Position numbers and translations under genes: made by a program | Shown here: piece after piece, positions 1 through 64,000 of the stretch | Layout of the letters: each line of letters starts with the position of its first letter | Position numbering within the stretch: position 1 is the stretch's first letter | The notes under the pieces: generated by a model | What the model saw: the letters and a program-made list of their open reading frames with translations, nothing else | The model's database searches: none | What the model was told of the DNA's origin: nothing | Assembly (NCBI GenBank): GCA_947628905.1 | Contig: CANRBQ010000002.1 | Location: forward strand, 625 to 64,624 | Direction of reading: 5' to 3' | Length of the DNA stretch: 64,000 nucleotides | Origin: an uncultured Bacilli bacterium | GTDB taxonomy: Bacteria > Bacillota_I > Bacilli_A > RF39 > UBA660

Positions 1-47
1 ACTATTTTGGTGAATATTTAAATGTAATTTTAGTAATTTCAAGTAGC

Positions 48-377
48 TTATGAATGATTATACATAATCACAAAATCTGCTTGCGCACCTCCTGCATTAA
101 TGTGATTAGACACCATTATAACATCACTACCAGTACCAAACTTACTTTGAGCAACTTTAGGCCTATTAGTCGAATCTAAACTTACATCCATATCTCTTGT
201 TAAAGCATTTTCTATTCCCAGTTCATTTAATCTATCTCTCATATATTTACTTATCATTAAAGTGTAATCTTTCTCAACTATTCCATTTGCACTAGTTCCT
301 GGATCTTCTCCCCCATGTCCAGCATCAATAACAACTTTCTTTCTAGCTCTTCCATCTGCATAATCCATGTTTATCAC
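48..377 (-). CDS. N-acetylmuramoyl-L-alanine amidase (Amidase_3 / CwlD-like), unusually short; possibly truncated or frameshifted
   Basis: Translation has VVIDAGHGGEDPGT and SNHINAGG, motifs of the zinc amidase_3 fold, but stops after 109 aa. The domain is normally much longer. One alternative frame stays open from the stop to the window edge. Confidence 0.55.
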   Translation of the reverse strand: MINMDYADGRARKKVVIDAGHGGEDPGTSANGIVEKDYTLMISKYMRDRLNELGIENALTRDMDVSLDSTNRPKVAQSKFGTGSDVIMVSNHINAGGAQADFVIMYNHS

Positions 378-463
378 CTAATATAAATTATGAAAAACAA
401 TCCATAACGTGATAACATAAAAATACTTAAATCATTAAATCCCAATAACTTTCAAAATATGAT

Positions 464-898
464 TTAACAAATTTTTATTTTTTTCCTAATTGTTCCATAA
501 TTTCTTATTTTACAATATAAAAACACTTTATTTAATTTTAAATTTTTTTCTAACTTTATTATATCTTTATCTTCTATTAAAACATTTAACGCTTCTCCAA
601 ACCAAAGATTAACCGGAAAACAACAACATAAAGAATTATCAACATCATTTTTATATAAAAAAATATTTAAATTTATAGTAGATTTATTTTTTATATCTTT
701 AATAAAGAGATCATCTATAACAATTTCATTTTTATTGTTATTAACTAAAATTACTTTTCCACGTACTCTTCTAGCATCATTAATAGCTTTAATACATTTA
801 ATCCTAATTTTAGAATTATTATTTAAATAATTAAGATAGAAAGGCACAAAAATTGCAATAATAATACTAATAACTTCCATAATTCTATCAATTATCAT
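464..898 (-). CDS. hypothetical protein with N-terminal membrane anchor
   Basis: 144-aa ORF with a hydrophobic N-terminus (VISIIIAIFVPFYL). No motif recognised. Confidence 0.4.
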   Translation of the reverse strand: MIIDRIMEVISIIIAIFVPFYLNYLNNNSKIRIKCIKAINDARRVRGKVILVNNNKNEIVIDDLFIKDIKNKSTINLNIFLYKNDVDNSLCCCFPVNLWFGEALNVLIEDKDIIKLEKNLKLNKVFLYCKIRNYGTIRKKIKIC

Positions 899-909
899 AG
901 AACACCAAC

Positions 910-1404
910 TTATATTTTTAAAACCACTTGAATTTTGCTATAATCATAGTTAATCTCATTTAATATTTGTAACAAAAATCTCATTAAAGTTTCGGTATCA
1001 TAATGTGTTTCCATATATAAATTTTCATCTAATTTAATAGCACTTCTCATTCCATCACTAGTATGAGCAAGTCTATTCCTAACTCTACCTAACAGTTTAT
1101 CGCACAAAAAATTCATTTTCGATTTCATCTTATTATCTTTTAAAACTTCATCTAAGATAGTTTTAACAGCAATTTTCCAAGTTGGCACAATATACCTTTC
1201 ACCATTAATTATAACAGCAATTACTTTTTCACCCTTAAACCCACCTACATTAGTTAAAGGATAAGAAACTTCATATTCATTCTTTTCACTATTGCTATCC
1301 AAATTTAAATTACCAACTTTTCTAATAATTTCATCAAAAGTTGCATTTATCATTATTATCATTTCATCTTGTTTTTTTCTAATCTCGGCTATTAAATCAT
1401 TCAT
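910..1404 (-). CDS. hypothetical protein
   Basis: ORF track gives 910..1452. I prefer the internal ATG (MNDLIAEIRKK) because GGAGGG lies about 8 nt upstream of it. No motif recognised. Confidence 0.45.
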   Translation of the reverse strand: MNDLIAEIRKKQDEMIIMINATFDEIIRKVGNLNLDSNSEKNEYEVSYPLTNVGGFKGEKVIAVIINGERYIVPTWKIAVKTILDEVLKDNKMKSKMNFLCDKLLGRVRNRLAHTSDGMRSAIKLDENLYMETHYDTETLMRFLLQILNEINYDYSKIQVVLKI

Positions 1405-1580
1405 AATTTTCCCTCCTAAAACTATATTAGCACGTGCTAAACAATAAGTCAAGCTAAATTATGATTTGTTTTTAATAAAAAAGAAGCAATCCATATTACT
1501 CCTGTTTTTAAATTTCCTAAAACTATCAATCAATTATATATTTTTTATTTTATTACCAGCATCATCTATTCCCTACTATA

Positions 1581-2474
1581 TTATATTTTCCTCAAATGCG
1601 CCACAAAAAATCCCTCATACTCTAAATTAGGAGCCACGCCCAAAACACCAGGCAAAGATGTAGGAAGTAACTCCATATTTTTAAACCTATCTTTATCTAT
1701 ATTGACAATCTCCACTAAACCTTTATCCACAAATTTTTTAATTATCTCTTCATTCTCACATTTCAATATAGAACAAGTAGAATACACAATATCATGTCCA
1801 ACCATCACCATATCTATAGCGCGTAAAAGTAACTTCTCTTGAAACTTAACACACCTAGCAATTAATTCTTCACTAAATTCTTGTTCCACTACGCCATCAA
1901 TAATTCTAAGTGTCCCCGAACCACTACAAGGAGTATCCAGTAAAACTTTATCAAATTTATAACCATTTAACTTTCTAGCATCTTCATTAATTATTACTGC
2001 TTTTTTAACTCCCATCTTATCTATATTATACTTTAACCTTTCCGCTCTAATCTTGTTTTTCTCAACCGCCGTAATCATCACTTTATTATGCCCTAATGCT
2101 GCGATTTGAGTTGTCTTCCCACCAGGTGCTGCGGTCATATCTAAAATTGTTTCATTCTCTTGAGGATCCAGCATCAAAGCAGGTATCATCGCGGATAGAC
2201 TCTGTAAATATACTTTCCCATCCTTATATATATCTAAATTTCTAATGTCTTCTTCAGCCTTATTTTCTATAATAAAAGCATCTTGATACCATGAAACCAA
2301 ATTATACTCAATTCCCTCATTATTTAATACTTGCAATATTTCTTCTTTACTTGCTTTCAAAGTATTTATTCTTAAAGTAACCTTTCTTTTTTCTTGCATT
2401 CCCTTAATTATCTTCTCAACTAACATATCATCATAATCTCTACTTAATAACTTTCTTAACTCTTCCTCTTTCAA
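1581..2474 (-). CDS. RsmB/RsmF (NOL1/NOP2/Sun) family rRNA m5C methyltransferase
   Basis: SAM-binding DMTAAPGGKT, catalytic DTPCSGSGT and YSTCS motifs. Confidence 0.85.
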   Translation of the reverse strand: MKEEELRKLLSRDYDDMLVEKIIKGMQEKRKVTLRINTLKASKEEILQVLNNEGIEYNLVSWYQDAFIIENKAEEDIRNLDIYKDGKVYLQSLSAMIPALMLDPQENETILDMTAAPGGKTTQIAALGHNKVMITAVEKNKIRAERLKYNIDKMGVKKAVIINEDARKLNGYKFDKVLLDTPCSGSGTLRIIDGVVEQEFSEELIARCVKFQEKLLLRAIDMVMVGHDIVYSTCSILKCENEEIIKKFVDKGLVEIVNIDKDRFKNMELLPTSLPGVLGVAPNLEYEGFFVAHLRKI

Positions 2475-2624
2475 CTTAATTCCACCACCAATCTAAAATA
2501 ATACCTAACCCATAAATATATTACATAAAAAAAATCAGAGTAACCCACCATTACCCCAATTTAATTAGCCCACTAAATATTAATGTTAAAAAACCATCTA
2601 ACTTTAAACCAAATATCAATAATC

Positions 2625-3236
2625 CTATTCCACGTATTTTATAACCACATGTCTATTAGGTTCTTCTCCAACACTTTCCGTTTTAATATTTTTAAAATCA
2701 GTCAAAATATTATGAACAATTCTTCTTTCGTAAGAATTCATATTATCCATTTCTATATCTTGTTTAGTACTTCTTACTTCTCTCGCCAAATTTTTAGCTA
2801 GTCTTTCTAGTCTTTTAACTTGTCTATCTTTATAATCTTCTACATCAAGTAATACCCTCGGCCCATTAACAGGTGCCAAATTTTTAATAAATTGTCTTAC
2901 AATTACTGATAAAGCCTCTAAATTGCGACCATCTTTTCCTATTAAAATCGGATTATTAGAAGAATACATTTTTATAGTTGTCGTATTTTCTTTTGAACTT
3001 ACTTCCATAGTTACATCAATACCCATACCATTTAACAATTCTTTTAAAAACTTTTCAGCTTCATTTAATACCTCAGTTTTAAGATAACCAGAACATTCAT
3101 ATTGAGTTCCCTTAAAAAGACCACCTTTAGATTCTTGAAAAGAATAAACAACTTCATCTTCACTTGCATTTAATTTAGTTAATACTTGTTTTAATGCTTC
3201 ATCTTTAGTTTTTGCAACTTCACTTACTACATTCAT
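2625..3236 (-). CDS. jag: Jag/KhpB RNA-binding protein (KH + R3H domains)
   Basis: C-terminal R3H-like ERRIVHNIL motif. Conserved position downstream of yidC. Confidence 0.9.
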   Translation of the reverse strand: MNVVSEVAKTKDEALKQVLTKLNASEDEVVYSFQESKGGLFKGTQYECSGYLKTEVLNEAEKFLKELLNGMGIDVTMEVSSKENTTTIKMYSSNNPILIGKDGRNLEALSVIVRQFIKNLAPVNGPRVLLDVEDYKDRQVKRLERLAKNLAREVRSTKQDIEMDNMNSYERRIVHNILTDFKNIKTESVGEEPNRHVVIKYVE

Positions 3237-3238
3237 GA

Positions 3239-4240
3239 CTACTTTCCTTTCTTAACCCTTTTTTCTTTCTTTGGCTTTATTATAACATCTTTTTTATCTT
3301 CCATCTCATTTATTTTTTTAATTACTAAATTTTGTACGACCACAAAACCATTTGTTGCTATCCAGTATAGAGCTATCGCTGTAGATAAATATAAAGACGC
3401 TACCGAAATCATAATAATCATAAACTTAAACATAAACTGCATTTGGCTTTCCATCTCTGGATTACCTGTTTGATTAGAACCCATTGAATTTCTAAATGAC
3501 AAATATGTCGTTAAAATAATTAAAACTATTATGGCAATATATCCCCATTGATGATATTCAAAAAGTCCCATCATAGGTGTTCTACCCAAAGTTAAACCTA
3601 AAAACTTATCCTCGAATATCGCAGGAGTTCTATTTATTGCTTGCAAAAATGCAAAGAACAAAGGAAGCTGAATAAAAGCCAGTAAACAACTACCAAAAGG
3701 ACTAATATTATACTTCTTATATACCATCATCATTTCTTGAGACTTTTGAAGCATTGCTTCATTATCCGTCCTATTTGCGTATTTTCTTTCAATTCTTGCT
3801 AATTCTGGTTGAGCTTTCTTTAAATTATTAGATTGCTTCATTGTTTTTATAGAAATAGGCATTAATATTAATCTTATAGCAAGTCCAACAATAATTACTG
3901 ATAAACCAAAATTATTAATTAAATATCCCAATTTTAAGATAATAAATGCTAAAGGCTTAACAAATAATCCTTCCCATAAACCTGAAGCTTTATTACTACT
4001 CATTTTAAAATCTGCACATTTAGGAAGTTTATCATAAGCTATTTTAGTTTGATCTTTATATTCTGAATATAACTTATCTAAATCTTTATCTACTGGCTTA
4101 CATAAAATATCTTTTTGTAATACTTGTCCAGTCGCGTCATTCTGTACTGGTTTATTATCTTTCATAATATAGTTACTATTCCCACATCCTGTAAGCATTA
4201 CAATCATTAACACTATAATTCCAATTTTAAATTTCTTCAT
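3239..4240 (-). CDS. yidC: YidC/OxaA membrane protein insertase (lipoprotein type)
   Basis: Lipobox LTGC, multi-TM Oxa1 core, basic C-terminal tail. rnpA-yidC-jag synteny. Confidence 0.93.
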   Translation of the reverse strand: MKKFKIGIIVLMIVMLTGCGNSNYIMKDNKPVQNDATGQVLQKDILCKPVDKDLDKLYSEYKDQTKIAYDKLPKCADFKMSSNKASGLWEGLFVKPLAFIILKLGYLINNFGLSVIIVGLAIRLILMPISIKTMKQSNNLKKAQPELARIERKYANRTDNEAMLQKSQEMMMVYKKYNISPFGSCLLAFIQLPLFFAFLQAINRTPAIFEDKFLGLTLGRTPMMGLFEYHQWGYIAIIVLIILTTYLSFRNSMGSNQTGNPEMESQMQFMFKFMIIMISVASLYLSTAIALYWIATNGFVVVQNLVIKKINEMEDKKDVIIKPKKEKRVKKGK

Positions 4241-4574
4241 TTTGTATCCTTTCCATAGTATCTACTAAATTCTTTTCCATCTCTTGAAATGTAATATCCA
4301 AAATACCCTTCTTTACCATTATAATATAATTACGCTTTTTTTGAAACATTTTTTTATTCTTATCTAAAATATGTCTAAGTCTTCTTTTAATTTTATTTCT
4401 TTCTACAGCATTCCCACATTTCTTACTAACAGCTAAACCAAACATAGGATAATCTTTAAACCCATCCTTATAATATATATTATAATATTTCGATTTTAAA
4501 TACTTTCCATTTTCAATTATATTATTAAAATCTGTATTTCTCTTTACCATCTCATATTTTTTCAAGTCAATCAC
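4227..4574 (-). CDS. rnpA: ribonuclease P protein component
   Basis: 115-aa basic protein with the KKxGNAVxRNKIKRRLR motif, directly downstream of rpmH. Confidence 0.92.
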   Translation of the reverse strand: MIDLKKYEMVKRNTDFNNIIENGKYLKSKYYNIYYKDGFKDYPMFGLAVSKKCGNAVERNKIKRRLRHILDKNKKMFQKKRNYIIMVKKGILDITFQEMEKNLVDTMERIQNEEI

Positions 4575-4609
4575 TTACTTTCAAAAAAAATACCACTCTA
4601 AAAAAGTGG

Positions 4610-4732
4610 TTATCTAGCTAAAACTTTACGACCTTTATTACGTCTACTTTTTAATACATTTGACTCTTTACGAGCAAAAAATCCATGCTTTTTAGCTTTC
4701 TTACGATTATTTGGTTGATAAGTTCTTTTCAT
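4610..4732 (-). CDS. rpmH: 50S ribosomal protein L34 (not in ORF track)
   Basis: Hand translation gives [40 protein letters not shown] (40 aa). GGAGGTGGAG lies upstream of the ATG. The product is about 4 aa shorter than typical L34. Confidence 0.9.
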
Positions 4733-4740
4733 GAGCTCCA

Positions 4741-5332
4741 CCTCCTTAAAAAATTTCAAGTATTTTAATTATAATATTTTCTAAGCCAATAGTCAAGAAT
4801 TTTAGCATATTAATACCTAATAACACATATAAATATATTAAATTTTATTTATCTTAAATTAATTACTCTCCTAACTAAAAATTATAAATCATTTAAAGTT
4901 ATCAACATTTTAATGTGGATAATGTGGATAATTTTTTTCATTCACATCTTATTAACAATCAAATATTTCTAAAAACTTATCCAAGTATTTCTTATAAACA
5001 TAGTTTTTCAATTAAAAAGTGTATAAATATCTACTTATTAACATATAGATTAAAAGATCAAAACCTAAATAATAACTAATAAAAATAACCATTTTAAATC
5101 AATTACTAACACATTCCACAATATAATCAAAAATATCAACTGTTAATTGTTAATTAAAATCAAATTCATTTTGTTAGTAATGTAGATAACTCTCCAATCT
5201 TGCATAAACACTAAGAAAAACTATGTTTATAACTTGTGAATAAAATTTTTTTACATTTTTAGCTTTATTTTCGACCTTTTTTGCGATACAATTAATTTAC
5301 AAAACATTAGGACTATAAGCGGGGTGAGGTTT
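4741..5332. other. oriC (rpmH-dnaA intergenic region with DnaA boxes)
   Basis: Two abutting perfect boxes TGTGGATAA at 4914-4922 and 4923-4931. One-mismatch boxes at 4899-4907 (TTATCAACA), 5181-5189 (TGTAGATAA), 5235-5243 (TGTGAATAA) and 5332-5340 (TATGGATAA, over the dnaA start). The spacer is very AT-rich. Confidence 0.85.
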
Positions 5333-6679
5333 ATGGATAAAGAAGAATTACTAAAAACATTTCTAGACAACATATATAAAGAAATAAATCCAGCATCATT
5401 TCATGCCTGGTTTAATGATTTAAAAATAGTTTCCCTAACCTCTACCAAAATAACTTTTGAAGTTCCTATGGAAATTCATAAACGGATGCTTGGTGATAAT
5501 TACTATTCATTAATTGAAAAAACATTATATAATATTAACAATATTAATTATGATATCGAATTTGTATTAGAAGAAGAACTAGATACTCTTCCTCCTCCAA
5601 CTGTTAATAAAGAAGAAGTTATCCACAATAACTTTAATACTAACCTAAACCCTAATCTTAATTTTGAAAACTTCGTTGTAGGAGATACCAATCGTTTAGC
5701 CAAAGTAGCCGCGATGGCCGTTGCCGAAGCTCCAGGCCGTATCCATAATCCTTTATTTATCTATGGTAAAAGTGGCCTTGGTAAAACTCATTTAATGCAC
5801 GCGATAGGTAATTATATTACTGCCAGCTCAAACCGTAAAGTACTATATTGTACCTGTGATGAATTTATGACCGAATATACTAACATTGCTAATCCTGATA
5901 ATGCCAAAAACACTTTAGAATACGCAACAGAATTTAAAAATAAATATCGCAATATTGATGTACTAATAATTGATGATATCCAATATTTAGTAGGTGCCGA
6001 AAAAACCCAACAAGAATTTTTTAACACTTTTAATTATCTGCATCAATCCAATAAACAAATAATCATTAGTAGTGATCGTTCCCCAGATGATTTAAAAATA
6101 TTAGAAGAACGTCTTAGATCTCGTTTTATGTGGGGCTTACCTGTTGATATTTATCCTCCCGATTTTGACTTAAGATGTCGAATTATTCGTAAAAAAATTG
6201 AAAACACCAGTCTAGCAAATTTAATGAAAGAAGAAAGCATTGAATATATTGCTAATGCTTGTCAAAATGATGTTAGATTCCTGGAGGGTGCTGTAAATAG
6301 ATTGATGGCATATACCGCTATGATTGTACCTAAAGTAATAGATTTAGAATTTACTTGTGAAGCTTTAAAAGATTTTGTTAATAAAAACATCTATTCTAAC
6401 AATAATATTACTAAAATCCAAAAAGCCGTCGCCGATCATTATAATATAACAATAGATGATTTAAAAGGTAAAAAAAGAAGTAATAAAGTCGCTCACCCAA
6501 GACAACTTGCTATGTATCTCTGCCGGCTCGAAACAGACGAAACATATCCTAGAATTGGCTTAGAATTTGGAGGACGTGATCATTCAACTGTCATATTTGC
6601 CTGTGATAAAATTGAAAAAGAACTTGTATCTAATGCCGAGCTAGAAAGGACAATCAAAGAAATAAAATCCAAATTGTAG
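5333..6679 (+). CDS. dnaA: chromosomal replication initiator DnaA
   Basis: AAA+ Walker A GKSGLGKTHL, box VII, C-terminal DNA-binding HSTV motif. The track start is GTG 5324; ATG 5333 is an equally plausible start. Confidence 0.97.
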   Translation: MDKEELLKTFLDNIYKEINPASFHAWFNDLKIVSLTSTKITFEVPMEIHKRMLGDNYYSLIEKTLYNINNINYDIEFVLEEELDTLPPPTVNKEEVIHNNFNTNLNPNLNFENFVVGDTNRLAKVAAMAVAEAPGRIHNPLFIYGKSGLGKTHLMHAIGNYITASSNRKVLYCTCDEFMTEYTNIANPDNAKNTLEYATEFKNKYRNIDVLIIDDIQYLVGAEKTQQEFFNTFNYLHQSNKQIIISSDRSPDDLKILEERLRSRFMWGLPVDIYPPDFDLRCRIIRKKIENTSLANLMKEESIEYIANACQNDVRFLEGAVNRLMAYTAMIVPKVIDLEFTCEALKDFVNKNIYSNNNITKIQKAVADHYNITIDDLKGKKRSNKVAHPRQLAMYLCRLETDETYPRIGLEFGGRDHSTVIFACDKIEKELVSNAELERTIKEIKSKL

Positions 6680-6824
6680 ATAAAACTTTAATTTAATGTT
6701 AATAAATAACTACTTATCAACAAAAAAAATCAATTATTTTGCCTTAAATAAAGGTCAAAAACAACTTACAAACATTACTAACAGTATAATAAATATTAAT
6801 ATATTTTAGAAAGAAGGAATAAAT

Positions 6825-7943
6825 ATGAAATTTACAATTGAAAAAAATATTTTATTAGAAGGATTAAACAATGTTATAAGAGCTATATCTACTAAGAATG
6901 TTATCCCCGTTTTAAATGGAATTAAATTTGAATTAACCACAGAAGGTTTATATCTAACTGCCAGTGATTCAGAATTAACAATTAAAGTTTTAATAGAATC
7001 TAAAGATATTAAACAAGTTACTAACTTAGGTGGTATTATTATTCAAAGTAAATATATCCTAGATATAGTAAGAAAGATGCCAAGTGATATTATTAACTTT
7101 GAAGTTATAGATGGTTTAAAAATTAAAATTTATACTGATAATAACCAATATAATTTAAATTGTTTAGATATTAATGATTATCCCGATGTTAAGTTAGAAC
7201 TTAGTAAAGAACCTATAATTATTAAAGGTGATATATTTAAAACTATTATTAATCAAACAGTATTTGCTATCTCTAATCAAGAATTAAGACCAATTCTAAC
7301 TGGTGTTAACTTTAAATTTAGTAAAGATGTTTTAGAAACAACAGCCACTGATTCATATCGTTTAGCTAAGAAAAACATTAAACTTGCTTCTCCCGTTGAA
7401 AAAGATATTGAAATAGTTATTCCTGGTAAAAATATTATGGAGTTGGAGCGAATTATCACTGATGAAGAAGATATCGAAATGCATATCTTTAATAATAAAG
7501 CATTATTTATATATAAAAATATTAACTTTCAAACTAATCTTTTAAGTGGTAATTATCCTAATACTAGTAATTTAATTCCTAGTGAATTTGCTTATATTAT
7601 TAAAGTTAATAAAAAAGACTTTAATGACGCGATAGATCGCGCGGCTCTTCTAACTCAAGGAAAAGATAAGAATATTGTCAAAATGTCTTTAGAAAATACT
7701 AAAATGATTATCAATTCTTATGCTTCCGAAATTGGTAAAGTAGAAGAACAATTAACAGTAGAAACTAATAATAAAGAGAAACTTGAAATTTCCTTCTCTT
7801 CTAAATATATGCTTGAAGCTATTAAAACAATGCAAGAAGATGAAATATTACTGTTATTAAATAGTGATGTTAAACCATTAATTATTAAATCATTAACAGA
7901 TGAATCACTAATTCAACTAATTTTACCTATAAAAACATATTAA
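6825..7943 (+). CDS. dnaN: DNA polymerase III beta sliding clamp
   Basis: 372-aa three-domain clamp homologue with dnaA-dnaN synteny. Confidence 0.96.
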   Translation: MKFTIEKNILLEGLNNVIRAISTKNVIPVLNGIKFELTTEGLYLTASDSELTIKVLIESKDIKQVTNLGGIIIQSKYILDIVRKMPSDIINFEVIDGLKIKIYTDNNQYNLNCLDINDYPDVKLELSKEPIIIKGDIFKTIINQTVFAISNQELRPILTGVNFKFSKDVLETTATDSYRLAKKNIKLASPVEKDIEIVIPGKNIMELERIITDEEDIEMHIFNNKALFIYKNINFQTNLLSGNYPNTSNLIPSEFAYIIKVNKKDFNDAIDRAALLTQGKDKNIVKMSLENTKMIINSYASEIGKVEEQLTVETNNKEKLEISFSSKYMLEAIKTMQEDEILLLLNSDVKPLIIKSLTDESLIQLILPIKTY

Positions 7944-8039
7944 TGCGACCAAAAACAAATATATAAGTCACAATTCGACAAATTTTGCCTTCTAAATATG
8001 ATATAACATAATTATTTATATGAAAGGAGGCAATTTTTC

Positions 8040-8492
8040 ATGCCTTATATTATCACAGAAAAAACCAATATCTTAATTCCTAAAAAAAGTATGACAGAAG
8101 TTATAGAAACAGAAAAAACATTTATTATTGAAGAAGAAACACTAGATGTCATTATGCATAATTGTTTTTTAAATGGTTCTAGTTTAGAAGGTAGACAACA
8201 TGGCAGTGCTTATCTTTTAGGTAGTTCTTATAAACCACCCATTATATTAAGTGAATTAGATAATTTAATATTTGTTCCAACGCATTCAATGCGTAATTTA
8301 AAATGTTGCTGGATTAACTTAGCTAATATCTTAAAATATTATCCTAGTAGTCCCGAAAAAGTAATAATTGAATTTAAAGATTTTCAAAAAATAGAATTAA
8401 ATATCTCTTATTATATTTTAGATAAACAAATATTGCGTGCAACTCGTTTAGAATCAACTTTAAGAGGTCGAAATCTAAAAAAACAACTTTAA
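8040..8492 (+). CDS. ComK-family protein
   Basis: GSSLEGRQHGSAYLLGSSYKPPIILSELDNLIFVPTHSMRNLKCCWIN aligns from memory with the B. subtilis ComK core GSSYAGRKAG...HKPPIMV...IFLFPTLS...CGWIS. GGAGG RBS upstream. Confidence 0.7.
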   Translation: MPYIITEKTNILIPKKSMTEVIETEKTFIIEEETLDVIMHNCFLNGSSLEGRQHGSAYLLGSSYKPPIILSELDNLIFVPTHSMRNLKCCWINLANILKYYPSSPEKVIIEFKDFQKIELNISYYILDKQILRATRLESTLRGRNLKKQL

Positions 8493-8580
8493 ATGGGTGC
8501 TATTTTATGATATAATATTCTTAGGTATAGGAGTACAACAACATACCAATTTTTAAAAATCAACAAAGTAGGGGCAAAAA

Positions 8581-9669
8581 ATGGAAATTAGAAGTTTAAA
8601 GTTAATCAATTTTCGTAACTATGAATCTCTTGAACTTAAATTTAGTTCCGAGACCAATATTATCTATGGTCAAAATGGCATGGGGAAAACAAATTTAGTT
8701 GAAGCGATTTATATTTTAGGTTTAACCAAAACTTTTCGTTTAGGTAATGAAAGTGTTATTATAAAAAAAGGCAAGAATATTACCAAAATTGAAGGTTTAA
8801 TCATGGATAATATCTTAAATAGTTATAAGATAGTGGTAAGTGATACAGGTAAACATATAAAAATTGATAATAACAAAATTTCTAAAATAAGCGATTATAT
8901 AACAAAAGTTAATGTAATATTGTTTAATCCTGATGATTTAAAAATAATAAAAGACACCCCTATGACTAGAAGAAGACTTTTAAATATTGAAATATCTGGC
9001 ATTAATAAAGAATATTTATTATATTTAAATAACTATAATAAACTTTTAAAACAAAGAAATTCTTATTTAAAAGCTCTTAGTAAAAAAAATAATTTCAATA
9101 GTGATTTTTTAAATATTTTAACCGCCGAACTTATTAATACAGGTTTAAAAATAGTAGCTATTAGGCAAGATTTTATCACAAATATTAATAAATATATTGC
9201 TGATATATATTTTAAAATCACTAACAAAGGTCATCTATCGTTAAATTATAAAAGTGAATATAAGAATAAAACGAAAGACCAATTATTAAATATGTACGAG
9301 AAAAATATTTCCCGGGAAATAATTATGGGCAAAACTCTCTTTGGTCCTCAACATGATGATATAGAATTTATAGTAGATAAAGAAATTGTTAAAGAATTTT
9401 CTTCTGTTGGTGAACAAAAAAACAGTGTTATTGCCTTTAAGCTTGCTGAAATAAAAAATATTGAAGATAGCTTACATAAAAAACCTATATTAATATTAGA
9501 TGATTTATTTAGTGAATTAGATCAAGAAAAAATAAATAATATCTTAACATTACTTGATGATAAGTTACAAACATTTATAACAACTACGGAAATAGATTTT
9601 GTTGACCCTAAGTTACTCGCCAAATCAAAAATATTTCATGTTATAAATGGTAAAGTAAAGGAGGAATAA
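8581..9669 (+). CDS. recF: DNA replication/repair protein RecF
   Basis: Walker A GQNGMGKTN and SMC-like signature/Walker B LILDDLFSELD. Confidence 0.95.
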   Translation: MEIRSLKLINFRNYESLELKFSSETNIIYGQNGMGKTNLVEAIYILGLTKTFRLGNESVIIKKGKNITKIEGLIMDNILNSYKIVVSDTGKHIKIDNNKISKISDYITKVNVILFNPDDLKIIKDTPMTRRRLLNIEISGINKEYLLYLNNYNKLLKQRNSYLKALSKKNNFNSDFLNILTAELINTGLKIVAIRQDFITNINKYIADIYFKITNKGHLSLNYKSEYKNKTKDQLLNMYEKNISREIIMGKTLFGPQHDDIEFIVDKEIVKEFSSVGEQKNSVIAFKLAEIKNIEDSLHKKPILILDDLFSELDQEKINNILTLLDDKLQTFITTTEIDFVDPKLLAKSKIFHVINGKVKEE

Positions 9670-11586
<1,917 letters not shown>

Positions 11587-11597
11587 GAGGTGTTTAA

Positions 11598-14042
11598 ATG
11601 GATAGATTAGAAAAAAATAATATTGTAAAAGAAGTAAAAGATTCATTTCTTGAATATTCAATGAGTGTTATCGTGGCCCGTGCCCTACCCGATTTAAGAG
11701 ATGGTCTAAAACCTGTTCATCGTCGAATTTTATATTCTATGTATGAATCTGGCTACACCCCAGATAAGCCTCATAAAAAAAGTGCTCGTATCGTGGGAGA
11801 TGTTATGGGTAAATATCACCCTCATGGAGATTCAAGTATTTATGAAGCTATGGTTCGTATGGCTCAAGATTTTAGCTATCGCTATATGTTGGTAGATGGT
11901 CATGGAAACTTTGGTAATATTGAAGGTTATGGCGCTGCAGCCATGCGTTATACTGAATCAAGATTATCTAAAATATCCTTGGAATTATTGAGAGATATTA
12001 GAAAAGATACCGTGAATTTTACTCCAAACTTTGATGAATCAGAACAAGAACCTGAAATATTGCCATCAAGATTTCCTAATATCTTAGTAAATGGAACTAC
12101 TGGAATCGCTGTTGGTATGGCAACTAATATTCCCCCTCATAATCTTGGCGAAGTAATTGATGGTTGTATAGCCTATATTGATAATCCCGAAATAGATACT
12201 ACTGGTTTAATGCAATATATTAAAGGTCCAGACTTTCCAACCGGTGCTATTATCTTAGGTAACTCGGGTATCAAAAAAGCTTATGAAACAGGCCGTGGCA
12301 GTATCACAATTCGTTCTCGTGCCGAAATAGAAGAAAAAAATGGTCGAGAATATATAGTTATTACCGAAGTTCCTTATGGAGTTAATACTTTAGAATTAAA
12401 AAATAAAGTTGCCGAATTAGTTCATAATAAAGTATTAGATGGTATTACAGACTATCATGTAGATTTAAAAGAAGGCGTTAAAATAACTATTACATTAAGA
12501 AAAGATGCTAATGCTCAAGTTATTTTAAATAAACTTTATAAACATACTGCTTTTCAAACAACCTATGGTATTATCTTCTTGATGCTCGATAATGGAGTTC
12601 CTAAAACTTTAGGCCTAAAAGATATTATTTCTAAATACATTGATTATCAAAAAGAAGTAATAATTCGTCGTACTAGATTTGATTTAGATAAAGCTGAAAA
12701 ACGTGTTCATATCTTAGAGGGCTTAAAAATAGCTCTAGATCACATTGATGAAGTAATTAAACTAATTCGTGGATCAAAGTCTGATGAAGAAGCAAAACAA
12801 GGCTTAATGGAGAGATTTGGCCTATCAGACGTTCAAGCAGAAGCTATTCTTGAAATGCGTTTAAGAAGATTAACAGGCTTAGAAAGAGATAAAATTGAAG
12901 AAGAACTAAATGAATTATTAAAATTAATTGATGAATTAAGAAGTATTCTTGCATCAGAAGAAAAAGTCTTAAATATTATAAAAGAAGAATTATTAGAAAT
13001 AAAAGATAAATATAATGATAAACGTCGTACTGATATAGATATGACTGCAATAGAATATATCGAAGATGAATCACTTATCCCAGAAGAAGATATCCTTATT
13101 GCATTAACTAATAAAGGTTATATAAAACGTACCACTAGTGATACTTTTAAAGCTCAAAAACGTGGTGGAATGGGTATAAAAGGTATGACAACTAACGAAG
13201 AAGACTTTGTTGAACATATGATTAATTTAAGTAGCCACGATTACTTGTTGTTCTTTACTAATAAAGGTAAAGTTTATCGTCTAAAAGGTTATGAAATTCC
13301 AGAGTTTAATCGTCAGTCTAAAGGCTTACCAATTATTAATTTACTTCAAATAGATAAAGATGAAAGTATTAATACAATGTTAAGTGTAACCCCACAAGAA
13401 GATACGAAATTCCTGCTATTTGTTACCAAAAAAGGTTTAGTTAAGAAAACAGCAATAAGTGAATTTGAGAACATACGTACGTCAGGAAAGATATGTATAA
13501 ATCTTAAAGCATCAGACGAATTACTTGCTGTTAAAAAGACTAATGGTGATAATTTTGTCCTATTAGGTAGTGAAACTGGACGTATGGTTAAATTCCATGA
13601 AAAACATATCCGAGCAATGGGTAGAACCGCCAGTGGAGTTAAAGGTATAAATCTTGATGGTAGTAAATGTGTCTGTGCTGAAGTAGTAACAGAAGAAGAT
13701 AAAATATTGTTGGTAACTGAAAAAGGATATGGAAAAAAGACGTTAGTAAAAGAGTTTAGAGAAACAAGTCGTGGCAGCAAAGGTGTAAAAGCTCTAAATA
13801 TTACCGAAAAAAATGGTAATATATCAGCTGTCAAAGTTGTTGATGAAAGCAAAGAATTAATTATTATGACTAATACAGGAACAACCATGAGAATGTCATT
13901 AGAGCAAATAAATACTTTAAGTCGCGTAACTCAAGGTGTAAGATTAATTAATCTTAAAGATGATCAATACGTAACAACAATTAGTTTAGTAGATAAACAA
14001 CCACCAGAAGAAGAACAAATTGAAGAAAGTAATGCTGAATAA
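11598..14042 (+). CDS. gyrA: DNA gyrase subunit A
   Basis: Active-site [25 protein letters not shown]-terminal beta-pinwheel repeats. Confidence 0.98.
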
Positions 14043-14075
14043 GCATTCTTTTTTTTATGCTTAAATTTTTTTTAT
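14041..14075 (+). terminator. probable gyrA terminator
   Basis: AAGCAT/ATGCTT stem around a T-rich loop, followed by AAATTTTTTTT. Confidence 0.5.
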
Positions 14076-14090
14076 AAGGTTAAAAAATAA

Positions 14091-14099
14091 TGTGGATAA
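14091..14099. promoter_or_regulatory. perfect DnaA box TGTGGATAA
   Basis: Exact reverse complement of TTATCCACA. Confidence 0.7.
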
Positions 14100-14127
14100 C
14101 TATTAAATATATAAGAAAATCACAAAA

Positions 14128-14143
14128 GGTTTCACGTGAAATA
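14128..14143. other. degenerate parS-like site GGTTTCACGTGAAATA
   Basis: 14/16 match to TGTTTCACGTGAAACA. Confidence 0.45.
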
Positions 14144-14170
14144 TATCCAACCTTCAAAAAATCATCATAA

Positions 14171-14186
14171 TGTTCCACGTGGAACA
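14171..14186. other. parS site TGTTCCACGTGGAACA
   Basis: Perfect palindrome, extendable to AATGTTCCACGTGGAACATT. Matches the ParB/Spo0J consensus TGTTNCACGTGAAACA apart from the symmetric G. Confidence 0.7.
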
Positions 14187-14230
14187 TTCCAATTTAAAAT
14201 ATAAAGTTCTAAAATCCATAACATTTAAAA

Positions 14231-14239
14231 TTATCCACA
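14231..14239. promoter_or_regulatory. perfect DnaA box TTATCCACA
   Basis: Exact consensus, 1 nt from the next parS. Confidence 0.7.
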
Positions 14240-14240
14240 A

Positions 14241-14256
14241 TGTTTCACGTGAAACA
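14241..14256. other. parS site TGTTTCACGTGAAACA
   Basis: Exact match to the Firmicute parS consensus; perfect palindrome. Confidence 0.8.
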
Positions 14257-14396
14257 TTGCTACAAAAAAATAAATAATTAATATTTTATTAAAACAAAAA
14301 ATATATTTTTGATTATTATTAAAAATTAAAAAGCAATAATATTAAAATAATTTATTAAACAATATAATAAAATCAAAAAATAAAACTTACTAACAA

Positions 14397-14412
14397 TGTT
14401 TCACGTGAAACA
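14397..14412. other. parS site TGTTTCACGTGAAACA
   Basis: Identical copy. Confidence 0.8.
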
Positions 14413-14498
14413 TTGTAACAAAAAACATCTAAATTAAGAAAATAAAAACATTTTTATATAGAATCTTTACATAAAATAGTAAAAATTGCAAAAAAATA

Positions 14499-14514
14499 TG
14501 TTTCACGTGAAACA
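14499..14514. other. parS site TGTTTCACGTGAAACA
   Basis: Identical copy, ending 6 nt upstream of the -35 of the ffs promoter. Confidence 0.8.
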
Positions 14515-14520
14515 TTACCC

Positions 14521-14549
14521 TTGCAAAATAACAATTTTTGTGGTACATT
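14521..14549 (+). promoter_or_regulatory. sigma-A-type promoter for SRP RNA
   Basis: TTGCAA, 17-nt spacer, TACATT with an upstream TGg (extended -10). The predicted start is about 14556. Confidence 0.6.
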
Positions 14550-14555
14550 AATAAC

Positions 14556-14632
14556 GTGCAACAAATATATTGTAACCTGGTCAGAACTGGAAAGTGGCAG
14601 CCATATCAATCTCTATTTGTGTGCACACTTTT
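14556..14632 (+). ncRNA. ffs: small (4.5S-type) signal recognition particle RNA
   Basis: CCUGGUCAGAACUGGAAAGUGGCAGCCA matches the universal helix-8 motif (GGUCAG...GGAA tetraloop...GCAGCCA). It is closed by GUGCAACAAAUA pairing with UAUUUGUGUGCAC, then a T-run. It overlaps the 5' end of tracked ORF 14594. Confidence 0.8.
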
Positions 14633-14647
14633 TTTATGGAGGAATTT

Positions 14648-15073
14648 ATGCAAGAAAAATATTTTGAGATTCTGCTAAAACTTAGTAAAAAAGCATTCAA
14701 AAAACAAGAAGTGCCAGTAAGTGCTCTTATAGTGAAGGATAATAAGATCCTTGCCACTAGCTATAACACTAGAAAATCCAAAAAGAATGTGTGCAATCAT
14801 GCGGAAATGTTAGTAATTAAAAAAGCAAGTAGAAAATTACACGATTGGCGACTTAATAATTGTGATCTATATGTAACTCTTAAGCCCTGCTCTATGTGTG
14901 AATCTGCTATTAAACAAGCCCGTATTTCCCACGTTTACTATTTACTAGATAAATTAGATTTTAAAAAAGAATATAATAAAACTGAATTTTCAAAAGCAAA
15001 CATACGTACGCTAGAAGAAAAATATTCTCAAGAATTAAAGGATTTTTTTGCGATTATTCGGGACAAATCCTAA
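14648..15073 (+). CDS. tadA: tRNA-specific adenosine deaminase
   Basis: HAEM...PCSMCESA zinc-deaminase motifs. Start moved to ATG 14648 (MQEKYF), preceded by GGAGG. The tracked N-terminal 18 aa lie over the SRP RNA and its terminator. Confidence 0.9.
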   Translation: MQEKYFEILLKLSKKAFKKQEVPVSALIVKDNKILATSYNTRKSKKNVCNHAEMLVIKKASRKLHDWRLNNCDLYVTLKPCSMCESAIKQARISHVYYLLDKLDFKKEYNKTEFSKANIRTLEEKYSQELKDFFAIIRDKS

Positions 15074-15126
15074 GATATATGATATAATTAATCTATAAAA
15101 AACTTAAGCTGAAAGGAATGACTAAA

Positions 15127-16746
15127 ATGGATTATAAAGTACTATACCGTAAATATCGCCCTACTGACTTTTCTAGCATAATTGGTCAAGATTATATGAT
15201 ATCCATTTTAAGAAATTCCATTAAAAATAATAAAATATCTCATGCTTATATTTTCTCTGGTCCCCGAGGTACAGGAAAAACCAGCACCGCTAAAGTATTT
15301 GCTAAGGCCATAAATTGTTTAAATCCTACTGAAAATGGGCCCTGTCTTAACTGTGAAAGTTGTAAAAGCTTTCAAGAAAATGCCGATATTATTGAAATAG
15401 ATGCTGCTTCTAATAATGGGGTTGATGAAATTCGTGAAATTATTAATAACATTAAATTAGCCCCTGCTTATTCTAAATATAAGGTATATATAATTGATGA
15501 AGTCCATATGCTAAGCACCAGTGCTTTTAATGCCCTATTATTAACATTAGAAGAACCCCCTAAACATGTTGTTTTTATTCTTGCTACTACTAATATCGAG
15601 GCTGTTCCTATAACTATACTTTCTCGCTGCCAAAGATTTGATTTTCATAAGATTTCTTTAAAAGATATTATTAAACGCTTAGAATATGTCGTTCAATCAG
15701 AAAATATAAATATAACTAAAGATGCTTTAGAAGAAATCGCGTATATTAGTGATGGAGGTATGCGTGATGCTCTAAGTATTCTTGATCAATTATCTAGTAA
15801 TAATAAAGAAGTTACCATAAACGAAGTCATCGCCCACTTTGGCTCTGTTTCCAATAAACAAATAAATGATTTATATAATAATATTTTAAATAATAAGGTT
15901 AATGATTTTGTTTCCATGATGGATAATTTTAAAAACCTTGCTATTGATTATAAGCTTTTAATTAAAAAAATACTTGAAAAAATTGAAACCGAAGCTATTA
16001 AAAGTAAAAAAGATTCTAATTATCAAGGCCTGGCGTATGAAACTCTAAAAGATATGGCTTTCGCTCTAGCAAGCATATCCAATTATGTAAATATTAATAT
16101 TAATCCCTATCTTTTAATTCAAATAACTCTCTTAAATTATTTCCCGGGAAATAATCCTACCCCCAAAGAAACAACTTCTAAATTAGAAACACCCCAACCA
16201 GTTGCTAATAAAATAGAGCTACCTCAAGAAAATATCCCTAGCCCCCAACCTAAAGTTACCTCACCTCCAATTGATAAAAAGCTCGCTGAATTAATAGAAA
16301 TACGTATTAATAATTGCTTCTGTGGTGCTACTAAAGAAAATCTTCAGCAAGTGCGTAGCTATTGGCCCGACTTTATCGCCAGTTTTTCCGATAAAAAAGT
16401 TTTAAATCTTATTATTGATAGTAATATAGCCGCGGCTAGTGATAAAATAATTATAATTACTAATCCTATAGATGGCACAGTTAATTTAATTAATAAAGAA
16501 TTAGCTAAAATTGGCTTAGAATTTAATGAAAAGTTTAATACATCATATAAATTTATTGCTCTAACTGATCGAACATGGCAACAAGAAAGACAAAAATATA
16601 TTAACAATCTAAAAAATAAAATCGCGTATACTTATATTGAAGAAACACCAGAAGAAAAAAGTAAAGAAGAACAAGCTTCATCTATAGATAATATAGAAAA
16701 AGTAGCTTTAGATATATTTGATAAAGATAAAATAGAAATAGAATAA
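15127..16746 (+). CDS. dnaX: DNA polymerase III subunits gamma/tau
   Basis: MDYKVLYRKYRP N-terminus, Walker A GPRGTGKTS, zinc module CLNCESC, SRC motif. ATG 15127 has better RBS spacing than 15118. Confidence 0.95.
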   Translation: MDYKVLYRKYRPTDFSSIIGQDYMISILRNSIKNNKISHAYIFSGPRGTGKTSTAKVFAKAINCLNPTENGPCLNCESCKSFQENADIIEIDAASNNGVDEIREIINNIKLAPAYSKYKVYIIDEVHMLSTSAFNALLLTLEEPPKHVVFILATTNIEAVPITILSRCQRFDFHKISLKDIIKRLEYVVQSENINITKDALEEIAYISDGGMRDALSILDQLSSNNKEVTINEVIAHFGSVSNKQINDLYNNILNNKVNDFVSMMDNFKNLAIDYKLLIKKILEKIETEAIKSKKDSNYQGLAYETLKDMAFALASISNYVNININPYLLIQITLLNYFPGNNPTPKETTSKLETPQPVANKIELPQENIPSPQPKVTSPPIDKKLAELIEIRINNCFCGATKENLQQVRSYWPDFIASFSDKKVLNLIIDSNIAAASDKIIIITNPIDGTVNLINKELAKIGLEFNEKFNTSYKFIALTDRTWQQERQKYINNLKNKIAYTYIEETPEEKSKEEQASSIDNIEKVALDIFDKDKIEIE

Positions 16747-16764
16747 AGAAAGAAGGAAAATAAA

Positions 16765-17061
16765 ATGAATATGCAAAATCTTATGGCTCAAGCCCAAAAA
16801 ATGCAAAGAGACTTAACTAAAAAAAAGGAGGAAATAGATAATTCTAATTTTGAAGGAACATCTGAATGGATTAAAGTTGTTATAAATGGTAAAAAAGAAC
16901 TTCAAAGTATTAAAATAACTTATGAAGGAGTAATTGAAGATGATGATAAAGAAGCTTTAGAAGATATGATAAAAATTGCTATGTTAGATGCTACTAAAAA
17001 AGTAGATAAAGCTTTTGAAGAAAAAATGGGAGCCTATGGATCATTAGGTGGTTTATTCTAA
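16765..17061 (+). CDS. ybaB: YbaB/EbfC nucleoid-associated protein
   Basis: 98-aa protein in the conserved dnaX-ybaB-recR order, with a GGLF C-terminus. Confidence 0.92.
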   Translation: MNMQNLMAQAQKMQRDLTKKKEEIDNSNFEGTSEWIKVVINGKKELQSIKITYEGVIEDDDKEALEDMIKIAMLDATKKVDKAFEEKMGAYGSLGGLF

Positions 17062-17663
17062 TGAATTATCCTAAAGATTTAGAAAAATTAATAAGTTATT
17101 ATCAAAAATTACCGGGTATAGGTGAAAAAAGTGCCGAACGCTTAGCTCTAGCCACCATTGAATTCAGTGATGATGAAATAAATGAATTTAGTAATACTTT
17201 AATGAATGCTAAAAAAAATTTAACGCGTTGTAGTATATGTGGTAATATTACAGATGAAGAACACTGCTCTATTTGCCGTGATGTAACTAGAGATAAAAAT
17301 ATAATTTGTGTTGTTGAAGAATTCAAAAATATAGCCCCTTTTGAAAAATCTGGCAAATATAATGGTACTTATCATGTTTTAAATGGCTTAATTTCTCCCA
17401 TTGATGATATAGGTCCTGAAGATATTAATTTACCCAGTCTTTTAACCAGAATAAATGATTTAAATGAACCAGAACTTATATTAGCTTTAAAACCAACCGT
17501 AGAAGGTGAAGCAACAACTCTTTATATTAAAAAAATATTAGAAAAGAAAAATGTTACAATTTCTCGCCTTTCCTATGGAATTCCAATGGGCGCTGAAATA
17601 GATTATTTAGATAATGTTACTCTAGAAAAAGCCCTAGAAGATCGTAAAAAAATATCTGAATAA
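17061..17663 (+). CDS. recR: recombination protein RecR
   Basis: HhH LPGIGEKSAERLA, C4 zinc finger CSICGN...CSIC, Toprim domain. Confidence 0.96.
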   Translation: MNYPKDLEKLISYYQKLPGIGEKSAERLALATIEFSDDEINEFSNTLMNAKKNLTRCSICGNITDEEHCSICRDVTRDKNIICVVEEFKNIAPFEKSGKYNGTYHVLNGLISPIDDIGPEDINLPSLLTRINDLNEPELILALKPTVEGEATTLYIKKILEKKNVTISRLSYGIPMGAEIDYLDNVTLEKALEDRKKISE

Positions 17664-17690
17664 TAATCTAAAAACATCATATTATTTAAT

Positions 17691-17885
17691 GTGATATTTA
17701 TGATAAATAAAGTAATAAAGATAGTAAAAAAATTATGTCTAGCATTTATTATGCTTTATGGTTTAAATTTAATTTTAGCATCAATAGATGTTTTTATCCC
17801 TATTAATGTTATAACTCTTATTCTTGTAACACTTTTAGGTACTCCAAGTATTCTTGGTTTAGTCGTAGTTTTTTTCCTAATTTAA
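17691..17885 (+). CDS. BofA-family small membrane protein (pro-sigma-K processing inhibitor-like)
   Basis: VFIPINVITLILVTLLGTPSILGLVVV resembles the B. subtilis BofA C-terminus IHVPINLVTTAISGILGIPGIAALVVI (from memory). Same position after recR as in Bacillus. Start is GTG 17691 or ATG 17700. Confidence 0.6.
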   Translation: MIFMINKVIKIVKKLCLAFIMLYGLNLILASIDVFIPINVITLILVTLLGTPSILGLVVVFFLI

Positions 17886-17897
17886 TAGGTGATAATT

Positions 17898-18755
17898 ATG
17901 TTTGAATGTAGTAACTTAAATGAATTAGTAACCAAATATCATGAGAACAAGCTCGCTCATGCTTATTTAATTGAAACAAATAATCTTGAAAAAGCTTTAA
18001 TAGATTTAAAAAAGTTAATCAAAATAATTAATTGCCCTGAAGATTATAACCCGACCTGTACTAATTGTAATCTTTGTAATCTCATTAATTTAAGCAATCT
18101 TCCCAGTTTAAAAATTATCTCTCCTGATGGTCAAGGAATTAAAAAAAATCAAATAGAAGAACTAAAACAAGATTTTAGTACTATCCCTTTATATAGTAAA
18201 TATAATACTTATATTATAATGAATGCTGAAAAATTAAATTCCAGCAGTGCTAATTCTATGTTAAAATTTGTTGAAGAACCAACTACAGGTATTCTAGGCT
18301 TTTTTTTAACTAATAATAAAGATATTATAATTGATACTATAAAAAGTCGTTGTCAAACTATAACGTTAAACTATTCTCTAAATTCATTAGAATCATCACT
18401 AAATATATCTAATGAAGATTATGAAAAATATAAATCAATTATTCCTAAATATCTTAATTATTTAAAAAAATCTACTCTAGAAAATAAAAAAGAACTGTTA
18501 TTAGCGTTCCCTAATCGAGAAGATATAGAAAAAATTTTAAAAATAATTTTAAGCTTATATTATAATTATTTTCTTAAATTAACTAACGAAGAATATGATG
18601 AAAATATTATTTCTCTTTACCCTTTAAATGAAAATATAACCCAAATTAATCAAAAACTCCAAATTATTACTAAAATTTTAACAAATATGAGTTATAATGT
18701 AAGTATTGAATTAATATTAGATAAATTTAATTTAGAAATGCGAGGTATCTCATGA
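17898..18755 (+). CDS. holB: DNA polymerase III delta-prime subunit
   Basis: AHAYLIE, zinc-module-like CTNCNLC, SRCQ motif. AGGTGA lies 6 nt upstream of ATG 17898. Confidence 0.85.
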   Translation: MFECSNLNELVTKYHENKLAHAYLIETNNLEKALIDLKKLIKIINCPEDYNPTCTNCNLCNLINLSNLPSLKIISPDGQGIKKNQIEELKQDFSTIPLYSKYNTYIIMNAEKLNSSSANSMLKFVEEPTTGILGFFLTNNKDIIIDTIKSRCQTITLNYSLNSLESSLNISNEDYEKYKSIIPKYLNYLKKSTLENKKELLLAFPNREDIEKILKIILSLYYNYFLKLTNEEYDENIISLYPLNENITQINQKLQIITKILTNMSYNVSIELILDKFNLEMRGIS

Positions 18756-19552
18756 ATTATTACGTATATGGTGTTAATTTTAAAGATAATGGTAAAATTT
18801 ATCATTTTAAAAGTCAATTTAAATGCCCTATTAATGTCACAGTTATTACTGAAACAGAAAAAGGAGAACAATTTGGTAAAGTTGTAAGTTATATTGAAAA
18901 CTCCCCTATTAAAAATGTAGATGAATTAAGAGATATAATTAGAATATCAACTAAAAATGATTATGATCAATATCTTCGGAATTTAAAAGATGCTGATCGT
19001 GCTCTTAAAGATTGTCGTGAAATAGTAAAAGAACTTAATTTAGATATGAAAGTTATCAATGCTACCTTTACTTTTGATCGTAAACAATTAATATTTAATT
19101 TTCTTGCTGATGAACGTATAGATTTTAGAGAACTAGCTAAACGTCTCGCAGCTATATATCGTACTCGTATTGAACTACGGCAAATTGGTGCCCGTGATAA
19201 AGCTCGGGAAGTTGGAGGAGTAGGTCCATGTGGCAAAAAGCTTTGCTGTGCTAGCTTTCTAAATCATATTGATTCAGTTTCTATGAATATGGCCAAAAAT
19301 CAAGGTCTAGCTCTTAATCCTTCAAAAATTAATGGTTTATGTGGTCGTCTTCTTTGTTGTCTAACCTATGAAGATGATGAATATATCACTTGTAATAAAG
19401 GACTTCCTGAAATTGGTGATATTGTAAATACTCCAAATGGCTCAGGCCCTGTAGTAAGTAAAGATATTTTAAATCGTAGTTATAAAGTTCTAGTAAATAA
19501 TGAAAAAATAAATATATCATTAGGAGAAAATAATGAGCCTAGTCTTGAATGA
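18752..19552 (+). CDS. ricT: PSP1-domain protein RicT/YaaT
   Basis: Cys-rich CGKKLCCASFL...CGRLLCCLTYE PSP1 C-terminal signature, with holB-yaaT synteny. Confidence 0.9.
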   Translation: MNYYVYGVNFKDNGKIYHFKSQFKCPINVTVITETEKGEQFGKVVSYIENSPIKNVDELRDIIRISTKNDYDQYLRNLKDADRALKDCREIVKELNLDMKVINATFTFDRKQLIFNFLADERIDFRELAKRLAAIYRTRIELRQIGARDKAREVGGVGPCGKKLCCASFLNHIDSVSMNMAKNQGLALNPSKINGLCGRLLCCLTYEDDEYITCNKGLPEIGDIVNTPNGSGPVVSKDILNRSYKVLVNNEKINISLGENNEPSLE

Positions 19553-20243
19553 TTTATATGACTATGGTTTAAAGATCTATCAAGATACAAATAAATTTAA
19601 ATTCTCTCTTGATTCTCTTTTATTAACTGAATTTGTTGAAGTATCTAAAAATGATCATAATCTTTTAGATTTATGCAGTGGTAATGCCCCATTACCTTTA
19701 ATACTTGCATCTAAAACTAATCTCCATATAACAGGCATCGAACTTCAACCAGATATATATAATTTAGCCCTTAAAAGTATCAAATATAACCATCTTGAAT
19801 CCCAAATAAAAATGTTAAATATAAATGCTAAAGATACTAACAATTATTTCCCGGGAAATAATTTTGACATTATAACCTGTAATCCTCCCTTTTTTAAAAC
19901 TACTCCCACCTCATTAGTTAATGATACAAAAGAAAAAGCTCTCGCTCGTCATGAACTTACTATTACTCTTGAAGAATTAATAATTATTACATCTAAATTA
20001 TTAAAAGATAATGGTAAATTTTATTTAGTTCATCGTCCCGAAAGACTTGAAGAAATTTTAGTATTAGCCCATAAAAATAATTTAAGAGTAAAAAAAATTA
20101 ATTTTATTTATACAAATATTGAAAAAAATGCTATAATGGTTTTGTTCAAATTTGTCAAAAATGGTAATATTTCTACTAAAGTATATAACACTATAATTAA
20201 TAATGATATTAAAACATATCAAAATATTTTTAAAAATAAATAG
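19533..20243 (+). CDS. SAM-dependent N6-adenine methyltransferase (YabB / TrmN6-like)
   Basis: DLCSGNAPLPL SAM motif and catalytic CNPPFF. Confidence 0.8.
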   Translation: MSLVLNDLYDYGLKIYQDTNKFKFSLDSLLLTEFVEVSKNDHNLLDLCSGNAPLPLILASKTNLHITGIELQPDIYNLALKSIKYNHLESQIKMLNINAKDTNNYFPGNNFDIITCNPPFFKTTPTSLVNDTKEKALARHELTITLEELIIITSKLLKDNGKFYLVHRPERLEEILVLAHKNNLRVKKINFIYTNIEKNAIMVLFKFVKNGNISTKVYNTIINNDIKTYQNIFKNK

Positions 20244-20259
20244 AAAGGACTATATTCTC

Positions 20260-20814
20260 ATGAAATTAATAGTTGGTTTAGGAAATCCTGGTAAAGAATA
20301 TGAAAATACACGTCATAATATAGGTTTTATGGCCTTAGATAATTATCTTGGCTCTGTAACATGGCAAAATAAATTTAATGCTTTATATACTACTACATCT
20401 ATAAATAATGAAAAAGTTATTTTTGTTAAACCTTTAACTTATATGAATTTATCAGGTAATGCTGTTCGGGAATTTGTAAATTTTTATAAACTTAATATAG
20501 CGGATATTCTTGTTATTCAAGATGATTTAGATCTTCCTCTTGGTAAATATCGTCTTAAAGTAAATAGTTCCAGTGGAGGCCATAATGGTATTAAATCTAT
20601 AATAGATAATTTAGGTAGTAATAATTTTGCTCGTTTAAAAATTGGTGTATCTAAAAATAATAGTATTGCTACCAAAGATTATGTTTTAGGAACATTTAAA
20701 AAAGAAGAACTTTCTTTAATACATGATTTATTCCCTAAAATTAATGCTATAATTAAAGACTTTCCCACCAATGATATTAATACTTTAATGAATAAATATA
20801 ATGGACTGATATAA
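20260..20814 (+). CDS. pth: peptidyl-tRNA hydrolase
   Basis: MKLIVGLGNPGKEYENTRHNIGF. Start moved to ATG 20260, after GAAAGGA. Confidence 0.95.
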   Translation: MKLIVGLGNPGKEYENTRHNIGFMALDNYLGSVTWQNKFNALYTTTSINNEKVIFVKPLTYMNLSGNAVREFVNFYKLNIADILVIQDDLDLPLGKYRLKVNSSSGGHNGIKSIIDNLGSNNFARLKIGVSKNNSIATKDYVLGTFKKEELSLIHDLFPKINAIIKDFPTNDINTLMNKYNGLI

Positions 20815-20815
20815 T

Positions 20816-23800
20816 ATGAATTTTTTAAATAATTATTTTAAATATGATAATGATTTAACTATCACTGGTTTAACTAATCCCTTAGCCTATCTATATATTA
20901 CAAGTTTATTTAAAACTAAAAATAGAAATATTATTGTTTTAACATCAACTTTATATGAAGCTAATGAGTTTTATCGTGGTCTAAAAAATATTGAAGATAA
21001 TACTTATTTATTTCCTATGGATGATTTCTTAGCCAGTGTTGCTTTAGCTATATCTCCCGAACTAAAAGTAAATCGTATTGATACCTTAAATTCTCTTAAA
21101 AATAATAAAGGTATTATAATAACTAATCTAATGGGTTATTTAAAATTTTTAACAGATGCGAAAATCCAAAATAAATTAAATATTAAACTCGAAAAAAATA
21201 TGAATATTAATCGTGATAAATTAATAGAAATATTAAATGAACTAGATTATAAAAGAGAAACAATTGTAACAACTACTGGAGAATATGCTGTAAGAGGTTT
21301 TGTTATTGATATATTTGTAACTTTAAGTGATCATCCTATAAGAATTGAATTTTTTGGTAATACTATTGAATCAATTAGAACATTTGATGAAACTACTCAA
21401 ATATCTATTGAAGAAATATCTAGTATTAATTTAATTTCTAATGGTGAAATAAAAACTGAACATAAATCTAATTTATATGATTACTCTAATAATGCTATTG
21501 TAGTTACTATAGATAAAACTAGAATTAAAGCTAGTTACGAAAAATTAGTTCAAGAAATGTTTGATTATAAAGTAGCGAAAAATTTACCTCAAGATACTAA
21601 ATTTATGTTTGAATTAAATGAAATAAATCCTGAATATAATATTTATCTTCATTTGTTAGATAATAAAACTACTGCTAAAAATGCCTTGCATTTCACTAGT
21701 AAAGATTTAACTAACTTTAATTCTGATTTTACGAGACTAAAAGAAGCAACTAAAGTTTGGTACTCTAAAGGTTATGAAATAATATTTTGTTTAACTAAAC
21801 CTAATCAAGTAAAAATAATTAAATCAGAAATTGAAGTCCCCTTCTCGGTCATTAATATTCCTTTAACTAAAGGTTTTATCTTTGAAAAATATGTTGTAAT
21901 AACAGAATATGATATAGAAAATATTTCTAAAACAGAAATAAAATATAAAAACTCATATAAAATAGGTCGTAAAATTAAAGATTTAAATGCTTTAAATACG
22001 GGAGATTATGTTGTCCATATGGCTCATGGTATAGGTATTTATAATGGTATAAAAACATTAACTAAAAATGGTTTAGAAAAAGATTATTTAGAAATACTTT
22101 ATGAAGGAAATGATAAAGTATATGTTCCTGTTGAAAAAATAAATACCATTTTAAAATATGCTAGTAAAGATGGCTTAAAACCTAAAATAAATAAACTAAA
22201 TTCTACTTCATGGGCTAAAACCAAACGTAGTGTTGAAAAACGTATTAAAGATATATCAGAGGAATTATTAAAACTTTATGCCGCCAGACGTGCTTTTAAA
22301 GGTGAAAAATATGAATCATATGTAATGGAAGATGAGTTTGCAAATTCATTTGAATACACTCCAACTCATGATCAAGAAAGAGCAATAAAAGAAATAGATA
22401 TGGATTTAAAAAGTCCTGTTCCTATGGATAGATTACTATGTGGAGATGTTGGTTTTGGTAAAACAGAAGTAGCATTTAGAGCTATATTTAAAACTGTTTT
22501 AAATAATAAACAAGTTTTATATTTATGTCCTACAACAATATTATCTCGTCAACAATATAATTCTGCTCTAAATAGATTTAAAGATTACCCATTAAATATA
22601 GCCCTTTTAAACCGTTTTACAACTCCAAAAGAAACTAAAAAAATAATTGAAGACTTAAGTACTGGTAAAATAGATATTATCTTTGGTACTCATAGACTTC
22701 TAAGTGATGATATTAAATTCCAAAAATTAGGATTATTAATTGTCGATGAAGAACAACGTTTTGGTGTAACCCATAAAGAAAAAATAAAAAAATTAAAAAC
22801 AGATGTTAATGTCCTAACATTATCTGCAACTCCAATTCCTCGAACATTAAAAATGGCTATGTCTGGACTTCGTGATTTATCTGTAATTGATACTGCTCCA
22901 GTAAATAGATACCCTATTCAAACCTATGTTTTAGAAACAGAAGATTTAATTATTAAAGATGCTATTTATAAAGAATTATCTCGAAATGGTCAAATATTTA
23001 TACTTTATAATAACATCGAAGGATTAAGTAGCTTAATTAATAAATTAAATTTATTAGTTCCTGAAGCTAGAATTATTTCTGCTCATGGTCGTATGACAAA
23101 ACAAGAATTAGAGAATATCATGCAAGATTTTATTGATTATAAATATGATATTTTAGTTTGTACAACTATTATTGAAACTGGAATAGATATTCCTAATGCT
23201 AATACTTTAATTATATATAATGCTGATCACTTTGGTCTTTCTCAATTATACCAAATACGTGGAAGAGTTGGTAGGTCTAATAAGATTGCTTATGCTTATT
23301 TACTCTATGATAAAAGTAAAATTTTAAATGAAACTGCCATTAAAAGACTTGAAGCAATTAAAGAATTTACCGAACTTGGAAGTGGTTATCGTATTGCCAT
23401 GCGTGATTTAGCTATTCGTGGTGCCGGAGATATTTTAGGTAGTGAACAAGCTGGTTTTGTTGATTCTGTGGGAATTAATCTATATATGCAAATGATTGAA
23501 GAAGAAATGAAACGTTTAAAAGGAGAAGAAGTAAAAGAAGATGTCTCACCAACATCCTTAATTGATGTAGCAACCCATATTAGTGATGACTATGTTAAAG
23601 ATGATGAAATTAAAATAGAAATTCATAATAAAATAAATGAAGTAGATTCTAAAGAATCTTTAGAACGAATAAAAAATGAATTAGAAGATCGCTTTGGTAA
23701 AGTATCAGAAGAATTAATAATTTATATGTATGAAGAATGGTTTGAAAAACTTGCTAATGCTTTAAATATTACTCATGTCACTCAAACAAAAAGCTTTATT

Positions 23801-24004
23801 GAACTAGACTTACCAGAAGAAATATCATCTAATATTAAAGCAGATAAACTATTTCTAGAAAGTTATAATATTAATCCTAACTTTAAATTTAAATATCAAA
23901 ATAAACGTATTAAAATATCTTTAATGCTAAAAAAAGATGATAAACACTTCTTATACTACTTTGTTCCTTTATTAGAATTAATTAAAGGAGAACATACAAC
24001 TTAA
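20816..24004 (+). CDS. mfd: transcription-repair coupling factor
   Basis: 1062 aa with UvrB-homology, CarD/RID, DEAD-box helicase (GDVGFGKTE, DEEQRFG) and TRCF domains. Confidence 0.97.
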   Translation: MNFLNNYFKYDNDLTITGLTNPLAYLYITSLFKTKNRNIIVLTSTLYEANEFYRGLKNIEDNTYLFPMDDFLASVALAISPELKVNRIDTLNSLKNNKGIIITNLMGYLKFLTDAKIQNKLNIKLEKNMNINRDKLIEILNELDYKRETIVTTTGEYAVRGFVIDIFVTLSDHPIRIEFFGNTIESIRTFDETTQISIEEISSINLISNGEIKTEHKSNLYDYSNNAIVVTIDKTRIKASYEKLVQEMFDYKVAKNLPQDTKFMFELNEINPEYNIYLHLLDNKTTAKNALHFTSKDLTNFNSDFTRLKEATKVWYSKGYEIIFCLTKPNQVKIIKSEIEVPFSVINIPLTKGFIFEKYVVITEYDIENISKTEIKYKNSYKIGRKIKDLNALNTGDYVVHMAHGIGIYNGIKTLTKNGLEKDYLEILYEGNDKVYVPVEKINTILKYASKDGLKPKINKLNSTSWAKTKRSVEKRIKDISEELLKLYAARRAFKGEKYESYVMEDEFANSFEYTPTHDQERAIKEIDMDLKSPVPMDRLLCGDVGFGKTEVAFRAIFKTVLNNKQVLYLCPTTILSRQQYNSALNRFKDYPLNIALLNRFTTPKETKKIIEDLSTGKIDIIFGTHRLLSDDIKFQKLGLLIVDEEQRFGVTHKEKIKKLKTDVNVLTLSATPIPRTLKMAMSGLRDLSVIDTAPVNRYPIQTYVLETEDLIIKDAIYKELSRNGQIFILYNNIEGLSSLINKLNLLVPEARIISAHGRMTKQELENIMQDFIDYKYDILVCTTIIETGIDIPNANTLIIYNADHFGLSQLYQIRGRVGRSNKIAYAYLLYDKSKILNETAIKRLEAIKEFTELGSGYRIAMRDLAIRGAGDILGSEQAGFVDSVGINLYMQMIEEEMKRLKGEEVKEDVSPTSLIDVATHISDDYVKDDEIKIEIHNKINEVDSKESLERIKNELEDRFGKVSEELIIYMYEEWFEKLANALNITHVTQTKSFIELDLPEEISSNIKADKLFLESYNINPNFKFKYQNKRIKISLMLKKDDKHFLYYFVPLLELIKGEHTT

Positions 24005-24046
24005 AATATATTTACAAAATAAAAAATAAATGTTAAAATTTAAAAT

Positions 24047-24146
24047 GTAGAACATTTAAGAACAAATGCCTACAAAAAAACTATTTTCTATGGACATTTA
24101 TCTTTATATCAATACTGATTAAGATAAGTGTCATTTTTATTGCTTT
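24047..24146 (+). ncRNA. candidate antisense sRNA (module A)
   Basis: Promoter TTTACA(24011-16), 17 nt, TAAAAT(24034-39) with upstream TG. Terminator stem GACATTTATCTT (24093-104) / AAGATAAGTGTC (24121-132) followed by ATTTTTATT. Confidence 0.5.
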
Positions 24147-24182
24147 AAACAATATTATCACGAATAAAATTGCTTTTATCAT
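24081..24182 (-). CDS. candidate 33-aa hydrophobic/basic peptide (type I toxin-like)
   Basis: AGGAGGT, 8 nt, ATG. Hand translation: MIKAILFVIILFKAIKMTLILISIDIKINVHRK. Coding status unproven. Confidence 0.35.
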   Translation of the reverse strand: MIKAILFVIILFKAIKMTLILISIDIKINVHRK

Positions 24183-24317
24183 GACCTAGTACCTCCTATT
24201 CATAAACCCCATTAACAGTAAGGAAGAACAAATGAAAAGGAAAAATACAAGGTAGGCACTCGTCTTAAATGTTCAATTCTATTCTAAAACTAAAACAAGA
24301 ATTTGTCAAAAAAAGCG

Positions 24318-24334
24318 TTCGACAAAATTCGACA
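24318..24334. repeat. direct repeat TTCGACA-N3-TTCGACA, inside a 25-nt block identical to 63077-63101
   Basis: AAAAAGCGTTCGACAAAATTCGACA is identical in both modules, while the adjacent promoters differ. Confidence 0.6.
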
Positions 24335-24340
24335 ACTCCC

Positions 24341-24793
24341 CTATTTTAAATACTTAGGACTATCTACTCTTCCTAATAAGTAATCAGCACTAATTTTATA
24401 TTTCTTACATATGTCATATAAAAATGAAGTTGATATCAAATATATTCCTTTTTCATAATTAGATAAAAGAGATCTATTAGTGTGCAGATATTCTGCAAGT
24501 TTTTGTTGTGTAATATTATTTTCTTTTCTAAAATTCTTAATTCTCAATCCTACATTAATTTTATCTATGCTAGTATTAAATTTACTACCAGTACTATCAT
24601 TAAAACCAAATAAATAATCAATAGAAACATCAAAATAATTTGCTAAAGAAATTAGATGTTTAACGGGAATAGTTTGTGTTTCCTTTTCATATCTTCCATA
24701 CAAACTTTTATCAATTTGCAAATATTTTGCTAGTTCTACTTGGGATATTCCTATCCTTTCACGTAAAAGTTGCAACTGAATACCATAATTCAT
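24341..24793 (-). CDS. XRE-family transcriptional regulator with two HTH domains
   Basis: Two Cro/C1-type HTH units (ISQVELAKYLQIDKSLYGRYE and ITQQKLAEYLHTNRSLLSNYE). Start moved to ATG 24793, after GGTGG. Confidence 0.85.
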   Translation of the reverse strand: MNYGIQLQLLRERIGISQVELAKYLQIDKSLYGRYEKETQTIPVKHLISLANYFDVSIDYLFGFNDSTGSKFNTSIDKINVGLRIKNFRKENNITQQKLAEYLHTNRSLLSNYEKGIYLISTSFLYDICKKYKISADYLLGRVDSPKYLK

Positions 24794-24869
24794 AATTATT
24801 ACCACCGCATACATTTTCTCATTAAAAGAAATTAAATAGTTATAAAGTGGACAAATGCCAACATTTTTC

Positions 24870-24898
24870 TTGACAATTTACACTTGCTAGATTATAAT
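24870..24898 (+). promoter_or_regulatory. sigma-A-type promoter of surface-protein paralog 1
   Basis: TTGACA, 17 nt, TATAAT. Confidence 0.65.
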
Positions 24899-24909
24899 TT
24901 TAGTATAAG

Positions 24910-24923
24910 TTAGAAATTTCTAA
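24910..24923. promoter_or_regulatory. perfect 14-bp palindrome TTAGAAATTTCTAA (operator candidate)
   Basis: Lies just downstream of the -10. An identical copy is at 63470-63483. Confidence 0.5.
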
Positions 24924-24960
24924 TATAATTGAGTAAATCAATTAGAAAGAAGAGAAAGGT

Positions 24961-26274
24961 ATGAGGATAGAGAAGTTAAGTAAAGGAAGAAAAAAGAAAG
25001 TAATATTAGCTATAACAATATTAGTATTGTTAATAGGAATAGTATATATAACAAATAGTAAAGCTAAATATCATGTAACAAGTAATATACAAATAGTTAA
25101 AGGTAAAGTAAGTTATAGTCCATATGATTTTCAAATTATGGCAATGTATAAAGAAGAAGATGGAGAAGATATAAAAATAGAAGAAATGCCTGATTATAGA
25201 TATGCAATAGATGAAGAAAGAAGCTATTGCATGAGAGGAGATTCAAAAATAACAGGAGTATTAAAAACCATAAATGGATATCATACAATATCTAAATTGC
25301 ATACTAATGATAAATGTTATCTATATTTTGAAAATAATTCTTGTGGAAGTGCCTGTCAAAAAATACTTAATAATAAAACGATTCTTACTAGGACAGATTT
25401 TAATACTATTTTTGAAGGTTCTACAACTAATAAAATATATCAAAGCACAGATGATGATGGAAATACATATTATTTCGCCGGCTCCCCAACAGATAATTTT
25501 CTAAAATTTGCTGGATTTTACTGGAGAATTATCCGAATAAATGGCAATGGTTCCATTCGTATAATATATGATGGTACATCTATTCATAATAATAATAATA
25601 GTGCTGCAGATAGAGAGATTTTTACAAGTGCATTTAATGCCAGTGAAAATGATAATATGTACGTTGGATATATGTACAAAGCAAATGAAGTTCACGGACT
25701 TTCAGTTTCTAGCAAAATAAAAACAGATTTGGATTCATGGTATAACAGTAAATTATCATCATATTTAGATATGTTTGAAATTAATGCTGGCTTTTGTAAT
25801 GATAGAAAAAATTCAACAAATCCTTCAACACCATGGGGAAGCGAAACAGATGATGGAGGTACAGGAACAACAGATACATATTATGGAGAGTACCTTCGTA
25901 ATAATAAACAACAGCCTACTTTTAAATGTGCAGACGAAAGAGACCTGTTTACAACAAAGGACTCACAAATTGGTAATAATGCATTAACCTACCCTATAGG
26001 CTTAATAACCATGGATGAAGTAGTATATGCAGGCGGCTTTGCTAATAATACTAATAGTTTTTATTTACGCACCGGTAAAGATTTTTGGACAATGACTCCT
26101 AAATCATTTAATAATACTAATAAAATTGCCTATGTTAGTATAGTTTCTGCAGATGGAGGAATAAGAGGATATGTAGAAACAAAATATCCACGAGGAGTAC
26201 GCCCTGTTTTAAATTTAAAATCTAATATCAATTTAACTGGAACAGGCACAGTAAGTGATCCATATTCAGCATAA
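24961..26274 (+). CDS. secreted/surface protein, paralog 1 of a three-member family
   Basis: N-terminal signal-anchor (KKKVILAITILVLLIGIVYI). Shared family motifs: SYCMRG, KCYLYF, YWRIIRINGNGSIRIIY, YVGYMY, GFCNDR, PTFKC, GNNALTYPIGLITMDEVVYAGGF, FWTMTP, GVRPVLNLK. Confidence 0.8.
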   Translation: MRIEKLSKGRKKKVILAITILVLLIGIVYITNSKAKYHVTSNIQIVKGKVSYSPYDFQIMAMYKEEDGEDIKIEEMPDYRYAIDEERSYCMRGDSKITGVLKTINGYHTISKLHTNDKCYLYFENNSCGSACQKILNNKTILTRTDFNTIFEGSTTNKIYQSTDDDGNTYYFAGSPTDNFLKFAGFYWRIIRINGNGSIRIIYDGTSIHNNNNSAADREIFTSAFNASENDNMYVGYMYKANEVHGLSVSSKIKTDLDSWYNSKLSSYLDMFEINAGFCNDRKNSTNPSTPWGSETDDGGTGTTDTYYGEYLRNNKQQPTFKCADERDLFTTKDSQIGNNALTYPIGLITMDEVVYAGGFANNTNSFYLRTGKDFWTMTPKSFNNTNKIAYVSIVSADGGIRGYVETKYPRGVRPVLNLKSNINLTGTGTVSDPYSA

Positions 26275-26336
26275 ATAATTAAAATTCTTGCCTAAGTTGC
26301 TCTAACTTTTTATTCTTGGGCAAGATTAAATTCCAT

Positions 26337-26361
26337 GCGAAGGAACTCTCTTCGCTTTTTT
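26337..26361 (+). terminator. rho-independent terminator after paralog 1
   Basis: GCGAAG / CTTCGC stem followed by TTTTTT. Confidence 0.65.
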
Positions 26362-26411
26362 ACTTTAAAAAATTCTTTTTTTCTGTTATTATATATATCG
26401 AGGTGAAAACT

Positions 26412-27011
26412 ATGCCTAAACTTTTAACTATCAACCAAAAAGAAATCCCCACTATTAATACTACCATCTTATATACTAGTAATTTTAATTATATTAAAGA
26501 TGCTCAAGAATACATAGTAAATGATTGTACTGTAATAACCAAAGATACTTTAAAAGATTTAACTTTATCTCCTACTCTTTTTAAAAAATTTAACTGTGAG
26601 TATCTAATAAATAAAGAAGATTTAACTTTAATAGATAAAATTAAAATAAATATTTTAAATAGCCTAGAAAGTTCTAATAAAATATATGTATTTTTTAATG
26701 TTTTAACTTATTTAGATTATGAATTTAAAACAAATATAATTAATTATTTAAAAGAAAATAATAAACAAATAATAAATTATACGACTGATATAGAAGAAAC
26801 CCTATTATTAGAATATTTAATGGTAATTCAAAATAACAATATAATCATGGAAGGCTTAAAAGAAGATATCTTAAAAGAAGAAAAAATCCTCCAAAAATTA
26901 GGTTTTAATCTTCCATTTATTGTCGAACTATCTTTAGGTTTAAAATATTATAATCTTGTAGATAATTTATATTTTAATAATGAAAGTTTGGTGAATAGTC
27001 TATGGAAATAA
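26412..27011 (+). CDS. degenerate EcfA-like ABC ATPase homologue (no Walker A/B)
   Basis: The C-terminus GFNLPFIVELSLGLKYY...LVNSLW resembles the EcfA1 tail GLDLPFSFQLSQLL...LVKELW (from memory). The Walker B position reads VFFNVLT. Start moved to ATG 26412, after the GAGGTGA RBS; the tracked N-terminus covers a terminator. Confidence 0.6.
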   Translation: MPKLLTINQKEIPTINTTILYTSNFNYIKDAQEYIVNDCTVITKDTLKDLTLSPTLFKKFNCEYLINKEDLTLIDKIKINILNSLESSNKIYVFFNVLTYLDYEFKTNIINYLKENNKQIINYTTDIEETLLLEYLMVIQNNNIIMEGLKEDILKEEKILQKLGFNLPFIVELSLGLKYYNLVDNLYFNNESLVNSLWK

Positions 27012-27625
27012 TGACAATTCTTGAAAATAAAAATATGGGAGTTATCTATGGTTTATTAGGAAATCTTACTTTAACTACTAATTCTAATGATATTTCTCTT
27101 GTATCATATTACAAATTTAAAGATACTGTTGAATCTTATCTTGAAAGTGATAAAGCTCTTAAATCTCTTAAAATGGTATTTTTAGATGCTACATATTTAT
27201 CTAAAACTATAAAAGATTTATCTGAATCAGAAATAAAAAAGATTAACTTAGCTAAAGCTTTAATTGCCAATAAAGAAATTATTGTTTTAGATTTTTTTGA
27301 TAAAGGTTTAACAAATAAAGAACAAAAAGATTATCAAAGATTATTTAAAAAATTAGCAGAAAATTACCATAAAACAATAGTTATATATACTAATGATGTA
27401 ACTTTCTTTTGGAATATCGCAACTGAAATAATTTATGTTGATAACCAAAAAGTTATAAACACTTATTCTAAAAATGAAGATATTCCCAATATAAATCCTC
27501 CTATTAAAGAACTTATTAATTTAATGCGCTCTAAAAATTTAAAAATAGATAATTATAAAGATACTAAAGATTTATTAAAAGCTATTTATCGCTTAAAGGA
27601 GAATGAAAATGAAATATCTAATTAG
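27002..27625 (+). CDS. degenerate EcfA-like ABC ATPase homologue
   Basis: ABC signature and Walker B region recognisable but altered: LSESEIKKINLAKALIANKEIIVLDFFDKGL (LSGGQ to LSESE, DEP to DFF), H-loop TN, Walker A position GLLGNLTLT without Lys. Confidence 0.65.
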   Translation: MEIMTILENKNMGVIYGLLGNLTLTTNSNDISLVSYYKFKDTVESYLESDKALKSLKMVFLDATYLSKTIKDLSESEIKKINLAKALIANKEIIVLDFFDKGLTNKEQKDYQRLFKKLAENYHKTIVIYTNDVTFFWNIATEIIYVDNQKVINTYSKNEDIPNINPPIKELINLMRSKNLKIDNYKDTKDLLKAIYRLKENENEISN

Positions 27626-28337
27626 TATTTCTTATGATGGCTCTAAATTTTATGGTTTTCAAAGATTAAAAGACTATAATACAGTCCAAAAAAAATTAGA
27701 AGAAGCATTAAGTATTATTAATAAAAAAGAAGTAGTAATAAAAGGTGCTGGACGTACTGATCGTGGTGTTCATGCTTATGACCAAAAAGCCAGCTTTGAT
27801 TTAGATATTAATATTGCTCCTCCTAATATTATCCAAGCTTTAAATAGTTTAGTTATGCCCTATATTTATATCACGGATGCTAAAATAGTAGCTAAAGACT
27901 TTCATGCTAGATTTAATACTTTAAAAAAAGAATATATATATAAAATAAATTTAGGAAAATATAGTCCATTTTTAGAAGATTATACCTATCAACCTAATTA
28001 TAAACTAAATATTAAAGATATGCAAAAATGTGCTAAATTATTTTTAGGTATTCATAATTTTGAAAATTTTGTCTCTGGCTCTCGTAATAACTATGAATGT
28101 ATCATATATGATATTGACTTTAAAAAGAAAAATGATATACTAGAAATTAAATTTACAGGAAAAAGTTTTTACCGTTATATGGTAAGAAATTTAGTGGGAG
28201 CAATGCTTGATGTGAGTAATAAAAAAGCAACTTTAGAAGAAATTAAAGAAGCCTTGGATAATCCGGAAAAGAAAAAACAATTTAAAACTGCTCCCCCTCA
28301 AGGCTTATACCTAAATAAAATATATTATAAGGAGTAA
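27609..28337 (+). CDS. truA: tRNA pseudouridine(38-40) synthase
   Basis: ISYDGSKFYGFQR and catalytic GAGRTDRGVHA. AGGAG lies 8 nt before ATG 27609. Confidence 0.95.
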   Translation: MKYLISISYDGSKFYGFQRLKDYNTVQKKLEEALSIINKKEVVIKGAGRTDRGVHAYDQKASFDLDINIAPPNIIQALNSLVMPYIYITDAKIVAKDFHARFNTLKKEYIYKINLGKYSPFLEDYTYQPNYKLNIKDMQKCAKLFLGIHNFENFVSGSRNNYECIIYDIDFKKKNDILEIKFTGKSFYRYMVRNLVGAMLDVSNKKATLEEIKEALDNPEKKKQFKTAPPQGLYLNKIYYKE

Positions 28338-28340
28338 CAT

Positions 28341-28748
28341 ATGGCAAAAAAAATCGCAAGAAAACCAAGAAAACCAACTATAAGAGATATGCTTATTCTA
28401 TCAAAAAATCCAGATGAAGCTATCAGAACATTTGAAAATAGATATTATTATCTTGCTTACACTTTAAGATATACTAAAAATATCGCAGGTAAAAACTGTT
28501 CTCGAAAAATTAAAGAAGCTCTAGAAAGTTTAATAAAAATAATAATTGAAGATAAAACTAAAGATGTTGATCAAAGTATGATTTATAATATTCTTTTATT
28601 TACCAAACTTTATTTAAAAGAAGGAATTTATGTAAATAATCCTGAACAAGAATTATCTTATAAAGAAATAAATAATTTATTAACAAATATAAAAGAAAAA
28701 TCTTTAAATCATGAAGATTTACCTCTTAAAACTTTAAAATTAATGTAA
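28341..28748 (+). CDS. hypothetical protein (basic N-terminus)
   Basis: 135-aa ORF inserted between truA and rplM. No motif recognised. Confidence 0.5.
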   Translation: MAKKIARKPRKPTIRDMLILSKNPDEAIRTFENRYYYLAYTLRYTKNIAGKNCSRKIKEALESLIKIIIEDKTKDVDQSMIYNILLFTKLYLKEGIYVNNPEQELSYKEINNLLTNIKEKSLNHEDLPLKTLKLM

Positions 28749-28774
28749 AAAAATAAACTTTTTGCAATTTTTAT

Positions 28775-28803
28775 TTGACAAAACCATATATTTTACATAT
28801 AAT
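28775..28803 (+). promoter_or_regulatory. rplM-rpsI promoter
   Basis: TTGACA, 17 nt, TATAAT (both consensus). Confidence 0.75.
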
Positions 28804-28809
28804 TTTAAC

Positions 28810-28885
28810 TGGTACATTTTATTTGTCGGCGTTACCTAGCTGTGGGAAGGCAAAAGTAACTAAGACGAGTGAAAGGAAAATAGAT
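28810..28885 (+). ncRNA. possible ribosomal-protein L13 leader
   Basis: A roughly 75-nt, relatively GC-rich 5' UTR (GTCGGCGTTACCTAGCTGTGGGAAGGC) between the promoter and rplM. Firmicute rplM operons are known to carry an autoregulatory leader. Identity not verified. Confidence 0.35.
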
Positions 28886-29317
28886 ATGAAGACATTCATG
28901 CAAACCAAAGAAAACATTGAACGCAAATGGTATATTATTGATGCCGAAGGTCAAACTTTAGGACGTTTAGCTACTAAAGCTGCCACAATTCTAAGAGGAA
29001 AACATAAAAAAACTTATACTCCTCATGTTGACTGTGGTGATTATGTAATTATAATTAATGCTTCTAAAGTAAAATTAACAGGTAAGAAACTTGATGACAA
29101 AATGTATTACAATCATTCTGGCTATCCAGGAGGATTAAGAGAAAGAAATGCTCGTACAATGATTGAAAAATACCCAGAAGAAATGGTAGAAAGAGCTATT
29201 AAAGGTATGCTTCCAAACGGACCACTTGGAGACAAAATGGGCAAAAAATTATTTGTTTATAGAGACGCAAATCATAAACATGAAGCTCAGAAGCCTATAG
29301 CTTTAAATATTGATTAG
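28886..29317 (+). CDS. rplM: 50S ribosomal protein L13
   Basis: [29 protein letters not shown]. Start moved from tracked 28775, which overlaps the promoter. Confidence 0.96.
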
Positions 29318-29330
29318 GAGGTAAAAATTT

Positions 29331-29747
29331 ATGGCAAAACAAGTATGGACCGCAACAGGTCGTCGTAAAAGAAGTTCTGCATCTGTAAGACTTACAGGAG
29401 GAACTGGTAACATTACTGTCAATGGAGTAGATGTTAACGAATATTTTCCTAATCAAATCCTCGTAATGGATTTAAAACAACCTTTAGTAGAAACTGATAA
29501 TGCTAATCGTTTTGATATTGAAGTCATAGTCAAAGGTGGCGGATATTCAGGACAAGCAGGAGCTATTCGTTTAGGTATTGCTAGAGCATTACTAAAATTT
29601 GATGCTAATACTGATCAATCAAGAGAAGATTCTTATCGTAAAGTTCTAAAAGCAAACGGTCTATTAACTAGAGATGCAAGAGTTAAAGAACGTAAAAAAT
29701 ATGGACTTAAAAAAGCCCGTCGTGCACCACAATTTAGTAAACGTTAA
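29331..29747 (+). CDS. rpsI: 30S ribosomal protein S9
   Basis: C-terminal [25 protein letters not shown]. Confidence 0.97.
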
Positions 29748-29765
29748 AATTCAATGTTTCTTATT

Positions 29766-29796
29766 CCTCATAAGCTTAAATGCTATGAGGTTTTTC
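29766..29796 (+). terminator. rpsI terminator
   Basis: CCTCATA / TATGAGG stem followed by TTTTT. Confidence 0.75.
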
Positions 29797-29905
29797 TTTG
29801 CCAAAAATTATCTCTTAAAATAAATGATTAACTAAATTTATAATACTTAAAACTTCTTGACCAAAATATAAATAATAAGCTATAATTAAACTATTAGGTG
29901 GTAAC

Positions 29906-30547
29906 ATGAAAATAATTCTTGGTTATATATTAACATATTCCTATTTAATATTAATTCTTATAGGAACAACTCTTTTAAAAAAGAAATTTAATTATAAAGA
30001 AGAAACTACACGTAAAATAATTCATATTTTAGTGGGCTTTTCTTGGTTTATTATGATTTATTTTTTTAATACTTCCATTCATTTAATTATTCCCCCATTA
30101 ACATTTATATTTATTAATTATTTATCTTATAAAAAAGACTTAATTAAATCTATGGAAAGAACCCAAAATAAATCTAAAGGTACAATCTATTATGCTTTAA
30201 GTTTTACTATCTTAGCACTAATAACCTATTTAAAACCAAGCTTTCTTCCCTATTATGGTCTTGGTGTTTTAACCATGGCTCTTGGAGATGGCTTAGCCCC
30301 ATTTATGAACTTTAATTCTAAATTAGAAATTGGTACTACTAAAAAAACTTATACTGGCTCAGCCTGTGTTTTTCTAATTACCCTTATAATTAGTATCCTT
30401 TTTAATAATTATTATACTCTAAATTATAATTTCTTAAATTATATTACTCTTGCTTTTAGTGCTTGCATTCTAGAATTTATTGGTTTTCAGGGTTTTGATA
30501 ATTTAACATTACCCCTAGGTTTATCCCTAATAGCCTATCTTATATAA
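29906..30547 (+). CDS. polyprenol (dolichol/phytol) kinase-like CTP-dependent membrane kinase
   Basis: Polytopic 213-aa protein with the TRKIIHILVG motif typical of the dolichol kinase / VTE5 / CdsA-like family. Confidence 0.55.
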   Translation: MKIILGYILTYSYLILILIGTTLLKKKFNYKEETTRKIIHILVGFSWFIMIYFFNTSIHLIIPPLTFIFINYLSYKKDLIKSMERTQNKSKGTIYYALSFTILALITYLKPSFLPYYGLGVLTMALGDGLAPFMNFNSKLEIGTTKKTYTGSACVFLITLIISILFNNYYTLNYNFLNYITLAFSACILEFIGFQGFDNLTLPLGLSLIAYLI

Positions 30548-30559
30548 AGGAGAATTTTT

Positions 30560-31342
30560 ATGAATTTATTTATTGCCCTCTTATTAAGTTTTTTCCTAGC
30601 TCTTCTTGCTTATATCAAAAAAGCTTTAACTACCCCTGCCTTAATATTAGCTTTTATTTTTGCTTTTCTAATTACTTATTTCAGTGGTTTACCATCATTT
30701 TTAATGTTATCAACAGTCTTTTTAAGTACTGTAATCGCAGGATTAATTAAAACTGAAACCCGAAAAAAAGTAACTAAAGACATTCATGAAAAAGGTCATC
30801 AAAAAGACATCATGTCTATTATTGCTAATGTTGCCCCCGGAACTTTTGCTATTATCATGTATTACTTAACTAAAAATAATACCTACATAATAATTTATGC
30901 TGCTTTAATGGCTGAAGCAATCTCTGATAGTTTAGCATCTGATATAGGTGTATTATCTAAAAAAGAACCCTTTAATATTCTAACTTTTAAAAAAAGTACT
31001 CCCGGCCTTTCTGGTAATATTAGCCTTTTAGGTATTTTTGCTTCCTTTCTTGGAAGTTTATTAATCGCCCTAATATATTTAGCTTTTTATCATAATATTA
31101 CTATTTTTCTTATTATAACTATATGTGGTTTTTTAGGAAACTTTATTGATTCTTATTTAGGAGCTTTATTCCAAGTTAAATATAAATGTTCTAAATGTGG
31201 AATTATCACTGAAAAAGAAACTCATTGTAATACTAAAACAAAATATTATCAAGGAATAAAACTACTTAACAATGATATGATTAATCTTTTAAGTAATATT
31301 ATTACTGGTATAATATGCTCTATATTATTAATTTTTATTTAA
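30560..31342 (+). CDS. DUF92 (TMEM19 / VTE6-like) integral membrane protein
   Basis: AEAISDSLASDIG and GNFIDSYLGALFQ match the two DUF92 acidic motifs. A Cys-pair insert is present (CSKCG...THCN). Confidence 0.65.
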   Translation: MNLFIALLLSFFLALLAYIKKALTTPALILAFIFAFLITYFSGLPSFLMLSTVFLSTVIAGLIKTETRKKVTKDIHEKGHQKDIMSIIANVAPGTFAIIMYYLTKNNTYIIIYAALMAEAISDSLASDIGVLSKKEPFNILTFKKSTPGLSGNISLLGIFASFLGSLLIALIYLAFYHNITIFLIITICGFLGNFIDSYLGALFQVKYKCSKCGIITEKETHCNTKTKYYQGIKLLNNDMINLLSNIITGIICSILLIFI

Positions 31343-31392
31343 AATATTGCTATAACAAACTCATTAATGTATAATTAAAATGGAGGTTTAAA

Positions 31393-32184
31393 ATGACTTA
31401 TATTGAAATTAATCATGTAATATTAGCAATTATTAATTGTAAAAGAAAACATTTTAATGAAGAATATGTAACTTATGAAGAATTAAATATTATTAAAAGT
31501 GAGATTCAAAAAAGATTTAATCAAGCCAATATCGCGGCTTTAATAGATAGTACTAAAATAAATCAAGATTATTTTGAATCTAAAAAAGTAATTAGCCTTC
31601 ATAAATCATGGGCTGAAACTACCAACCATTTTCAAAATATTAATAATTTAGAAATAATTAAAATTCTCTTAGATGAAAACTTTATTTTAAATTCATTATT
31701 AAAAATATCTAAAGAAACTAATTCTCAACAAGAATCAATAACTATAGATAAAAAGAACTTATTACAAGAATATAAAAATAAATTAAAAATTCTCCAAGAT
31801 AGAAATAAAAATCAAAAATCATGGCTAGAAGATTTAAAATTTTATACTAAAGTTTCAACATATTATAACTTTTTAACTAATGATTTTTATTATATCTTAA
31901 AAAAATCTATAAATAATATTAATTTATCTAATATTAATAACCCCTATGTAGAATTTAAATACAAAACAGAAAATAATGAAGATTTATTAAAAAAAGCCAT
32001 GTTTTTAAATTTTATTGAAACTTATAATTTATCTCCTAAAAAAGAAGTATTTAATGCTCCCAATGGTACTAATACTATCAAAATTTATTTAGCTAATTTA
32101 GAAGACTTATTAAAATCTTATTATCTTGAACTAGAAAAAATGGAATATTTATATTATCCAGAAGAATTAGGACAAACTAGATAA
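31393..32184 (+). CDS. hypothetical protein
   Basis: 263-aa Asn/Lys-rich ORF with a GGAGG RBS. No motif recognised. Confidence 0.5.
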   Translation: MTYIEINHVILAIINCKRKHFNEEYVTYEELNIIKSEIQKRFNQANIAALIDSTKINQDYFESKKVISLHKSWAETTNHFQNINNLEIIKILLDENFILNSLLKISKETNSQQESITIDKKNLLQEYKNKLKILQDRNKNQKSWLEDLKFYTKVSTYYNFLTNDFYYILKKSINNINLSNINNPYVEFKYKTENNEDLLKKAMFLNFIETYNLSPKKEVFNAPNGTNTIKIYLANLEDLLKSYYLELEKMEYLYYPEELGQTR

Positions 32185-32245
32185 TAATTGTCAAACTTAA
32201 AAAAAAATGCTATAATATAGTCGCTTTAAAAGGAAGTGACTTTTT

Positions 32246-33592
32246 ATGTTTGATACTATTTGTGCTATTTCAACCTCTAGAGGAGTTGGAGCTATATCTA
32301 TCATTCGTGTAAGTGGAAATGAAGCCATAAGTAAAGTAGCTCCCCTTTTTGATGGCAAAAATCTTTTAGAAGTACCAAGTAACACCATCAACTATGGACA
32401 TATAGTTAAAGATAATGAAATAATTGATGAAGTATTAGTAAGTGTAATGCGTGCCCCTAAAACTTATACAAAAGAAGATATAATTGAAATAAATACTCAT
32501 GGAGGTATTGCCCCTACTAAAAAAGTCTTAGAAACTCTTTTAGAAACAGGTATTCGTCTAGCCGAGCCAGGAGAATTTACCAAAAGGGCTTTTTTAAATG
32601 GTCGTCTAGATCTAGCCGAAGCTGAAGCTGTTGAAAATTTAATATCTTCAGGAACAGACTTAGAAAGAAAACTTGCTTTAAATCAAATGAGTGGTAAAGT
32701 ATCTCGTAAAATAAAAAAAGTTAGAGATATTATTGTTGAATTAATGGCTAATATTGAAGTAAACATAGATTTTCCCGAATATGAAGATGCTTTAATTATT
32801 ACTTTAGATAATTTACCACCCAAATTAAATGAAATAAAAAAAGAATTAGAAACTCTTTTAGAAGAAGCTAAAATAGGTAAATTAATAGAACAAGGAATTA
32901 AAGTAGCAATTGTTGGTCGTCCTAATGTTGGCAAAAGTAGTTTATTAAATGCTCTATTAGATGAAAATAAAGCTATAGTAACAGATATCGCAGGAACTAC
33001 TAGAGATATAGTTGAAGGTGAAATAGAACTAAAAGGTATTCGTCTAAAATTTATTGATACCGCGGGTATTCGTAAAACTAATGATATAGTTGAAAAAATT
33101 GGTGTTGATAAATCTTTAGAAATAATTAAAGAAGCTGATTTAGTAATTCATGTTTTAGATAATAATGAAGAATTAACTGAAGAAGATCAAGAAATAATGA
33201 CCAAAATAAAAAATAAAACTCATATTACTTTTATAAATAAAAATGATTTACCAACCAAAATAAAATTAAATTCTAAAGATTATATTATTGGTAATACTAA
33301 AAAAGATAATGGATTAGAAACTTTAAAAAATAAAATAATTGAATTATTTGAATTAGAAGATATAAAAACTAATAATTTAGAAGTTATATCAAGCACTCGC
33401 ATAATTAATTTAATAAAAGAAGCTTTATCATCAATTAATAATGCTTTATCTAATGTAGATGCTAAAATTCCTGTTGATATGATTGCTATTGATATTAAAA
33501 AAGCCTGGGATTTACTAGGAGAAATTACTGGTGAAACTTATCAAGATGAACTATTAGATACTTTATTTAGTAAATTCTGTTTAGGTAAATAA
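32246..33592 (+). CDS. mnmE: tRNA modification GTPase MnmE
   Basis: G1 GRPNVGKSS, G3 DTAG, C-terminal FCLGK. Confidence 0.97.
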   Translation: MFDTICAISTSRGVGAISIIRVSGNEAISKVAPLFDGKNLLEVPSNTINYGHIVKDNEIIDEVLVSVMRAPKTYTKEDIIEINTHGGIAPTKKVLETLLETGIRLAEPGEFTKRAFLNGRLDLAEAEAVENLISSGTDLERKLALNQMSGKVSRKIKKVRDIIVELMANIEVNIDFPEYEDALIITLDNLPPKLNEIKKELETLLEEAKIGKLIEQGIKVAIVGRPNVGKSSLLNALLDENKAIVTDIAGTTRDIVEGEIELKGIRLKFIDTAGIRKTNDIVEKIGVDKSLEIIKEADLVIHVLDNNEELTEEDQEIMTKIKNKTHITFINKNDLPTKIKLNSKDYIIGNTKKDNGLETLKNKIIELFELEDIKTNNLEVISSTRIINLIKEALSSINNALSNVDAKIPVDMIAIDIKKAWDLLGEITGETYQDELLDTLFSKFCLGK

Positions 33593-33624
33593 CTTAAACT
33601 ATAAAAAAGAAAGTAAGTGATAAC

Positions 33625-35481
33625 ATGTATGATTTAATTGTTGTAGGAGGTGGCCATGCTGGTTGTGAAGCGGCCCATATTGGGGCTGTTCTTGGCCTTA
33701 AAACAGCCTTAGTAACGGCTAATATTAAAAATATAGCTGATATGCCATGTAATCCTGCTATTGGAGGAACTGCTAAAGGTATAATTGTAAGAGAAATAGA
33801 TGCTTTAGGAGGACTAATGGGTATTATCGCTGATAAATCTCATTTTCAAATTAAAATGCTTAACAATGGTAAAGGTCCTGCTGTAAGAAGTCTTCGGGCT
33901 CAAGCCGATAAAATAACCTATCCTAAAAATATGTTAAAAGCTTTAGATGAAACTGAAAACTTAACTATTATTGAAGGCATGGTAGAAGATTTAATAATTG
34001 AAAATAATATGGTAAAAGGAATAGTTTTAGCTAATAAACAAGAAATTAGTGCTAAATCTGTTATTTTAACAACGGGTACTTATTTAAAAGGTAATATTTT
34101 AATTGGTAAAGAAAATAATCCTGGAGGACCTCATGGTGAAGCAAGAAGTAACCATTTGAGTGATAATCTAAGAAAATATGGTTTAACTATTCAAAGATTA
34201 AAAACTGGAACTCCTCCTCGTATTAAAAAAGATTCTATTGATTTTACTAAAATGCATCCTGAAAATGGTGATGATAAATATTATACTTTTTCTTTTGATA
34301 CTGAACCTTTATATAAAATAAATGACCAACAAAAATGTTATTTAATTTATACTAATGAAAATACCCATAATATTATTAAAGCTAATTTAGATAAATCCGC
34401 TATGTATGGAGGATATGTAACCGGGATTGGTCCTCGTTATTGTCCTTCTATTGAAGATAAAATTGTTAGATTTGCCGATAAACCTCGTCATCAATTATTT
34501 TTAGAACCAGAAAGCCTATATTATGATGAATGGTATCTACAAGGCTTTTCTACTTCTATGCCAAGAGATATCCAAGAAAAAATGGTTCATAGTTTACCAG
34601 GCTTAGAAAATGCCCAAATAACTAAATATGCATACGCGATTGAATACGATGCAATAGATCCTTTACAAATGAAACCATCACTTGAAAATAAAATAATCGA
34701 AAATCTTTTTACGGCTGGTCAAATAAATGGTACCAGTGGTTATGAAGAAGCAGCAGCCCAAGGATTAATCGCGGGTATAAATGCTCATCATAAATTAAAA
34801 GGTATAGAACCATTAATATTAAAACGCAATGAAGCTTATATTGGGGTATTAATTGATGATTTAGTAACTAAAGGAACCAAAGAACCCTATCGTATGTTAA
34901 CATCTCGTGCCGAATTTCGTTTATTACTTCGCCATGATAATGCTGACTTAAGACTTCGAGAAATAGGCTATAAAAATGGTACAATAGATAAAGAAAGATA
35001 TGAGAAATTAACAGAAAAAATAGCTACTATTAATAATATTAAAAATATTCTTCGTAATACTAATTTAAGTTTAAATGAAGAAACAAAAGAAAAATTTACT
35101 CAAGCAAATCTTGAAATACCAACTTCCAGTGTTTCTCTATACTTACTTTTAAAAAGACCAGAAATAACAATTGATTTTATTAAAAAACTTCTTCCCTTAG
35201 ATTATCCTAATGATATCTTAGAAGAAGTAGAAATTGAAATTAAATATGAAGGATATATTGCTAAAGCTTATAAAGAAGTTGAAAAAATGCTAAAACTTGA
35301 AGAAAAAATTATTCCCGAGGATATTGATTATCACGACATTTTAAATCTGGCCAGTGAAGCCCGTCAAAAACTTGAAAAAATAAGACCTAAATCAATTGGC
35401 CAAGCTGCTCGTATCAGTGGTGTTAATCCCAGTGATTTATCTATTTTATCAGTTTATTTAAAAAAGAAATATAATAAATAA
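33625..35481 (+). CDS. mnmG: tRNA uridine 5-carboxymethylaminomethyl modification enzyme MnmG
   Basis: FAD motif VVGGGHAGCEAA, full-length GidA homology. Confidence 0.98.
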   Translation: MYDLIVVGGGHAGCEAAHIGAVLGLKTALVTANIKNIADMPCNPAIGGTAKGIIVREIDALGGLMGIIADKSHFQIKMLNNGKGPAVRSLRAQADKITYPKNMLKALDETENLTIIEGMVEDLIIENNMVKGIVLANKQEISAKSVILTTGTYLKGNILIGKENNPGGPHGEARSNHLSDNLRKYGLTIQRLKTGTPPRIKKDSIDFTKMHPENGDDKYYTFSFDTEPLYKINDQQKCYLIYTNENTHNIIKANLDKSAMYGGYVTGIGPRYCPSIEDKIVRFADKPRHQLFLEPESLYYDEWYLQGFSTSMPRDIQEKMVHSLPGLENAQITKYAYAIEYDAIDPLQMKPSLENKIIENLFTAGQINGTSGYEEAAAQGLIAGINAHHKLKGIEPLILKRNEAYIGVLIDDLVTKGTKEPYRMLTSRAEFRLLLRHDNADLRLREIGYKNGTIDKERYEKLTEKIATINNIKNILRNTNLSLNEETKEKFTQANLEIPTSSVSLYLLLKRPEITIDFIKKLLPLDYPNDILEEVEIEIKYEGYIAKAYKEVEKMLKLEEKIIPEDIDYHDILNLASEARQKLEKIRPKSIGQAARISGVNPSDLSILSVYLKKKYNK

Positions 35482-35504
35482 ATCCAGCATCTAAACTGGA
35501 TTTT
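35482..35504 (+). terminator. mnmG terminator
   Basis: ATCCAG / CTGGAT stem followed by TTTT. The hairpin is nearly the same as at 36900-36922. Confidence 0.6.
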
Positions 35505-35592
35505 AAATTTGACCATTAGTAAGTTTTATTGTATAATAATTTTAGGGAAACTTAATAGTTGAGTGCTTGCCTCTTGAAAGGAGGCAGATGAT

Positions 35593-35676
35593 ATGTATAA
35601 GAAAGATTTTTTAATCTTATCTCTTATTATGATTATCTTTTTACTCATAGCCTTACTTTTTACTTTAGTAATATAG
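35593..35676 (+). CDS. candidate 27-aa hydrophobic peptide (type I toxin-like), not in ORF track
   Basis: Promoter TTGACC(35509-14), 17 nt, TGTATAAT(35530-37). The SD AAAGGAGG is partly buried in the hairpin TGCCTC(35568-73)/GAGGCA(35581-86). Hand translation: MYKKDFLILSLIMIIFLLIALLFTLVI. Confidence 0.5.
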   Translation: MYKKDFLILSLIMIIFLLIALLFTLVI

Positions 35677-35688
35677 TAATCTATATAA

Positions 35689-35804
35689 GAAAAAAGCACT
35701 CAATTTACATTCAGTAGATTAAGTGCTAACCAAAAAATACGGTAAGTGCTCAACATTGAAGAATTAAGCCTTCCCTTTTTTATTTTATGAAGTTTCCCTC
35801 ATCT
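35689..35804 (-). ncRNA. candidate convergent antisense sRNA (module C)
   Basis: Minus-strand promoter TTGCAA(35838-33), 16 nt, TATAAT(35816-11) with TGG. Terminator stem (complement of 35695-35703 / 35719-35727) followed by a U-run (A-run 35690-35695). Confidence 0.5.
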
Positions 35805-35888
35805 CTATACATTATACCATATTTTTAACTTTTTGCAAATATCTTTCCCTAAAACTATTAATGTGATACAATTAAACCGAGGTGTATT

Positions 35889-36593
35889 ATGTCAATTAAT
35901 GAATTTATTAAAGAATTATCTAAATTAAATATTAATTTAACAGAAGAACAATTAAATAATTTAGAAATATATAAAAATCTTTTACAAGAATATAATCAAA
36001 AATTTAATCTAACAGCTTTAACTAAAGATGAAGATATATATTTAAAACATTTTTATGATTCTTTAACTTTAAATAAAAACCTAGATTTAACCAAAGAATT
36101 AAATATTTTAGATATTGGAACAGGCGCCGGCTTTCCTGGTTTAGTTTTAAAAATAATATTTCCTAATCTAAATATAACTTTATTAGATTCTAATCATAAA
36201 AAAATAGAATTTTTAAATACTGTAATATCTAAATTAAACTTAAAAAAAATAACTTGTCTTAATTCTCGTGCCGAAAATTTAGACAGTAAATATATTGAAT
36301 ATTTTGATGTTATAACATCTCGTGCTGTCGCACATCTTCGTATATTAATAGAACTATCTCTTCCCTATCTTAAAATAAATGGTTTATTTATCGCTATGAA
36401 AGGTAATTTAAATAATGAACTAAAAGAATCAGAATCTACTTTAAGTAAATTAAATGGAAACATTATAGATATAAAAGAATTTAAATTGCCCATAGAACTT
36501 AGTAATCGTAGTTTAATAACTATTAAAAAAATTAATAAAACCCCTAAAGAATACCCCAGAACTTATGATAAAATAATAAAAAAATCTTTATAA
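35889..36593 (+). CDS. rsmG: 16S rRNA m7G527 methyltransferase RsmG
   Basis: DIGTGAGFPG SAM motif, with mnmG-rsmG synteny. Confidence 0.95.
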   Translation: MSINEFIKELSKLNINLTEEQLNNLEIYKNLLQEYNQKFNLTALTKDEDIYLKHFYDSLTLNKNLDLTKELNILDIGTGAGFPGLVLKIIFPNLNITLLDSNHKKIEFLNTVISKLNLKKITCLNSRAENLDSKYIEYFDVITSRAVAHLRILIELSLPYLKINGLFIAMKGNLNNELKESESTLSKLNGNIIDIKEFKLPIELSNRSLITIKKINKTPKEYPRTYDKIIKKSL

Positions 36594-36661
36594 CAAAAAT
36601 ATTGTACATCTAATTAAATTTATGTTATAATAAGTACACAAAGAAAAAGGAATGATTATAT

Positions 36662-36880
36662 ATGTTAGAAAATATTTTATTAATAATATCAATTTTAATT
36701 ATCGCGGTTGTATTACTTCAAAGTAATAAAGCCAGTGATGGTAGTCAAATAATTTCAGGAGGAAATGAAGTATTATTCCAAAATATGAAAGAAAGAGGCT
36801 TTGAATTATTTATTAGTCGTTTAACTCTTATATTAGGTTTATTATTCTTTATTATTTCTCTAGTTATTTTCTTAAAATAA
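36662..36880 (+). CDS. secG: preprotein translocase subunit SecG
   Basis: 72-aa two-TM protein with a central GG...RG motif typical of SecG. Confidence 0.75.
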   Translation: MLENILLIISILIIAVVLLQSNKASDGSQIISGGNEVLFQNMKERGFELFISRLTLILGLLFFIISLVIFLK

Positions 36881-36899
36881 TTAAAATATTAATAATTAG

Positions 36900-36922
36900 A
36901 TCCAGCATAACTGGATTTTTTT
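36900..36922 (+). terminator. secG terminator
   Basis: ATCCAG / CTGGAT stem followed by TTTTTT. Confidence 0.7.
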
Positions 36923-37087
36923 AATTGAAATAAATATTTTAAAAAATACTTGAAAAATTATAAATAATATTGTACACTAGAAATATATCATAGAAAAATA
37001 TGACATATATTGATATGTTTTGTCGATTGTAATGAAAAAGTAGAGCAAATAAGTTATAATGGACAAAGAATAAGAGGAGATATAAGC

Positions 37088-38560
37088 ATGGAATTTAAAT
37101 TTAAAAAGCCTTTGGTAGTGTTAAGTCTATCTATTTTAATAATACCTATAAGTATTGTTTCTATTTATAGTAAAGAAAAAGACTATAAAATAAAAGAAGA
37201 TAATATAGCTCAAAAAGAATATAATAGTTTATCTATGTTTATAGTTGATGGAGAAGACAAAACTTCAATAGATACTGTGCCTAGTGCAAATGAATATGAT
37301 CTAGACTCTCAAAGCTATTGCCTAAGAGGAAAAGACAAAATAACAGATGTTCTAACAAAGATAGATAATAACTTTGTATTTAAAGAATTACATACTGATG
37401 ATAAGTGTTATTTGTATTTTAGTAAAATAAAAACTCCATCAGAGGTAATACTTGCAAATAGTCCAACTCAAGGAGATGCTGGAGCAATAACAGGCCCAAG
37501 TTGTAATGGAAATAAAAATGAATCATGTCGGAGTAGTGGATCACCGGATAATAAGAAAAATAATATGGCGCAAAATGGAGTATTTTCTGCCGAAGATGAC
37601 TTTGGAACAAGTTATTACTTCAGAGGATATGTTCAGAATAACTGGGTAAAATTTGGTCAAGAAGGTAATGATGACTTATGGTGGAGAATCATCAGAGTCA
37701 ATGGAAATGGCACAATAAGATTAATATATGCTGGAAAGGGAAGTTCACCATCAACAACAGGCCCAAGTACTCAAATAGCTACAACTTATAGTGACAAAAT
37801 AAATCAAAAATATAATGCAGATTATGGTGATAATACATATGTAGGATTTATGTATGGACCAACAGGTCAAAGTAGCTATGGTGTCACACATGTAAATACT
37901 AATAAAAGTAAAATAATGACAGAATTAGAAACATGGTATGCAAAAACTACTTTAGGTAACTTAAGTTCTAAAATAGATGTAGATACAGGATTCTGTAATG
38001 ATAGAGGGTTAGCAGAAGCAGATCATGGAAATTATCTAGGACCTAATGGAGGATATAATAAAGTGCGAACAGCCTATGCCCCAGTAGATAGGGTATGGCA
38101 AAAAGAAAGTACAAGTGCTGATACAACACAAAGACCAACATTAAAGTGTGGTAAAGATGCCACGGCTCAAAAGAGAGATTTATTCACAGGACCAAGTGCT
38201 ACACCAGGAGGAACAGATGGCATTGACGGAAAAGTAGAAGGAAATAATGCACTTAGTATGCCAGTAGGTTTAATAACAAGTGATGAAGTAATATATGCAG
38301 GAGGATTTTTTGGACAGAACAATGATGGATATTGGTTATATACTAAGCAAGCTTATTGGACCATGTCTCCGTATCACTTTGGCGGCAGCTATGCTAACGT
38401 GTTCTCTGTGGGTTCGGGTGGCAACCTCCCCTACACAGGCGTGAACAGCACGTGGGGTGTGCGCCCAGTAATAAATCTGAAAGCTGATACAAATATCGAA
38501 TTTCAAGATCCAAGTGGTGCAGATAAAGGAACAACATCTAATCCATACATAGTCAAATGA
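37088..38560 (+). CDS. secreted/surface protein, paralog 2 (carries the GC-rich, A-poor patch)
   Basis: Start moved to ATG 37088 (MEFKFKK), after AAGAGGAG. Signal-anchor LVVLSLSILIIPISIV. Shares SYCLRG, KCYLYF, WWRIIRVNGNGTIRLIY, YVGFMY, GFCNDR, PTLKC, GNNALSMPVGLITSDEVIYAGGF, YWTMSP and GVRPVINLK with paralog 1. Confidence 0.85.
   Translation: MEFKFKKPLVVLSLSILIIPISIVSIYSKEKDYKIKEDNIAQKEYNSLSMFIVDGEDKTSIDTVPSANEYDLDSQSYCLRGKDKITDVLTKIDNNFVFKELHTDDKCYLYFSKIKTPSEVILANSPTQGDAGAITGPSCNGNKNESCRSSGSPDNKKNNMAQNGVFSAEDDFGTSYYFRGYVQNNWVKFGQEGNDDLWWRIIRVNGNGTIRLIYAGKGSSPSTTGPSTQIATTYSDKINQKYNADYGDNTYVGFMYGPTGQSSYGVTHVNTNKSKIMTELETWYAKTTLGNLSSKIDVDTGFCNDRGLAEADHGNYLGPNGGYNKVRTAYAPVDRVWQKESTSADTTQRPTLKCGKDATAQKRDLFTGPSATPGGTDGIDGKVEGNNALSMPVGLITSDEVIYAGGFFGQNNDGYWLYTKQAYWTMSPYHFGGSYANVFSVGSGGNLPYTGVNSTWGVRPVINLKADTNIEFQDPSGADKGTTSNPYIVK
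38360..38470 (+). other. compositionally aberrant segment (DGR variable-region-like)
   Basis: Hand count over 38375-38464: 55/90 G+C, 14/90 A, and 15 of 30 codons are NNC. Confidence 0.6.
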
Positions 38561-38684
38561 CGAAGTATGGATTAGAAAACACTTTTTGGGGGAGTGTAGG
38601 TTGGTGGTTCAAAATGACTCTTCATTTTGCTTACAAAACTTATAAAAATTTACTAATAGTAAACATAAACAATTGCCCTATATG

Positions 38685-38707
38685 CTCTCTATTTATTAGA
38701 GAGTTTT
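38685..38707 (+). terminator. terminator downstream of paralog 2
   Basis: CTCTCT / AGAGAG stem followed by TTTT. Confidence 0.6.
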
Positions 38708-38739
38708 AATATTACCATAAATTGTTAAATAAAAAGATA

Positions 38740-38778
38740 CGAATATTTGTTTACAAAGCATACATTTGTTGGTATAAT
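38740..38778 (+). promoter_or_regulatory. promoter with weak SOS-box-like element
   Basis: TTTACA(38750-55), 17 nt, TATAAT(38773-78) with TGG. CGAATATTTGTT (38740-51) overlaps the -35 and resembles GAAC-N4-GTT(C/T) with mismatches. Confidence 0.45.
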
Positions 38779-38795
38779 AATTCTAGGTGATATAA

Positions 38796-40010
38796 ATGAA
38801 ATTAAAAGAAAAATTAACTATTCTAGCCGATGCTGCCAAATATGATGCTTCTTGTTCCTCCAGTGGTAGTACCCGTAAAAATGAAAATGGTATAGGTAAT
38901 GCATCTTATTCAGGAATCTGTCACTCTTTTGCTAGTGATGGTAGATGTATTTCTTTATTAAAAATATTATTAACTAATTGTTGTATTTTTGATTGTAAAT
39001 ATTGTTTAAATAGAAAAAGTAATAATATTAAAAGAGCTATATTTACTCCTGAAGAAATATGTACTATAACTATGAATTTTTATCGTCGTAATTATATTGA
39101 AGGCCTATTTTTAAGTTCTGGTATTATTAAAAGTCCAGATTATACCATGGAATTAATCATAAAAACTATTTCTCTTTTAAGAAATAAATATCATTTTAAT
39201 GGTTATATTCATGCGAAAGCTATTCCTGGTTCTTCTGATTATTTAGTTAAAAAATTAGGTAAACTAGTTGATAGAATGAGTGCTAATATTGAATTACCAA
39301 CGGAAAGTAGTTTAAAATTATTAGCTCCTGATAAAAAAGAAACAAATGTTACCACGATTATGAAAACTATCAAAGAAAATCGTAACACCAAGTTTACTCC
39401 CGCGGGAAGTAGTACTCAAATGATAATCGGGGCTACTAACGAATCTGATTTAGATATTATGTCTAAAAGTAGTTATATGTATTCCAATTATAATTTAAAA
39501 AGAGTCTTTTATTCAGCCTATATTCCTCTTAATAATGATAAATTATTACCAACCTTAAAAACACCACCCCTAACAAGAGAACATCGCTTATATGAGGCTG
39601 ATTGGCTTCTTCGTTATTATAATTTTAAAGTTGAAGATATTTTATCAATAGATAATCCTAATTTTAATTTACTTATTGATCCTAAATCCGACTATGCCCT
39701 TAGACATTTAAATGAATTTCCCAAAGAAATTAATACTGCCTCTTATTATGATTTATTAAAAGTTCCTGGGATTGGTATAACATCCGCGAAAAGAATAATT
39801 AAATCTCGAAAATATTTTAAAATAACTTTTAAAGATTTAAAAAATATGGGAATAGTTTTAAAAAGAGCCAGTTATTTTATTACTTGCAATGGAAAGTATT
39901 TTATTAATAAATCTTTATTTAATAAAGAATTTATTGAAAATAACTTAGTTTTAGAAACCCATCAAATAAATAAACCATCTATAACCCAATTAAGTTTATT
40001 TAATGAATAA
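38796..40010 (+). CDS. putative DNA modification/repair radical SAM protein
   Basis: CIFDCKYC (CX3CX2C) cluster motif and a C-terminal helix-hairpin-helix LLKVPGIGITSAKRII. Confidence 0.8.
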   Translation: MKLKEKLTILADAAKYDASCSSSGSTRKNENGIGNASYSGICHSFASDGRCISLLKILLTNCCIFDCKYCLNRKSNNIKRAIFTPEEICTITMNFYRRNYIEGLFLSSGIIKSPDYTMELIIKTISLLRNKYHFNGYIHAKAIPGSSDYLVKKLGKLVDRMSANIELPTESSLKLLAPDKKETNVTTIMKTIKENRNTKFTPAGSSTQMIIGATNESDLDIMSKSSYMYSNYNLKRVFYSAYIPLNNDKLLPTLKTPPLTREHRLYEADWLLRYYNFKVEDILSIDNPNFNLLIDPKSDYALRHLNEFPKEINTASYYDLLKVPGIGITSAKRIIKSRKYFKITFKDLKNMGIVLKRASYFITCNGKYFINKSLFNKEFIENNLVLETHQINKPSITQLSLFNE

Positions 40011-40761
40011 AATGTATATATATGATGGTACATTTCTAAATCTTTTAAGTTTAATTACTTTCCTAATTAAAAATAATATTAAACCCACTAATATAGTTAA
40101 TTCTAATTATGAACCTACTCTTTTAGATGAAATAATTAATATAAATATTGTTAATAACCCTAAAATTATTAACAATATTAAAAATATTTGGGGTTTAGAA
40201 ATATATAAAATTATGTTATATGTTTATTTTTCTGAAGATTCATATAAAGAATTAATAATTTATTATTTATATTTAAATTGTTTAAAATATAAAAGAAATA
40301 CACTAAATATGAGAAATTTAAAATGTGTATCTAAATCTTTAAAAATAGCTAAATATGTTAGTAATGAAGCTCATAAATTAAAAGGATTTGTTCGTTTTAA
40401 AGAATTAGAAAGCAAAGTCTTATATGCTGAGATATCTCCCACTAATAATTGCTTGTTAATATTAAGTGAACATTTTAAAAAAAGACTATCCCATGAATAT
40501 TGGTTAATAAAAGATGTTAAAAGAAACATGATAAGTATATATGATAAAAAGAATTATTATATTATTCCCGCATCTAATTTAAAATTAAATATAGAATTAA
40601 ATAAAAATGAACTAGAATTTGCCGATTTATGGTGCACATTCTATAATACAATTGGTATTAAAGAAAGATATAATGCCAAATTAAGATTAAATTTTATGCC
40701 TAAAAAATATTGGCGATATATTTTAGAAATGAGTGATGAAAATGAAAAAAGTAATAAGTAA
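40003..40761 (+). CDS. probable DNA metabolism protein (DUF4130 / UDG-related partner of the radical SAM protein)
   Basis: Overlaps the radical SAM gene stop. Size and the conserved HKLKGFVRF / FYNTIGIKERYN-type motifs fit the family as I recall it. Confidence 0.6.
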   Translation: MNKMYIYDGTFLNLLSLITFLIKNNIKPTNIVNSNYEPTLLDEIININIVNNPKIINNIKNIWGLEIYKIMLYVYFSEDSYKELIIYYLYLNCLKYKRNTLNMRNLKCVSKSLKIAKYVSNEAHKLKGFVRFKELESKVLYAEISPTNNCLLILSEHFKKRLSHEYWLIKDVKRNMISIYDKKNYYIIPASNLKLNIELNKNELEFADLWCTFYNTIGIKERYNAKLRLNFMPKKYWRYILEMSDENEKSNK

Positions 40762-42268
40762 TGATAAATTAAGTGAAAAAATGAAAGAAGCTATAAAACT
40801 ACTATGTGAACCTGTCAAAATGACTTTAGGCCCTAAAGGGAGAAATGCGATAATTGATCATTCAGCTTTCTCCCCTTTTATAACCAATGATGGCGTAACT
40901 CTCGCTGAAAATATCACTAGTGAAGATCCTATCATTAATACTATTTTAGAGCTAGCTAAAGAGTCATCAATTAAAACTAATGAACTCATCGGGGATGGCA
41001 CTACTACTACTTTAGTATTATTAGAAAATCTTTATTTACAAGGATTTGAACAAATAAAAAATGGGGAAAATCCTCTTATATTTAAAGAAGAATTAGATAA
41101 CGCTATAAATGAAGTTATTAATTATATTAAAGAAGAAAGTCATACTCCTAATAAAGAAGAATTAAACCATATCGCATCTATCTCATCTAGTTCTAAAGAA
41201 ATAGGTAAAATTCTTGTTAATGCTTATAACAAAGTAGGTAAAGATAATATTTTTATTACTGAAGGAGAAGAAAAAACAACTATTAACTATCTAAATGGTT
41301 ATCAAATAGAAACTAATTTAGCCTCTCCCTATTTTTTAAAAAATAATCTAACTATAAAATATAGTAATCCTAAAATATTAATTTATGATAATGATATTAA
41401 TTATTTAGAAGAAATAAGTTTTCTAATAAACTATATTAAAGAAAAAGAAATACCATTAATAATAATTGCTAAAGATTATAATCCCCTTCTAATTAATAAA
41501 ATAATAGATTTATATTTAAATGATAATATTCCTCTTATATTATTAAAAACCCCTTATTATGGTATAGAAGAACAAATAACTCTAAATGATATAGCTAAAA
41601 TATCTAATACTATTATTTATAAAGATTTAAATAATTTTAATTATAATAATTTAGGAACTTTAGAAAGTATTAGTATTAATAAAGAATTTACTAATTTAAA
41701 ATTTATTAAAAATAAAGAATTAAATATATATTTAAAACAAATTAAAAAAAATATCAATTCTAAATCTGATTTTGATATTAAAAGAATCGCTATGTTAAAT
41801 AAAGGTATTATAGAAATTAAAGTGGGAGCTCCTACTACTACCGAACGAAGAGAAAAAAAGATGCGTTATGATGATGCTTTATGTTCTTTAAAAATAGCTA
41901 AAGAAGGAGTTACAACTGGAGGTGGTTTAACTTATTTAAAGTGCAGTGCTAAATTATCCAATAAAAATCCTGCTTATCTTGTCTTAAAAGAAACATTAAA
42001 AAAGCCATTTGCTCAAATATTAACAAACGCAGCTTTAAACCCCCAAGATATATTTAATAAAATTCTTTCTTCTAATTATAGCTTAATATACAATGTTAAA
42101 AAAAATAATTATGAAGAAGTGAATAACACTGAAGTTATCGACAGTTCTAAAGTATTAATCATGGCTTTAAAAAATGCCTCATCTATTGCAAGTATGCTTT
42201 TAACAACTAATACTTTAATCATAAATGAATTTATAGAACCTAAAGAATCAATTATAAATGAAATATAA
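40733..42268 (+). CDS. divergent Cpn60/GroEL-family chaperonin homologue (no GroES, no GGM tail)
   Basis: VKMTLGPKGRNAII, ITNDGVTLA, GDGTTTT, SPYF, VGAPTTTERREKKMRYDDAL and TTGGG align colinearly with GroEL equatorial and intermediate motifs. Start is 40733 or 40742; both overlap the upstream gene. Confidence 0.8.
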   Translation: MMKMKKVISNDKLSEKMKEAIKLLCEPVKMTLGPKGRNAIIDHSAFSPFITNDGVTLAENITSEDPIINTILELAKESSIKTNELIGDGTTTTLVLLENLYLQGFEQIKNGENPLIFKEELDNAINEVINYIKEESHTPNKEELNHIASISSSSKEIGKILVNAYNKVGKDNIFITEGEEKTTINYLNGYQIETNLASPYFLKNNLTIKYSNPKILIYDNDINYLEEISFLINYIKEKEIPLIIIAKDYNPLLINKIIDLYLNDNIPLILLKTPYYGIEEQITLNDIAKISNTIIYKDLNNFNYNNLGTLESISINKEFTNLKFIKNKELNIYLKQIKKNINSKSDFDIKRIAMLNKGIIEIKVGAPTTTERREKKMRYDDALCSLKIAKEGVTTGGGLTYLKCSAKLSNKNPAYLVLKETLKKPFAQILTNAALNPQDIFNKILSSNYSLIYNVKKNNYEEVNNTEVIDSSKVLIMALKNASSIASMLLTTNTLIINEFIEPKESIINEI

Positions 42269-42272
42269 ACTC

Positions 42273-43115
42273 TTATTTTGCTTCAATATCAAAATCAATA
42301 AATCTAATACCTAATTTTCTTTTTCTAATATCTCTTTTAATATTTAATTCAGCATTAATTAAAGTTTTAATATCATATTTTTTACTAACTACTATCCCTA
42401 AAATTAAATGATAATAAGAACCTTGTTTAATTAAAGTTATTTTATTAACTTTAATATTTTTATATCTATTAAATATATTAATAATTTCATTTTCAATTTT
42501 TTCATTTTTAGTATTAACTCCTATTAATAACATTGCATTTTGAAATATTATCTTAATAGCTTGATAAATAATTAATAAACCAATTGCTAAACTCCCAATC
42601 ATATCAGCTTCTCTAAATATTTGACTAACTAAAATAACTAATATAAGAACACTTGAAGATATAACATCTAAATATGATTCTTTACTAGAAGTAATAAGAA
42701 TACTACTATTAATCTTTTTACCTACTCTAGCTAACATATTTGAGCTATAAAGCTTTAATCCTATTGCAATTAATATAACAATAATAACTAATAAATTTGG
42801 TTTATTATAATACATATTAAAACTTAAAAAAATAATTACTAAACCAACTAACATAATAAGAAATCCCATGATCATTTGCATTATATATTCAAAATTACCA
42901 TAACCAAAAGGATATCTCTTATTAGGCCTTTTCTTTCCAATTCTAGCCCCAATTAAAGCCAAAATATCAGTTATAAAATCACTAACAGTATAAAAACCAT
43001 CCGCGATTAATGACATAAATCCAAATATATTTCCTCCAATAATTTTAAGTAATGCTACCATAAAATTAATAACAGCACTAAAAACTATGGCTCTTTCTTC
43101 TGTTTTAACTTTCAT
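42273..43115 (-). CDS. cation diffusion facilitator (CDF) family transporter
   Basis: Six-TM core with ADGFYTVSD and a cytoplasmic C-terminal domain. Confidence 0.85.
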   Translation of the reverse strand: MKVKTEERAIVFSAVINFMVALLKIIGGNIFGFMSLIADGFYTVSDFITDILALIGARIGKKRPNKRYPFGYGNFEYIMQMIMGFLIMLVGLVIIFLSFNMYYNKPNLLVIIVILIAIGLKLYSSNMLARVGKKINSSILITSSKESYLDVISSSVLILVILVSQIFREADMIGSLAIGLLIIYQAIKIIFQNAMLLIGVNTKNEKIENEIINIFNRYKNIKVNKITLIKQGSYYHLILGIVVSKKYDIKTLINAELNIKRDIRKRKLGIRFIDFDIEAK

Positions 43116-43210
43116 ATTATCCTCTACTCTCTTTTAATATTTTAACATACAATTAAATATTAGCATATAGAAATTTAAATATTTTTTAAAGGAATTTATC
43201 ATCTAAAACC

Positions 43211-43241
43211 TAAAAAAAGAAACCCTAATAATAGAGTTTCT
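43211..43241 (-). terminator. orphan rho-independent terminator on the minus strand
   Basis: The minus strand reads AGAAACTCTATTATTAGGGTTTCT followed by TTTTTTT. It sits about 95 nt upstream of the CDF start codon. Confidence 0.5.
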
Positions 43242-43452
43242 AATAACAAATAGATTGATTATCCCCAATCTCTTCCTCAATCAATTAGTTATAACTTATG
43301 ATAATATATTATCACGTTTTTTATAGAAAAACCAAATATTTGATTTTTCTAATATATTATATTCATTTATATAAATTTTATAACTATTAAAAAAATTTTT
43401 CTTTTCATAACTTAATTTTTATAATATAATATAATTAGAAAAAGGTGATGTC

Positions 43453-44838
43453 ATGAAATTATTTAATACTGAAAGTAGAAAAATAGAAGAATTTATTCCT
43501 TGGGAAGAAAACAAAGTTAGAATGTATACCTGTGGTCCTACTGTATATAGCTATGCCCATATAGGTAATCTTCGTACTTATATCATGGAAGATATATTAG
43601 AAAAAACTTTAAGATTTTTAGGTTATGATGTAACTCGTGTTATGAATATTACCGATGTAGGTCATTTAAGTAGTGATGCTGATACTGGTGAAGATAAAAT
43701 GGTTAAAAGTGCTAAAAAAGAAAATAAAACCGTATTAGATATTGCTAAATTTTATACTGATGCTTTCTTTAAAGATACCGAAAAGTTAAATATTAAGCGT
43801 CCAGATATTGTAAGTCCTGCCACTGAAAATATTGCTGAATATATTAAAATAATTACTAAATTATTAGATACAGGTTATGCCTATGCTGCTGGAGGAAATA
43901 TTTATTTTGATACTTCTAAATTAAAAAATTACTATCGTTTATCTAATCATGTAAAAGAAGATTTACTAAATGGTGTTAGAGAAACTGTAGAAGAAGATTT
44001 AAATAAAAAGAACAAAACTGATTTTGTTTTATGGTTTACTAAATCTAAATTTGATTCTCAAGATTTAAAATGGGATAGTCCTTTTGGTGTTGGTTATCCT
44101 GGCTGGCATATTGAATGTTCTGGAATATCCTTAAAATATTTAGGACCTCATTTAGATATTCACTGTGGAGGAGTAGATAACATCTTCCCTCATCATACTA
44201 ACGAAATAGCTCAATCCGAGTCTTATACTGGTGAAGCTTGGTGTAAATATTGGGTTCATGGTGAACATCTAAATGATGCCTCTGGTAAAATGAGTAAATC
44301 TAAAGGAAAAACTCTTACAGTATCATATTTAGAAGAAGAAGGCTACGATCCTTTAAGTTATCGTTTTATGGTCTTAGGAAGTCATTACCGAAAACAACTA
44401 ACATTTAGTTTTGAATCTTTAAAAGGTGCTGAAATAGCTTATAAGAAATTAAAAAATAAAGTCTTAAATTTAAAAGATAATGAACCTATAGAAGAAAATA
44501 TAAAAGAAGAATATATTACTAAATTTAAAGATTGTTTAAGTGATGATTTAAATACCGCCAATGCTTTAACTTTAATTTATGAAGTCTTAAAGAGTAATAC
44601 GAACGACTCTACTAAAAAAGCTATAATAAAAGAATTTGATCAAGTATTATCTCTAGATTTAACTATTGAAAACAAAAAAGAAATAGATGAAGAATATATT
44701 AAAGAAATGATTGAAAAAAGAAATATTGCTAAGAAAAACAAAGATTTTAAAACAGCCGATGATATTAGAGAAGAATTATTAAAACAAGGTATAATCTTAA
44801 AAGACACTAGAGAAGGAACAACTTATGAGGTTGAATAA
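43453..44838 (+). CDS. cysS: cysteine--tRNA ligase
   Basis: HIGN and KMSKS class I motifs; zinc-site region WHIECS. Confidence 0.97.
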   Translation: MKLFNTESRKIEEFIPWEENKVRMYTCGPTVYSYAHIGNLRTYIMEDILEKTLRFLGYDVTRVMNITDVGHLSSDADTGEDKMVKSAKKENKTVLDIAKFYTDAFFKDTEKLNIKRPDIVSPATENIAEYIKIITKLLDTGYAYAAGGNIYFDTSKLKNYYRLSNHVKEDLLNGVRETVEEDLNKKNKTDFVLWFTKSKFDSQDLKWDSPFGVGYPGWHIECSGISLKYLGPHLDIHCGGVDNIFPHHTNEIAQSESYTGEAWCKYWVHGEHLNDASGKMSKSKGKTLTVSYLEEEGYDPLSYRFMVLGSHYRKQLTFSFESLKGAEIAYKKLKNKVLNLKDNEPIEENIKEEYITKFKDCLSDDLNTANALTLIYEVLKSNTNDSTKKAIIKEFDQVLSLDLTIENKKEIDEEYIKEMIEKRNIAKKNKDFKTADDIREELLKQGIILKDTREGTTYEVE

Positions 44839-44919
44839 TTAAGAATTAAAATTAGCAATAAAACAAGCATTAAAAAGCCAAAGAGATTAAAGTATTTTCC
44901 TAAAGGTGGTGAAAAATAA

Positions 44920-45552
44920 ATGGAATTAATTATTGAAATAGTATTTCTTCTAACGCTTGTTTTTATTGCTATTGCCTATTTAGGCTTAAATTTATTATAC
45001 AAAAATCTAAAAGATGAACCTAACAAAAGTAAATTATCAGGATTTGAAGTCGCCAGAATAACCACTGCTAAATTATGCTCAGATGAACCCCATATTATCA
45101 AGAAAAAAGGTCGCTTCCTAGATCATTACAATTATGAAAGAAACGTTCTTAAATTATCAGAAGAAGTTTTTGATGGCACTAATATATATGCTGAAATAGT
45201 TGCTTACAAAGTTGCTTTAGAGACTCATCCTAAATACAAAAAAGCCCCCATTGGTCATAAAATATCCTCTTTTCTTGTTATTTCATCTTACATAATGATT
45301 ACTATTGGTGCTTTTATTAATAATGGTAATGTTATTCATTTTGGTTTTATTTTATTTATTTTAGCCTTTATATTAGAATTATTAATAATAGGTATGTATG
45401 GTAATACTATACCTGAAATAGCCAAAAATTATGAACTAGCCCAAAAAGAAAAACTCATAATCCCTTTTAATGAAAATAAAAATAATCTTATCTTAATTGC
45501 TATTATTAATATAGCTACTCTTCCTTATAATTTTATAAATTATTTTCGTTAA
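44920..45552 (+). CDS. YugP-like membrane protein lacking the HExxH motif
   Basis: LSGFEVAR...FLDHYNYERNVLKLSEEVF aligns with zinc-peptidase YugP, but the AAHEVGHA position reads VAYKVALE. Confidence 0.6.
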   Translation: MELIIEIVFLLTLVFIAIAYLGLNLLYKNLKDEPNKSKLSGFEVARITTAKLCSDEPHIIKKKGRFLDHYNYERNVLKLSEEVFDGTNIYAEIVAYKVALETHPKYKKAPIGHKISSFLVISSYIMITIGAFINNGNVIHFGFILFILAFILELLIIGMYGNTIPEIAKNYELAQKEKLIIPFNENKNNLILIAIINIATLPYNFINYFR

Positions 45553-45697
45553 TTTATTAAAATGTCAATTATTTTGGCATTTTTAATTATAAAAAAATAA
45601 AAATAATAACTTAAATAGTATATAACAAGAAGATTTTAATAAAAAAGCTTTATCTTTATTGAAACTCTTGTTATAATTACTATACAAGGTGGTTTAA

Positions 45698-46765
45698 ATG
45701 AATATAAGAGTTAATAATTTTAATATATTTTTAATAATTGCAGTAACATTTTTAATAAGCGTCATTTTAACCCCCATTACCAAAAAAATAGCTAATCATA
45801 TTGGTGCTATAGATTATCCCAATAGTAGAAAGATTCACAAAACTCCTAAACCTCGTCTTGGTGGCCTAGCAATATACATATCATTTATTCTTGGCTATGC
45901 CCTTTTTGGAGAAGTAAATACCCAAATGATTTCTATTTTTATCGGGGGCTTCATTATCATTCTTCTTGGTTTAATCGATGATATCAAATCTGTACCTGCT
46001 CGTTATAAATTTATAGTTCAATTAATCGTAGCTATTTTTGTTGTCCTCTATGGTCAAATATATTTCTCTGAAATTACTTTTCTTGGCTTAAAAATATATA
46101 TAAATAAATATATAAGTTATATATTATCTTCAATCTTTATCGTAGCTATAACAAATTCTATAAATATCATTGATGGCTTAGATGGCCTCGCCGCAGGTAT
46201 ATCATCAATTTATTTTCTTACAATAGCTATTATTGCCTTTATTCTTAATCGTATCGGGGGTCTAGATATAATCTTATCCATAATTATGTTGGGAGCAACT
46301 CTAGGCTTTTTACCTTATAATTTCCCTCCTGCTAAAATATTTATGGGTGATACAGGCAGTTTATTTTTAGGATATATGATTTCTATAATTGCTTTATTAG
46401 GCTTTAAAATAGCCACGATTACATCATTAATTGTTCCCTTATGTATTTTAGGAATCCCAATTTTTGATACTGTTCTAGCTATTTTTAGAAGATTATTAAA
46501 ACACAAAAATATAGGCATCGCAGATAAAGAACACTTCCATCACCAATTATTAAAATTAAAATATTCTCCCATTGCTAGTATTTTAATAATCTATTTTGTT
46601 GATATACTATTTGCTAGTGTTTCAATTTTCTTTGTTTTAGGTGATACCAAAATGGCTATTTTCTTATATGTTGCTCTGATGATTATGTTACTCTTCTTAA
46701 TATTAAAAACTGATATTTTATATGAGCATAAAAATAAGAAAGAGAAAAATATAGCTAATAACTAG
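45698..46765 (+). CDS. tagO: undecaprenyl-phosphate GlcNAc-1-phosphate transferase (MraY/WecA family, TagO-like)
   Basis: Polytopic, with NSINIIDGLDGLAAG and FMGDTGSLFLGY motifs. Confidence 0.88.
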   Translation: MNIRVNNFNIFLIIAVTFLISVILTPITKKIANHIGAIDYPNSRKIHKTPKPRLGGLAIYISFILGYALFGEVNTQMISIFIGGFIIILLGLIDDIKSVPARYKFIVQLIVAIFVVLYGQIYFSEITFLGLKIYINKYISYILSSIFIVAITNSINIIDGLDGLAAGISSIYFLTIAIIAFILNRIGGLDIILSIIMLGATLGFLPYNFPPAKIFMGDTGSLFLGYMISIIALLGFKIATITSLIVPLCILGIPIFDTVLAIFRRLLKHKNIGIADKEHFHHQLLKLKYSPIASILIIYFVDILFASVSIFFVLGDTKMAIFLYVALMIMLLFLILKTDILYEHKNKKEKNIANN

Positions 46766-46797
46766 TTAATATGTTATAATTTACAAGGAGGAATACC

Positions 46798-47589
46798 ATG
46801 AATTATTTAAATAATATTAAATATACATTTACTAAATATGGCTTTTTAATAGAAGAATTAGTTAGTCGTGATTTTAAAGTAAAATACAAACGTAGTATTT
46901 TAGGTGTTTTATGGAGTTTATTATATCCTCTTTTAACCATGACTGTCATGGCTATAGTTTTTTCTAATGTTTTTAAATTTTCAACTCCTGGGGTTAATTA
47001 TCTTGTTTATTTAATGACAGGATTAGTAATATTTAATTATTTTAGTGAAGCATCTAATCTTGCCATGAGTAGTGTAGTAGCTAATTTCTCTTTAATAAAT
47101 AAAGTTTATATTCCCAAATATATATTCCCCTTAACTAAATGTTTATTTGTAGGTATAAATTTTTTATTAACTCTTATTCCCTTATATATTATAATTTTAG
47201 TAACCGGAACAGGTATTAATGTATATCATTTATTATTACCATATGCTTTTATCTGTTTATTCTTATTTACTGTTGGCATAGGTTTTATTCTCGCGGCTAT
47301 ATCAGTTTTTTTACGAGATATGTTTTATATATATGGAGTTTTAATTACCCTATGGACTTATTTAACTCCTATAATGTATGATATTAAAATGTTAAATCCT
47401 ACTTTTGCTTTTATCTTAAAATTCAATCCTTTATATCAATTTATTAATTTTTCTCGTACTATTATTCTTTATAACTCTTGCCCTACTATAGGACAATTCG
47501 CTGGTTGTGCAGTTTCATCTTTAGTTTTTCTTCTCGCTGGTATTATTATCTTTAAGAAAAATCAAGATAAATTTATTTATTATGTATAG
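46798..47589 (+). CDS. tagG: ABC-2 type glycopolymer export permease (TagG-like)
   Basis: N-terminal RDFKVKYKRSILGVLWSLL motif, six TM segments. Confidence 0.88.
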   Translation: MNYLNNIKYTFTKYGFLIEELVSRDFKVKYKRSILGVLWSLLYPLLTMTVMAIVFSNVFKFSTPGVNYLVYLMTGLVIFNYFSEASNLAMSSVVANFSLINKVYIPKYIFPLTKCLFVGINFLLTLIPLYIIILVTGTGINVYHLLLPYAFICLFLFTVGIGFILAAISVFLRDMFYIYGVLITLWTYLTPIMYDIKMLNPTFAFILKFNPLYQFINFSRTIILYNSCPTIGQFAGCAVSSLVFLLAGIIIFKKNQDKFIYYV

Positions 47590-47600
47590 GAGGGTTTTAA

Positions 47601-48356
47601 ATGGAAAAAGAAACAATGATTGAAGTTAATAATATATCAATGCGTTTTAATCTTGGTATTGAAAAAGGCTTTTCTTTAAAACAAGGTTTTGTAGATTTAT
47701 TTAAAAAAGATAAAAAAAATAAACCAAAAAACAATGAATTTTGGGCCCTTAAAAATGTAGATTTTAAAATAAAAAAAGGTGAAGTAATTGGTTTTATAGG
47801 CTCTAATGGTGCTGGTAAATCTACTTTATTAAAGATTGTCGCAGGCGTTATGAAACCCACTAAAGGTAATATCAAAGCTTATGGCAATATTTGTCCTATG
47901 ATTGAACTTGGTGCAGGCTTTGATCCCCAACTTACCGCGCGTGAAAATATATATTTAAATGGCGCTGTAATGGGTTATTCTAAAGAATTAATTAATTCCA
48001 AATTTCAAGAAATCGTAGACTTTTCAGAATTAAAAGATTTTTTAGATGTTCCCGTTCAAAACTTTTCATCAGGTATGATTGCTCGTCTTGCTTTTTCTAT
48101 CGCCACCATCGTAGAGCCAGAAATCTTAATTGTTGATGAAATATTATCTGTTGGAGATATTGCCTTTCAAGCCAAAAGTGAAGCTAAAATGATGAGTATG
48201 ATAACTGGAGGGACAACTGTTTTATATGTATCCCATTCTCTAGAATCTATTCGCAAACTATGTGATCGCGTTGTTTGGATTGAACATGGTGAAGTACAAA
48301 AAATAGGAGGAAAAGAAATCTGTGATGATTATCTAAAATATATGGAGGTTAAGTAG
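47601..48356 (+). CDS. tagH: glycopolymer export ABC ATPase (TagH-like)
   Basis: Walker A GSNGAGKST, signature FSSGM, Walker B ILIVDE. Confidence 0.9.
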   Translation: MEKETMIEVNNISMRFNLGIEKGFSLKQGFVDLFKKDKKNKPKNNEFWALKNVDFKIKKGEVIGFIGSNGAGKSTLLKIVAGVMKPTKGNIKAYGNICPMIELGAGFDPQLTARENIYLNGAVMGYSKELINSKFQEIVDFSELKDFLDVPVQNFSSGMIARLAFSIATIVEPEILIVDEILSVGDIAFQAKSEAKMMSMITGGTTVLYVSHSLESIRKLCDRVVWIEHGEVQKIGGKEICDDYLKYMEVK

Positions 48357-48360
48357 TATT

Positions 48361-50331
48361 ATGATTAATAAGATAACAAAACATTTAAAAGAATATGGAC
48401 CAATTGAAACCACCAAATGGCTTTATAATTGTGTTTTATTTAAAATCCGTAGTCGTAAAATTAAAAGTATGGATTTTATTGAAATAGAAAAAGAAAATAA
48501 ATATCTAAAACATTTAGTTCCTAAAATAAAACCCAATGTTTTTATTGTTGCAAGTGTTCCCTATTATGATATCGGGGGTGGCCAAAGATGTTCTGGTCTA
48601 GCTAAAACATTCAATAAAATGGGTTATAATGTTAACTATTTATATGCTTTTAGATCTTCTGAAAGTACTAAATATAATATTGAAATGCCTATGGCATCTC
48701 ACCTTTTCATAAAAGAGAATACCAAAGAAAAAATAGCTAATATTGTATCAGCCAATGATTTATTTATTTTTGAAGCCCCATCTTCAAAATTCGCAGATAT
48801 ATTAGATTTAGCTATTGAAAAAAAATGTAAAATAGTTTATGAAAATATTGATAATTGGGAAACAAGTTTAGGAAATGGTGTATTTGATAAAGATATGCTA
48901 ATTAAATTATTAAAAAATGCTGATTTACTTGTAGGCTCTGCTAAACCCCTTGTTGAACAATTAAAAAATTATTTAAAAGAATATAAAATAAAAGATAAAA
49001 AAGTTTTATATTTAGCTAATGCTGTAGATGATGAACTATTCTGTGGTTTAAAAAAATTAGATAAACCTACTGATTTAATCACCGATAAATTAACCTTTTT
49101 ATATTATGGTTCTCTTTGGGGTGAATGGTTTGATTGGGATTTAATTATTGATCTAGCTATCAAACATCCTCGTTATTCCTTTAATATAATTGGTGATTAT
49201 AAAAATATTGATAATATAATTAAATTATGCCCACATAATATTCATTTCTTAGGCTTAAAAAAACAAGTTGATTTACCAGCCTATTTAAAATATGTCGATT
49301 ATAGTCTAATTCCGTTTAAACCAGGCGAAATAGGAGATTATGTCTCTCCCTTAAAAATATTTGAATACATTTCCATGTATACTAAAGTATTATCCACAAC
49401 TCTTCCTGATATCAAAGATTATCCTAATGTATATTATGGAAATACTGTTGAAGAATGGGAAAAAATAATTGCCGAAAATTATGAAGTAAATAAAGAAAGT
49501 GCCGATAATTTTATTGAAGAAAATACCTGGTGTAATCGGGTAACAAAAATTATTGAAAACATTTATCCTGAAACAAATAACTCTATTTTTAAAGATAATC
49601 TATCTATTATAATTTTAAATTATAATAACAAAAATATTATTTTTAAATCTTTAAATAGTCTAATAAAATTTAATGAAATATATAATTATGAAATAATTGT
49701 TGTCGATAATGGTAGTACTGATGGTTCTTATGAACTATTAGAAAAAAAATATAAAGGCCAAATAAAATTAGTAAAAAATACTAAAAATGGTTGTTCCAGT
49801 GGTCGTAATCTCGGAGTCCAACAAGCAACCAAGAAATATCTTTTATTCTTAGATAGTGATCAATGGATAACTAATAAATACTGGTTATTACCCTATGAAA
49901 ATATTTTAAATAATGTTGAAGATGTTGGTTTAATTGGTTGGGCTGCTGGTTTCTTTAATAAAAATAATCAAGCATATCATGTTGTTGATAGCTTTCCATA
50001 TCGTTATATGCCATCAGATTCTTTAGCCCGAAATGACATAGGATATCTTGGCTCTGGAGGTATGCTTGTAACCAAAGAAGATTTTAATAAAGTAGAAGGT
50101 TTTGATATAAAATATGATCCCACATGTTATGAAGATACTGATTTTTCTTTAAAAATTAGAAATATTGACAAAGAAATATATTATTGCCCTTATCTAGGTT
50201 TAATCCACTTACCCCATCAAACAACCAAAAGTGGTAGTAAAGAACATCAAAAATTAATTAAACAAAAACAAGAATATTTTACTAACAAATGGCAAAAAAT
50301 AAATAAAAATTTATTTAAATATAAAAAATAA
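48361..50331 (+). CDS. two-domain glycosyltransferase (GT1/4-like N-half + GT2 C-half)
   Basis: The N-half is similar to the 53229 product (YYGSLWGEWFDWDL, SPLKIFEY). The C-half has IIILNYNN, VVDNGSTDGS, DSDQW. Confidence 0.8.
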   Translation: MINKITKHLKEYGPIETTKWLYNCVLFKIRSRKIKSMDFIEIEKENKYLKHLVPKIKPNVFIVASVPYYDIGGGQRCSGLAKTFNKMGYNVNYLYAFRSSESTKYNIEMPMASHLFIKENTKEKIANIVSANDLFIFEAPSSKFADILDLAIEKKCKIVYENIDNWETSLGNGVFDKDMLIKLLKNADLLVGSAKPLVEQLKNYLKEYKIKDKKVLYLANAVDDELFCGLKKLDKPTDLITDKLTFLYYGSLWGEWFDWDLIIDLAIKHPRYSFNIIGDYKNIDNIIKLCPHNIHFLGLKKQVDLPAYLKYVDYSLIPFKPGEIGDYVSPLKIFEYISMYTKVLSTTLPDIKDYPNVYYGNTVEEWEKIIAENYEVNKESADNFIEENTWCNRVTKIIENIYPETNNSIFKDNLSIIILNYNNKNIIFKSLNSLIKFNEIYNYEIIVVDNGSTDGSYELLEKKYKGQIKLVKNTKNGCSSGRNLGVQQATKKYLLFLDSDQWITNKYWLLPYENILNNVEDVGLIGWAAGFFNKNNQAYHVVDSFPYRYMPSDSLARNDIGYLGSGGMLVTKEDFNKVEGFDIKYDPTCYEDTDFSLKIRNIDKEIYYCPYLGLIHLPHQTTKSGSKEHQKLIKQKQEYFTNKWQKINKNLFKYKK

Positions 50332-50341
50332 AGAGGAAATT

Positions 50342-52093
50342 ATGGAAAGAAAACAAACAATAATTAGAATTATATTAGCTATATATGTAGCCTTTATCTT
50401 AAGTTATCAAAGTAAATTAGGAAGTATTCACTATTCCCTTTTTTTCTTATTATTTTCTATTTTACTAACAATATTTTTCTTAAAATCTAATTTAAATTTA
50501 ACTAAAAGAACTAAAAAATTTACTATTATAACTTCTCTTATAACCAGTATATTATTTTCTTTAGGTTCTATTGTTTATCAAAAAATTTATTTAAAGACTA
50601 ATTTTGAAATATTTACTTTTAATAATATTATTCATCTAATTCTTTATTTTATTGCTGATTATATCTTAAGTTATTTTCTATTTAGTATTTTATATTCTAA
50701 AATAGATACTATTAAAATACATGAAAAAATAAATAATAATAATTCTAAAAAAGTTTTCTTTCTAAGTTTTATAATAATATTTATCTGTTATATCCCTTAT
50801 TTTTTAAGATGTTATCCTGCCCTAATGTCTCCTGATTCTTTTGTTCAAATTAACAATATAGAAAAAAACATATTTATTAATAATCATCCTTTTATTGAAA
50901 CTCAATTTCTAGGTCTTATATATAAATTAGGAAAATTAATATTTGGCCCTGGAAACTTAGCTCTAGCCTTTTATATTATTATTCAAATGCTTATAATATC
51001 ATTAGTATTTTCTTTAGTAGTTACTTATCTATATAAAAAACAAGTAAAAAAATGGATAATAATTCTTACTCTCTTATTTTATGCCTTATCTCCTCTTCAT
51101 GCTTTCTACAGTGTAACTCTCTGGAAAGATATATTATTTGGCGTTAATTTTGCTTTAATTCTTCTAGCATTCTTAAAAATAAATGAAGAAGGATTTACTA
51201 AAAAGAATATTGCTATCTTAATACTTTCTTTATTAATTCTCTTATTTTTCCGCAACAATGGAATTTATATCTTTATATTCTTAATAACATTTATAATATT
51301 AATTTATAAAAAGTTCAAAATAACTATTCCTTTATGTGCTAGTTTATTAATAATATATTTTATAATTACTGGTCCCATCTATAATAAAATTGGAGTTATT
51401 CCTACTAAATCAGTTGAAGCATTATCCATTCCCTTACAACAAGTAGGAAGAGTAATAGTTTTAGATCAAGAAATAGATAAAGAATCTCAAAAATATTTAA
51501 ATGAAATATTTAATATTAACTATTTAAAAGAAAATTATGAACAACATCTCGCAGATAATACTAAAAATTCTATAAATCTAGAAACTTTTGATAAAACAAA
51601 AATTAAATTTTTTAAAGTATGGTTTAAACTATTAATAAAACATCCTCTAACTTATATTGAAAGTTATTTAGCATCTACATGTGGCTATTGGTATCCTGAT
51701 GTTGCGTATCACGCTATAAGTTTTGTAAATTCTGAAACAGAAACTTACAATGCTTATGAATATAATATTAAAAGTGCGCCAAAAACTCCAGAATTTATAA
51801 ATAAAATAATAGATAGAACAGCGGATAAAACCCTACCATTTAGTATATTAATTTGGAGTACTGGTTTATATTGCTATATACTATTCTTAATGTGTATGAT
51901 TTATATATATTTACATAAATTCCAAAATAAAAATATTATTTGTTATCTTCCTTTAATAGGTTTATATTTAACTATTATGATAAGTTCTCCTGTATTTGCT
52001 GAATTAAGATACATATATGGTTTATTTACATGTTTACCACTTATAATATTAATTCCATTTTTAAATAAGAAAGAAGGTAAGAAAAATGATTAA
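50342..52093 (+). CDS. large polytopic membrane protein (GT-C-like / glycopolymer assembly?)
   Basis: 583 aa with more than 10 hydrophobic segments, embedded in the glycopolymer locus. Family not identified. Confidence 0.55.
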   Translation: MERKQTIIRIILAIYVAFILSYQSKLGSIHYSLFFLLFSILLTIFFLKSNLNLTKRTKKFTIITSLITSILFSLGSIVYQKIYLKTNFEIFTFNNIIHLILYFIADYILSYFLFSILYSKIDTIKIHEKINNNNSKKVFFLSFIIIFICYIPYFLRCYPALMSPDSFVQINNIEKNIFINNHPFIETQFLGLIYKLGKLIFGPGNLALAFYIIIQMLIISLVFSLVVTYLYKKQVKKWIIILTLLFYALSPLHAFYSVTLWKDILFGVNFALILLAFLKINEEGFTKKNIAILILSLLILLFFRNNGIYIFIFLITFIILIYKKFKITIPLCASLLIIYFIITGPIYNKIGVIPTKSVEALSIPLQQVGRVIVLDQEIDKESQKYLNEIFNINYLKENYEQHLADNTKNSINLETFDKTKIKFFKVWFKLLIKHPLTYIESYLASTCGYWYPDVAYHAISFVNSETETYNAYEYNIKSAPKTPEFINKIIDRTADKTLPFSILIWSTGLYCYILFLMCMIYIYLHKFQNKNIICYLPLIGLYLTIMISSPVFAELRYIYGLFTCLPLIILIPFLNKKEGKKND

Positions 52094-53192
52094 AGTATTA
52101 ACAGTATTTGGAACAAGACCAGAAGCTATTAAAATGGCTCCTTTAGTTAAAGAATTAGAAAGAAGAGAAGAAATTGAAAGCATAGTTTGTGTAACTGCTC
52201 AACATCGTGAAATGTTAGATCAAGTATTAAAAACATTTAAAATAACTCCAGATTATGATTTAAATATTATGAAACAAGGCCAAACTTTAGGAGAAGTAAC
52301 AACTAGAGCTTTAGAAGGATTAGAAAAAGTTATTAAAGAATGTAAACCTGATATTGTTTTAGTTCATGGAGATACTACTACAACTTTTGCTGGAGCTCTG
52401 GCCGCTTTTTATAATCAAGTAGCAATTGGTCATGTAGAAGCTGGATTAAGAACATATGATAAATATTCCCCATATCCTGAAGAAATGAATCGTAAAATGG
52501 TTGATAGCCTATCTGATATGTATTTTGCTCCTACAAAAGTTAGTAAAGAAAATTTACTTAAAGAAAACATTCCGGAAAATAAAATATATATCACTGGAAA
52601 TACAGCCATTGATGCTCTAAAAACAACAATAGATAAAAACTATACTCATAAAGAATTAGAATGGCTAGAACCTCAAGAAAAATTATTACTATTAACAGCT
52701 CATCGTCGTGAAAATCTTGGTGAACCAATGCGTCATATATTTAAAGCTATTAAAAAAATTGTTACAGAATTTGAAGATGTTAAAGTAATATATCCTATTC
52801 ATTTAAATCCTAAAGTAAGAGAAGTAGCTAATGAAGTATTAAAAGATTGTAAACGTGTTAAATTAATAGAACCCTTAGAAGTATTTGATTTTCATAATTT
52901 TCAAAATAAAGCTTATTTAATCTTAACCGACAGTGGAGGTATTCAAGAAGAAGCTCCCTCTTTAGGAAAACCAGTTCTTGTTTTAAGAGATACCACCGAG
53001 CGACCAGAAGGAGTGGAAGCAGGAACTTTAAAACTTGTAGGAACTGATGAAGAAACAATTTATAATGCCACCAAAGAGTTATTAACAAATAAAGAAACAT
53101 ATGAAAAAATGAGTAAAGCATCTAATCCCTATGGTGATGGAACTTCTAGTATAAAGATTGTTGATGCTATAATAAAAAAATTTAAAGCTTAA
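52086..53192 (+). CDS. mnaA: UDP-N-acetylglucosamine 2-epimerase (non-hydrolysing)
   Basis: VFGTRPEAIKMAP, HVEAGLRT, TDSGGIQEE motifs. Confidence 0.95.
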   Translation: MIKVLTVFGTRPEAIKMAPLVKELERREEIESIVCVTAQHREMLDQVLKTFKITPDYDLNIMKQGQTLGEVTTRALEGLEKVIKECKPDIVLVHGDTTTTFAGALAAFYNQVAIGHVEAGLRTYDKYSPYPEEMNRKMVDSLSDMYFAPTKVSKENLLKENIPENKIYITGNTAIDALKTTIDKNYTHKELEWLEPQEKLLLLTAHRRENLGEPMRHIFKAIKKIVTEFEDVKVIYPIHLNPKVREVANEVLKDCKRVKLIEPLEVFDFHNFQNKAYLILTDSGGIQEEAPSLGKPVLVLRDTTERPEGVEAGTLKLVGTDEETIYNATKELLTNKETYEKMSKASNPYGDGTSSIKIVDAIIKKFKA

Positions 53193-53228
53193 TTATTTTG
53201 AAAAAAATATATTAAAGGAAAGATGTAA

Positions 53229-54497
53229 ATGAAAGAAAAAATATCAAAATTAATTAATGTTTATAAAAAATATGGCTTTGTCGGTTTTATGAAAAAATTA
53301 AAAGCGTACATTATAGCTAACTATTTAGATAAAATAAGTTTTAAAGTTCTATTCCATCAAAAAAAATACCATCAAATAATTAAAGAAATATTAGATAATA
53401 ATATTTATGATCGTATTATAATCTGGCGTAGTTCTTTTGGCTATAATGTTCCCCTTTTTCAAAGACCTCAACATATTGCCAATAATTTAGCCCAAGAAAA
53501 ATGTTTAGTTTTTTATGAAGTAACAACTATGACTGATAAAGTAAAAACTATTAAAAAACATACCAAAAATATATATTTAACTAATTTTAATAATATATTA
53601 TTAAATAAAATCTTAATGCAAGAACTATCAAAAATAAACAAACCTAAATATATTGAATTATATTCTACTGATTGGAAATTATCTATTAATGATATTAAAA
53701 ACTATTTAAATAATGGTTTTAAAATGATATATGAATATATTGATCATTTATCACCAGAACTAGCCGGCACTAAAAACTTACCCCAAAATATCATTGATAA
53801 ATATGAATATGTTATGCAAAATAAAGATATATATGTTGTCGTAACTGCCGATTTATTAAAAGAAGATGTAATAAAAAAACGTGGTTCTAAAAATTTAGTT
53901 TTTTCTTCTAATGGAGTAGATTATGAATTCTTTAAACATCTAGACTCTAATTATGTATTTGAACCAACCTTCACTAATATCATAAAAGATAATAAAAAAT
54001 TAGTTATGTATTATGGAGCTTTAGCTAAATGGTTTGATTATGATTTATTAAAAGAAATAGCTAAAACCAATAAATATAATATTGTTTTATTGGGAATAAA
54101 GTATGATGAATCTTATGATGAAAATATTCATGATGAAAAAAATATTTACTTTCTTGGTTCTAAAGATTATCAAGTATTAAAAAATTATGCTAATAAAGCT
54201 GATATATTAATAATTCCCTTTAAAATAAATGATATAACCAAAAGTACTAGTCCTGTTAAAATATTTGAATATATGGCCTTAAAAAAGCCTATAGTTACTA
54301 CTGACTTAAATGAATGTCGAAAGTATAAAAGTGTTTTAATTGGTAAAAATAAAAATGATTTTCTAAAAAAATTACAAGAAGCTGAAAAATTAAGTAAAGA
54401 CCAAAAATACTTAGATTTATTAGATAAAGAAGCAAAAGAAAATGATTGGCGAGCTAAAACTAAAGCCATCATCGATTTAATTAAAGTGGATGAGTAA
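53229..54497 (+). CDS. glycosyltransferase (GT1/4-like, TuaH-like)
   Basis: YYGALAKWFDYDLL and SPVKIFEYMALKKPIV, paralogous to the N-half of the 48361 product. Confidence 0.7.
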   Translation: MKEKISKLINVYKKYGFVGFMKKLKAYIIANYLDKISFKVLFHQKKYHQIIKEILDNNIYDRIIIWRSSFGYNVPLFQRPQHIANNLAQEKCLVFYEVTTMTDKVKTIKKHTKNIYLTNFNNILLNKILMQELSKINKPKYIELYSTDWKLSINDIKNYLNNGFKMIYEYIDHLSPELAGTKNLPQNIIDKYEYVMQNKDIYVVVTADLLKEDVIKKRGSKNLVFSSNGVDYEFFKHLDSNYVFEPTFTNIIKDNKKLVMYYGALAKWFDYDLLKEIAKTNKYNIVLLGIKYDESYDENIHDEKNIYFLGSKDYQVLKNYANKADILIIPFKINDITKSTSPVKIFEYMALKKPIVTTDLNECRKYKSVLIGKNKNDFLKKLQEAEKLSKDQKYLDLLDKEAKENDWRAKTKAIIDLIKVDE

Positions 54498-55203
54498 AAT
54501 GAAAGAATATTTAAAAGAATTATATCCTGGTAGTAAAGAAGAATACTTTAATCTCTTACAAAATAATTTAAAAAATAAACAAAAAAGATTTATTATTACT
54601 GTTAATCCTGAAACATTAATGCAAAGTGAAAAAGATTCTGAACTTAAAAAAATATTAAATAATAAAAAATATAGTTATGTTCCTGATAGTATCGCGGTTG
54701 TAAAAGCTGCTCAAAAAAACAAAATAATACTAAAAGAAAGAATCCCAGGCATTGATATAGCCGATTTTCTACTTAAAGAAGCCAACCATCAAAAGTATTC
54801 TCTATATTTATTTGGAGCTAAAGAAGAAGTATTAGAAAAATTAATAACTAAAATAAATAAAGAATATCCCAATATAAATATTTTAGGTTATAATCATGGT
54901 TATATAAAAGATAAAACTAAAGAAATGACTAAAATATTAAATTTAGAACCCGATATTGTTTTAGTAGCATTAGGAATACCTCTTCAAGAAAAATTAATAG
55001 AGAGTATTTTTCCTAAAGTAAAAAAAGGTATCTATATTGGTGTTGGAGGTAGTTTTGATGTTCTAAGTAACAGTAAAAAAAGAGCTCCTAAAATATTCAT
55101 TAAATTAAATTTAGAATGGTTATATCGAATATTAAAAGAACCATCTAGAATAAAAAGATTTTATCAGAATAATATTAAATTTTTATTTAAAATTAATAAA
55201 TAA
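54490..55203 (+). CDS. tagA: WecG/TagA/CpsF family glycosyltransferase (N-acetylmannosaminyltransferase-like)
   Basis: GT26 motifs PDSIAVV, LFGAKEEV, VALGIPLQE, LEWLYRILKEPSRIKR. Confidence 0.88.
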   Translation: MSKMKEYLKELYPGSKEEYFNLLQNNLKNKQKRFIITVNPETLMQSEKDSELKKILNNKKYSYVPDSIAVVKAAQKNKIILKERIPGIDIADFLLKEANHQKYSLYLFGAKEEVLEKLITKINKEYPNINILGYNHGYIKDKTKEMTKILNLEPDIVLVALGIPLQEKLIESIFPKVKKGIYIGVGGSFDVLSNSKKRAPKIFIKLNLEWLYRILKEPSRIKRFYQNNIKFLFKINK

Positions 55204-55288
55204 TAAAATAAGAATAGTAAAGAAAATGTCTATGCATTTACGAAATAAAAAACTTATGTTATACTAAAAATATAAAGTGAGGTAACTT

Positions 55289-56230
55289 ATGAATAAAATA
55301 GCAATATTAATTCCTTGTTATAACGAGGCCAAAACAATTGAAAAAGTTGTAAAAGATTTTAAGAAAGAATTACCAGAAGCCGATATTTATGTTTATGATA
55401 ATAATTCAAGTGATGATACAGCTAATATAGCTAAAAAAGCCGGAGCTATCGTTCGTCATGAATATATGCAAGGTAAAGGTAATGTAATTAGAAGAATGTT
55501 TCGAGAAATTGAAGCTGATTGTTATCTAATGGCCGATGGAGATGATACTTATCCTGCTAATCAAGCAAGAGAAATGTGTGATTTAATTCTTGAAGGTAAA
55601 GCTGAAATGGTTGTAGGAGATCGCTTGTCTAGTACTTATTTTACTGAAAATAAACGTATGTTTCACAATTTTGGCAATGTCTTAGTACGTTTTTTAGTTA
55701 ATAAAACATTTAAAAGTAATGTCCGTGATATTATGACTGGCTATCGAGCTTTTAGCAAAACTTTTGTTAAATCCTTCCCTGTTATTTCTGGTGGTTTTGA
55801 AATTGAAACTGAAATGACTATTCATGCTTTAGATAAAAAAATGAAACTAGAAAATGTTTTAATTGATTATCGTGATCGTCCTGCTGGAAGTGTATCTAAA
55901 CTTAATACTGTCAGTGATGGAATAAAAGTCTTAAAAACAATAGCTACCCTATTTAAACAATATCGCCCATTTACTTTCTTTAGTTTATTATCATTTATTA
56001 GTTTTCTAATAGGAATATTATTTTTTATCCCCCCATTATTAGGATATATTAATACAGGTCTTGTAGAAAAATTTCCTTCTTTAATCGCAGCTTCTTTCTT
56101 TGGCATAATAGCTATTCAATTATTTGTAGGAGGATTAATATTAGAAAGTATAGCTAGAAAAGATCGTCAAAATTTTGAACTACATTTAATTATGCTAGAA
56201 CAAATAAATCGAGGAAAAAACAATGACTAA
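55289..56230 (+). CDS. GT2 polyprenyl-phosphate glycosyltransferase (GtrB/CsbB-like)
   Basis: ILIPCYNE, DNNSSDDT, DGDDTY and two C-terminal TM helices. Confidence 0.85.
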   Translation: MNKIAILIPCYNEAKTIEKVVKDFKKELPEADIYVYDNNSSDDTANIAKKAGAIVRHEYMQGKGNVIRRMFREIEADCYLMADGDDTYPANQAREMCDLILEGKAEMVVGDRLSSTYFTENKRMFHNFGNVLVRFLVNKTFKSNVRDIMTGYRAFSKTFVKSFPVISGGFEIETEMTIHALDKKMKLENVLIDYRDRPAGSVSKLNTVSDGIKVLKTIATLFKQYRPFTFFSLLSFISFLIGILFFIPPLLGYINTGLVEKFPSLIAASFFGIIAIQLFVGGLILESIARKDRQNFELHLIMLEQINRGKNND

Positions 56231-57341
56231 ACGTGATTTAAACTGTGATATCCTACGTATAATTGCCTTCCTTTTAGTTATTGCCGTCCATGCTTTTGGT
56301 TTTATAGGTCTTTATGAAACAATTACTAAAGATACAACCGTATTAATATTACATATTGGTCGTACTTTAATTATGACCTGTGTACCTATATTCATAATAT
56401 TATCAGGATATTTAACTAAAGAACCAAAATTTAATAAAGCTTATGTCTTAAAACTTGGCAAAATAATTCTAACCTACATTTTATGCGCTATAGCCTGTCT
56501 AGTTGCTCTTCACTTTTTAGAGCATCGTGAAGTATTAACATTAAGAGGTTATATCTTTAGTATTTTATCATTTGAAGCTGCTCCCTATGCTTGGTATGTT
56601 AATATGTATATAGGTTTATATCTCTTAATCCCTTTCTTAAATAGTTTATGGAACTCTTTATCCACTAAAAAATCTAAACAAAATCTTATTTTAGTATTAT
56701 GTGTTTTATTTATTTTTCCAACAATATTTAATATTTATAATTTTGATTCTTTAAATTGGTGGTTACATCCTTCTACTTCTAATAATTTTGCCACTATATT
56801 TCCTAACTATTGGTATGGTAATTGTTACCCTATCTTATACTATTTTATAGGTCGTTATTTAAAAGAATATAAATTAAATATTAAATTAAAAACCAATATT
56901 ATATTATTAATATTTTCTATGATCTTATTTGGTAGTTATAATTTTTATCGTAACTATAGCAATTATTTTGCTTGGACAATTTTTAGTAGTTATCCTTCAT
57001 TAGAAGTATTAATAGTAACCATATTATTTGTTAACTTAGTTTTAAAATATAAAGAATTTCATTTAAAAAATACTAAAATAGTTAAACTTATAAATAAAAT
57101 ATCCGTTCTTACTTTTGGAGGTTATTTATTATCTCGTATATTTGATATTTGGTTATTCCCTTATTTAGTAAATAACACAACATACATAAAAGAAAGAATA
57201 ATTTATTTAATTCCTATGATATTATGTATTGGCATATTATCTCTAATATCAGCTTATCTAATAGATATTATCGCAAAAATACTAATTAAAATATTTAATT
57301 ATTTAAAAAAGAAGTTTATTAAGCCTAATATGAATATATAA
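56223..57341 (+). CDS. acyltransferase family 3 membrane protein
   Basis: N-terminal DILRIIAFLLVIAVH motif, about 10 TM segments. Confidence 0.8.
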   Translation: MTKRDLNCDILRIIAFLLVIAVHAFGFIGLYETITKDTTVLILHIGRTLIMTCVPIFIILSGYLTKEPKFNKAYVLKLGKIILTYILCAIACLVALHFLEHREVLTLRGYIFSILSFEAAPYAWYVNMYIGLYLLIPFLNSLWNSLSTKKSKQNLILVLCVLFIFPTIFNIYNFDSLNWWLHPSTSNNFATIFPNYWYGNCYPILYYFIGRYLKEYKLNIKLKTNIILLIFSMILFGSYNFYRNYSNYFAWTIFSSYPSLEVLIVTILFVNLVLKYKEFHLKNTKIVKLINKISVLTFGGYLLSRIFDIWLFPYLVNNTTYIKERIIYLIPMILCIGILSLISAYLIDIIAKILIKIFNYLKKKFIKPNMNI

Positions 57342-57399
57342 ACTTCTTTTTATTTACAATATTATTAAAAAATGCTAAAATTAAACTAGGTGAAGGCGA

Positions 57400-57771
57400 A
57401 TGAAAAGAATAGCTCTATGTGGTAGTATGAAAACTAAAGATGATTTAATTAAAGCTGGAGAAGAACTTGAAAGAAGAGGCATTAGAGTTCTCCTTCCTAT
57501 AGAATGTTTATATAATGAACCTAAAATTATTGCCTCACGGGCTCATTTTACTCGGATTATTGATGAAGATACTGAAGCTATATTAGTTGTTAATAGTCCT
57601 AAAAATAATATACCAAATTATATAGGAGCCAATACTTTTGCCGAGATTGCTTTTGCTTTCTATTATCATAAAAAAATATATTTATTAAATGATATATATG
57701 AGCCATATAAAGAAGAATTAGAAGGTTGGGGAGCCATTTCTCTTCATAATAATTTAAATAACCTAAAATAA
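57400..57771 (+). CDS. nucleoside 2-deoxyribosyltransferase-like small protein
   Basis: 123 aa. The RIALCGSM N-terminus and GANTFAEIAFAFYYHKKIYLL resemble that Rossmann-like family. Weak call. Confidence 0.4.
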   Translation: MKRIALCGSMKTKDDLIKAGEELERRGIRVLLPIECLYNEPKIIASRAHFTRIIDEDTEAILVVNSPKNNIPNYIGANTFAEIAFAFYYHKKIYLLNDIYEPYKEELEGWGAISLHNNLNNLK

Positions 57772-57781
57772 GGAGACTAAA

Positions 57782-59098
57782 ATGAAAATTATTGCTATTA
57801 TTACTGGTAAAATACTAATCTTTCTTGGCTCATTAATTAATCGTGGAAGTACTCTTCCTGGAAAAATTGCTTTAAAAATAGATAAAAAACTATTAAGTAA
57901 GTTAAAATATCCTGAAAATGTTATTGTTATTACAGGTTCATCAGGTAAAGGAAGCACCTCAAAAATTATTGCCAATACTATTAAAAAAACTGGCATCAAA
58001 GTAACTTTCAATAAAAGTGGCTCTAATCTAGATCGCGGGATAACCACTACCTTATTAAAAAAATGTAGTTTAACTGGTCGTATTAAAACAGATTATATAG
58101 TTTTAGAAATAGATGAAAGATATACTAAAAAAGCTTTTGCATATCTAAAACCTAAATATGTTATTATAACTAATATAACAAAAGATCAACCACCCCGTCA
58201 ACACTATATAGATTTAGTTTATCAAGATATATTAGCAAGTATTCCTAAATCTACTAAAATTATTACTAATATGGATGATCCCTATTTAAGAAAATTCTCT
58301 AAAGATCTTCCAAATGAAATAATTTATTATAGTATTTCGGAAAATAAATATAGTTATAAAAATCAAATATTTGAAAATTTAAATATCTATCGTTGTCCTT
58401 ATTGTAATACTACCTTAAAATATCAATATTATAATTTTGAAACTTTAGGAAAATATCATTGCCCATCTTGTTCTTTTAAATATGAAAAACCAAAATATTT
58501 AGGAACTAATCTTGATTTAACTGAAGGCCTTATAACTATTAATAATAAAGAATATCCCATCGGAGGTAATATGCTATATCATGCTTATAACACTCTCGCT
58601 GCTATTTCAACATTAAAAGAACTAAATATTTCAGAAACAATAATTAATCAAAGCTTAAAAGAACAAGAAATAACTAAAGAAATTACCTTTAATAATAATA
58701 CTAAAACATATTATGCCATATCCTGTAAAGCTGAAAATGCTACTACCTATAATAGTGCTATATTTAAAGTAATAAATGATTCTAGTCCTAAAGATATTAT
58801 TATAGGTTGGAAAGAAATATCTCGTCGGTATAAGCATTATGATATTTCATGGTTATATGATATTGAATTTGAATTATTAACTAAAAACACAAATAAATTT
58901 TATGCTTGTGGTATTGATGCCAAAAATATTGCTAAACGTTTAATTTTAGCAGGTATTCCTGAAGAAAAAATAATTATATCAGATTCATTAAATGAAATAA
59001 AAGAACAAATAAATAAAGATGAAGTAAATAAAATATATGGTATTTTAAATTTTGATTATATGGAACCATTTGAAGAAACATTTAAGGAGGAAAAATGA
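57782..59098 (+). CDS. murT: lipid II isoglutaminyl synthase subunit MurT (Mur ligase family)
   Basis: P-loop ITGSSGKGSTS, Cys4 ribbon CPYCNT...CPSCSF, C-terminal DUF1727-like region, translationally coupled to a gatD homologue. Confidence 0.85.
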   Translation: MKIIAIITGKILIFLGSLINRGSTLPGKIALKIDKKLLSKLKYPENVIVITGSSGKGSTSKIIANTIKKTGIKVTFNKSGSNLDRGITTTLLKKCSLTGRIKTDYIVLEIDERYTKKAFAYLKPKYVIITNITKDQPPRQHYIDLVYQDILASIPKSTKIITNMDDPYLRKFSKDLPNEIIYYSISENKYSYKNQIFENLNIYRCPYCNTTLKYQYYNFETLGKYHCPSCSFKYEKPKYLGTNLDLTEGLITINNKEYPIGGNMLYHAYNTLAAISTLKELNISETIINQSLKEQEITKEITFNNNTKTYYAISCKAENATTYNSAIFKVINDSSPKDIIIGWKEISRRYKHYDISWLYDIEFELLTKNTNKFYACGIDAKNIAKRLILAGIPEEKIIISDSLNEIKEQINKDEVNKIYGILNFDYMEPFEETFKEEK

Positions 59099-59697
59099 AT
59101 ATTAATATAGCCCATTTATTTCCTGATATTTTAAATTTATATGGTGAAAATGGCAATATAAAAGCTCTAAAATATTTTCTTGAAAAAGAAGGTTACAAAG
59201 TAACCATAACAAACGTTACTTTAGAAGATGAACTAGAACTTCTTAAATATGATTTTATTTATATTGGAAGTGGAGAACCAGAATATCTTAATTTAGCAAA
59301 AAATAAATTACAGGAATATAAAAATGATTTTTTAAATTATATCAAAAAAGAAAAAATAATGTTAGTAACAGGCAGTGCTTTAAGTATTTTTGACTTTTTA
59401 AACCTTTATGAAATTAATGAAGAACCAGATTTTAAAGTTGCCGATGTTAGTGCTACTACTTCATTATGTAATGGAGTAATTTATGCTTTTCAAAATACAA
59501 AATATTTAATTAAATCAACTAATCATTTACTATTTAATTTAGAAACAGGCTTTGGTAATAATAATACAATGTTAGAAGGATTTAGAGAAAATAATTTTTA
59601 TGTTACATCATTAATTGGTCCTCTTCTAGCTCGCAATGATAACTTAACAAAATATTTTGTAAAATTACTAATTGAAAACTTAAATGAAGAAAATTAA
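59095..59697 (+). CDS. gatD: GatD-like (CobQ-type glutamine amidotransferase) homologue lacking the Cys/His catalytic pair
   Basis: N-terminus IAHLFPDILNLYGENGNIKAL is typical of GatD. The expected ICGGYQ position reads VTGSAL and the LHGP position reads LIGP. Confidence 0.7.
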   Translation: MNINIAHLFPDILNLYGENGNIKALKYFLEKEGYKVTITNVTLEDELELLKYDFIYIGSGEPEYLNLAKNKLQEYKNDFLNYIKKEKIMLVTGSALSIFDFLNLYEINEEPDFKVADVSATTSLCNGVIYAFQNTKYLIKSTNHLLFNLETGFGNNNTMLEGFRENNFYVTSLIGPLLARNDNLTKYFVKLLIENLNEEN

Positions 59698-59796
59698 TTT
59701 TTTCTTTTTTTAATATAATAATTAAACAAAATGATTTTCCTTTATTGACTATAAAAATGTTATGTTTTATAATTTATAATAAAGGAGGAGTTGAAA

Positions 59797-61158
59797 ATGA
59801 AAGAGGAAAAGAAGAAAGGAACAACAACTAAGACAACTGCCAAGAAAACAACTTCTAGTTCTAAAAAAACAACAACAAAACCAACTGTTAGAAGTTCAGC
59901 TAAAAAAACTGTAGCTAAAGTTGAAGTTAAAGTAGAACAAAAAGTTGAGGCTAAACCAGCAAAAAGAAATGTTGCAATTGAACTATGGCGTTTTATAATT
60001 GCTATTACTATTATAGGTTTCCATACTGGCTGGATTATTGCTCGTAGTTGCAATGGTACCAATGGATATTGGATGGAAACAAGTAATTGGTTCTTTGGCT
60101 CAAGTGAAGTATTATTAATATTTACTTTAACTGCTGGTTACTTTATGGTATCCCATTTCAAAAAAAGAAATCAAGATGCTGAATATCAAAAAAGAAGTGC
60201 ATCTTCACGTGCTTGGGAATATACCTGGAGTAGAATTAAAGGCTTAATACCTGTTTTAATTCTTGGCTATATTTTAGGAGTAGTAATCAGTACTAAATTC
60301 TATTATCCTGATTACACTTTCCAACAAATATGTACTATGACCATTAATAGTGCTTGGGAATTTTTAGGATTCCACGCTGTAGGTTTACGTAGTACAGGTG
60401 GTGAATTCTTCAATTTAAATGGTCCATTATGGTTTATTTCTGCAATAATTATTGTTGGCTATTTCCTATATTGGGGATTATGTAAAAATGAAGATACGTT
60501 ATCTGGTTTATTTGCTCCATTTGTTTTTGTCTTCTTAAGTGGATGGTGGGCATTTACAGGTACTCGTGCTGCTCAAACAGCGTGGTCTACACTTGGTTTG
60601 CAAACAGCTTCAACTAATGGTATGGGTGGATCTGCTACCGATGCTACTGCATTCTTAGGTTTTAACAATGGTTTACTATTTGTTATGCTAGGTATGCTAG
60701 GTGGTATTATATTATACTATTTTATTGAACGCATGAAAAAACGTAAATTCTCCAAAGGTGGCGTTATGGCTTTAACTGTTTTAAATGTTGCCTCTGCAAT
60801 CTTATTATTATGGTACACAATATATCCTGCTACTTGGTTTAATTTAGATCGTTGGACAGTATCATTATTATGTATTATTGTTATAGGTTTAACTTTATTA
60901 AATAAAGATCATTTAACTAAAGCCCTAAATAATGATGTAACACATAGTTTATTCGCATACTTAGGAAGTATATCTTTATATGTTTATATGTTACATTATC
61001 CTGTAGCTATATTTATGTTAAGAGTTTTAGGAAAAAATACTGCCGAAACAATTTATTCATTCTGGCTCATATTCATTCCAACTGTTATAATAACAGTTAT
61101 ACTAAGTATTTTAGTAAAAATGATTATGGACGCAACAATAATGAAGAAAAAAGCTTAA
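59797..61158 (+). CDS. acyltransferase family 3 membrane protein with Lys/Thr-rich N-terminal extension
   Basis: ATG 59797 lies 8 nt after AGGAGG. A roughly 55-aa low-complexity K/T/S segment precedes a polytopic acyltransferase core. Confidence 0.75.
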   Translation: MKEEKKKGTTTKTTAKKTTSSSKKTTTKPTVRSSAKKTVAKVEVKVEQKVEAKPAKRNVAIELWRFIIAITIIGFHTGWIIARSCNGTNGYWMETSNWFFGSSEVLLIFTLTAGYFMVSHFKKRNQDAEYQKRSASSRAWEYTWSRIKGLIPVLILGYILGVVISTKFYYPDYTFQQICTMTINSAWEFLGFHAVGLRSTGGEFFNLNGPLWFISAIIIVGYFLYWGLCKNEDTLSGLFAPFVFVFLSGWWAFTGTRAAQTAWSTLGLQTASTNGMGGSATDATAFLGFNNGLLFVMLGMLGGIILYYFIERMKKRKFSKGGVMALTVLNVASAILLLWYTIYPATWFNLDRWTVSLLCIIVIGLTLLNKDHLTKALNNDVTHSLFAYLGSISLYVYMLHYPVAIFMLRVLGKNTAETIYSFWLIFIPTVIITVILSILVKMIMDATIMKKKA

Positions 61159-61217
61159 AGATAGTGCAAACTATCTTTTTTCTTGCTATAATATAATTAT
61201 ATTAGGAGGCTAAGTAT

Positions 61218-62780
61218 ATGAAAATAATTAATGCCAAAGAAGTAGCCAGTCTTATTAAAAATAATGCTACTGTAGCTATATCTGGAAGTGGTGGTTCAGG
61301 ATCCCCAGAAAACCTTTTAAAATCTCTGATGGATAGTTATAATACTAATAAACAACCTAAAAACATAACAGTCGTTACCGGAATATCACCAGGTAATTTA
61401 ACTAAAGATTATGTTGGCATGAATATGTTAAGTGCTGATGGTTTAGTTGGAAAAGCTATATGTGCTCATCTAGGTATGGGAAAATTATTTGGCGAAAAAG
61501 TAGGTAAAAATATTTTTCCAGCCTTTGCCCTACCATTAGGAGTTCTAAATCATCTATTGCGAGCAATCGCCGGCCATGAACCAGGAATTATTACTCATAT
61601 TGGTTTAGATACTTTTGCAGATCCTAGACAAGAAGGATGCTGTGCTAATGATTTAGCTAAAAATGAAGAACCAATTGTCGAATTAATTAAAATTGCTAAA
61701 GAAGATTATTTATTCTATAAATCTTTTCCTATAAATGTTGCTCTTATTAAAGCTACTTATGCCGATGAACTAGGAAATATTAGCTTTGAACATGAAGCTG
61801 TTTTAGGAGAACAATTTAATATGGCCGCGGCCACCCATAATTCTGGAGGCATAGTTATAGTTGAAGTAAAAGAAATAAAACCTGCTGGCTCTCTTCGTGC
61901 TAAAGATGTTCTAATTCATAGTAAACTAGTTGATTATGTTGTAATCGGTAAACCAGATACATCATTAGGTGATTATAATTTACCAATTTATCATCCCGAG
62001 TATACAGGTGATAAAAAAATAAAACTAGAAAAATTACCTATAAAAGAATTAGATGAAAGAAAAATATGTGCTAGAAGAGCCGCCATGGAAATAAAAAAAG
62101 GCTATGCTATTAATTTAGGTGTTGGCATGCCTGATATGGTTGCAAATGTAGCCGCAGAAGAAAATATATCACAAGAAATATCATTATCAATAGAATGTGG
62201 CCCAATGGGTGGAGTACCTGTTGGGGGTATCGCGTTTGGTGCTAGTAGAAATCCTGATAGTATAATTCCAACTGCTGAAAATTTTGATTTATATAATGGA
62301 GGTTTTCTTGATATGGCAATATTAGGACTTGCCGAGGTTGATCAAGAAGGAAATGTTAATGTTTCAAAATTTGGCTCTCGAATAACAGGACCAGGAGGCT
62401 TTATCAATATTACCCAAAGTACTAAAAGAATTATATTTATGGGAACATTTACAGCTTCAAATTTAAAAGAAAGTATTATAGATGAAAAATTAATAATAAA
62501 TAATGAAGGAGAAAAAATAAAATTTGTTAATAAAGTAGAACAAATAACCTTCAGTGGTAAAAATGCTTTAAAAAACAATTTAGAAATTATGTATGTAACA
62601 GAAAGAGCAGTATTTAAATTAACTAAAGGTGGCTTAGAATTAATTGAAATAGCCCCAGGAATTGATCTTCAACAAGATATATTAAATAAAATGGAATTTA
62701 AACCAATAATATCATCTAAACTAAAACTAATGGATAAAAGAATATTTAAAGATGAAAAAATGAATTTAACTATTGAATAA
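61218..62780 (+). CDS. acyl-CoA:acetate / propionate CoA-transferase family protein
   Basis: 520 aa. ATVAISGSGGSGSPE and the central ECGPMGGVP-type motifs fit family I CoA-transferases (YdiF/Pct-like). Confidence 0.8.
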   Translation: MKIINAKEVASLIKNNATVAISGSGGSGSPENLLKSLMDSYNTNKQPKNITVVTGISPGNLTKDYVGMNMLSADGLVGKAICAHLGMGKLFGEKVGKNIFPAFALPLGVLNHLLRAIAGHEPGIITHIGLDTFADPRQEGCCANDLAKNEEPIVELIKIAKEDYLFYKSFPINVALIKATYADELGNISFEHEAVLGEQFNMAAATHNSGGIVIVEVKEIKPAGSLRAKDVLIHSKLVDYVVIGKPDTSLGDYNLPIYHPEYTGDKKIKLEKLPIKELDERKICARRAAMEIKKGYAINLGVGMPDMVANVAAEENISQEISLSIECGPMGGVPVGGIAFGASRNPDSIIPTAENFDLYNGGFLDMAILGLAEVDQEGNVNVSKFGSRITGPGGFINITQSTKRIIFMGTFTASNLKESIIDEKLIINNEGEKIKFVNKVEQITFSGKNALKNNLEIMYVTERAVFKLTKGGLELIEIAPGIDLQQDILNKMEFKPIISSKLKLMDKRIFKDEKMNLTIE

Positions 62781-62807
62781 AAAACAAAATTATATTACAA
62801 TTAAATT

Positions 62808-62912
62808 GTAGAACATTTAAGGATTAAATGCCTACAAAATTATTTAAGTTTCGAGACACTTATCTTAATATTAAGTATCAACTTAATAGATAGAAGTGTC
62901 TTTTTTGTTTTT
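62808..62912 (+). ncRNA. candidate antisense sRNA (module B)
   Basis: Promoter TTGAAT(62773-78), 17 nt, TACAAT(62796-801). Terminator AGACACTT(62854-61)/AAGTGTCT(62894-901) followed by TTTTTGTTTTT. Confidence 0.5.
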
Positions 62913-62947
62913 AAAAACAAATTTAATGGTAAAATTACTTTTATCAT
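62840..62947 (-). CDS. candidate 35-aa basic peptide (module B)
   Basis: AGGAGG, 9 nt, ATG. Hand translation: MIKVILPLNLFLKTKKTLLSIKLILNIKISVSKLK. Less hydrophobic than the module A peptide, so coding status is doubtful. Confidence 0.25.
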   Translation of the reverse strand: MIKVILPLNLFLKTKKTLLSIKLILNIKISVSKLK

Positions 62948-63084
62948 AACTCTGTACCTCCTTAAACATAACCCCCTGATAAATCAGTAAAGGTAAATGG
63001 AAAGGACATATAAAGTAGGCACTTCACCTTAAATGTTCAAGTTATTATTATAAGTATAAAAAAAGAATATGTCCAGAAAAAGCG

Positions 63085-63101
63085 TTCGACAAAATTCGAC
63101 A
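63085..63101. repeat. direct repeat TTCGACA-N3-TTCGACA (copy 2)
   Basis: The 25-nt block is identical to 24310-24334. Confidence 0.6.
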
Positions 63102-63142
63102 CATAGAAATTATTTTAATACTTATCATTTATTTAAAAGTAT

Positions 63143-63340
63143 CTATTCCTCTTTCTTCATATTCTCTATTGCATAATAACAAGCAGAACAAACAAAACCA
63201 TTAAAACTATATTCTTTTTTAGTTTTGCCTTTATTAGCTTTCTTAACTATTTCATTAATGCTATTAAACAATTCTTCATCAAATCTAATGCTTTTGATAA
63301 CATTACTATTTTTTGATTTTTTAAATTCAAATTCTTTCAT
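63143..63340 (-). CDS. small ribbon-helix-helix (CopG/Arc-like) protein
   Basis: 65 aa. VIKSIRFDEELFNSINEIVKK fits the beta-strand plus helix pattern of RHH repressors. It is divergent from surface-protein paralog 3. Confidence 0.5.
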   Translation of the reverse strand: MKEFEFKKSKNSNVIKSIRFDEELFNSINEIVKKANKGKTKKEYSFNGFVCSACYYAIENMKKEE

Positions 63341-63429
63341 ACATAACTCCTATTCCAATTATTTTTATAACACAAAAAAGCAATTATTAATATAACATAA
63401 AAAGTAACACAAAAAAGGTTACAAAAATA

Positions 63430-63458
63430 TTGACTTTTAAGATTATCAATTATATAAT
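63430..63458 (+). promoter_or_regulatory. sigma-A-type promoter of surface-protein paralog 3
   Basis: TTGACT, 17 nt, TATAAT, followed by the palindrome TTAGAAATTTCTAA at 63470-63483. Confidence 0.65.
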
Positions 63459-63519
63459 TTTAGTATAAGTTAGAAATTTCTAATATAATTGAGTAATCAA
63501 TTAGAAAGAAGAGAAAGGT

Positions 63520-64000
63520 ATGAGGATAGAGAAGTTAAGTAAAGGAAGAAAAAAGAAAATAGTATTAGTTATAACAATATTAGTATTGTTAATAGGAATA
63601 ATATATATAACAAATAGTAGAGCTAAATATCATGTAACAAGTAATATTCAAATAGTTAAAGGTAAAGTAAATTATAGTTTAGCAGATTTAAATGTTGTAG
63701 CTTTAAAAATACAAGAATCAGAGAATAGTGAAACGTACACTCCAACAGATGAAGTACCAACTGGAAACTATGAAGTTAATACGCAAAATAGCTATTGTAC
63801 ACTTCCAGGAGATAATATAGAACATAAAGATATTCCAATGGAATATAAAAATGGAAAGGTATATATAGGAATAAATCAAAAAGGAACAAAATGTTATGTT
63901 TTTTTAGATATAAGTAAACCATCAGAAAAAACATTAGCAAAACTGCATTTATCAAAAGCAGGAGATTTACCATCAGAGATAAGTACATATGCATGTGATA
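63520..64000 (+). CDS. secreted/surface protein, paralog 3 (5' partial; runs off the window; not in ORF track)
   Basis: Hand translation MRIEKLSKGRKKKIVLVITILVLLIGIIYITNSRAKYHVTSNIQIVKGKV... is nearly identical to the first ~50 aa of paralog 1 and then diverges. The frame is open to position 64000. Confidence 0.8.
   Translation, partial: MRIEKLSKGRKKKIVLVITILVLLIGIIYITNSRAKYHVTSNIQIVKGKVNYSLADLNVVALKIQESENSETYTPTDEVPTGNYEVNTQNSYCTLPGDNIEHKDIPMEYKNGKVYIGINQKGTKCYVFLDISKPSEKTLAKLHLSKAGDLPSEISTYACD

Follow-up and report, generated by a model that had tools for sequence, protein, structure and literature searches.

What does a bacterial chromosome do with several ParB-type palindromes and DnaA boxes packed together in a single intergenic spacer? 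The question is posed by positions 14091–14514 of a 64-kb stretch of DNA (hereafter the window) from a lineage of uncultured gut Bacilli, relatives of Ca. Caccenecus, Coprovivens, Onthousia and 'Mycoplasma sp. CAG:776/877'. The analysis below leads us to regard this locus as very likely a chromosomal centromere, a compact platform of ParB nucleation sites. Because the parS-binding ParB itself was not located, this reading rests on the identity of the sites and on their conservation.

Between gyrA and ffs there are five parS-type palindromes together with two perfect DnaA boxes, all where the first-pass annotation had placed them (Table 1). Four of the palindromes are perfect and one is degenerate (14/16). 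The perfect site TGTTCCACGTGGAACA at 14171, the variant at 14128 and the boxes at 14091–14099 and 14231–14239, the second of them 1 nt from a parS, were all seen in the sequence as described. The three copies of TGTTTCACGTGAAACA start at 14241, 14397 and 14499, also as described, but their assignment to one and the same longer unit needed correction: the third copy is flanked by TATG, not AATG, so that the longer unit common to the three copies is the 19-mer ATGTTTCACGTGAAACATT. The spacer between gyrA and the SRP RNA gene, of ~420 bp, is untranslated and its 4–5 sites fall within 390 bp. All five parS-type 16-mers of the window (at most 2 mismatches) are in the array, against 0.05 expected from shuffles, and none of 100 shuffled windows reached five matches. 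Perfect DnaA boxes number seven in the 64 kb against 0.63 expected. The parS starts follow one another at irregular intervals of 43, 70, 156 and 102 bp and form no tandem family; a tandem repeat in the window was rejected on account of this spacing. Unitigs from independent rabbit-gut runs are identical to the window over 13849–14388 and 14268–14562, and because they match without differences an assembly artefact is ruled out as the source of the array.

Table 1. Coordinates of the parS array, its neighbouring genes and the flanking NBS-type sites in the window
Feature	Coordinates	Strand	Remarks
NBS-type palindrome ATTTCCCGGGAAAT in recF	9307..9320	.	codons AAT ATT TCC CGG GAA ATA
gyrA	11598-14042		upstream of array
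DnaA box, perfect, TTATCCACA	14091..14099	-	37 nt start-to-start upstream of parS-1
parS-1, degenerate, GGTTTCACGTGAAATA (14/16)	14128..14143	.	right half-site ATTTCAC
parS-2, TGTTCCACGTGGAACA, perfect palindrome	14171..14186	.	16-mer match
DnaA box, perfect	14231..14239	+	1 nt from parS-3; with parS-3 forms composite TTATCCACAATGTTTCACGTGAAACA
parS-3, TGTTTCACGTGAAACA	14241..14256	.	palindrome extends to CAATG...CATTG
9-mer TTACTAACA	14387..14395	+	register to parS-4 equals that of the DnaA box to parS-3
parS-4, TGTTTCACGTGAAACA	14397..14412	.	inside 24-bp palindrome ACAATG...CATTGT
parS-5, TGTTTCACGTGAAACA	14499..14514	.	ends 6 nt before ffs -35
Predicted ffs promoter	14521..14549	+	-35 TTGCAA 14521-14526, 17-nt spacer, extended -10 TGgTACATT 14541-14549
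ffs, small SRP (4.5S) RNA gene	14550..14635	+	Rfam RF00169, 50.5 bits vs gathering score 40
NBS-type palindrome in dnaX	16139..16152	.	exact position common only to window and L001
NBS-type palindrome in trmN-like methyltransferase gene (YFPGNN)	19846..19859	.	DNA-level conservation in most of clade

We compared the locus with 80 species-level relatives, whose GyrA proteins are 74–98% identical and whose loci are all syntenic. Their genomes carry 1–11 parS sites (median 4), located only in the gyrA–ffs gap, and each of the 60 complete gaps holds at least one (median 4, maximum 11). Counted by distance after gyrA, perfect sites number 211 in the first kilobase, 16 in the second and 1 in the third; elsewhere within ±10 kb there are none in any of the 81 sequences. 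Across ~1.3 Mb of the relatives' origin-proximal DNA, no perfect parS and a single one-mismatch match occur outside the gap. The spacer around the sites cannot be aligned between relatives, phylogenetic footprints keep only boxes and palindromes, and information content is near zero in the flanks beyond ±2 nt of parS. The first-site orthologue of the degenerate parS-1 is GGTTTCACGTGAAACA or TGTTTCACGTGAAACA. Judged from this comparison, parS sites at the gyrA–ffs position are under strong purifying selection across the 80 relatives. The exact consensus matches and this conservation also bear out the first-pass identification of the 16-mer as the Firmicute parS.

The arrangement of the sites varies. 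Some relatives have regular tandem arrays with periods of 37–309 bp, and L030, L076, L080, L046, L048 and L078 carry regular head-to-tail units with one site each. By this evidence the array keeps one fixed genomic position while its repeat units are gained by duplication and lost by decay. The likeness to a plasmid centromere that had been proposed for the locus thus finds its match in the relatives with regular tandem arrays, but not in the window itself with its irregular spacing.

On its other side the array adjoins ffs, which is transcribed away from it; tadA (ATG at 14649) comes directly after ffs, with dnaX downstream. The ffs promoter was read from the sequence, a simple consensus scan having left it unlisted (8/12 matches). 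Upstream of ffs the relatives share a conserved CTTGC(A/C)A, 16–18 nt and TG(T/A)G(G/A)TAAATT. ffs was found in 18 clade sequences, the window among them, and in 13 of these the end of the last parS lies 33–35 nt from the start of ffs; in ~20 more distant relatives the distance is 29–45 nt. The 6-nt interval first noted between the last parS (ending at 14514) and the −35 (starting at 14521) is correct, and the abutment is kept in relatives. Because the last parS abuts the −35 of this strong predicted promoter, ParB occupancy and ffs transcription probably affect each other. In P. aeruginosa, ParB represses promoters adjoining parS3/4 (PMC5521831).

The GC-skew minimum (4–6 kb) and a DnaA-box cluster place oriC at about 4.6–5.3 kb, upstream of dnaA (5324), with the oriC boxes at 4914–4931. 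The array is ~9.2 kb clockwise of these boxes, in the origin-proximal domain. A second origin at the array was rejected: the skew switch and the box cluster sit at dnaA and the dnaA–dnaN spacer, not at 14 kb.

DnaA boxes are ~11-fold denser in the gap than elsewhere (0.60 against 0.055 per kb, with 1.75 per kb at oriC), and of the 45 perfect boxes that lie no more than 60 nt from a parS, 37 stand at three fixed offsets. At least one composite of DnaA box and parS is present in 19 of the 20 members of the window's clade. In 14 clade members the box at 14091 is kept together with its extension TGTGGATAACT and its register relative to parS, amid flanks that show no conservation in the clade alignment; two of the 14 have TGTTGATAA. 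Moreover, the composite of the 14231 box and parS-3, with TTATCCACA or its one-mismatch forms TTATCAACA and CTATCCACA as the box, is kept in 11 clade relatives amid random flanks. By these counts the association of DnaA boxes with parS is beyond chance, and the mixing of the two that the first-pass annotation had remarked on is upheld. Because boxes stand at a fixed register to two parS sites, DnaA very probably binds inside the centromere of the window's clade. Other composite types occur in 4–5 further genus-level groups. The composites are clade-specific and absent from about two thirds of genus-level groups, and are therefore not essential to the array.

The TTACTAACA 9-mers, with three mismatches to the box, are at most candidate weak DnaA boxes; part of their match (ACA) may be attributable to the extended parS palindrome. 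At the parS-4-type offset the commonest 10-mer in the clade is TTACTAACAA (13 sites). DnaA bound within the array might block or gate the loading and sliding of ParB, the locus might titrate DnaA, or DnaA might license centromere function as in Caulobacter, where it binds DnaA boxes in the parS region (Mera 2014, as cited in PMC6399470).

These observations allow us to weigh readings in which the palindromes are something other than a centromere. Arrays that expand as tandem repeats and differ by species could be neutral or selfish DNA (REP-like hairpins, terminators or slippage products) without binding function, and on the minus strand one palindrome was picked out as resembling a terminator. 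That palindrome is simply parS, however, and the 16-mer is invariant amid changing surroundings, occurs nowhere else in the loci and has the sequence of a known protein-binding site; we find this reading barely credible. A case can also be made for operators of an ordinary transcription factor controlling ffs–tadA–dnaX or gyrBA and merely resembling parS, given that the last site adjoins the ffs −35 at a conserved distance and that CACGTG, the core of the palindromes, often serves as an operator half. Yet all 16 positions match the ParB site, the outer ones conserved too, copies distant from any promoter are conserved equally well, and up to 11 of them extend over 0.5–2.5 kb, far beyond the needs of a promoter. 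The array has no HTH regulator gene as a neighbour, and operators are a very improbable explanation. Much the same holds for a locus serving primarily DnaA titration or regulation, of the datA or B. subtilis DnaA-box cluster type, with parS secondary. The boxes in the gap are of perfect consensus, ~11-fold enriched and conserved in the window's clade, and an origin-proximal locus would be duplicated early. A datA-like element, though, has several boxes, typically at least 4–5, in a few hundred base pairs outside oriC, more than the window's array holds: the window has two perfect boxes and no one-mismatch boxes there, and relatives' arrays have 0–5. Most genus-level groups have no box in the array, whereas parS is present in all. 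Titration as the primary role is accordingly rated very low as well.

We therefore return to the centromere. The four perfect sites and the degenerate one would serve as nucleation points at which a CTP-dependent ParB clamp forms. What is established about ParB leads us to expect that its dimers load at each 16-bp palindrome and close into clamps, which would then slide to flanking DNA and recruit SMC–ScpAB. Several sites within 390 bp would give a higher loading rate as well as redundancy. Moreover, the array fits a principal ParB loading site, as had been suggested, because parS matches are confined to it in the DNA covered: it contains the sole matches in the 64-kb window, and the relatives' origin-proximal DNA has no perfect one outside the gap.

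Which protein reads these sites? The window was first described as lacking parA and parB and as carrying secG after rsmG, and ORF scans and a search for GERRxRA agree with both statements (rsmG is at 35889–36593). NCBIfam/Pfam scans, which covered almost every window ORF of 100 aa or more, detected no member of the ParA/ParB family; ten ORFs without a hit were rescanned at relaxed stringency (E up to 1) and again gave no ParB, and the ParB motif GERRxRA is absent from a six-frame search of the whole window. The window's own proteins are recorded only on contigs shorter than 2 kb, and no homologues were found for the gene at its left edge. A parS-specific ParB (R173/G201 type; specificity residues are numbered by Caulobacter ParB positions) was not found in the window, in the 80 gyrA loci or in ~20 rsmG loci. 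The sole ParB-family gene found in the lineage adjoins rsmG in relatives, is Noc-type and is missing from the window; in two members of the window's clade it shares a contig with the array. Where relatives retain the ancestral gene order, the rsmG slot contains this ParB-family gene alone, neither parA nor another parB lies within 10 kb, and a metagenome scan with the Noc-type protein returned 13 loci with one ParB-family gene each. S. pneumoniae lacks ParA, and its orphan ParB serves four parS (PMC7022226).

The best score of the Noc-type protein is to Noc (TIGR04285, 293.5 bits, below the cut-off of 315; PDB 7NG0, 7NFU and 7OL9). Its N-terminus is ~20 residues shorter than the solved Noc chains, and it carries a long acidic C-terminal insert. 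Among 120 homologues, PNRFQPR begins at residue 17 in 93, leaving no long N-terminal region, and the motif ISERHAR, which holds R201, is present in 118. All 97 homologues with a parsable HTH have Q173/K179/R201; position 184 is S, N or T, against K in Noc. Q173, R201 and one permissive K are enough for NBS preference; on the Caulobacter ParB scaffold, R173 is invariant among proteins that bind parS specifically, and position 201 is mostly T or S in those that bind both sites (PMC7383237). The lineage's Noc-type protein is predicted to bind NBS, not parS.

Noc-binding-site (NBS)-type sites flank the array, which the first-pass annotation had missed. The three in the window are all perfect 14-bp palindromes and lie within 5.5 kb of the parS array; the remaining 44 kb has none. 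The recF site is DNA-identical in 16 clade relatives and is written in GC-rich codons in a genome of 26% GC, and distant relatives have different peptides and AT-rich codons at this position. In other clade members dnaX carries one or two NBS-type sites at other positions, and the site in the trmN-like gene, likewise written in GC-rich codons, is conserved also in L026 and L036. Sister clades have NBS sites alternating with parS inside the array, in tandem units. Given the NBS sites around the array here, and those that alternate with parS in sister clades, the origin-proximal domain is probably shared by a second clamp of the ParB family and a parS-loaded ParB.

A simpler arrangement would have the Noc-type ParB next to rsmG as the only family member, binding both parS and NBS, with the array as its platform and no classical Spo0J. 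Such economy would account for the single ParB-family gene after rsmG, with neither parA nor a second parB within 10 kb, and for the failure to see another ParB-family gene in ~1.9 Mb of lineage DNA. It would also suit a protein that lacks the long N-terminal region carrying the Noc membrane helix and has S, N or T at position 184 in place of Noc's K. The sites themselves argue otherwise: the lineage has two clean classes of core, 300 pure parS and 185 pure NBS with 9 hybrids and strict covariation of positions 1 and 6, whereas a promiscuous reader would allow hybrids. The protein combines Q173 with R201, as opposed to the R173 of parS binders and the T or S201 of most dual binders (PMC7383237), and the count of one protein rests on a small part of each genome. 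We consider a single reader of both sites unlikely. Starting again from a centromere loaded by a parS-specific ParB, it is possible, though we hold this tentatively, that the array is a three-component platform. The same repeat units would then combine parS, NBS and DnaA boxes, and ParB, a second NBS-specific clamp without the Noc membrane helix and DnaA would sit side by side; in a lineage with no ParA seen near the origin, the centromere would have taken over a Noc paralogue whose earlier task was nucleoid occlusion.

Comparison with the B. subtilis Spo0J (ParB)–parS system shows what is shared and what is new. The 16-bp site is identical, TGTTNCACGTGNAACA, and both sets of sites are origin-proximal; by analogy, CTP-dependent clamp loading, spreading and SMC recruitment would be expected here likewise. 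B. subtilis has about ten parS sites, scattered singly and mostly in genes over the origin-proximal fifth of the chromosome. Here, in contrast, 4–5 sites are packed into a single untranslated spacer of 390 bp and the rest of the 64 kb has none; the rsmG slot does not hold soj and spo0J, and parA was not observed. The general rule for parS distribution is given in PMC7022226. Several parS near oriC, as here, are found also in P. aeruginosa (parS1–4), Corynebacterium, Myxococcus and Streptomyces, and a single site suffices for function in such clusters (PMC4368675). They extend over kilobases to tens of kilobases, mostly in the vicinity of parAB, whereas the present array takes up 0.4 kb, is anchored to gyrA–ffs and has DnaA boxes among its sites, joined in sister clades by NBS.

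Plasmid iterated centromeres (F sopC and parC/parS arrays) resemble the arrays of those relatives that have head-to-tail repeats of 37–140 bp, with one palindrome each, in 6–11 copies. F sopC is made of tandem repeats, each with a SopB site. Rapid evolution of copy number is common to plasmid centromeres and the lineage's arrays. The array differs from them in being chromosomal, with gyrA and ffs–tadA–dnaX rather than a partition operon as neighbours; in the window it is irregular, and its site is the chromosomal parS consensus.

According to PMC6399470, the centromere region of Caulobacter crescentus contains DnaA boxes at which DnaA acts apart from oriC, and the array has boxes too. Caulobacter belongs to another phylum, however, and the present case, known from sequence, has perfect-consensus boxes 1 nt from parS in a register kept across species. 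Conservation of this 1-nt register would imply direct steric contact. The palindrome ATTTCCCGGGAAAT is identical to the NBS of Bacillus and Staphylococcus Noc, and the lineage protein is Noc-like, with Q173/K179/R201 (PMC7383237). NBS are scattered round the B. subtilis chromosome (PMC4331003), whereas here they are concentrated at the centromere. In addition, the lineage protein differs from Noc in lacking the N-terminal extension that holds the membrane-targeting helix, in its acidic C-terminal insert and in its sub-cut-off score.

The array would represent a chromosomal centromere with plasmid-like behaviour, short and gene-free, expanding and contracting in tandem at one genomic address. 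The lineage offers a comparative series (1–11 sites, periods of 37–309 bp) for the effect of site number and spacing on ParB loading. The conserved 1-nt juxtaposition of DnaA box and parS suggests that the initiator of replication and the loader of ParB clamps interact directly; box and parS both have the B. subtilis consensus, so proteins already available in purified form would allow an immediate test. The sister clades, in whose arrays parS and NBS alternate, offer a natural experiment on whether ParB and Noc-type clamps cooperate or obstruct one another on a single DNA track. Finally, there is a consequence for assembly practice in that these arrays break metagenome assemblies just after gyrA; many MAG contigs end inside the array.

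The window is the origin region of a ~26% GC genome that uses the standard bacterial code, and its gene map places the array ~9 kb clockwise of oriC. A motif search of the window for TGTTNCACGTGNAACA, allowing up to two mismatches, returned exactly five parS-type sites in 64 kb, all at 14128–14514, against 0.05 expected from shuffled sequence; these are the five reported in the first-pass annotation. Perfect DnaA boxes (TTATCCACA) number seven in the window (0.63 expected) and include the two previously assigned to the array, one of them a single base from a parS. The region 13700–15000 reads as originally described save for one slip, the flank of the third TGTTTCACGTGAAACA copy, which is preceded by TA and not AA. 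The array is not an assembly artefact, because independent rabbit-gut metagenome unitigs match 13849–14388 and 14268–14562 with zero differences. A G(G/A)(G/A)AAA block (mostly GGAAAA; 14112–14122) sits after the array's first DnaA box and ahead of its first parS; it occupies columns 44–50 of alignment A1 around these two sites and is kept in all 14 aligned clade members.

Features of the window and of related loci (L handles denote loci of relatives; NBS, Noc-binding site)
Feature	Sequence	Position	Strand	Remark
jag, yidC, rnpA	window		−	left part of origin region
oriC	window	DnaA boxes 4914–4931		placed by boxes and GC-skew minimum
dnaA	window	5324		then dnaN, comK, recF, gyrB, gyrA
comK	window	8040–8492		between dnaN and recF; PF06338, E = 4e-32
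NBS, perfect	window	9307–9320		inside recF
gyrA	window	11598–14042		array directly after
DnaA box, perfect	window	14091	−	inside array
DnaA box, perfect	window	14231	+	inside array, one base from parS at 14241
−35 TTGCAA	window	14521–14526		predicted, downstream of last parS end (14514)
Extended −10 TGgTACATT	window	14541–14549		predicted, just before ffs
ffs	window	14550–14635		Rfam small SRP RNA match
ffs, tadA, dnaX, ybaB, recR, holB, ricT	window			downstream of array, in that order
NBS, perfect	window	16139–16152		inside dnaX
NBS, perfect	window	19846–19859		inside trmN-like gene
mnmE-mnmG-rsmG	window	32246–36593	+	27–31 kb clockwise of oriC
secG	window	36690–36910		next after rsmG
NBS/parS tandem	L046	12488–12840		56 bp × 7.4
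NBS/parS tandem	L048	12507–12860		62 bp × 6.1
NBS/parS tandem	L078	3819–4310		64 bp × 7.8
NBS/parS tandem	L034	9540–10090		97 bp × 5.8
309-bp unit	L044	13729–14500		parS, NBS and DnaA box
NBS copies	L064	12503–13130		nine copies, no parS before contig end
ParB-family gene	L102	10001–10960
ParB-family gene	L105	10001–11020
ParB-family gene	L107	10001–11065
ParB-family gene	L109	11622–13154
ParB-family gene	L110	12557–13774
ParB-family gene	L085	14727–15947

A GyrA scan with one genome per species gave 80 related loci (GyrA 74–98% identical), all from uncultured gut Bacilli (Bacilli bacterium, Ca. Caccenecus, Ca. Coprovivens, Ca. Onthousia, 'Mycoplasma sp. CAG:877' and similar), in which the gene order from rnpA to ricT is kept. 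Wherever the contig reaches far enough past gyrA, parS-type sites are confined to the gyrA–dnaX gap, the sole exception being a one-mismatch match within dnaX of L049. When 81 sequences (~1.3 Mb) are divided into one-kb bins by distance from the gyrA stop, the first kb past it contains 211 perfect parS sites, the second 16, the third 1 and the remaining 17 bins none. All 60 complete gaps carry at least one site (≤1 mismatch; median 4, maximum 11). Information content drops to a negligible level one or two bases outside the 16-mer, and alignments of orthologous sites show footprints of the palindrome and the DnaA box only. The plasmid-like organization initially proposed is seen in several relatives as regular tandem arrays (L030, 53 bp × 10.8; L076, 37 bp × 7.2; L080, 39 bp × 7.1; L031, 140 bp × 4.2), but not in the window itself, where an irregular parS spacing of 43, 70, 156 and 102 bp rules out a tandem repeat. 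The element is fixed in position and site identity and fluid in copy number and spacer, which is what characterizes a cis-acting platform for protein binding. Many MAG contigs stop inside the array, as a repeat would predict, and short-read assemblies of this lineage seem to break there systematically. Contigs ending within a few hundred bases past gyrA are those of L006, L014, L023, L024, L027, L043, L048, L055, L062, L072, L076 and L080.

Across the loci, perfect DnaA boxes occur at 1.75 per kb in the rnpA–dnaA spacer, 1.36 in the dnaA–dnaN spacer, 0.60 in the gyrA–dnaX gap and 0.055 everywhere else. Among those no more than 60 nt from a parS, 37 of 45 fall at three offsets, a count inflated in part by shared ancestry and tandem duplication: on the + strand, starting 10 nt (in one case 11 nt) ahead of the parS start (offset one, 10 boxes) or 16–18 nt after it, abutting the site (offset two, 15 boxes), and on the − strand, 36–37 nt before it (offset three, 11 boxes). 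Clustering at 85% GyrA identity yields 23 groups of loci. Offset one and/or three is found in 19 of the 20 members of the window's group (one box mismatch allowed), offset one recurs in L036, and offset two occurs in three other groups; most groups have no such pairing, which is not universal. The box footprints amid diverged flanks, together with distinct arrangements in separate clades, argue for selection on DnaA binding beside parS in the clades with such boxes. At offset one, 37 of the 85 parS of the window's clade are accompanied by a 9-mer that differs from the box at no more than three positions (1.6% at control offsets), most commonly TTACTAACA (for example at 14387); an extended parS palindrome may account for three of the matched bases, and we do not press the point.

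A further palindrome, the NBS ATTTCCCGGGAAAT, was first spotted in the relatives' arrays. The window holds three perfect copies, all within 5.5 kb of the parS array, and no further match with up to two mismatches in its 64 kb. The copy in recF is DNA-identical in 16 clade relatives, with TCC and CGG codons despite the 26% GC genome; distant relatives have other residues and AT-rich codons at this position. The copy in the trmN-like gene is likewise preserved as DNA in most of the clade, again in GC-rich codons. In more distant groups NBS lie within the gyrA–dnaX gap, where the two site types often alternate along tandem units, and 92 of the 175 perfect NBS in the 81 sequences fall in the first kb past gyrA. 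Placed in a shared frame, the 14-mers comprise 300 pure parS cores, 185 pure NBS cores and 9 hybrids. Two clean classes with few hybrids point to parS and NBS being read by two separate proteins.

A ParB-family gene was sought via rsmG homologues. Relatives with the ancestral order (dnaA, rpmH rnpA yidC jag mnmE mnmG rsmG) have one such gene, of 319–365 aa, directly after rsmG, with neither a parA nor another parB within 10 kb of it, and 'Mycoplasma sp. CAG:776'-type contigs have a 406-aa ParB_N + HTH_ParB gene 4 kb past rsmG. A ParB-family gene certainly exists in the window's clade: in members L005 and L019 (L109 and L110) it lies 0.9–1.9 kb past rsmG on a contig that also carries the array. 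In the window and in CANRIB01, a MAG with 98% identical GyrA, secG and other genes follow rsmG instead. Both the secG placement and the lack of any ParA or ParB-family ORF in the window had been noted at first pass and are confirmed. Family scans covering nearly all of the window's ORFs of at least 100 aa turned up neither a ParA nor a ParB-family member, and tblastn of the L109 and L110 proteins against the whole window found nothing significant. The window's mnmE–mnmG–rsmG block is away from jag; in relatives L102–L108 it adjoins jag on the other side.

The lineage's ParB-family protein scores 293.5 bits against the Noc model TIGR04285 (cut-off 315) and 184 bits against the general ParB domain model, and its closest solved structures are Noc chains. 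Its recognition-helix region reads SQSAI(A/S)NKLRLL(S/N/T)L ... ISERHARSL, with Q173, K179, S/N/T184 and R201 (Caulobacter ParB numbering) in 97 of 97 parsable homologues. Jalal et al. (2020) defined four specificity positions, RTAG in ParB and QKKR in Noc, of which Q173 reads adenine 1 and R201 cytosine 6 of NBS; a single lysine at 179 or 184 suffices, and parS-specific binders have an invariant R173 (PMC7383237). By this code, Q173, K179 and R201 predict binding to NBS-type sites rather than to parS. Unlike Noc (PMC4331003, PMC8429893), the protein lacks the ~20-residue N-terminal extension holding the membrane-targeting helix, and it has a long acidic insert ahead of the C-terminal domain. 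A parS-specific ParB was not found in the window or in the relatives' loci around gyrA and rsmG; we infer one in the clade solely because parS is strictly conserved. The only rival with real support is a single dual-specificity protein that reads both parS and NBS, and the scarcity of hybrid cores points away from it to two readers.

A chromosomal centromere is the best-supported reading of the array at 14091–14514. From established ParB biology, ParB would load CTP-dependently at each parS, slide along the DNA and recruit SMC; cooperation there between ParB and a Noc-type clamp is speculative. Equally speculative is the role of DnaA, which might be a roadblock, titration or licensing of the centromere of the type reported for Caulobacter (PMC6399470). 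Neutral repeats are without real support, as are an ordinary operator array and a locus that serves to titrate DnaA. Clusters of parS close to oriC are a familiar arrangement (PMC7022226, PMC4368675), and there is one precedent for DnaA at a centromere, that same Caulobacter case. In the open-access literature we found no case that combines a gene-free array locked to gyrA–ffs lineage-wide with plasmid-like tandem expansion, consensus DnaA boxes 0–2 nt from parS, parS/NBS alternation within one array, and, as the sole ParB-family gene found near the origin, one for a Noc-type protein without a membrane helix.

The array is followed by ffs in 58 loci. The last parS ends 33–35 nt short of the projected ffs start in 13 of 18 clade sequences with ffs (window included) and 29–45 nt short of it in about 20 more distant relatives, and CTTGC(A/C)A, 16–18 nt and TGnG(G/A)TAAATT are kept upstream of ffs in relatives. 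The conserved distance and promoter motif thus place parS just upstream of the predicted ffs −35, bearing out the adjacency first remarked on in the window. This promoter, which points away from the array, should be strong; in P. aeruginosa, promoters beside parS3 and parS4 are repressed in a ParB-dependent manner (PMC5521831). The longest tadA ORF runs from a GTG at 14594 and overlaps the 3′ part of ffs. Translation more likely begins at the ATG at 14649, which is preceded by GGAGG and comes immediately after the 3′ stem and T-run of ffs; transcription from the ffs promoter may therefore extend into tadA.

Two large ORFs elsewhere in the window, 24961–26274 (437 aa) and 37010–38560 (516 aa), belong to no confident family, and each weakly matches DUF6273 at its C terminus. 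The second fills the slot after rsmG–secG. In all relatives examined, as in the window, comK occupies the dnaN–recF position, where a small S4-like gene is present in B. subtilis.

Follow-up and report, generated by a model that had tools for sequence, protein, structure and literature searches.

A multi-copy gene family of type I toxin-antitoxin-like layout predicted in uncultured gut Bacilli

In the window, i.e. the whole stretch of 64,000 nucleotides that was analysed, a peptide gene and a facing antisense RNA gene were found downstream of mfd. The locus is probably a module of type I toxin-antitoxin-like character, with the architecture of B. subtilis bsrG/SR4. A sigma-70-type promoter would produce an mRNA of about 235 nt for a cationic, helical peptide of 33 residues. 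The module is read here as a new family of the already known type I toxin-antitoxin kind, unannotated and present in multiple copies. All six sequence features listed in the initial annotation were confirmed, and its proposal of an antisense-controlled small-protein module of the type I kind is supported by the comparative data on the coding ORF, the promoters, the arms and the terminator. The whole arrangement recurs at 62768-63105 of the same window and in more than 50 related places, thus it is beyond chance. Family search and pairing statistics were based on nhmmer and explicit pair counts. The elements of the peptide gene are:

24281-24309, minus strand: promoter of the peptide mRNA, TTGACA-17-TAGAAT, 11/12 match
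24035-24274, minus strand: predicted peptide mRNA of about 235-240 nt, 5' end placed from the -10 box, 3' end from a local hairpin and a U-rich tract
24252-24274, minus strand: 5' arm of the closing helix, GAACAUUUAAGACGAGUGCCUAC, from inverted repeats and co-evolution of the arms
24234-24245, minus strand: anti-Shine-Dalgarno pyrimidine stretch UUUUUCCUUUUC, paired with the Shine-Dalgarno sequence in the minimum-energy fold
24191-24197, minus strand: Shine-Dalgarno sequence (SD) AGGAGGT, 8 nt ahead of the ATG at 24182
24157-24185, minus strand: start-codon hairpin with the GNRA loop GCAA, from the minimum-energy fold
24081-24182, minus strand: ORF of 33 codons (24182-24084) and stop codon (24083-24081), MIKAILFVIILFKAIKMTLILISIDIKINVHRK
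24047-24073, minus strand: 3' arm of the closing helix, GUAGGCAUUUGUUCUUAAAUGUUCUAC, from inverted repeats and fold

The minus-strand promoter of the initial annotation was present and is kept in the 30 aligned modules. The 235-nt peptide RNA folds with -69.5 kcal/mol, compared with -39.1 +/- 3.9 kcal/mol for shuffled sequences (z = -7.8), and none of 200 shuffles folded as well. The 3' arm can alternatively form a local hairpin of -9.8 kcal/mol, followed by AUUUUAAAUUUU, that may terminate the peptide mRNA. The proposed fold-back of the 5' end onto the 3' end was recovered: positions 24274-24252 pair with 24073-24050 in two stretches of 12 bp and 7-8 bp that flank a small internal loop, and this closing helix of about 23 bp joins the first and last nucleotides of the mRNA in the minimum-energy fold. 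Across the family copies the helix was 99.2 % paired. For the consensus structure 97.1 % of the cells pair, against 36-53 % with slid partners, and none of 500 shuffles matched the observed value. Within the main family 15 of the 23 closing-helix pairs are invariant, and covariation stems mainly from a few diverged lineages; these had been reached via the neighbouring gene and not via the arm sequence. There the arms change their sequence yet remain complementary. In a cross-lineage pairing matrix, which left out the diverged module of L032 (positions 1-298) because its contig stops ahead of the 3' arm, the cognate arm duplexes (-28 to -34 kcal/mol) were top in each row and column. The arms paired more strongly on the mRNA strand in eight of eight lineages, with G:U tolerated and A:C not.

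An inverted repeat of 23 nt, spaced by about 200 bp and present in many copies per genome, suggested a miniature inverted-repeat transposable element with the arms as terminal inverted repeats for a transposase. This identity was rejected as extremely improbable. The arms are not the ends of the repeated unit; conservation runs about 75 bp past one arm and about 50 bp past the other, including the promoters and a direct repeat. The strand-asymmetric pairing with its tolerated G:U is a property of RNA, and the position relative to a neighbouring XRE-family regulator gene is fixed. Mobile DNA collections were negative: a scan of viral contigs (viral_contigs) with the 3'-arm pattern gave 0 matches, and a distant blastn against phage and plasmid collections found no match. 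A pattern of SD and N-terminal codons gave 120 non-specific matches in the viral contigs, mostly an unrelated 20-aa ORF.

Translation of the mRNA appears to be blocked locally. The SD region AAAGGAGG is kept family-wide. Of the upstream pyrimidine stretches that had been suspected to mask the SD, UUUUUCCUUUUC bears out the suspicion by its pairing with the SD, and the start-codon hairpin takes part as well. The unpaired probability of the SD was 0.05 in the fold of the predicted mRNA of the first module and 0.04 on average over all 31 copies, in which the 8-bp helix between anti-SD and SD was 97.6 % paired. The loop of the start-codon hairpin is of the GNRA type in 30 of 31 copies; in its stem, the pair at columns 119:128 occurs as AU 25 times and as GC five times. 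Removal of either closing-helix arm in silico left the SD accessibility at 0.04-0.05. SD masking is thus attributed to the anti-SD and the start-codon hairpin rather than to the 5'-3' helix, and the analogy to hok/sok drawn by the initial annotation is limited to the closing helix; it does not extend to the SD masking.

The 33-codon ORF described behind AGGAGGT and 8 nt is present, and its frame is maintained in the family. The ORF comprises 31-42 codons in the copies and is open in 30 of the 32 full ones. The length of the ORF segment is a multiple of three in 30 of 31 copies, with nine distinct in-frame lengths. All indels in the ORF measure 3, 6, 9, 12 or 21 nt, bar one frameshifted pseudogene, while lengths of the untranslated regions fall into all three classes. 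Counted as distinct events, eight of nine ORF indels are multiples of three, the exception being the 1-nt frameshift of L032; for an unconstrained length the chance of eight in-frame events is about (1/3)^8. Nearly all copies have a strong SD at canonical spacing. Six further diverged lineages hold open ORFs of 27-40 codons, so that the ORF is open in at least seven divergent lineages of an AT-rich genome (26.5 % GC). By this evolutionary evidence the ORF is coding. A purely non-coding structured RNA with an incidental ORF is highly improbable against the maintained frame, the SD and the open ORFs of the diverged lineages, even if several of the best-conserved 'codons' coincide with the helices of the start-codon hairpin and of the antisense terminator.

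The antisense gene faces the peptide gene on the plus strand:

24011-24039, plus strand: antisense promoter TTTACA-17-(TG)TAAAAT, by box match
24047-24141, plus strand: predicted antisense RNA of about 95 nt, both ends predicted
24093-24138, plus strand: intrinsic terminator of the antisense RNA, hairpin 24093-24132 followed by the T-run ATTTTTATT

Promoter and terminator were thus present where the initial annotation had placed them. A per-copy scan found the promoter missing from no full copy. Among the scorable copies, orphan antisense ones included, almost all have 9-10 nt between the arm and the extended -10 box, and the scan showed the T-run of the terminator to be conserved as well. The predicted RNA consists of a 5' hairpin complementary to the 3' arm, a single-stranded linker of 18 nt and the terminator; folded in silico, as had been suggested for both RNAs, it forms two hairpins with -21.2 kcal/mol (z = -3.7 to -3.9). 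The terminator sits inside the ORF, with a T-run that is the complement of the codons ATA-AAA-ATG. In 24 of 31 copies the antisense strand folds more stably here than the mRNA strand (on average -16.5 versus -13.1 kcal/mol), and four inner pairs of the terminator hairpin carry compensatory changes. The antisense relation to the ORF end and the 3' fold-back strand proved complete, with full complementarity to codons 15-33, the stop codon and the 3' arm. Both predicted promoters and the predicted antisense terminator are conserved among the copies. The covariation check in relatives, which had also been proposed, yielded these compensatory terminator pairs beside the co-evolving arms; by these comparisons compensatory changes have preserved the predicted helices, whose pairing is in each case stronger on the assigned strand.

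A second, paralogous module was detected in the same window:

62768-63105, minus strand: second module, nhmmer E = 1.7e-76
63085-63100, minus strand: direct repeat, an exact copy of that of the first module
63075-63047, minus strand: promoter TGGACA-17-TATAAT
63038-63015, minus strand: 5' arm
62947-62840, minus strand: ORF of 35 aa, MIKVILPLNLFLKTKKTLLSIKLILNIKISVSKLK
62835-62808, minus strand: 3' arm
62773-62910, plus strand: antisense unit with the promoter TTGAAT-17-TACAAT at 62773-62801 and a predicted RNA from about 62808
about 62853-62902, plus strand: antisense terminator hairpin and T-run, from the fold

Its peptide RNA folds with -67.4 kcal/mol (z = -6.5) and its antisense RNA with -26.0 kcal/mol (z = -4.9). 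Compared to the first module, the closing helix shows one compensatory change from A:U to G:C. In metagenome-assembled genomes (MAGs) of "uncultured Bacilli" from rabbit gut the module was found in full 32 times and in part about 20 times, and a single MAG has it at roughly 5-12 places. Inspection of the DNA beside the neighbouring XRE regulator gene brought up six diverged versions. At least nine copies consist of the antisense gene only, often in tandem behind a full module, an excess that is partly an ascertainment effect of the first retrieval of loci with the 3'-arm pattern. Two full copies have a dead ORF and an intact antisense gene: L013 carries ATA for the start codon, L032 a frameshift. 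A scan of JGI metagenomes with the 5'-UTR pattern gave five matches, all of them chance matches in GC-rich DNA and without nhmmer support. Diverged JGI members were reached via the XRE neighbour. The family has so far been found only in uncultured low-GC gut bacteria, as judged by these searches.

Upstream of the peptide promoter of the first module lie two further elements:

24318-24333, minus strand: direct repeat GTCGAA-TTTT-GTCGAA, just upstream of the -35 box of the peptide mRNA, with an exact copy at 63085-63100
24341-24814, minus strand: XRE-family regulator with two HTH_3 domains, Pfam HTH_3 in two stretches, E = 2.6e-26

The XRE gene is co-directional with the peptide mRNA and ends 6 nt from the direct repeat. 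A tandem-HTH XRE gene of this kind immediately precedes about half of the modules, as part of a cassette of three genes that is met repeatedly: F1, a variable membrane-anchored protein of about 440 aa linked with the XRE gene, is divergent from the regulator, and the peptide/antisense pair follows. A palindrome, TTAGAAATTTCTAA, was observed in the F1 leader. The repeat GTCGAA-N4-GTCGAA, a direct repeat with 10-bp spacing, has five matches in the window at up to 2 mismatches, two exact ones among them, against 1.1 expected. It is kept in nearly all full modules and in the diverged subfamilies and inverted in four copies. It is a probable protein-binding site (operator). A role of the repeat as terminator of the XRE gene was ruled out, only a 4-bp stem being possible.

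On another reading, the module would be no gene pair in its own right but an appendix at the 3' end of the XRE gene: a structured 3' UTR or terminator which, whether translated or not, serves to stabilise or attenuate the transcript of XRE. Fifteen of the 32 full modules begin -7 to +13 nt from the XRE stop codon, in the same direction and without an intervening terminator, and the six diverged versions are all directly behind XRE genes, where they were sought by design. About half of the modules, the second copy of the window among them, have no XRE gene upstream, however, and the module possesses its own conserved -35/-10 pair, whose columns keep a constant distance to the 5' arm in the 30 aligned full modules. 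In L171 the same repeat and promoter precede an unrelated helicase gene, thus the two form a portable promoter unit. We regard the appendix as very unlikely.

A different use of the same linkage would be a hybrid cassette. Here the pair of small ORF and antisense RNA would be one leg of a three-part, multi-copy cassette and not an addiction module that stands alone. At the toxin promoter, GTCGAA-N4-GTCGAA would be the binding site of the XRE protein, and control would have two layers, a dedicated protein repressor or activator and one or two antisense RNAs if the tandem orphan copies are included. We consider this combined reading unlikely. If true, such a cassette could stabilise or switch hypervariable surface-protein loci, or it could be a suicide trigger upon inactivation of the regulator.

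The peptide was recorded by gene callers only 13 times in 5.8 billion proteins (profile search; 13 unnamed clusters), and an exhaustive HMMER search of 1.84 billion representatives found only four matches, all already known. AlphaFold2 predicted the peptide of the first module as a single helix of residues 2-32 (pLDDT 84). Its Kyte-Doolittle maximum over 19 residues, 2.58, is in the membrane-spanning range; some subfamilies, including the second copy of the window, are cationic with maxima of 0.66-1.4, below that range, and the diverged ORF of L187 is mostly polar. The sequence is very plastic across the family. Two residues, I5 and L6, are invariant; their codons fall into the stem of the start-codon hairpin, thus this invariance may reflect a constraint on the RNA rather than on the protein. 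This plasticity and the non-hydrophobic subfamilies would suit a benign peptide, e.g., a small protein with a membrane or regulatory role that belongs with the XRE regulator and the surface protein F1, with the antisense RNA tuning its level. The constant linkage with the XRE gene and the variable F1 protein suggests a role within the cassette, and homology to known toxins was absent from family libraries and profile searches. However, triple translational locking together with a dedicated antisense RNA is a hallmark of products that are not to be made (PMC8594479). Antisense-only copies and copies with a dead ORF and intact antisense gene fit a selection against unguarded toxin genes, and multi-copy spread is typical of type I families. 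A non-toxic small protein under cis-antisense control is, in our view, rather unlikely, and the type I-like toxin-antitoxin module is preferred.

Several of the properties by which type I systems are recognised are seen at the locus. The small ORF (usually below 60 codons) appears, on evolutionary evidence, to be translated, at the sequence level the antisense gene has its own promoter and terminator and is complementary to the toxin mRNA, completely over about 95 nt, and a mRNA fold sequestering the SD is predicted from anti-SD and closing helix. The genetic layout is that of the Gram-positive type I families (PMC8594479). In the probed structure of the bsrG mRNA, nucleotides 1-35 pair with 232-262 as helix P1, the SD is in a stem and the antisense RNA overlaps the 3' part (PMC3834814). 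The bsrG/SR4-type architecture of closing helix, SD in a stem and an antisense RNA overlapping the ORF end was found here. As in bsrG/SR4 (and bsrE/SR5, bsrH/as-bsrH), the genes are convergent, and their overlap takes in the 3' part of the toxin mRNA together with the ORF end; a long 5'-3' helix closes the mRNA, the SD is double-stranded and behind the closing helix comes a terminator hairpin (PMC3834814). Since SR4 overlaps the 3' end of a helix-closed mRNA, competition of the antisense RNA for the 3' strand of the closing helix would apply to that system, too. In contrast, the antisense RNA here has about 95 nt, about half of 183 nt, and terminates within the ORF, and an additional GNRA-capped hairpin covers the AUG. 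A genome has the modules at roughly 5-12 places, with antisense-only genes in tandem, and their linkage is to an XRE gene and the direct repeat instead of a prophage. A variable peptide rich in Lys takes the place of the uniform transmembrane helix of the bsrG type. Sequence similarity to any curated protein or RNA family was not found: the comparison with known toxin and RNA families advised at the outset was run against Pfam, NCBIfam, PHROG, PADLOC and Rfam. Neither the 33-aa peptide nor that of the second module had a match in the four protein libraries among them, at E cut-offs of 10 or 0.01. At Rfam gathering thresholds the whole window contained only the SRP RNA, and a permissive Rfam scan of 23950-24400 (E up to 10) gave chance-level matches only, the best with E = 1.6.

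Other type I systems share single traits. A long-distance 5'-3' lock and an SD sequestered by cis elements are known from hok/sok of plasmid R1 and AapA1/IsoA1 of Helicobacter pylori (PMC8594479). Those systems are activated by 3' trimming. In contrast to them, the closing helix here does not mask the SD in silico and the antisense RNA overlaps the 3' end; pairing to the 5' or translation-initiation region, as in hok/sok and AapA/IsoA, was not found, the overlap comprising only the 3' 95 nt (24047-24141) with SD and AUG outside, at 24197-24180. Fst/RNAII of the par locus of pAD1 resembles the locus in its convergent transcription, in the size of its peptide (about 33 residues) and in a 5' structure sequestering the SD. 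In Fst-type systems the ORF is not part of the overlap, and the two RNAs make contact elsewhere than in the overlapping segment (PMC8594479). In the present family the last third of the ORF is overlapped, codons 15-33 being included, and the antisense terminator is inside the ORF; neither an overlap confined to a shared terminator outside the ORF nor an Fst-type peptide was present, the Fst toxin family being unmatched as no Pfam family matched. An antisense RNA on the 3' side that overlaps the ORF also occurs in txpA/RatA, yonT/SR6 and SprG/SprF (PMC8594479). Several paralogous copies and possible cross-regulation are described for SprG/SprF (PMC6393307). No sequence relationship connects these systems with the present family, and their toxins are longer or clearly hydrophobic. 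We know of none among them described with XRE linkage or tandem orphan antitoxin genes.

For the type I-like module the transcript ends, an RNase involvement, an activation step and the toxicity of the peptide are parts of a mechanism that we infer as follows. Three locks would silence translation of the mRNA: the pairing of anti-SD and SD, the GNRA-capped start-codon hairpin and the end-to-end helix of about 23 bp. From the sequences it follows that the 5' end of the antisense RNA would compete with the mRNA 5' arm for the 3' arm. First contact may be made by the 18-nt single-stranded linker or by complementary hairpin loops, and as the pairing spreads the mRNA 5' arm would be displaced. The long duplex would be a substrate of a double-strand-specific RNase, e.g., RNase III, and the mRNA would therefore be destroyed before it is unlocked and translated. 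When the supply of antisense RNA drops, some mRNA might be opened, perhaps by a 5' processing that removes the anti-SD. The peptide would then be made and would harm the cell, most likely at the membrane.

To our knowledge, genome annotations hardly ever include type I toxin-antitoxin loci, and those that have been characterised stem from cultured bacteria. In the present case a complete predicted family, with two promoters and two terminators, the ORF and its three translational locks, could be defined from comparative sequence alone. Its co-varying closing helices, frame-preserving indels and antisense-only copies represent a natural mutational series for the cooperation of a 3'-overlapping antisense RNA with a 5'-3' helix. 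The consensus can be used to annotate such loci, which might otherwise be mistaken for repeats or empty intergenic DNA. The linkage to the XRE gene and the conserved direct repeat suggest that a protein regulator may be wired into a type I system.

Every feature described in the initial annotation between mfd and the gene of an XRE regulator was found in this interval, from promoter scores, repeats and predicted folds to the small ORF with its Shine-Dalgarno sequence (SD). The inverted repeats were detected in an independent repeat report.

Features of the first module (module A) and its flanking genes
20816-24004: mfd, with the domains TRCF, CarD_RID and UvrB_inter
24011-24039, plus strand: promoter TTTACA-17-TAAAAT with TG, score 10/12
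24263-24274/24050-24061: inverted repeat of 12 nt, perfect
24252-24263/24062-24073: inverted repeat of 12 nt, 83 %
24182-24081, minus strand: peptide ORF, AGGAGGT 8 nt ahead
24309-24281, minus strand: promoter TTGACA-17-TAGAAT, score 11/12
24341-24814, minus strand: XRE gene; module A sits between mfd and this gene

The predicted peptide mRNA (24274-24040, minus strand) folds with -69.5 kcal/mol, compared to -39.1 +/- 3.9 kcal/mol for shuffled sequences (z = -7.8). A closing helix joins its 5' and 3' ends, as proposed for the fold-back, and the SD is paired with the upstream pyrimidine stretch that had been suspected to mask it. The predicted plus-strand RNA starts at 24047 and comprises a 5' hairpin, an open linker of 18 nt and a second hairpin (24093-24132), followed by AUUUUUAUU.

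A search with the 5' arm, the 5' strand of the closing helix, revealed a second complete module on the minus strand (62768-63105), located downstream of a CoA-transferase gene (61218-62780) and equipped with a convergent promoter and a terminator of its own for the antisense RNA. The two modules have the upstream direct repeat GTCGAATTTTGTCGAACGCTTTTT in common, an identical SD and, save one compensatory change from A:U to G:C, the same arms. The fold of the second module has -67.4 kcal/mol (z = -6.5); its ORF of 35 codons shares only MIK.IL with the peptide of module A. Among relatives, a scan with the 3'-arm pattern over one genome per species yielded 41 loci, 40 of them from nine rabbit-gut MAGs of "uncultured Bacilli", each with roughly 5-12 places. 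One further locus, on a Calditrichota contig, had no nhmmer match and was taken as a chance match. In the retrieved loci and the window, a family HMM built from 30 complete modules detected 32 full copies and about 20 partial ones. Rfam, Pfam, NCBIfam, PADLOC and PHROG contained no matching family for the module, and nothing similar was present in phage, plasmid or viral-contig collections. The peptide profile matched only 13 clusters, all unnamed, among 5.8 billion proteins, and nothing beyond known clusters came up when 1.84 billion representatives were searched exhaustively. The sole curated RNA family in the window is the bacterial small SRP RNA (14550-14635, plus strand; RF00169, 50.5 bits). 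More than 113 viral contigs of IMG/VR (L042-L161), which originated from a non-specific pattern scan, were rejected; they carry the same ORF of 20 aa, MLKGILGYSFWACFWFGKCK, preceded by AAGGAGG and unrelated to the family. The window has a GC content of 26.5 %. The sporulation genes GPR and SirA, neighbours in related contigs, point to spore-forming low-GC Firmicutes.

RNAalifold on 31 aligned mRNAs of the main family, the copies retrieved by arm sequence, predicted a closing helix of 23 pairs, an anti-SD:SD helix (UUUCCUUU:AAAGGAGG), one hairpin immediately 3' of the AUG and one within the ORF. Pair counting gave 97.1 % standard pairs in the consensus structure versus 36-53 % with the partners slid, none of 500 shuffles matched the observed pairing or covariation score, and nine pairs had compensatory changes. 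The SD accessibility, 0.04 on average over all 31 copies, was unchanged on in silico removal of either arm; the SD is therefore masked by local pairing, and some other purpose must account for the closing helix, plausibly end protection or hiding of the antisense target. The start-codon hairpin (24157-24185 in module A, minus strand) is capped by a GNRA tetraloop in 30 of the 31 copies (GUAA in 16, GCAA in 7, GAAA in 4, GUGA in 3). Only M1, I5 and L6 of the peptide are invariant across the family; because this hairpin is conserved and its stem covaries, the conservation of I5 and L6 may be constrained by the RNA.

Since the main family had been retrieved by arm sequence, diverged members were sought through the neighbouring XRE gene. 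Six lineages (L168/169; L172-175 and L186; L180/181; L184; L185; L187) carry, in the corresponding position, a module whose arms differ, the outer helix being GAACAUUUAAGR in the main family and GAGCGUUAG, GAGCAUUAGGU, AGCGUUAGGGA, GAGCAUUGGGGC or GGGCGUUAAGGAG in the diverged lineages. Cognate arms always paired best (-28 to -34 kcal/mol); pairs across unrelated lineages reached -13 to -27 kcal/mol, and those of nearest relatives came within about 2 kcal/mol of the cognate value, never above it. In 8 of 8 cases G:U pairs made the arm duplex on the mRNA strand stronger than its opposite-strand counterpart. The fold-back thus covaries across relatives. Folded whole, the mRNAs of the diverged lineages had a closing 5'-3' helix and z = -4.3 to -9.4. 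Inspection by eye showed that the anti-SD is kept, the small ORF ends at the 3' arm, a hairpin with U-run is present on the antisense strand within the ORF and the promoter is convergent. Another diverged module lies behind a different XRE gene (L032, 1-298, minus strand), with the 5' arm GAGCGTTAGGACTTGCGTCTAC and a 29-codon ORF, MKLLVSLKVILNYIICLLSSKRKLANKNQ; this contig ends ahead of the expected 3' arm.

The convergent antisense promoter is kept in nearly all scorable copies, with an extended -10 (TGnTAnnnT) 9-10 nt from the arm and the -35 at 16-18 nt. The antisense strand has the stronger version of the ORF-internal hairpin in 24 of 31 copies (-16.5 versus -13.1 kcal/mol), and the U-run following it there is complementary to conserved Lys codons. 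Antisense-only copies number at least nine (in L009, L011, L017, L019, L027, L031 and L186): terminator, linker, 3' arm and promoter are kept, toxin promoter, UTR and SD are missing. Tandem antisense-only units that directly follow a full module (L019, L031, L027, L017, L009, L186), often at a distance of about 30-50 bp, provide two antisense genes per peptide gene. Among the scored copies, no full copy was without an antisense promoter. Such an asymmetry is what a toxin-antitoxin relationship predicts, but it is only suggestive because the first retrieval by the 3' arm biases it.

The ORF, 31-42 codons long, is open in 30 of the 32 full copies; the exceptions are clear pseudogenes, L013 having ATA for ATG and L032 a deletion of 1 nt. 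The segment from the ATG to the end of the terminator hairpin has ten distinct lengths, nine of them multiples of three (30 of 31 copies), the tenth being the 110 nt of the frameshifted L032. Eight of nine distinct indel events within the ORF have 3, 6, 9, 12 or 21 nt, the ninth is the L032 frameshift, whereas indels in the 5'-UTR have all sizes and the UTR lengths split 17/9/5 over the three residue classes. By this pattern of indels, the small ORF taken for a protein gene in the initial annotation is a real coding sequence. AlphaFold2 predicted a single helix for the peptide of module A (residues 2-32, pLDDT 84). Its hydrophobicity (Kyte-Doolittle maximum over 19 residues, 2.58) and net charge (+5) are comparable to those of classical type I toxins. 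Some subfamilies are too polar for a membrane span, including the second copy in the window with a maximum of 1.00.

Fifteen of the 32 full modules, and four partial or diverged ones, follow a co-oriented XRE gene, starting -7 to +13 nt from its stop codon. The XRE genes encode about 150 aa with two HTH_3 domains and the end ...SADYLLGRID.PKYLK, and are usually divergent from F1, a gene for a variable protein of 390-540 aa with an N-terminal membrane anchor and a weak match to DUF6273 only. The F1/XRE/module cassette of about 2.5 kb is recurrent, with many copies per MAG between unrelated housekeeping genes.

Cassettes and direct repeats
24341-26274 and 63143-64000: cassettes in the window; others in L001, L006, L012-L014, L023, L029-L032, L036, L039 and L040
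24961-26274: F1 gene of the module A cassette, with plus-strand promoter TTGACA-17-TATAAT (12/12) at 24870-24898
from 63520: F1 gene of the second-module cassette, with a 65-aa ORF where XRE sits elsewhere
24318-24333 and 63085-63100, minus strand: GTCGAA-TTTT-GTCGAAC, then T-run and -35 box

The sole match of the 65-aa ORF (63143-63340, minus strand) was the YlcI/YnfO N-terminal family, weak and below the cut-off (E = 2.4e-4). Between the F1 gene of module A and truA are two ORFs (26316-27625, plus strand); one has a partial, weak ABC-ATPase match, and both may be remnants of transporter ATPase genes. In the window, the two F1 genes have nearly identical leaders, each with the palindrome TTAGAAATTTCTAA (24910-24923 and 63470-63483, plus strand) directly after the near-consensus promoter; this palindrome probably serves as an operator and differs from the GTCGAA repeat. 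Within the cassette, DNA conservation is highest in the direct repeat GTCGAA-N4-GTCGAA just upstream of the toxin -35. It is kept in the diverged subfamilies, inverted in four copies, and in L171 (~3490-3520) precedes a UvrD-like helicase gene where no module is present. The 10-bp distance between its two half-sites and the two HTH domains of the regulator make this repeat a candidate operator.

In the bsrG/SR4 system, the probed bsrG mRNA is closed by a 5'-3' helix, P1, with a terminator behind it, and its SD is held in a stem; the antisense RNA overlaps the mRNA on the 3' side, makes first contact loop to loop, promotes degradation and tightens SD sequestration (PMC3834814). In sequence and predicted folds, the anatomy of the modules is alike: closing helix, SD in a stem and 3'-overlapping antisense RNA. 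The layout also matches the Gram-positive families in T1TAdb, in which the antisense RNA is on the 3' side and overlaps the ORF (PMC8594479). By analogy, the mRNA would be made in a locked, stable form. The antisense RNA would pair via the open linker or complementary hairpin loops and, having a 5' end almost identical in sequence to the 5' arm of the mRNA, could then invade the closing helix; the resulting duplex of about 95 bp would lead to cleavage. Where antisense RNA is scarce, the lock might be opened by 5' processing that removes the anti-SD. Cross-protection between the paralogues of one genome is likely, as their arms are nearly identical.

The sequence-derived support for the module family at the RNA level is unusually complete. 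Comparative data support the reading as an antisense-controlled small-protein module. The family is new and lacks annotation, but belongs to the known type I toxin-antitoxin kind, with predicted transcripts and a predicted toxicity. It stands out most for its place within the XRE/F1 cassette, for a direct repeat that is conserved, for antisense-only genes in tandem and for a plastic peptide.

Follow-up and report, generated by a model that had tools for sequence, protein, structure and literature searches.

The spacer between mnmG and rsmG in the analysed window (the whole 64,000-nucleotide stretch of DNA, with a G+C content of 26.5%) probably harbors a chromosomal type I toxin-antitoxin (TA)-like module that was inserted between the two genes. 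Characteristic features of the type I TA class are present, namely a short, constrained, and hydrophobic open reading frame (ORF), a predicted cis-antisense RNA with its own promoter and terminator, and an mRNA structure that restricts translation (Table 1). A first-pass annotation, prepared from the letters of the window, had already proposed a type I TA candidate at this site. All motifs named there are present, nearly every one at its stated coordinates. The inference had the correct type of system but missed some details. It is now strongly supported by comparative evidence, which includes purifying selection on the ORF, a covarying SD hairpin, conserved convergent promoters, selection on the minus-strand hairpins, and tandem arrays at variable genomic sites.

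Table 1. Coordinates of the candidate module and of the flanking genes, given as positions in the window
Feature	Position	Strand	Evidence or remark
mnmE	32246-33592	+	
mnmG	33625-35481	+	
Hairpin at the end of mnmG, AAATCCAG-N8-CTGGATTT, T-rich sequence after it	35480-35503	+	Left boundary of the ~395-bp insert
Promoter of the peptide mRNA: TTGACC (35509-35514), 17-bp spacer, TATAAT (35532-35537)	35509-35537	+	11/12 consensus positions
Predicted peptide mRNA, ~240 nt, TSS ~35544 to U-run 35776-35781	35544-35782	+	MFE, consensus structure
5' arm of the long-distance interaction, AGGGAA-A-CUUAAU-A-GUUGAGUGCUUGCC	35544-35571	+	Pairing, covariation
SD-sequestering hairpin, UGCCUC (35568-35573)/GAGGCA (35581-35586); SD GGAGG 35580-35584	35568-35586	+	Covariation
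27-aa hydrophobic ORF encoding MYKKDFLILSLIMIIFLLIALLFTLVI, candidate membrane toxin	35593-35676	+	Coding constraint
3' arm of the long-distance interaction or, alternatively, local terminator hairpin; then U-run 35776-35781 as mRNA 3' end	35741-35781	+	Folds, pairing
Predicted antisense (candidate antitoxin) RNA, ~115 nt, three hairpins	35689-35804	-	Folds, covariation
HP3, terminator, 10-bp stem with one U.G, then U-run	35727-35695	-	Antisense fold
HP2	~35775-35741	-	Antisense fold
HP1, GAAA loop	35802-35787	-	Antisense fold
Antisense promoter: TTGCAA (35838-35833), 16-bp spacer, TATAAT (35816-35811), TGn extended -10	35811-35838	-	Position conserved
Extended -10 promoter of rsmG, TGaTACAAT	35864-35872	+	Right edge of the insert
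rsmG	35889-36593	+	

The genomic setting points to an insertion. The mnmG stop codon at 35481 and the rsmG ATG at 35889 delimit a gap of 407 bp, in line with the roughly 400 bp noticed at first reading. The nearest public genomes to the source Bacilli lineage are MAGs from rabbit gut. Comparison of the spacer across related genomes, suggested as a check in the first-pass annotation, gave a clear result. The distance from the mnmG stop to the rsmG start is 1-36 bp in 23 relatives, which were retrieved via rsmG, and 88 bp in one, while in two relatives genes other than mnmG lie upstream of rsmG. Among the relatives compared, a spacer of ~400 bp is common only to the closest one, L003, whose proteins share 94.5% (mnmG) and 87% (rsmG) identity with those of the window. 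By this comparison, the ~400-bp spacer is an insertion. It likewise brings a new hairpin or terminator after mnmG and an extended -10 promoter for rsmG, which illustrates how such elements invade tightly packed housekeeping operons, here splitting mnmG from rsmG. The hairpin at the end of mnmG likely serves as the mnmG terminator. In relatives without the insert, 1-36 bp separate the stop of mnmG from the SD of rsmG. The extended -10 element of rsmG reads TGgTAAAAT in L003 and is thus retained despite two substitutions.

In L003, the module itself carries 3 differences in ~340 bp (99% identical), compared with 78-93% identity in the flanking coding DNA. The tract of raised identity between the window and L003 extends over ~800 bp (35205-36003) and contains the module. 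Recent recombination could therefore contribute to this near-identity alongside constraint. Within the larger intergenic gaps of the window, the ORF at 35593 is the only one that combines a short length and strong hydrophobicity with a good SD, and blastn, an ORF scan, and tblastn found no further module copies in the window.

Relatives of the module were sought by scanning a metagenome collection with a degenerate pattern that covered the SD and the first six codons. Among the 52 contigs matched by the pattern, 17 encode near-identical peptides with the consensus MYKKDFLILSLLIIIFLLIALLFTIV[KR]. A subsequent tblastn search raised the number of module copies in these 17 metagenome contigs to more than 30, of which ~20 were aligned. 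The entire unit is conserved in these ~20 independent copies from other contigs, and covariation at the level of single base pairs makes for a well-defined family. Plasmid and phage collections yielded no copies by blastn or tblastn, and two pattern scans of IMG/VR returned nothing apart from an unrelated 299-aa protein. The peptide matches no family in Pfam, NCBIfam, or PADLOC, and five family members gave no match in Pfam or NCBIfam even at E <= 10. At a permissive E-value, Rfam produced no match with E < 0.6 in the window module, only terminator-like noise. This noise comprised Ref55 (20.6 bits vs. a gathering score of 43) and BsrG (RF01412; 10.4 bits vs. 55), and none of six other module loci reached an Rfam gathering score. 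The peptide string occurred in none of the papers of the literature collection that was searched. Ten peptide variants were also looked up in a collection of 15 billion proteins, and none of the ten was present, which shows how invisible such loci are to annotation. By these searches, the module is a new, uncharacterised, and previously unannotated type I TA-like family that fits no curated family, Fst/par included. It would add to the type I TA class a family from a group of gut bacteria that has few cultured representatives, if any.

The substitution pattern of the ORF is that of a protein-coding gene. Conservation of the SD and of the first six codons arises by construction of the search pattern; the rest of the module was unconstrained. 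Over codons 7-27, which lie in this unconstrained part, pS reaches 0.54 and pN 0.13 among 14 distinct ORFs. Variable columns distribute as 10/6/17 over the first, second, and third codon positions, with third-position changes dominating, and most replacements are exchanges among I, L, V, and M. The ORF is 27 aa long in 19 of the 21 aligned copies, with a conserved start, stop, and SD-to-ATG spacing. Judged by these comparisons, the 27-aa ORF proposed in the first-pass annotation is a gene under purifying selection. Its product, with a mean Kyte-Doolittle hydropathy of 2.28, is a putative single-helix membrane peptide and candidate toxin.

The predicted peptide mRNA combines a strong promoter with an extensively paired fold. 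The plus-strand promoter matches the consensus almost completely, as the first reading had it. A TTGnnn-17-TAnnnT promoter occurs at the same position in 19 of the 21 copies. In the window, a TG abuts TATAAT directly, so that no canonical TGn extended -10 is formed. Against dinucleotide shuffles, the fold of the plus RNA reaches z = -6.95. The predicted mRNA has an MFE of -66.6 kcal/mol, and its fold closes from the 5' to the 3' end. Such 5'-3' closure is present in the MFE structure of every copy, with 12-29 pairs. RNAalifold, applied to 20 copies, predicted 44 pairs, and compensatory changes occur in 16 of these. The mRNA structure defined for scoring combined two long-range helices with the local SD hairpin and a post-stop hairpin. 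In this structure, 94.9% of the cells are paired, compared with 38-53% in slid controls; 14 pairs show compensatory changes vs. 2-6 in the controls, and the covariation score is 0.273 vs. at most 0.109. Not one of 500 shuffles reached the observed paired fraction, the counts of compensatory pairs or cells, or the covariation score.

Long-range helices 1 and 2 are 92.7% and 98.5% paired, respectively. Together they account for 21 consensus pairs, and compensatory changes are seen in 8 of these (4 in each helix). In the window, AGGGAA (35544-35549) pairs with UUCCCU (35771-35776), CUUAAU (35551-35556) with AUUAAG (35763-35768), and GUUGAGUGCUUGCC (35558-35571) with GGUAAGUGCUCAAC (35741-35754). 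The 3' arm of this interaction ends directly before the U6 run at 35776-35781. A fold-back of the 5' end had been anticipated at first reading with a different partner. The 5' segment AGGGAAACTT (35544-35553) is indeed the reverse complement of 35790-35799; the conserved partner is 35741-35776. Position 35790-35799 was rejected as the mRNA partner. It lies beyond the likely 3' end of the mRNA, and RNAfold selects it only for an RNA that continues beyond the U-run. Its role in the family is that of the complement of antisense HP1.

The SD hairpin, recognized in the first-pass annotation as burying half of the SD, covaries across copies. It is 91.6% paired, in contrast to 46-70% in slid controls. 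Its outermost informative pair, in alignment columns 34 and 59, is AU in 11 copies and GC in 8. Column 34 (G35569) also covaries with column 222, its partner in long-range helix 2. On this covariation, G35569 is a nucleotide with two mutually exclusive partners, C35585 and U35743, both of them selected. With the antisense overlap region blocked, the predicted unpaired probability averaged over GGAGG falls from 0.16 to 0.08. This predicted drop in SD accessibility has the right direction yet is small, as most of the SD is buried to begin with. The SD is predicted to stay sequestered in every state modelled, and no activation route is evident among these states.

The opposite strand carries the second component. 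Promoter-like hexamers with a spacing of 17-18 bp occupy the same place in 19 of the 21 copies, namely that of the minus-strand promoter (TTGCAA-16-TATAAT) proposed at the outset for the window. The predicted antisense RNA adopts its three-hairpin fold in each copy (z = -4.35 vs. dinucleotide shuffles for the window). HP1 displays a GNRA loop, either GAAA or GUAA, on covarying stems and lies with this loop outside the overlap with the mRNA. HP2 and HP3 together are 97.4% paired, compared with 28-49% in slid controls, and hold 6 compensatory pairs. The two hairpins also contain 34 G.U pairs on the minus strand that would be A.C mismatches on the plus strand; read as plus, they offer 2 G.U pairs and 42 non-pairs. 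This asymmetry of 34 vs. 2 directly indicates that a minus-strand RNA is under selection. The terminator stem with its U-run had been described before as a stem of 9 bp; it is present, with the length and extent given in Table 1. Since an 18-aa ORF on the minus RNA (MLSTYRIFWLALNLLNVN) lacks its ATG in the group-2 copies of the alignment, it was rejected as a gene.

The antisense RNA is perfectly complementary to the mRNA over 35689-35782 (~97 nt). This overlap, foreseen in the first-pass annotation for an RNA of ~115 nt, lies entirely in the 3' UTR, begins 13 nt past the stop codon, and covers both 3' lock arms. The minus terminator stem is not followed by a U-run on the plus strand, and the mRNA continues for another ~85 nt before it reaches a hairpin and U-run of its own. 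A second contact between the RNAs had been suggested through AGCACU-containing repeats that would pair with the 5' UTR. The repeats exist, the second TAAGTGCT being located at 35743-35750, one base away from its initial placement, and a 9-bp complementarity to the 5' UTR is likewise present. The duplex energies are no better than those of shuffled antisense RNAs, with z between -0.4 and -3.0 and a single copy at +0.5. Moreover, the 5' UTR segment in question is used in the conserved helix 2, with which the proposed pairing competes.

Strand-specific selection on the minus hairpins, together with a conserved HP1 GNRA loop outside the mRNA overlap, would also suit a trans-acting regulatory sRNA, to which the plus transcript and its ORF would be secondary. 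This alternative is very improbable. The ORF is under clear coding constraint, and the plus promoter, the SD hairpin, and the long-range helix are conserved too, with covariation that makes use of G.U pairs on the plus strand. The sRNA is, in addition, always linked to the ORF.

The distribution of copies supports a TA-like module. The conserved unit reaches from one promoter to the other and occurs in unrelated contexts, with an orientation independent of the neighboring genes. Copies occupy the gap between a signal peptidase gene and valS or between fmt and priA, adjoin recO or NUDIX hydrolase genes, lie beside a transposase, or abut a tRNA-Gly gene. According to tblastn, tandem arrays contain 2-4 modules at a spacing of 320-440 bp. 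Some array copies are defective. The first copy of L051, L064, and L065 shows an ATG-to-ACG change of the start codon, MYKMDF copies lack the SD and show decay at the 3' end, and L071 contains frameshifts, with the RNA elements and the rest of the module kept in these copies.

These same contexts bear on whether the insert could be a MITE-like mobile repeat or a terminator-promoter cassette serving to insulate rsmG from mnmG, with the ORF and the antisense RNA as incidental content. A 17-nt inverted repeat flanks the window unit (35534-35550 and 35844-35860), one copy sits beside a transposase, and the insert does supply a mnmG terminator and a rsmG promoter. The inverted repeat, however, does not exceed shuffled expectation, is missing from all other copies, and is already degraded in L003, on which grounds a MITE with terminal inverted repeats was rejected. 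The recurrence of the promoter-to-promoter unit in unrelated contexts, whichever way it faces its neighbors, and the purifying selection on the ORF also speak against such a cassette. Hardly any credence is given to this explanation.

A further possibility concerns the peptide. The same RNA architecture could tune, by means of a cis-antisense RNA, a benign small membrane protein (e.g., a modulator of a membrane complex) that is no toxin at all. The lack of a match to any toxin family and the low translation predicted in all modelled states are compatible with such a protein, and the several copies that adjoin NUDIX genes may hint at a local function. Nonetheless, the genomic contexts vary without a conserved partner gene, arrays hold up to four copies, and knock-outs by start-codon, SD, or frameshift changes occur within these arrays. 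The SD hairpin combined with the long-range closure is also more typical of toxin genes than of accessory subunits. A benign protein, the main rival of the toxin reading, is considered unlikely. The putative toxicity of the peptide, as the TA-like reading would have it, is supported indirectly by the double translational lock, by multicopy tandem arrays in variable sites, and by the knocked-out array copies.

Among characterized type I systems, the bsrG/SR4, txpA/RatA, bsrE/SR5, and yonT/SR6 pairs of B. subtilis share with the window module a convergent antisense RNA that overlaps the 3' part of the mRNA by ~100 nt. Each RNA in the bsrG/SR4 group has its own promoter and terminator, as in the window. 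The overlap at 35689-35782 falls within the ~75-125 nt of 3' overlap that characterizes BsrG/SR4-type systems, and the layout matches the Gram-positive 3'-overlapping systems summarised in PMC8594479. In addition to promoting mRNA decay linked to RNase III, SR4 binding lengthens the SD helix of bsrG from 4 to 8 bp (PMC3834814). A comparable logic may apply in the window, where GCC at 35569-35571 pairs either with the 3' arm or with the 3' end of the SD. Differences are nevertheless considerable. There is no sequence or covariance-model similarity to bsrG/SR4 or txpA/RatA (10.4 bits for RF01412, vs. its gathering score of 55). In contrast to the bsrG/SR4 group, the window peptide is unrelated and, at 27 aa, shorter, the ORF lies outside the overlap, and the mRNA is also closed by a 5'-3' helix of ~26 bp whose 3' arm is the antisense target. 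B. subtilis bsrG-type loci are largely prophage-borne, whereas the window family resides in housekeeping intergenic regions, with no phage copies found.

The first-pass annotation had assigned the locus to the par (fst/RNA II) design of E. faecalis pAD1. This assignment did not hold. The window module does share a small hydrophobic peptide, an SD-sequestering 5' stem-loop, convergent RNAs, and an antisense RNA located off the ORF with both par and SprA1/SprA1as, an organization that is summarised in PMC8594479. In par, by contrast, overlap of the two RNAs is confined to a bidirectional terminator that they share, and they contact each other via 5' repeats, whereas in the window the terminators are separate and the overlap reaches ~97 nt of 3' UTR. 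No match to the Fst/Ldr peptide family or to an Rfam antitoxin was obtained with Pfam, NCBIfam, and Rfam.

A third group of systems, hok/Sok of plasmid R1 and aapA1/IsoA1 of Helicobacter pylori, shares a covariation-backed 5'-3' long-distance interaction that closes the full-length mRNA. In these systems, the interaction locks the toxin mRNA in a stable and translationally inert fold (PMC6733600, PMC9841398, PMC8594479). The hosts are Gram-negative, however, and the antisense RNA hits the 5' region or the ORF only after 3' processing. In the window, by contrast, it sits in the 3' UTR and is aimed at the 3' arm of the lock itself. The window module also differs by the absence of a leader ORF, of sequence similarity, and of a Pfam match to Hok or AapA. 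Judged by layout, the closest architecture is that of bsrG/SR4 and txpA/RatA with the addition of a hok/AapA1-like long-distance lock. Two solutions that are mostly described apart from each other, namely a 5'-3' lock in the manner of hok and AapA1 and an antisense RNA that overlaps the 3' part as in bsrG, would thereby be joined in one locus.

A mechanism can be outlined on this basis. The strong sigma-A promoter would drive an mRNA of ~240 nt (35544 to ~35782) for the 27-residue membrane peptide. This mRNA would be nearly untranslatable, with the SD buried in its local hairpin and the 5' end (35544-35571) paired with the 3' end (35741-35776); the closure probably also stabilises the mRNA. 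The convergent promoter would produce the ~115-nt three-hairpin antisense RNA (35804 to ~35689), perfectly complementary to the final ~97 nt of the peptide transcript. Pairing of the two RNAs may begin by loop-loop contact. Formation of the long duplex would then lead to RNase III cleavage and mRNA decay. At the same time, displacement of the 5' arm would free GCC at 35569-35571, allowing the SD hairpin to extend over the whole GGAGGC, and translation would be blocked as well. A dual action of this type, through decay and a translation block, has been demonstrated for SR4 on bsrG (PMC3834814). Upon loss of the antisense RNA, residual translation would place the peptide in the membrane and cause growth arrest.

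A more specific version of this mechanism is proposed only tentatively. The module may represent a so far unrecognised type I TA family that is restricted to AT-rich, uncultured Bacilli of the gut and whose antitoxin acts by strand competition. The antisense RNA would resemble the 5' arm of the mRNA and displace it from the 3' arm, which would flip the two-partner nucleotide, complete the sequestration of the SD, and create an RNase III substrate. A single 3' segment would in that case serve as terminator hairpin, as 3' half of the lock, and as antitoxin target. With the antisense RNA aimed at the lock itself, the module would constitute a compact and testable RNA switch.

Local variation is seen at the 3' end of the mRNA and in the antisense promoter. 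Every copy can form a local hairpin directly next to the U-run, at an energy between -3.9 and -12.6 kcal/mol, which could act as a terminator. That of the window copy is among the weakest (-4.3 kcal/mol), and such a weak terminator may allow read-through into rsmG. In the L038 lineage, a tRNA-Gly gene appears to stand in for the antitoxin's own promoter, with the antitoxin fused behind it.

Compared with L003, the closest relative and the only one to share the mnmG-rsmG insert, the window displays 93-100% nucleotide identity over an ~800-bp tract with the module at its centre, and identity declines to 78-93% farther out. As judged from sequence, this pattern would fit a tract that recombined recently and bears the module. 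The rsmG gene has its own predicted extended -10 promoter, and the motif is kept in L003 as TGgTAAAAT despite two substitutions; the insertion therefore appears to have uncoupled rsmG from mnmG transcription. The module is also flanked by a 17-nt inverted repeat with 94% complementarity. This repeat is no better than expected from shuffled sequences; in L003 it is degraded, and it was not found in the other module copies.

Downstream of secG, the alignment with L003 contains a gap, where ~1.8 kb of the window is missing at the equivalent place. From the alignment, this segment resembles a second insertion that is specific to the lineage. Within it lies a 516-aa ORF with a hydrophobic segment at its N-terminus, for which a Pfam search returned no match.

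Coordinates of features in the window and at other module copies
Feature	Position	Remark
Extended -10 promoter of rsmG	35864-35872	TGaTACAAT, sequence motif
Inverted repeat	35534-35550 and 35844-35860	
High-identity tract	35205-36003	
Segment missing in L003	36875-38675	
516-aa ORF	37010-38560	within the ~1.8-kb segment
Group 1 copy, NUDIX neighbour	L039 7430-8344	
Group 1 copy, NUDIX neighbour	L047 410-1015	
Group 1 copy, NUDIX neighbour	L067 882-1289	
Group 1 copy, NUDIX neighbour	L050 2720-3214	neighbour assigned by eye only
tRNA-Gly(GCC)-linked copy	L038 34-108 (+) and 80-193 (+)	
First array module, ACG start	L051 216-299	
First array module, ACG start	L064 6225-6308	
First array module, ACG start	L065 8317-8400	
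T-box leader	L065 12996-13228 (-)	138 bits
Small SRP RNA	14550-14635	RF00169, 50.5 bits

Among the copies on metagenome contigs, several of group 1, which resemble that of the window, directly adjoin NUDIX hydrolase genes. Such adjacency could mean that the insertion site is orthologous or that the two are functionally linked. L038 carries a divergent copy in which a tRNA-Gly(GCC) gene occupies the place of the antisense RNA promoter and first hairpin, directly upstream of the remaining antisense RNA and in the same direction. This arrangement suggests a tRNA-linked, processed antitoxin transcript.

Tandem arrays also include altered modules. In three of them, the first member starts with ACG rather than ATG, while it retains an intact SD and ORF as well as intact hairpins and an intact antisense region. 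Further members are devoid of the SD or, in L071, contain frameshifts. The four-copy array of L065 adjoins a T-box leader, located upstream of an operon whose last gene is valS.

Elsewhere in the window, the bacterial small SRP RNA was the only gathering-level match in an Rfam scan of all 64 kb. By ORF order, 4227-14042 looks like a replication-origin neighbourhood. The minus-strand ORF at 4227-4574, which we take to be rnpA from its N-terminal sequence, is followed by a 749-bp gap and then by plus-strand ORFs from 5324, presumably dnaA (5324-6679), dnaN, recF, gyrB, and gyrA on the same grounds. The gap between putative rnpA and dnaA probably holds oriC and rpmH.

Follow-up and report, generated by a model that had tools for sequence, protein, structure and literature searches.

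Why does one short stretch of a surface-protein gene depart so strongly in composition from the AT-rich DNA around it? We addressed this question for a patch in a 64-kb stretch of DNA, the whole of which we call the window; coordinates are positions in the window, and the features given below all lie on its forward (+) strand. A preliminary description of this DNA had read the patch as the variable region (VR) of a diversity-generating retroelement (DGR) target gene, or the relic of one, served in trans.

Composition and coding context of the patch

The window as a whole was 26.5% G+C and 39% A, whereas the 90 nucleotides at 38375-38464 consisted of 14 A, 25 C, 30 G, and 21 T (55/90 G+C). When all 90-nt windows were compared, G+C reached its peak for the entire 64 kb at the patch (maximum 56; next independent peak 45), and each of the 8 windows among 63,911 with at least 55 G+C fell at this site. 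A 102-nt unit at 38366-38467 was both the lowest-A and the highest-G+C stretch in the window, with 59.8% G+C, 16 A, and z = 4.9 relative to all 102-nt windows, compared to 32.8% G+C and 40.8% A for the target gene outside the unit. C-ending codons accounted for 15/34 of the codons in this unit and for 32/426 in the remaining gene. The patch encodes an in-frame peptide with many G, S, N, and Y residues, flanked by YWTMSP and GVRPV, and the equivalent interval of paralog 1 (26083-26208) was 33% G+C and 36.5% A. The base counts, the excess of NNC codons, the in-frame placement between the two motifs, and the ordinary AT-rich character of the paralog 1 interval had all been noted in the preliminary description, and our recount, codon tally, ORF translation, and composition measurements agree with it.

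The gene that carries the patch (paralog 2; 37088..38560, from the ORF and its translation) encodes a 490-aa protein, P0001. Its ORF opens with a TTG at 37010, and the ATG at 37088 is the probable start. The 102-nt unit forms codons 427-460 of the 490, in frame at the 3' end of the ORF. Neither the upstream genes (SecG and RsmG/GidB) nor those downstream (a radical-SAM/HhH protein, DUF4130, and a Cpn60/TCP1-type chaperonin) are DGR components. Two other members of the family occur in the window. Paralog 1 (24961..26274; 437 aa) has a weak DUF6273 match of 21.2 bits, with a cut-off of 23.5, and the ordinary AT-rich sequence of its VR-equivalent indicates that it is not a DGR-written copy. Paralog 3 starts at 63520..64000 and extends beyond the window (P0097; 514 aa); judging from the peptide, whose DNA lies outside the window, its VR-equivalent looks DGR-like.

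Ordinary selection or chance could account for the odd codon usage if a Gly/Ser/Asn/Tyr-rich loop forced it, and the G-, S-, N-, and Y-rich composition of the patch peptide is what such an account would need. The comparable loop of paralog 1, however, uses AT-rich codons, and the synonymous choices in the patch (GTG, TTC, TCG, GGC, CTC, ACG, CGC, and CCA) are the same as those in the template repeats (TRs) of other genomes, described below. We consider this explanation extremely improbable.

Near its N-terminus P0001 carries a membrane helix (residues 11-26 of the AF2 model, which has pLDDT 89.9), followed by a beta-sandwich and then a large DUF6273-like domain, in which the VR lies close to the C-terminus. 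A protein search returned an exact match and more than 2,000 homologues. Against Pfam, P0001 matched no family at E ≤ 0.01, DUF6273 (PF19789) included, and a profile search of solved structures found no sequence relative of it. Several of its homologues have precomputed PF19789 matches, and the best structural matches of the AF2 model in BFVD were phage DUF6273 proteins (E = 5.5e-6 to 6e-3; probability 0.97-0.98). The P0001 family is thus predicted, largely from the structural model, to be DUF6273-like. Published work describes DUF6273 as a C-type-lectin-like domain that DGRs target, with a C-terminal VR (PMC10743442, PMC11792537). The earlier guess of a C-type-lectin-like DGR-target scaffold holds, roughly, as far as DUF6273-likeness is concerned; comparison with solved structures gave a CLec fold no support, as C-type-lectin matches in a PDB fold search were short and non-significant (E > 2).

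Adenine-biased differences from template repeats

The homologue P0006 shares ~64% protein identity with P0001 by query-based BLASTP (56% over alignment A1), and its VR DNA matches that of P0001 at every scaffold position, with differences at ~20 positions. A collection scan for this scaffold returned matches at 72 loci in ~25 related gut "uncultured Bacilli / Mycoplasma sp. CAG:776" MAGs, and further scans added 3 viral contigs and 29 metagenome loci. Two classes can be told apart among these copies: VRs, which are A-poor, in frame, and end in CGCCCA-GTAATAAAT, and TRs, which are intergenic, AAC-rich, and end in CGCCCA-ATATCC. In both classes, all unit lengths are divisible by 3. In the window, the VR is the 102-nt unit TCTCCG...GGTGTGCGCCCA at 38366..38467, which is homologous to the TRs, with differences concentrated at TR adenines. 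VR/TR alignments place the 5' boundary of the homology, (A)TGTCTCCG, which is common to VRs and TRs, at 38363..38371, and an IMH-like, G+C-rich 3' element shared by the VR and the TRs, GGTGTGCGCCCA, at 38456..38467. Beyond this element, VRs run on as GTAATAAAT (encoding RPVIN) and TRs as ATATCC.

Compared to the closest TR (L003:5788), the P0001 VR differed at 16/31 A sites and 4/71 non-A sites (Fisher p = 3.7e-7); compared to the consensus of 11 TRs, it differed at 18/33 A sites and 3/69 non-A sites, with 66/69 non-A scaffold positions kept. The bias was also seen within the relatives. The same-genome pair L031 showed 16 A-site changes and 0 non-A changes, the L001 and L068 pairs with L003 showed 16 A-site changes and 1 non-A change, and four cognate pairs pooled gave 61/130 A compared to 6/287 non-A (p = 1.6e-29). 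Column entropy among the VRs was 1.39 bits at TR-adenine columns and 0.22 bits at A-free columns (p = 2.7e-14). At non-A columns VRs copy the TR faithfully, whereas at TR-adenine columns they show C, G, and T in all combinations. Expressed variants of the pilS/vls type are mosaics of silent copies; the VRs are not, as their TR-adenine columns carry bases that no TR copy has.

These results support the reading of the patch given in the preliminary description, which had also proposed looking for a sequence identical to the patch except at positions where that sequence itself carries A; such sequences exist, as intergenic TRs in related genomes. That 38366-38467 is the VR of a DGR target gene is very probable, and we are at least as confident that it was written by DGR retrohoming. 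The low A content, C-ending codons, and high G+C of the patch in an AT-rich genome would follow from adenine-only randomisation on fixed scaffold codons. The 3-4 non-A differences between the P0001 VR and the TRs of other genomes may represent species differences in the TR or the drift of an abandoned VR.

The preliminary description had offered, as an alternative, recombination of the patch from a high-G+C donor, an idea that a local G+C of ~60%, compared to 26% for the genome, would suit. The scaffold, however, is common base for base to VRs and TRs of same-lineage genomes of ~27% G+C, and it recurs at the corresponding site of dozens of paralogues and orthologues from equally AT-rich genomes as well as in their intergenic TRs. 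The boundaries of the patch match those of the TR homology and not those of a segment taken from a foreign homologue, and no high-G+C homologue with both patch and flanks was present among the matches. A horizontal mosaic can therefore be set aside as having almost no likelihood.

Three hairpins follow the VR. The first (38537..38576; hairpin scan) has 19-nt arms, crosses the stop codon, and lies 70 nt 3' of the VR; from its sequence and position it could be a VR-flanking hairpin, as in other DGRs, or part of a terminator. A similarly placed CCATAC..GTATGG hairpin follows ~9/37 related VRs. The same scan found a second, smaller hairpin at 38607..38629, GGTTCAAAATGA-CTCT-TCATTTTG, with arms at 38610-38617 and 38622-38629; this element is kept 3' of target genes elsewhere (L058, L067, and L054), with arms of 11-12 nt. 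A terminator-like hairpin with a T-run, recognised from the sequence at 38684..38704, ends the monocistronic target gene.

Template RNA genes in arrays and the search for a reverse transcriptase

A covariance model identified 142 TR units in relatives, in tandem arrays of up to 15. The TRs are 93-120 nt long, with many different TRs per genome. In an alignment of 67 units a -10 box is conserved, and by eye most units inspected have a terminator hairpin with a T-run. A closing helix of the TR and a spacer helix were paired in 99% of cells, with compensatory changes in 8/15 pairs, and 0/500 shuffles did as well. From these sequence features, each TR in the relatives appears to be its own free-standing, structured small RNA gene. 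A TR array matched no Rfam family. The preliminary description had not foreseen free-standing template RNA genes in arrays, and the literature that we searched gave no precedent for 9-15 autonomous template RNA genes in tandem, or for template swapping.

Within the 64-kb window, an ungapped A-tolerant scan and a repeat finder found no TR-like copy, and the covariance model, run with filters off, found no TR unit (best E = 0.24). A 'same base or A' pattern built from the VR gave 0 matches, the VR included, in a genome-contig collection that lacks the source genome. In IMG/VR, the TR-type junction gave chance matches only and the VR-type junction just 5 real family VRs, with no RT; a TR unit compared by blastn with phage sequences gave no match.

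For the enzyme, phmmer and tblastn searches with BPP-1 Brt and the phage nd4 RT as queries detected an RT neither in the window nor in the 922 kb surrounding the 142 TR units and ~45 VRs, although the Brt query recovers 130 diverse phage DGR RTs. RT was also absent from the precomputed Pfam labels of ~66 kb more of MAG GCA_947630575.1. Motif regexes for RT and Avd over the loci returned nothing, and the one YIDD-containing ORF, checked with Pfam, was not an RT. No Avd homologue was found in the window or the 922 kb of related loci with BPP-1 Avd, a single-sequence query that is weak for a small, fast-evolving protein. The ORFs beside TRs included no recurrent small unknown; recurrent neighbours were HTH_3 proteins, pseudopilins, and DUF1016. 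The A-tolerant, covariance-model, and phmmer/tblastn searches thus agree with the preliminary statement that no RT, Avd, or template repeat is visible in the 64 kb. It had proposed searching for a TR next to an RT ORF; relatives have TRs, but none of the 922 kb has an adjoining RT.

Because no RT or Avd homologue was found in the window, the 922 kb, or the ~66 kb more, the enzyme is one whose existence we infer: an RT would act in trans, and the source genome would have its own cognate TR. The RT may come from a mobile element that the genome bins lack. In relatives, TRs are usually distant from VRs, on other contigs, and absence from a single 64-kb window therefore says little.

This bears on whether the patch is a relic, the product of earlier DGR writing, frozen since the TR, the RT, or both were lost. 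A window with neither a TR unit nor an RT, and the 3-4 non-adenine differences from the nearest TRs, would fit such a history, as would the identity of VRs between members of several related 90% clusters. There is also a precedent, as Treponema denticola isolates without the core DGR retain VR-bearing target genes (PMC4891356). On the other side stand the usual distance of relatives' TRs from their VRs and the state of the VR itself, which is in frame with its TR-consensus scaffold almost entirely kept, together with a recent VR replacement within the family. The alleles P0025 and P0176 of a relative have 0 mismatches over 2,795 nt of gene and flanks but VRs of 108 and 120 nt, respectively; all differences lie inside the VR, which is exchanged exactly at the TR boundaries, with the replacement beginning at TCTCCG and ending at the GGTGTGCGCCCA element. 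This whole-VR swap is consistent with template switching, and different array members can presumably be written into one target. The 90% cluster of P0001 has one member. Large 90% clusters (the 851-aa and 805-aa relatives of the Mycoplasma sp. CAG:472 type) are 96-100% identical with no VR hypervariability, and thus look like non-DGR members of the family. Overall, a relic is a possible but somewhat doubtful account, and the chances that the VR is still being diversified in the source genome seem roughly even.

Mechanism, likeness to known systems, and meaning

In the mechanism that we propose, a template RNA transcribed elsewhere in the genome would carry an AAC-rich, adenine-marked copy of the 102-nt segment, with a long-range helix to close it and a structured spacer after it. 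A DGR-type reverse transcriptase would copy this RNA, misreading adenines, and the cDNA would take the place of the segment from TCTCCG to the G+C-rich GGTGTGCGCCCA element. The outcome would be a membrane-anchored DUF6273/C-type-lectin-like surface protein with ~13 codons randomised on its ligand-binding face and its scaffold codons fixed.

Much of this anatomy recalls the canonical DGR of BPP-1 (mtd-VR, avd, TR, spacer, brt), which shares with the system here adenine-specific TR-to-VR differences, a VR at the 3' end of the target ORF, AAC-rich TR codons, a G+C-rich 3' element in TR and VR followed by divergence (as between IMH and IMH*), and a structured spacer RNA 3' of the TR. The system here departs from BPP-1 in that neither the TR nor the VR is linked to an RT or Avd. 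The TR, rather than being joined to an RT transcript, comes with a -10 box and, in most of the units examined, a terminator of its own, and TRs are multiplied into arrays. A lineage-specific spacer model matched neither BPP-1 nor phage nd4.

An RT-independent route is also conceivable, in which the TR arrays act as silent donors for gene conversion of the VRs, in the manner of pilS, vls, or MgPar. In Neisseria pilS/pilE and Borrelia vls, arrays of unexpressed donor copies feed one expressed site, and the arrays here, with up to 15 silent copies, resemble them; the sharp-edged swap of a whole cassette between alleles and 922 kb without an RT point the same way. Gene conversion cannot, however, create the VR bases that are found at TR-adenine positions in no TR copy, and a -10 box, covarying RNA structure, and, mostly, a terminator for each TR argue for an RNA intermediate. 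Adenine-specific mutagenesis and RNA-gene anatomy thus argue against plain gene conversion, and we regard cassette recombination as very unlikely. Retron msr-msd RNA, which is non-coding and has a long-range closing helix, resembles the TR RNAs, but no RT is adjacent to the TRs here.

Remote, non-adjacent targets occur in 45/372 DGRs in the survey of Wu et al. (PMC5758913). In Treponema denticola-type remote-target DGRs, as is proposed here, paralogous targets are scattered on the chromosome and served in trans, but their one TR belongs to the RT cassette, whereas here there are many TRs, 0/142 of them beside an RT. The DUF6273 targets of gut phages (the nd4/nd12 'tentaclins' and Faecalibacterium prophages) share the target domain family and the C-terminal VR; unlike the system here, they belong to phage cassettes, each of which has a single TR and an RT and Avd beside the target, and nd4, at 62% G+C, has no sequence relation to the TR family. 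The targets here are mostly chromosomal and membrane-anchored. DGRs with at least 2 TRs number 53 cases in a 2024 MAG survey (PMC11661182); these also have more than one template, but in RT-centred cassettes with a couple of TRs.

We propose, with about equal weight for and against, that this lineage has a two-tier DGR, in which genomes have libraries of up to 15 or more autonomous, structured, RT-unlinked template-RNA genes of different lengths (93-120 nt), any of which can be written into one target family through their shared TCTCCG and GGTGTGCGCCCA ends. A target would then change in two ways, through template choice, which sets its scaffold and the length of its loop, and through adenine mutagenesis. 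Surveys of DGRs look for the RT gene first and then for adjacent repeats (PMC8144416), and a system with free-standing templates far from the RT would thus be missed or undercounted. Read in this light, the compositional island would be a site of programmed hypermutation in a surface protein, in a gut lineage that is uncultured and little known ("Bacilli" MAGs related to Mycoplasma sp. CAG:776). Template arrays of differing length would add to adenine mutagenesis a choice between loop lengths and scaffolds, and such compact, self-contained template RNA genes may interest those building DGR-based tools for directed evolution.

Composition and setting of the variable region

Recounting the bases at 38375–38464 gave A14 C25 G30 T21, reproducing the 55/90 G+C and 14 A of the preliminary description; the whole window is 39% A and 26.5% G+C. 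Among all 90-nt windows of the 64 kb, this patch had the highest G+C count (maximum 56), and the next independent peak reached 45. The variable-region (VR) unit at 38366–38467 contains 16 A and is 59.8% G+C, the remainder of the gene being 40.8% A and 32.8% G+C, and C-ending codons make up 15/34 in the unit versus 32/426 in the remainder. The equivalent interval of paralog 1 (26083–26208), at 36.5% A and 33% G+C, is the ordinary AT-rich sequence it had been taken for.

The VR lies in the paralog 2 open reading frame (37010–38560, + strand; probable start ATG 37088), whose 490-aa product is identical to P0001, a member of a family with >2,000 homologue matches. The gene is monocistronic, with a terminator after secG upstream and its own terminator-like hairpin downstream. 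A hairpin with 19-nt arms (38537–38576) extends across the stop codon (CCATAC..GTATGG) and recurs after ~1/4 of related VRs; VR-flanking hairpins are known from other diversity-generating retroelements (DGRs), and this one may be such an element or simply a terminator. A second hairpin element (38607–38629, GGTTCAAAATGA-CTCT-TCATTTTGAACC) recurs 3′ of target genes in other genomes. Directly 3′ of the VR gene, 38796–42268 encodes an unusual trio that appears unrelated to the DGR: a radical-SAM/helix-hairpin-helix protein, a DUF4130 protein, and a Cpn60/TCP1-family chaperonin of 511 aa with a GTG start codon. Elsewhere in the window, 4600–14042 is the replication-origin neighbourhood, with open reading frames in a dnaA-dnaN-recF-gyrB-gyrA-like order (names from size and order only), a cumulative GC skew minimum at ~5–6 kb, and a flip of gene orientation there; at 14150–14425, three copies of a ~50-nt repeat centred on the palindrome AATGTTTCACGTGAAACATT look like an operator array upstream of the gene at 14594.

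In an AlphaFold model of P0001 built with 88 homologues (pLDDT 89.9), a membrane helix at the N-terminus is followed by a beta-sandwich and then a large domain at the C-terminal end. Its best structural matches were gut-phage proteins annotated DUF6273 (E = 5.5e-6 to 6e-3); solved structures gave only short, non-significant C-type-lectin matches. A Pfam search returned no match for P0001 and a below-threshold DUF6273 match for paralog 1. Published work describes DUF6273 as a DGR target that resembles C-type lectins and carries its VR at the C-terminal end (PMC10743442, PMC11792537). In the homologue alignment, the YWTMSP-to-GVRPV stretch is the variable portion of an otherwise well-conserved domain. 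Distant relatives of 805 and 851 aa lack hypervariability, indicating that many family members, like paralog 1, are not DGR targets. Paralog 3 (P0097, 514 aa) begins at 63520 and continues past the window edge at 64000; its VR-equivalent peptide SPYFFYNSGSSQYASVFIVYSSGTLTSDRVDGANGVRPV, of a longer length class and encoded beyond the window, looks DGR-written. The promoter and 5′ region are duplicated between paralogs 1 and 3 (24870–25158 and 63430–63717, 84–89% identity). A double-HTH XRE-type regulator (24341–24814, − strand) is divergent from paralog 1, and in related MAGs (L003, L117, L119) target genes have small HTH_3 genes at the corresponding upstream position; no such gene precedes the VR-bearing paralog 2.

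Adenine-specific differences between VRs and template repeats

P0006, a homologue from MAG GCA_947630575.1, shares ~64% protein identity with P0001 by query-based BLASTP and 56% across alignment A1; its VR DNA differs from the window VR at ~20 positions, with all scaffold positions identical. A scan of public collections for the scaffold GTGTTCTNTGTGNNTTCGNNTGGCNNCCTC shared by the two VRs recovered 3 viral contigs and 72 loci in ~25 MAGs. These MAGs come from the gut of human, mouse, rabbit, and chicken and bear the labels uncultured Bacilli, Mycoplasma sp. CAG:776, Tenericutes, or Candidatus Caccenecus. The copies form two classes. VR-type copies are A-poor, lie in frame within target genes, start with TGGACNATGTCTCCG, and end with GGTGTGCGCCCA-GTAATAAAT; template-repeat (TR) copies are AAC-rich, intergenic, and end with GGTGTGCGCCCA-ATATCC. 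All units are 93 to 120 nt long, every length a multiple of three. VR-type copies occur in genes of five viral-classified IMG/VR contigs (L005, L006, L007, L128, L140), the examined parts of which contain no TR unit or reverse transcriptase (RT); templates encoded by the host may serve to rewrite phage proteins, or a phage may carry the RT elsewhere.

The TRs compared are those of relatives, the source genome of the window being absent from the genome collection scanned. Relative to the closest TR (L003:5788), the window VR is changed at 16/31 TR adenines versus 4/71 other positions (p = 3.7e-7); relative to a consensus of 11 TRs of the same length, it is changed at 18/33 adenines versus 3/69 other positions. 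Within single related genomes, the L031 VR and a TR 500 nt downstream differ by 16 adenine changes and 0 others, and the L001 and L068 VRs differ from the TR in L003 by 16 adenine changes and 1 other. Pooling four cognate pairs gave changes at 61/130 adenines versus 6/287 other positions (p = 1.6e-29), and VR column entropy was 0.22 bits at adenine-free columns versus 1.39 bits at TR-adenine columns (p = 2.7e-14). We know of no process besides DGR mutagenic retrohoming that gives an adenine-specific TR/VR signature. The patch is real, and its reading as a DGR VR is supported by this concentration of differences at TR adenines. The scaffold matches, base for base, the TRs and VRs of relatives that are just as AT-rich, which rules out both recombination from a high-G+C donor, the alternative raised initially, and chance codon usage.

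One target gene is represented by two alleles (L114:1014–2768 and L115:2025–3791), P0025 from an ENA contig and P0176 from MAG GCA_947631655.1, with 0 mismatches over 2,795 nt outside the VR, made up of 5′ flank (900 nt), gene (1,557 nt, plus 90 nt at its 3′ end), and 3′ flank (248 nt). The swap, a sign of recent change, runs exactly from TCTCCG to GGTGTGCGCCCA, between which the alleles carry unrelated sequences of 108 and 120 nt. The simplest reading, an inference from the two alleles, is that a different member of a template library was written into the same gene. In other 90% clusters, VRs are identical between members. A phage MuF_C gene lies ~1 kb upstream of the target gene in L115.

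Template RNA genes and searches for a reverse transcriptase

Template anatomy was read from units in relatives, outside the window. Each TR unit of ~300 nt contains, in order, a −10 box (TATAAT), the 5′ strand GGTTAATCT, the TR, a ~75-nt spacer, and the 3′ strand AGATTAAYC; a hairpin and then a T-run close most units inspected, as judged by eye. The 5′ and 3′ strands pair in a long-range helix around the TR, and UAUCCU/AGGAUA forms another. Across 67 units, pairing holds in 99% of cells, with compensatory double changes in 8/15 pairs (for example, GGAAUAUCU/AGAUAUUUCC and GGCUAAUCU/AGAUUAGCC), a result reached by 0/500 shuffles. When the TR end and spacer were modelled by covariance, the model matched 105 units in the genome loci and a further 37 in those from metagenomes, and had no match in phages BPP-1 or nd4, which carry RT-bearing cassettes. 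An Rfam search with the TR array matched no family.

Tandem arrangement is frequent. Arrays of 12–15 units, repeating every ~300 nt, are flanked by housekeeping genes at L073:1150–4600 (12 model matches, 11 units by eye; uvrA on one side, a pilin-like gene and tdk on the other) and L058:500–4950 (15 units). In places, two unit types alternate, with closing helices GGTTAATCT/AGATTAATC and GGAATATCT/AGATATTTCC. In related MAGs, DUF1016/YhcG (PD-(D/E)XK nuclease-like) genes and genes for pseudopilins that have a methylation motif at the N-terminus recur beside TR units and target genes (L003:8310–9218, L001:8896–9801, L118:18879–19787, and others).

Consistent with the preliminary description, the window contains no RT and, by A-tolerant scan and covariance model, no TR unit, and it gave no match to BPP-1 Avd. 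That description had also proposed looking for an adenine-marked copy beside an RT; AAC-rich TRs were found in relatives, but no DGR-type RT in 922 kb (window plus 113 related loci), in ~66 kb more of one MAG (Pfam labels), or in viral contigs that carry VRs of the family. The RT query is sensitive, recovering 130 DGR RTs from viruses of Bacteroides, Faecalibacterium, Bacillus, and archaea. Because the genomes examined are all draft MAGs, the RT could possibly reside on an unbinned mobile element; some target genes lie in viral contigs or adjoin a phage MuF gene. Gene conversion from cassettes without an RT would account for both the arrays and the missing RT, but it cannot, at adenine positions specifically, generate bases that no donor carries, and we consider it very improbable. 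The data on the genome of the window agree fully with its VR being the frozen remnant of a DGR since lost, and within the DGR reading this is a substantial, if lesser, possibility.

Proposed mechanism and relation to known DGRs

In the DGR reading, template RNA of the TR family would be transcribed elsewhere in the genome and copied by a trans-acting DGR RT that misincorporates opposite adenines; the cDNA would then replace 38366–38467 via short 5′ homology and a G+C-rich 3′ element. This would randomise ~13 codons for the exposed loops of a binding protein anchored at the surface.

[quoted passage not shown] Nothing in the searched literature described autonomous template RNA genes that stand in tandem arrays unlinked to an RT, or template swapping; what looks new is the arrayed, RT-unlinked template RNA genes. 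Such systems would tend to escape detection pipelines centred on the RT (PMC8144416).
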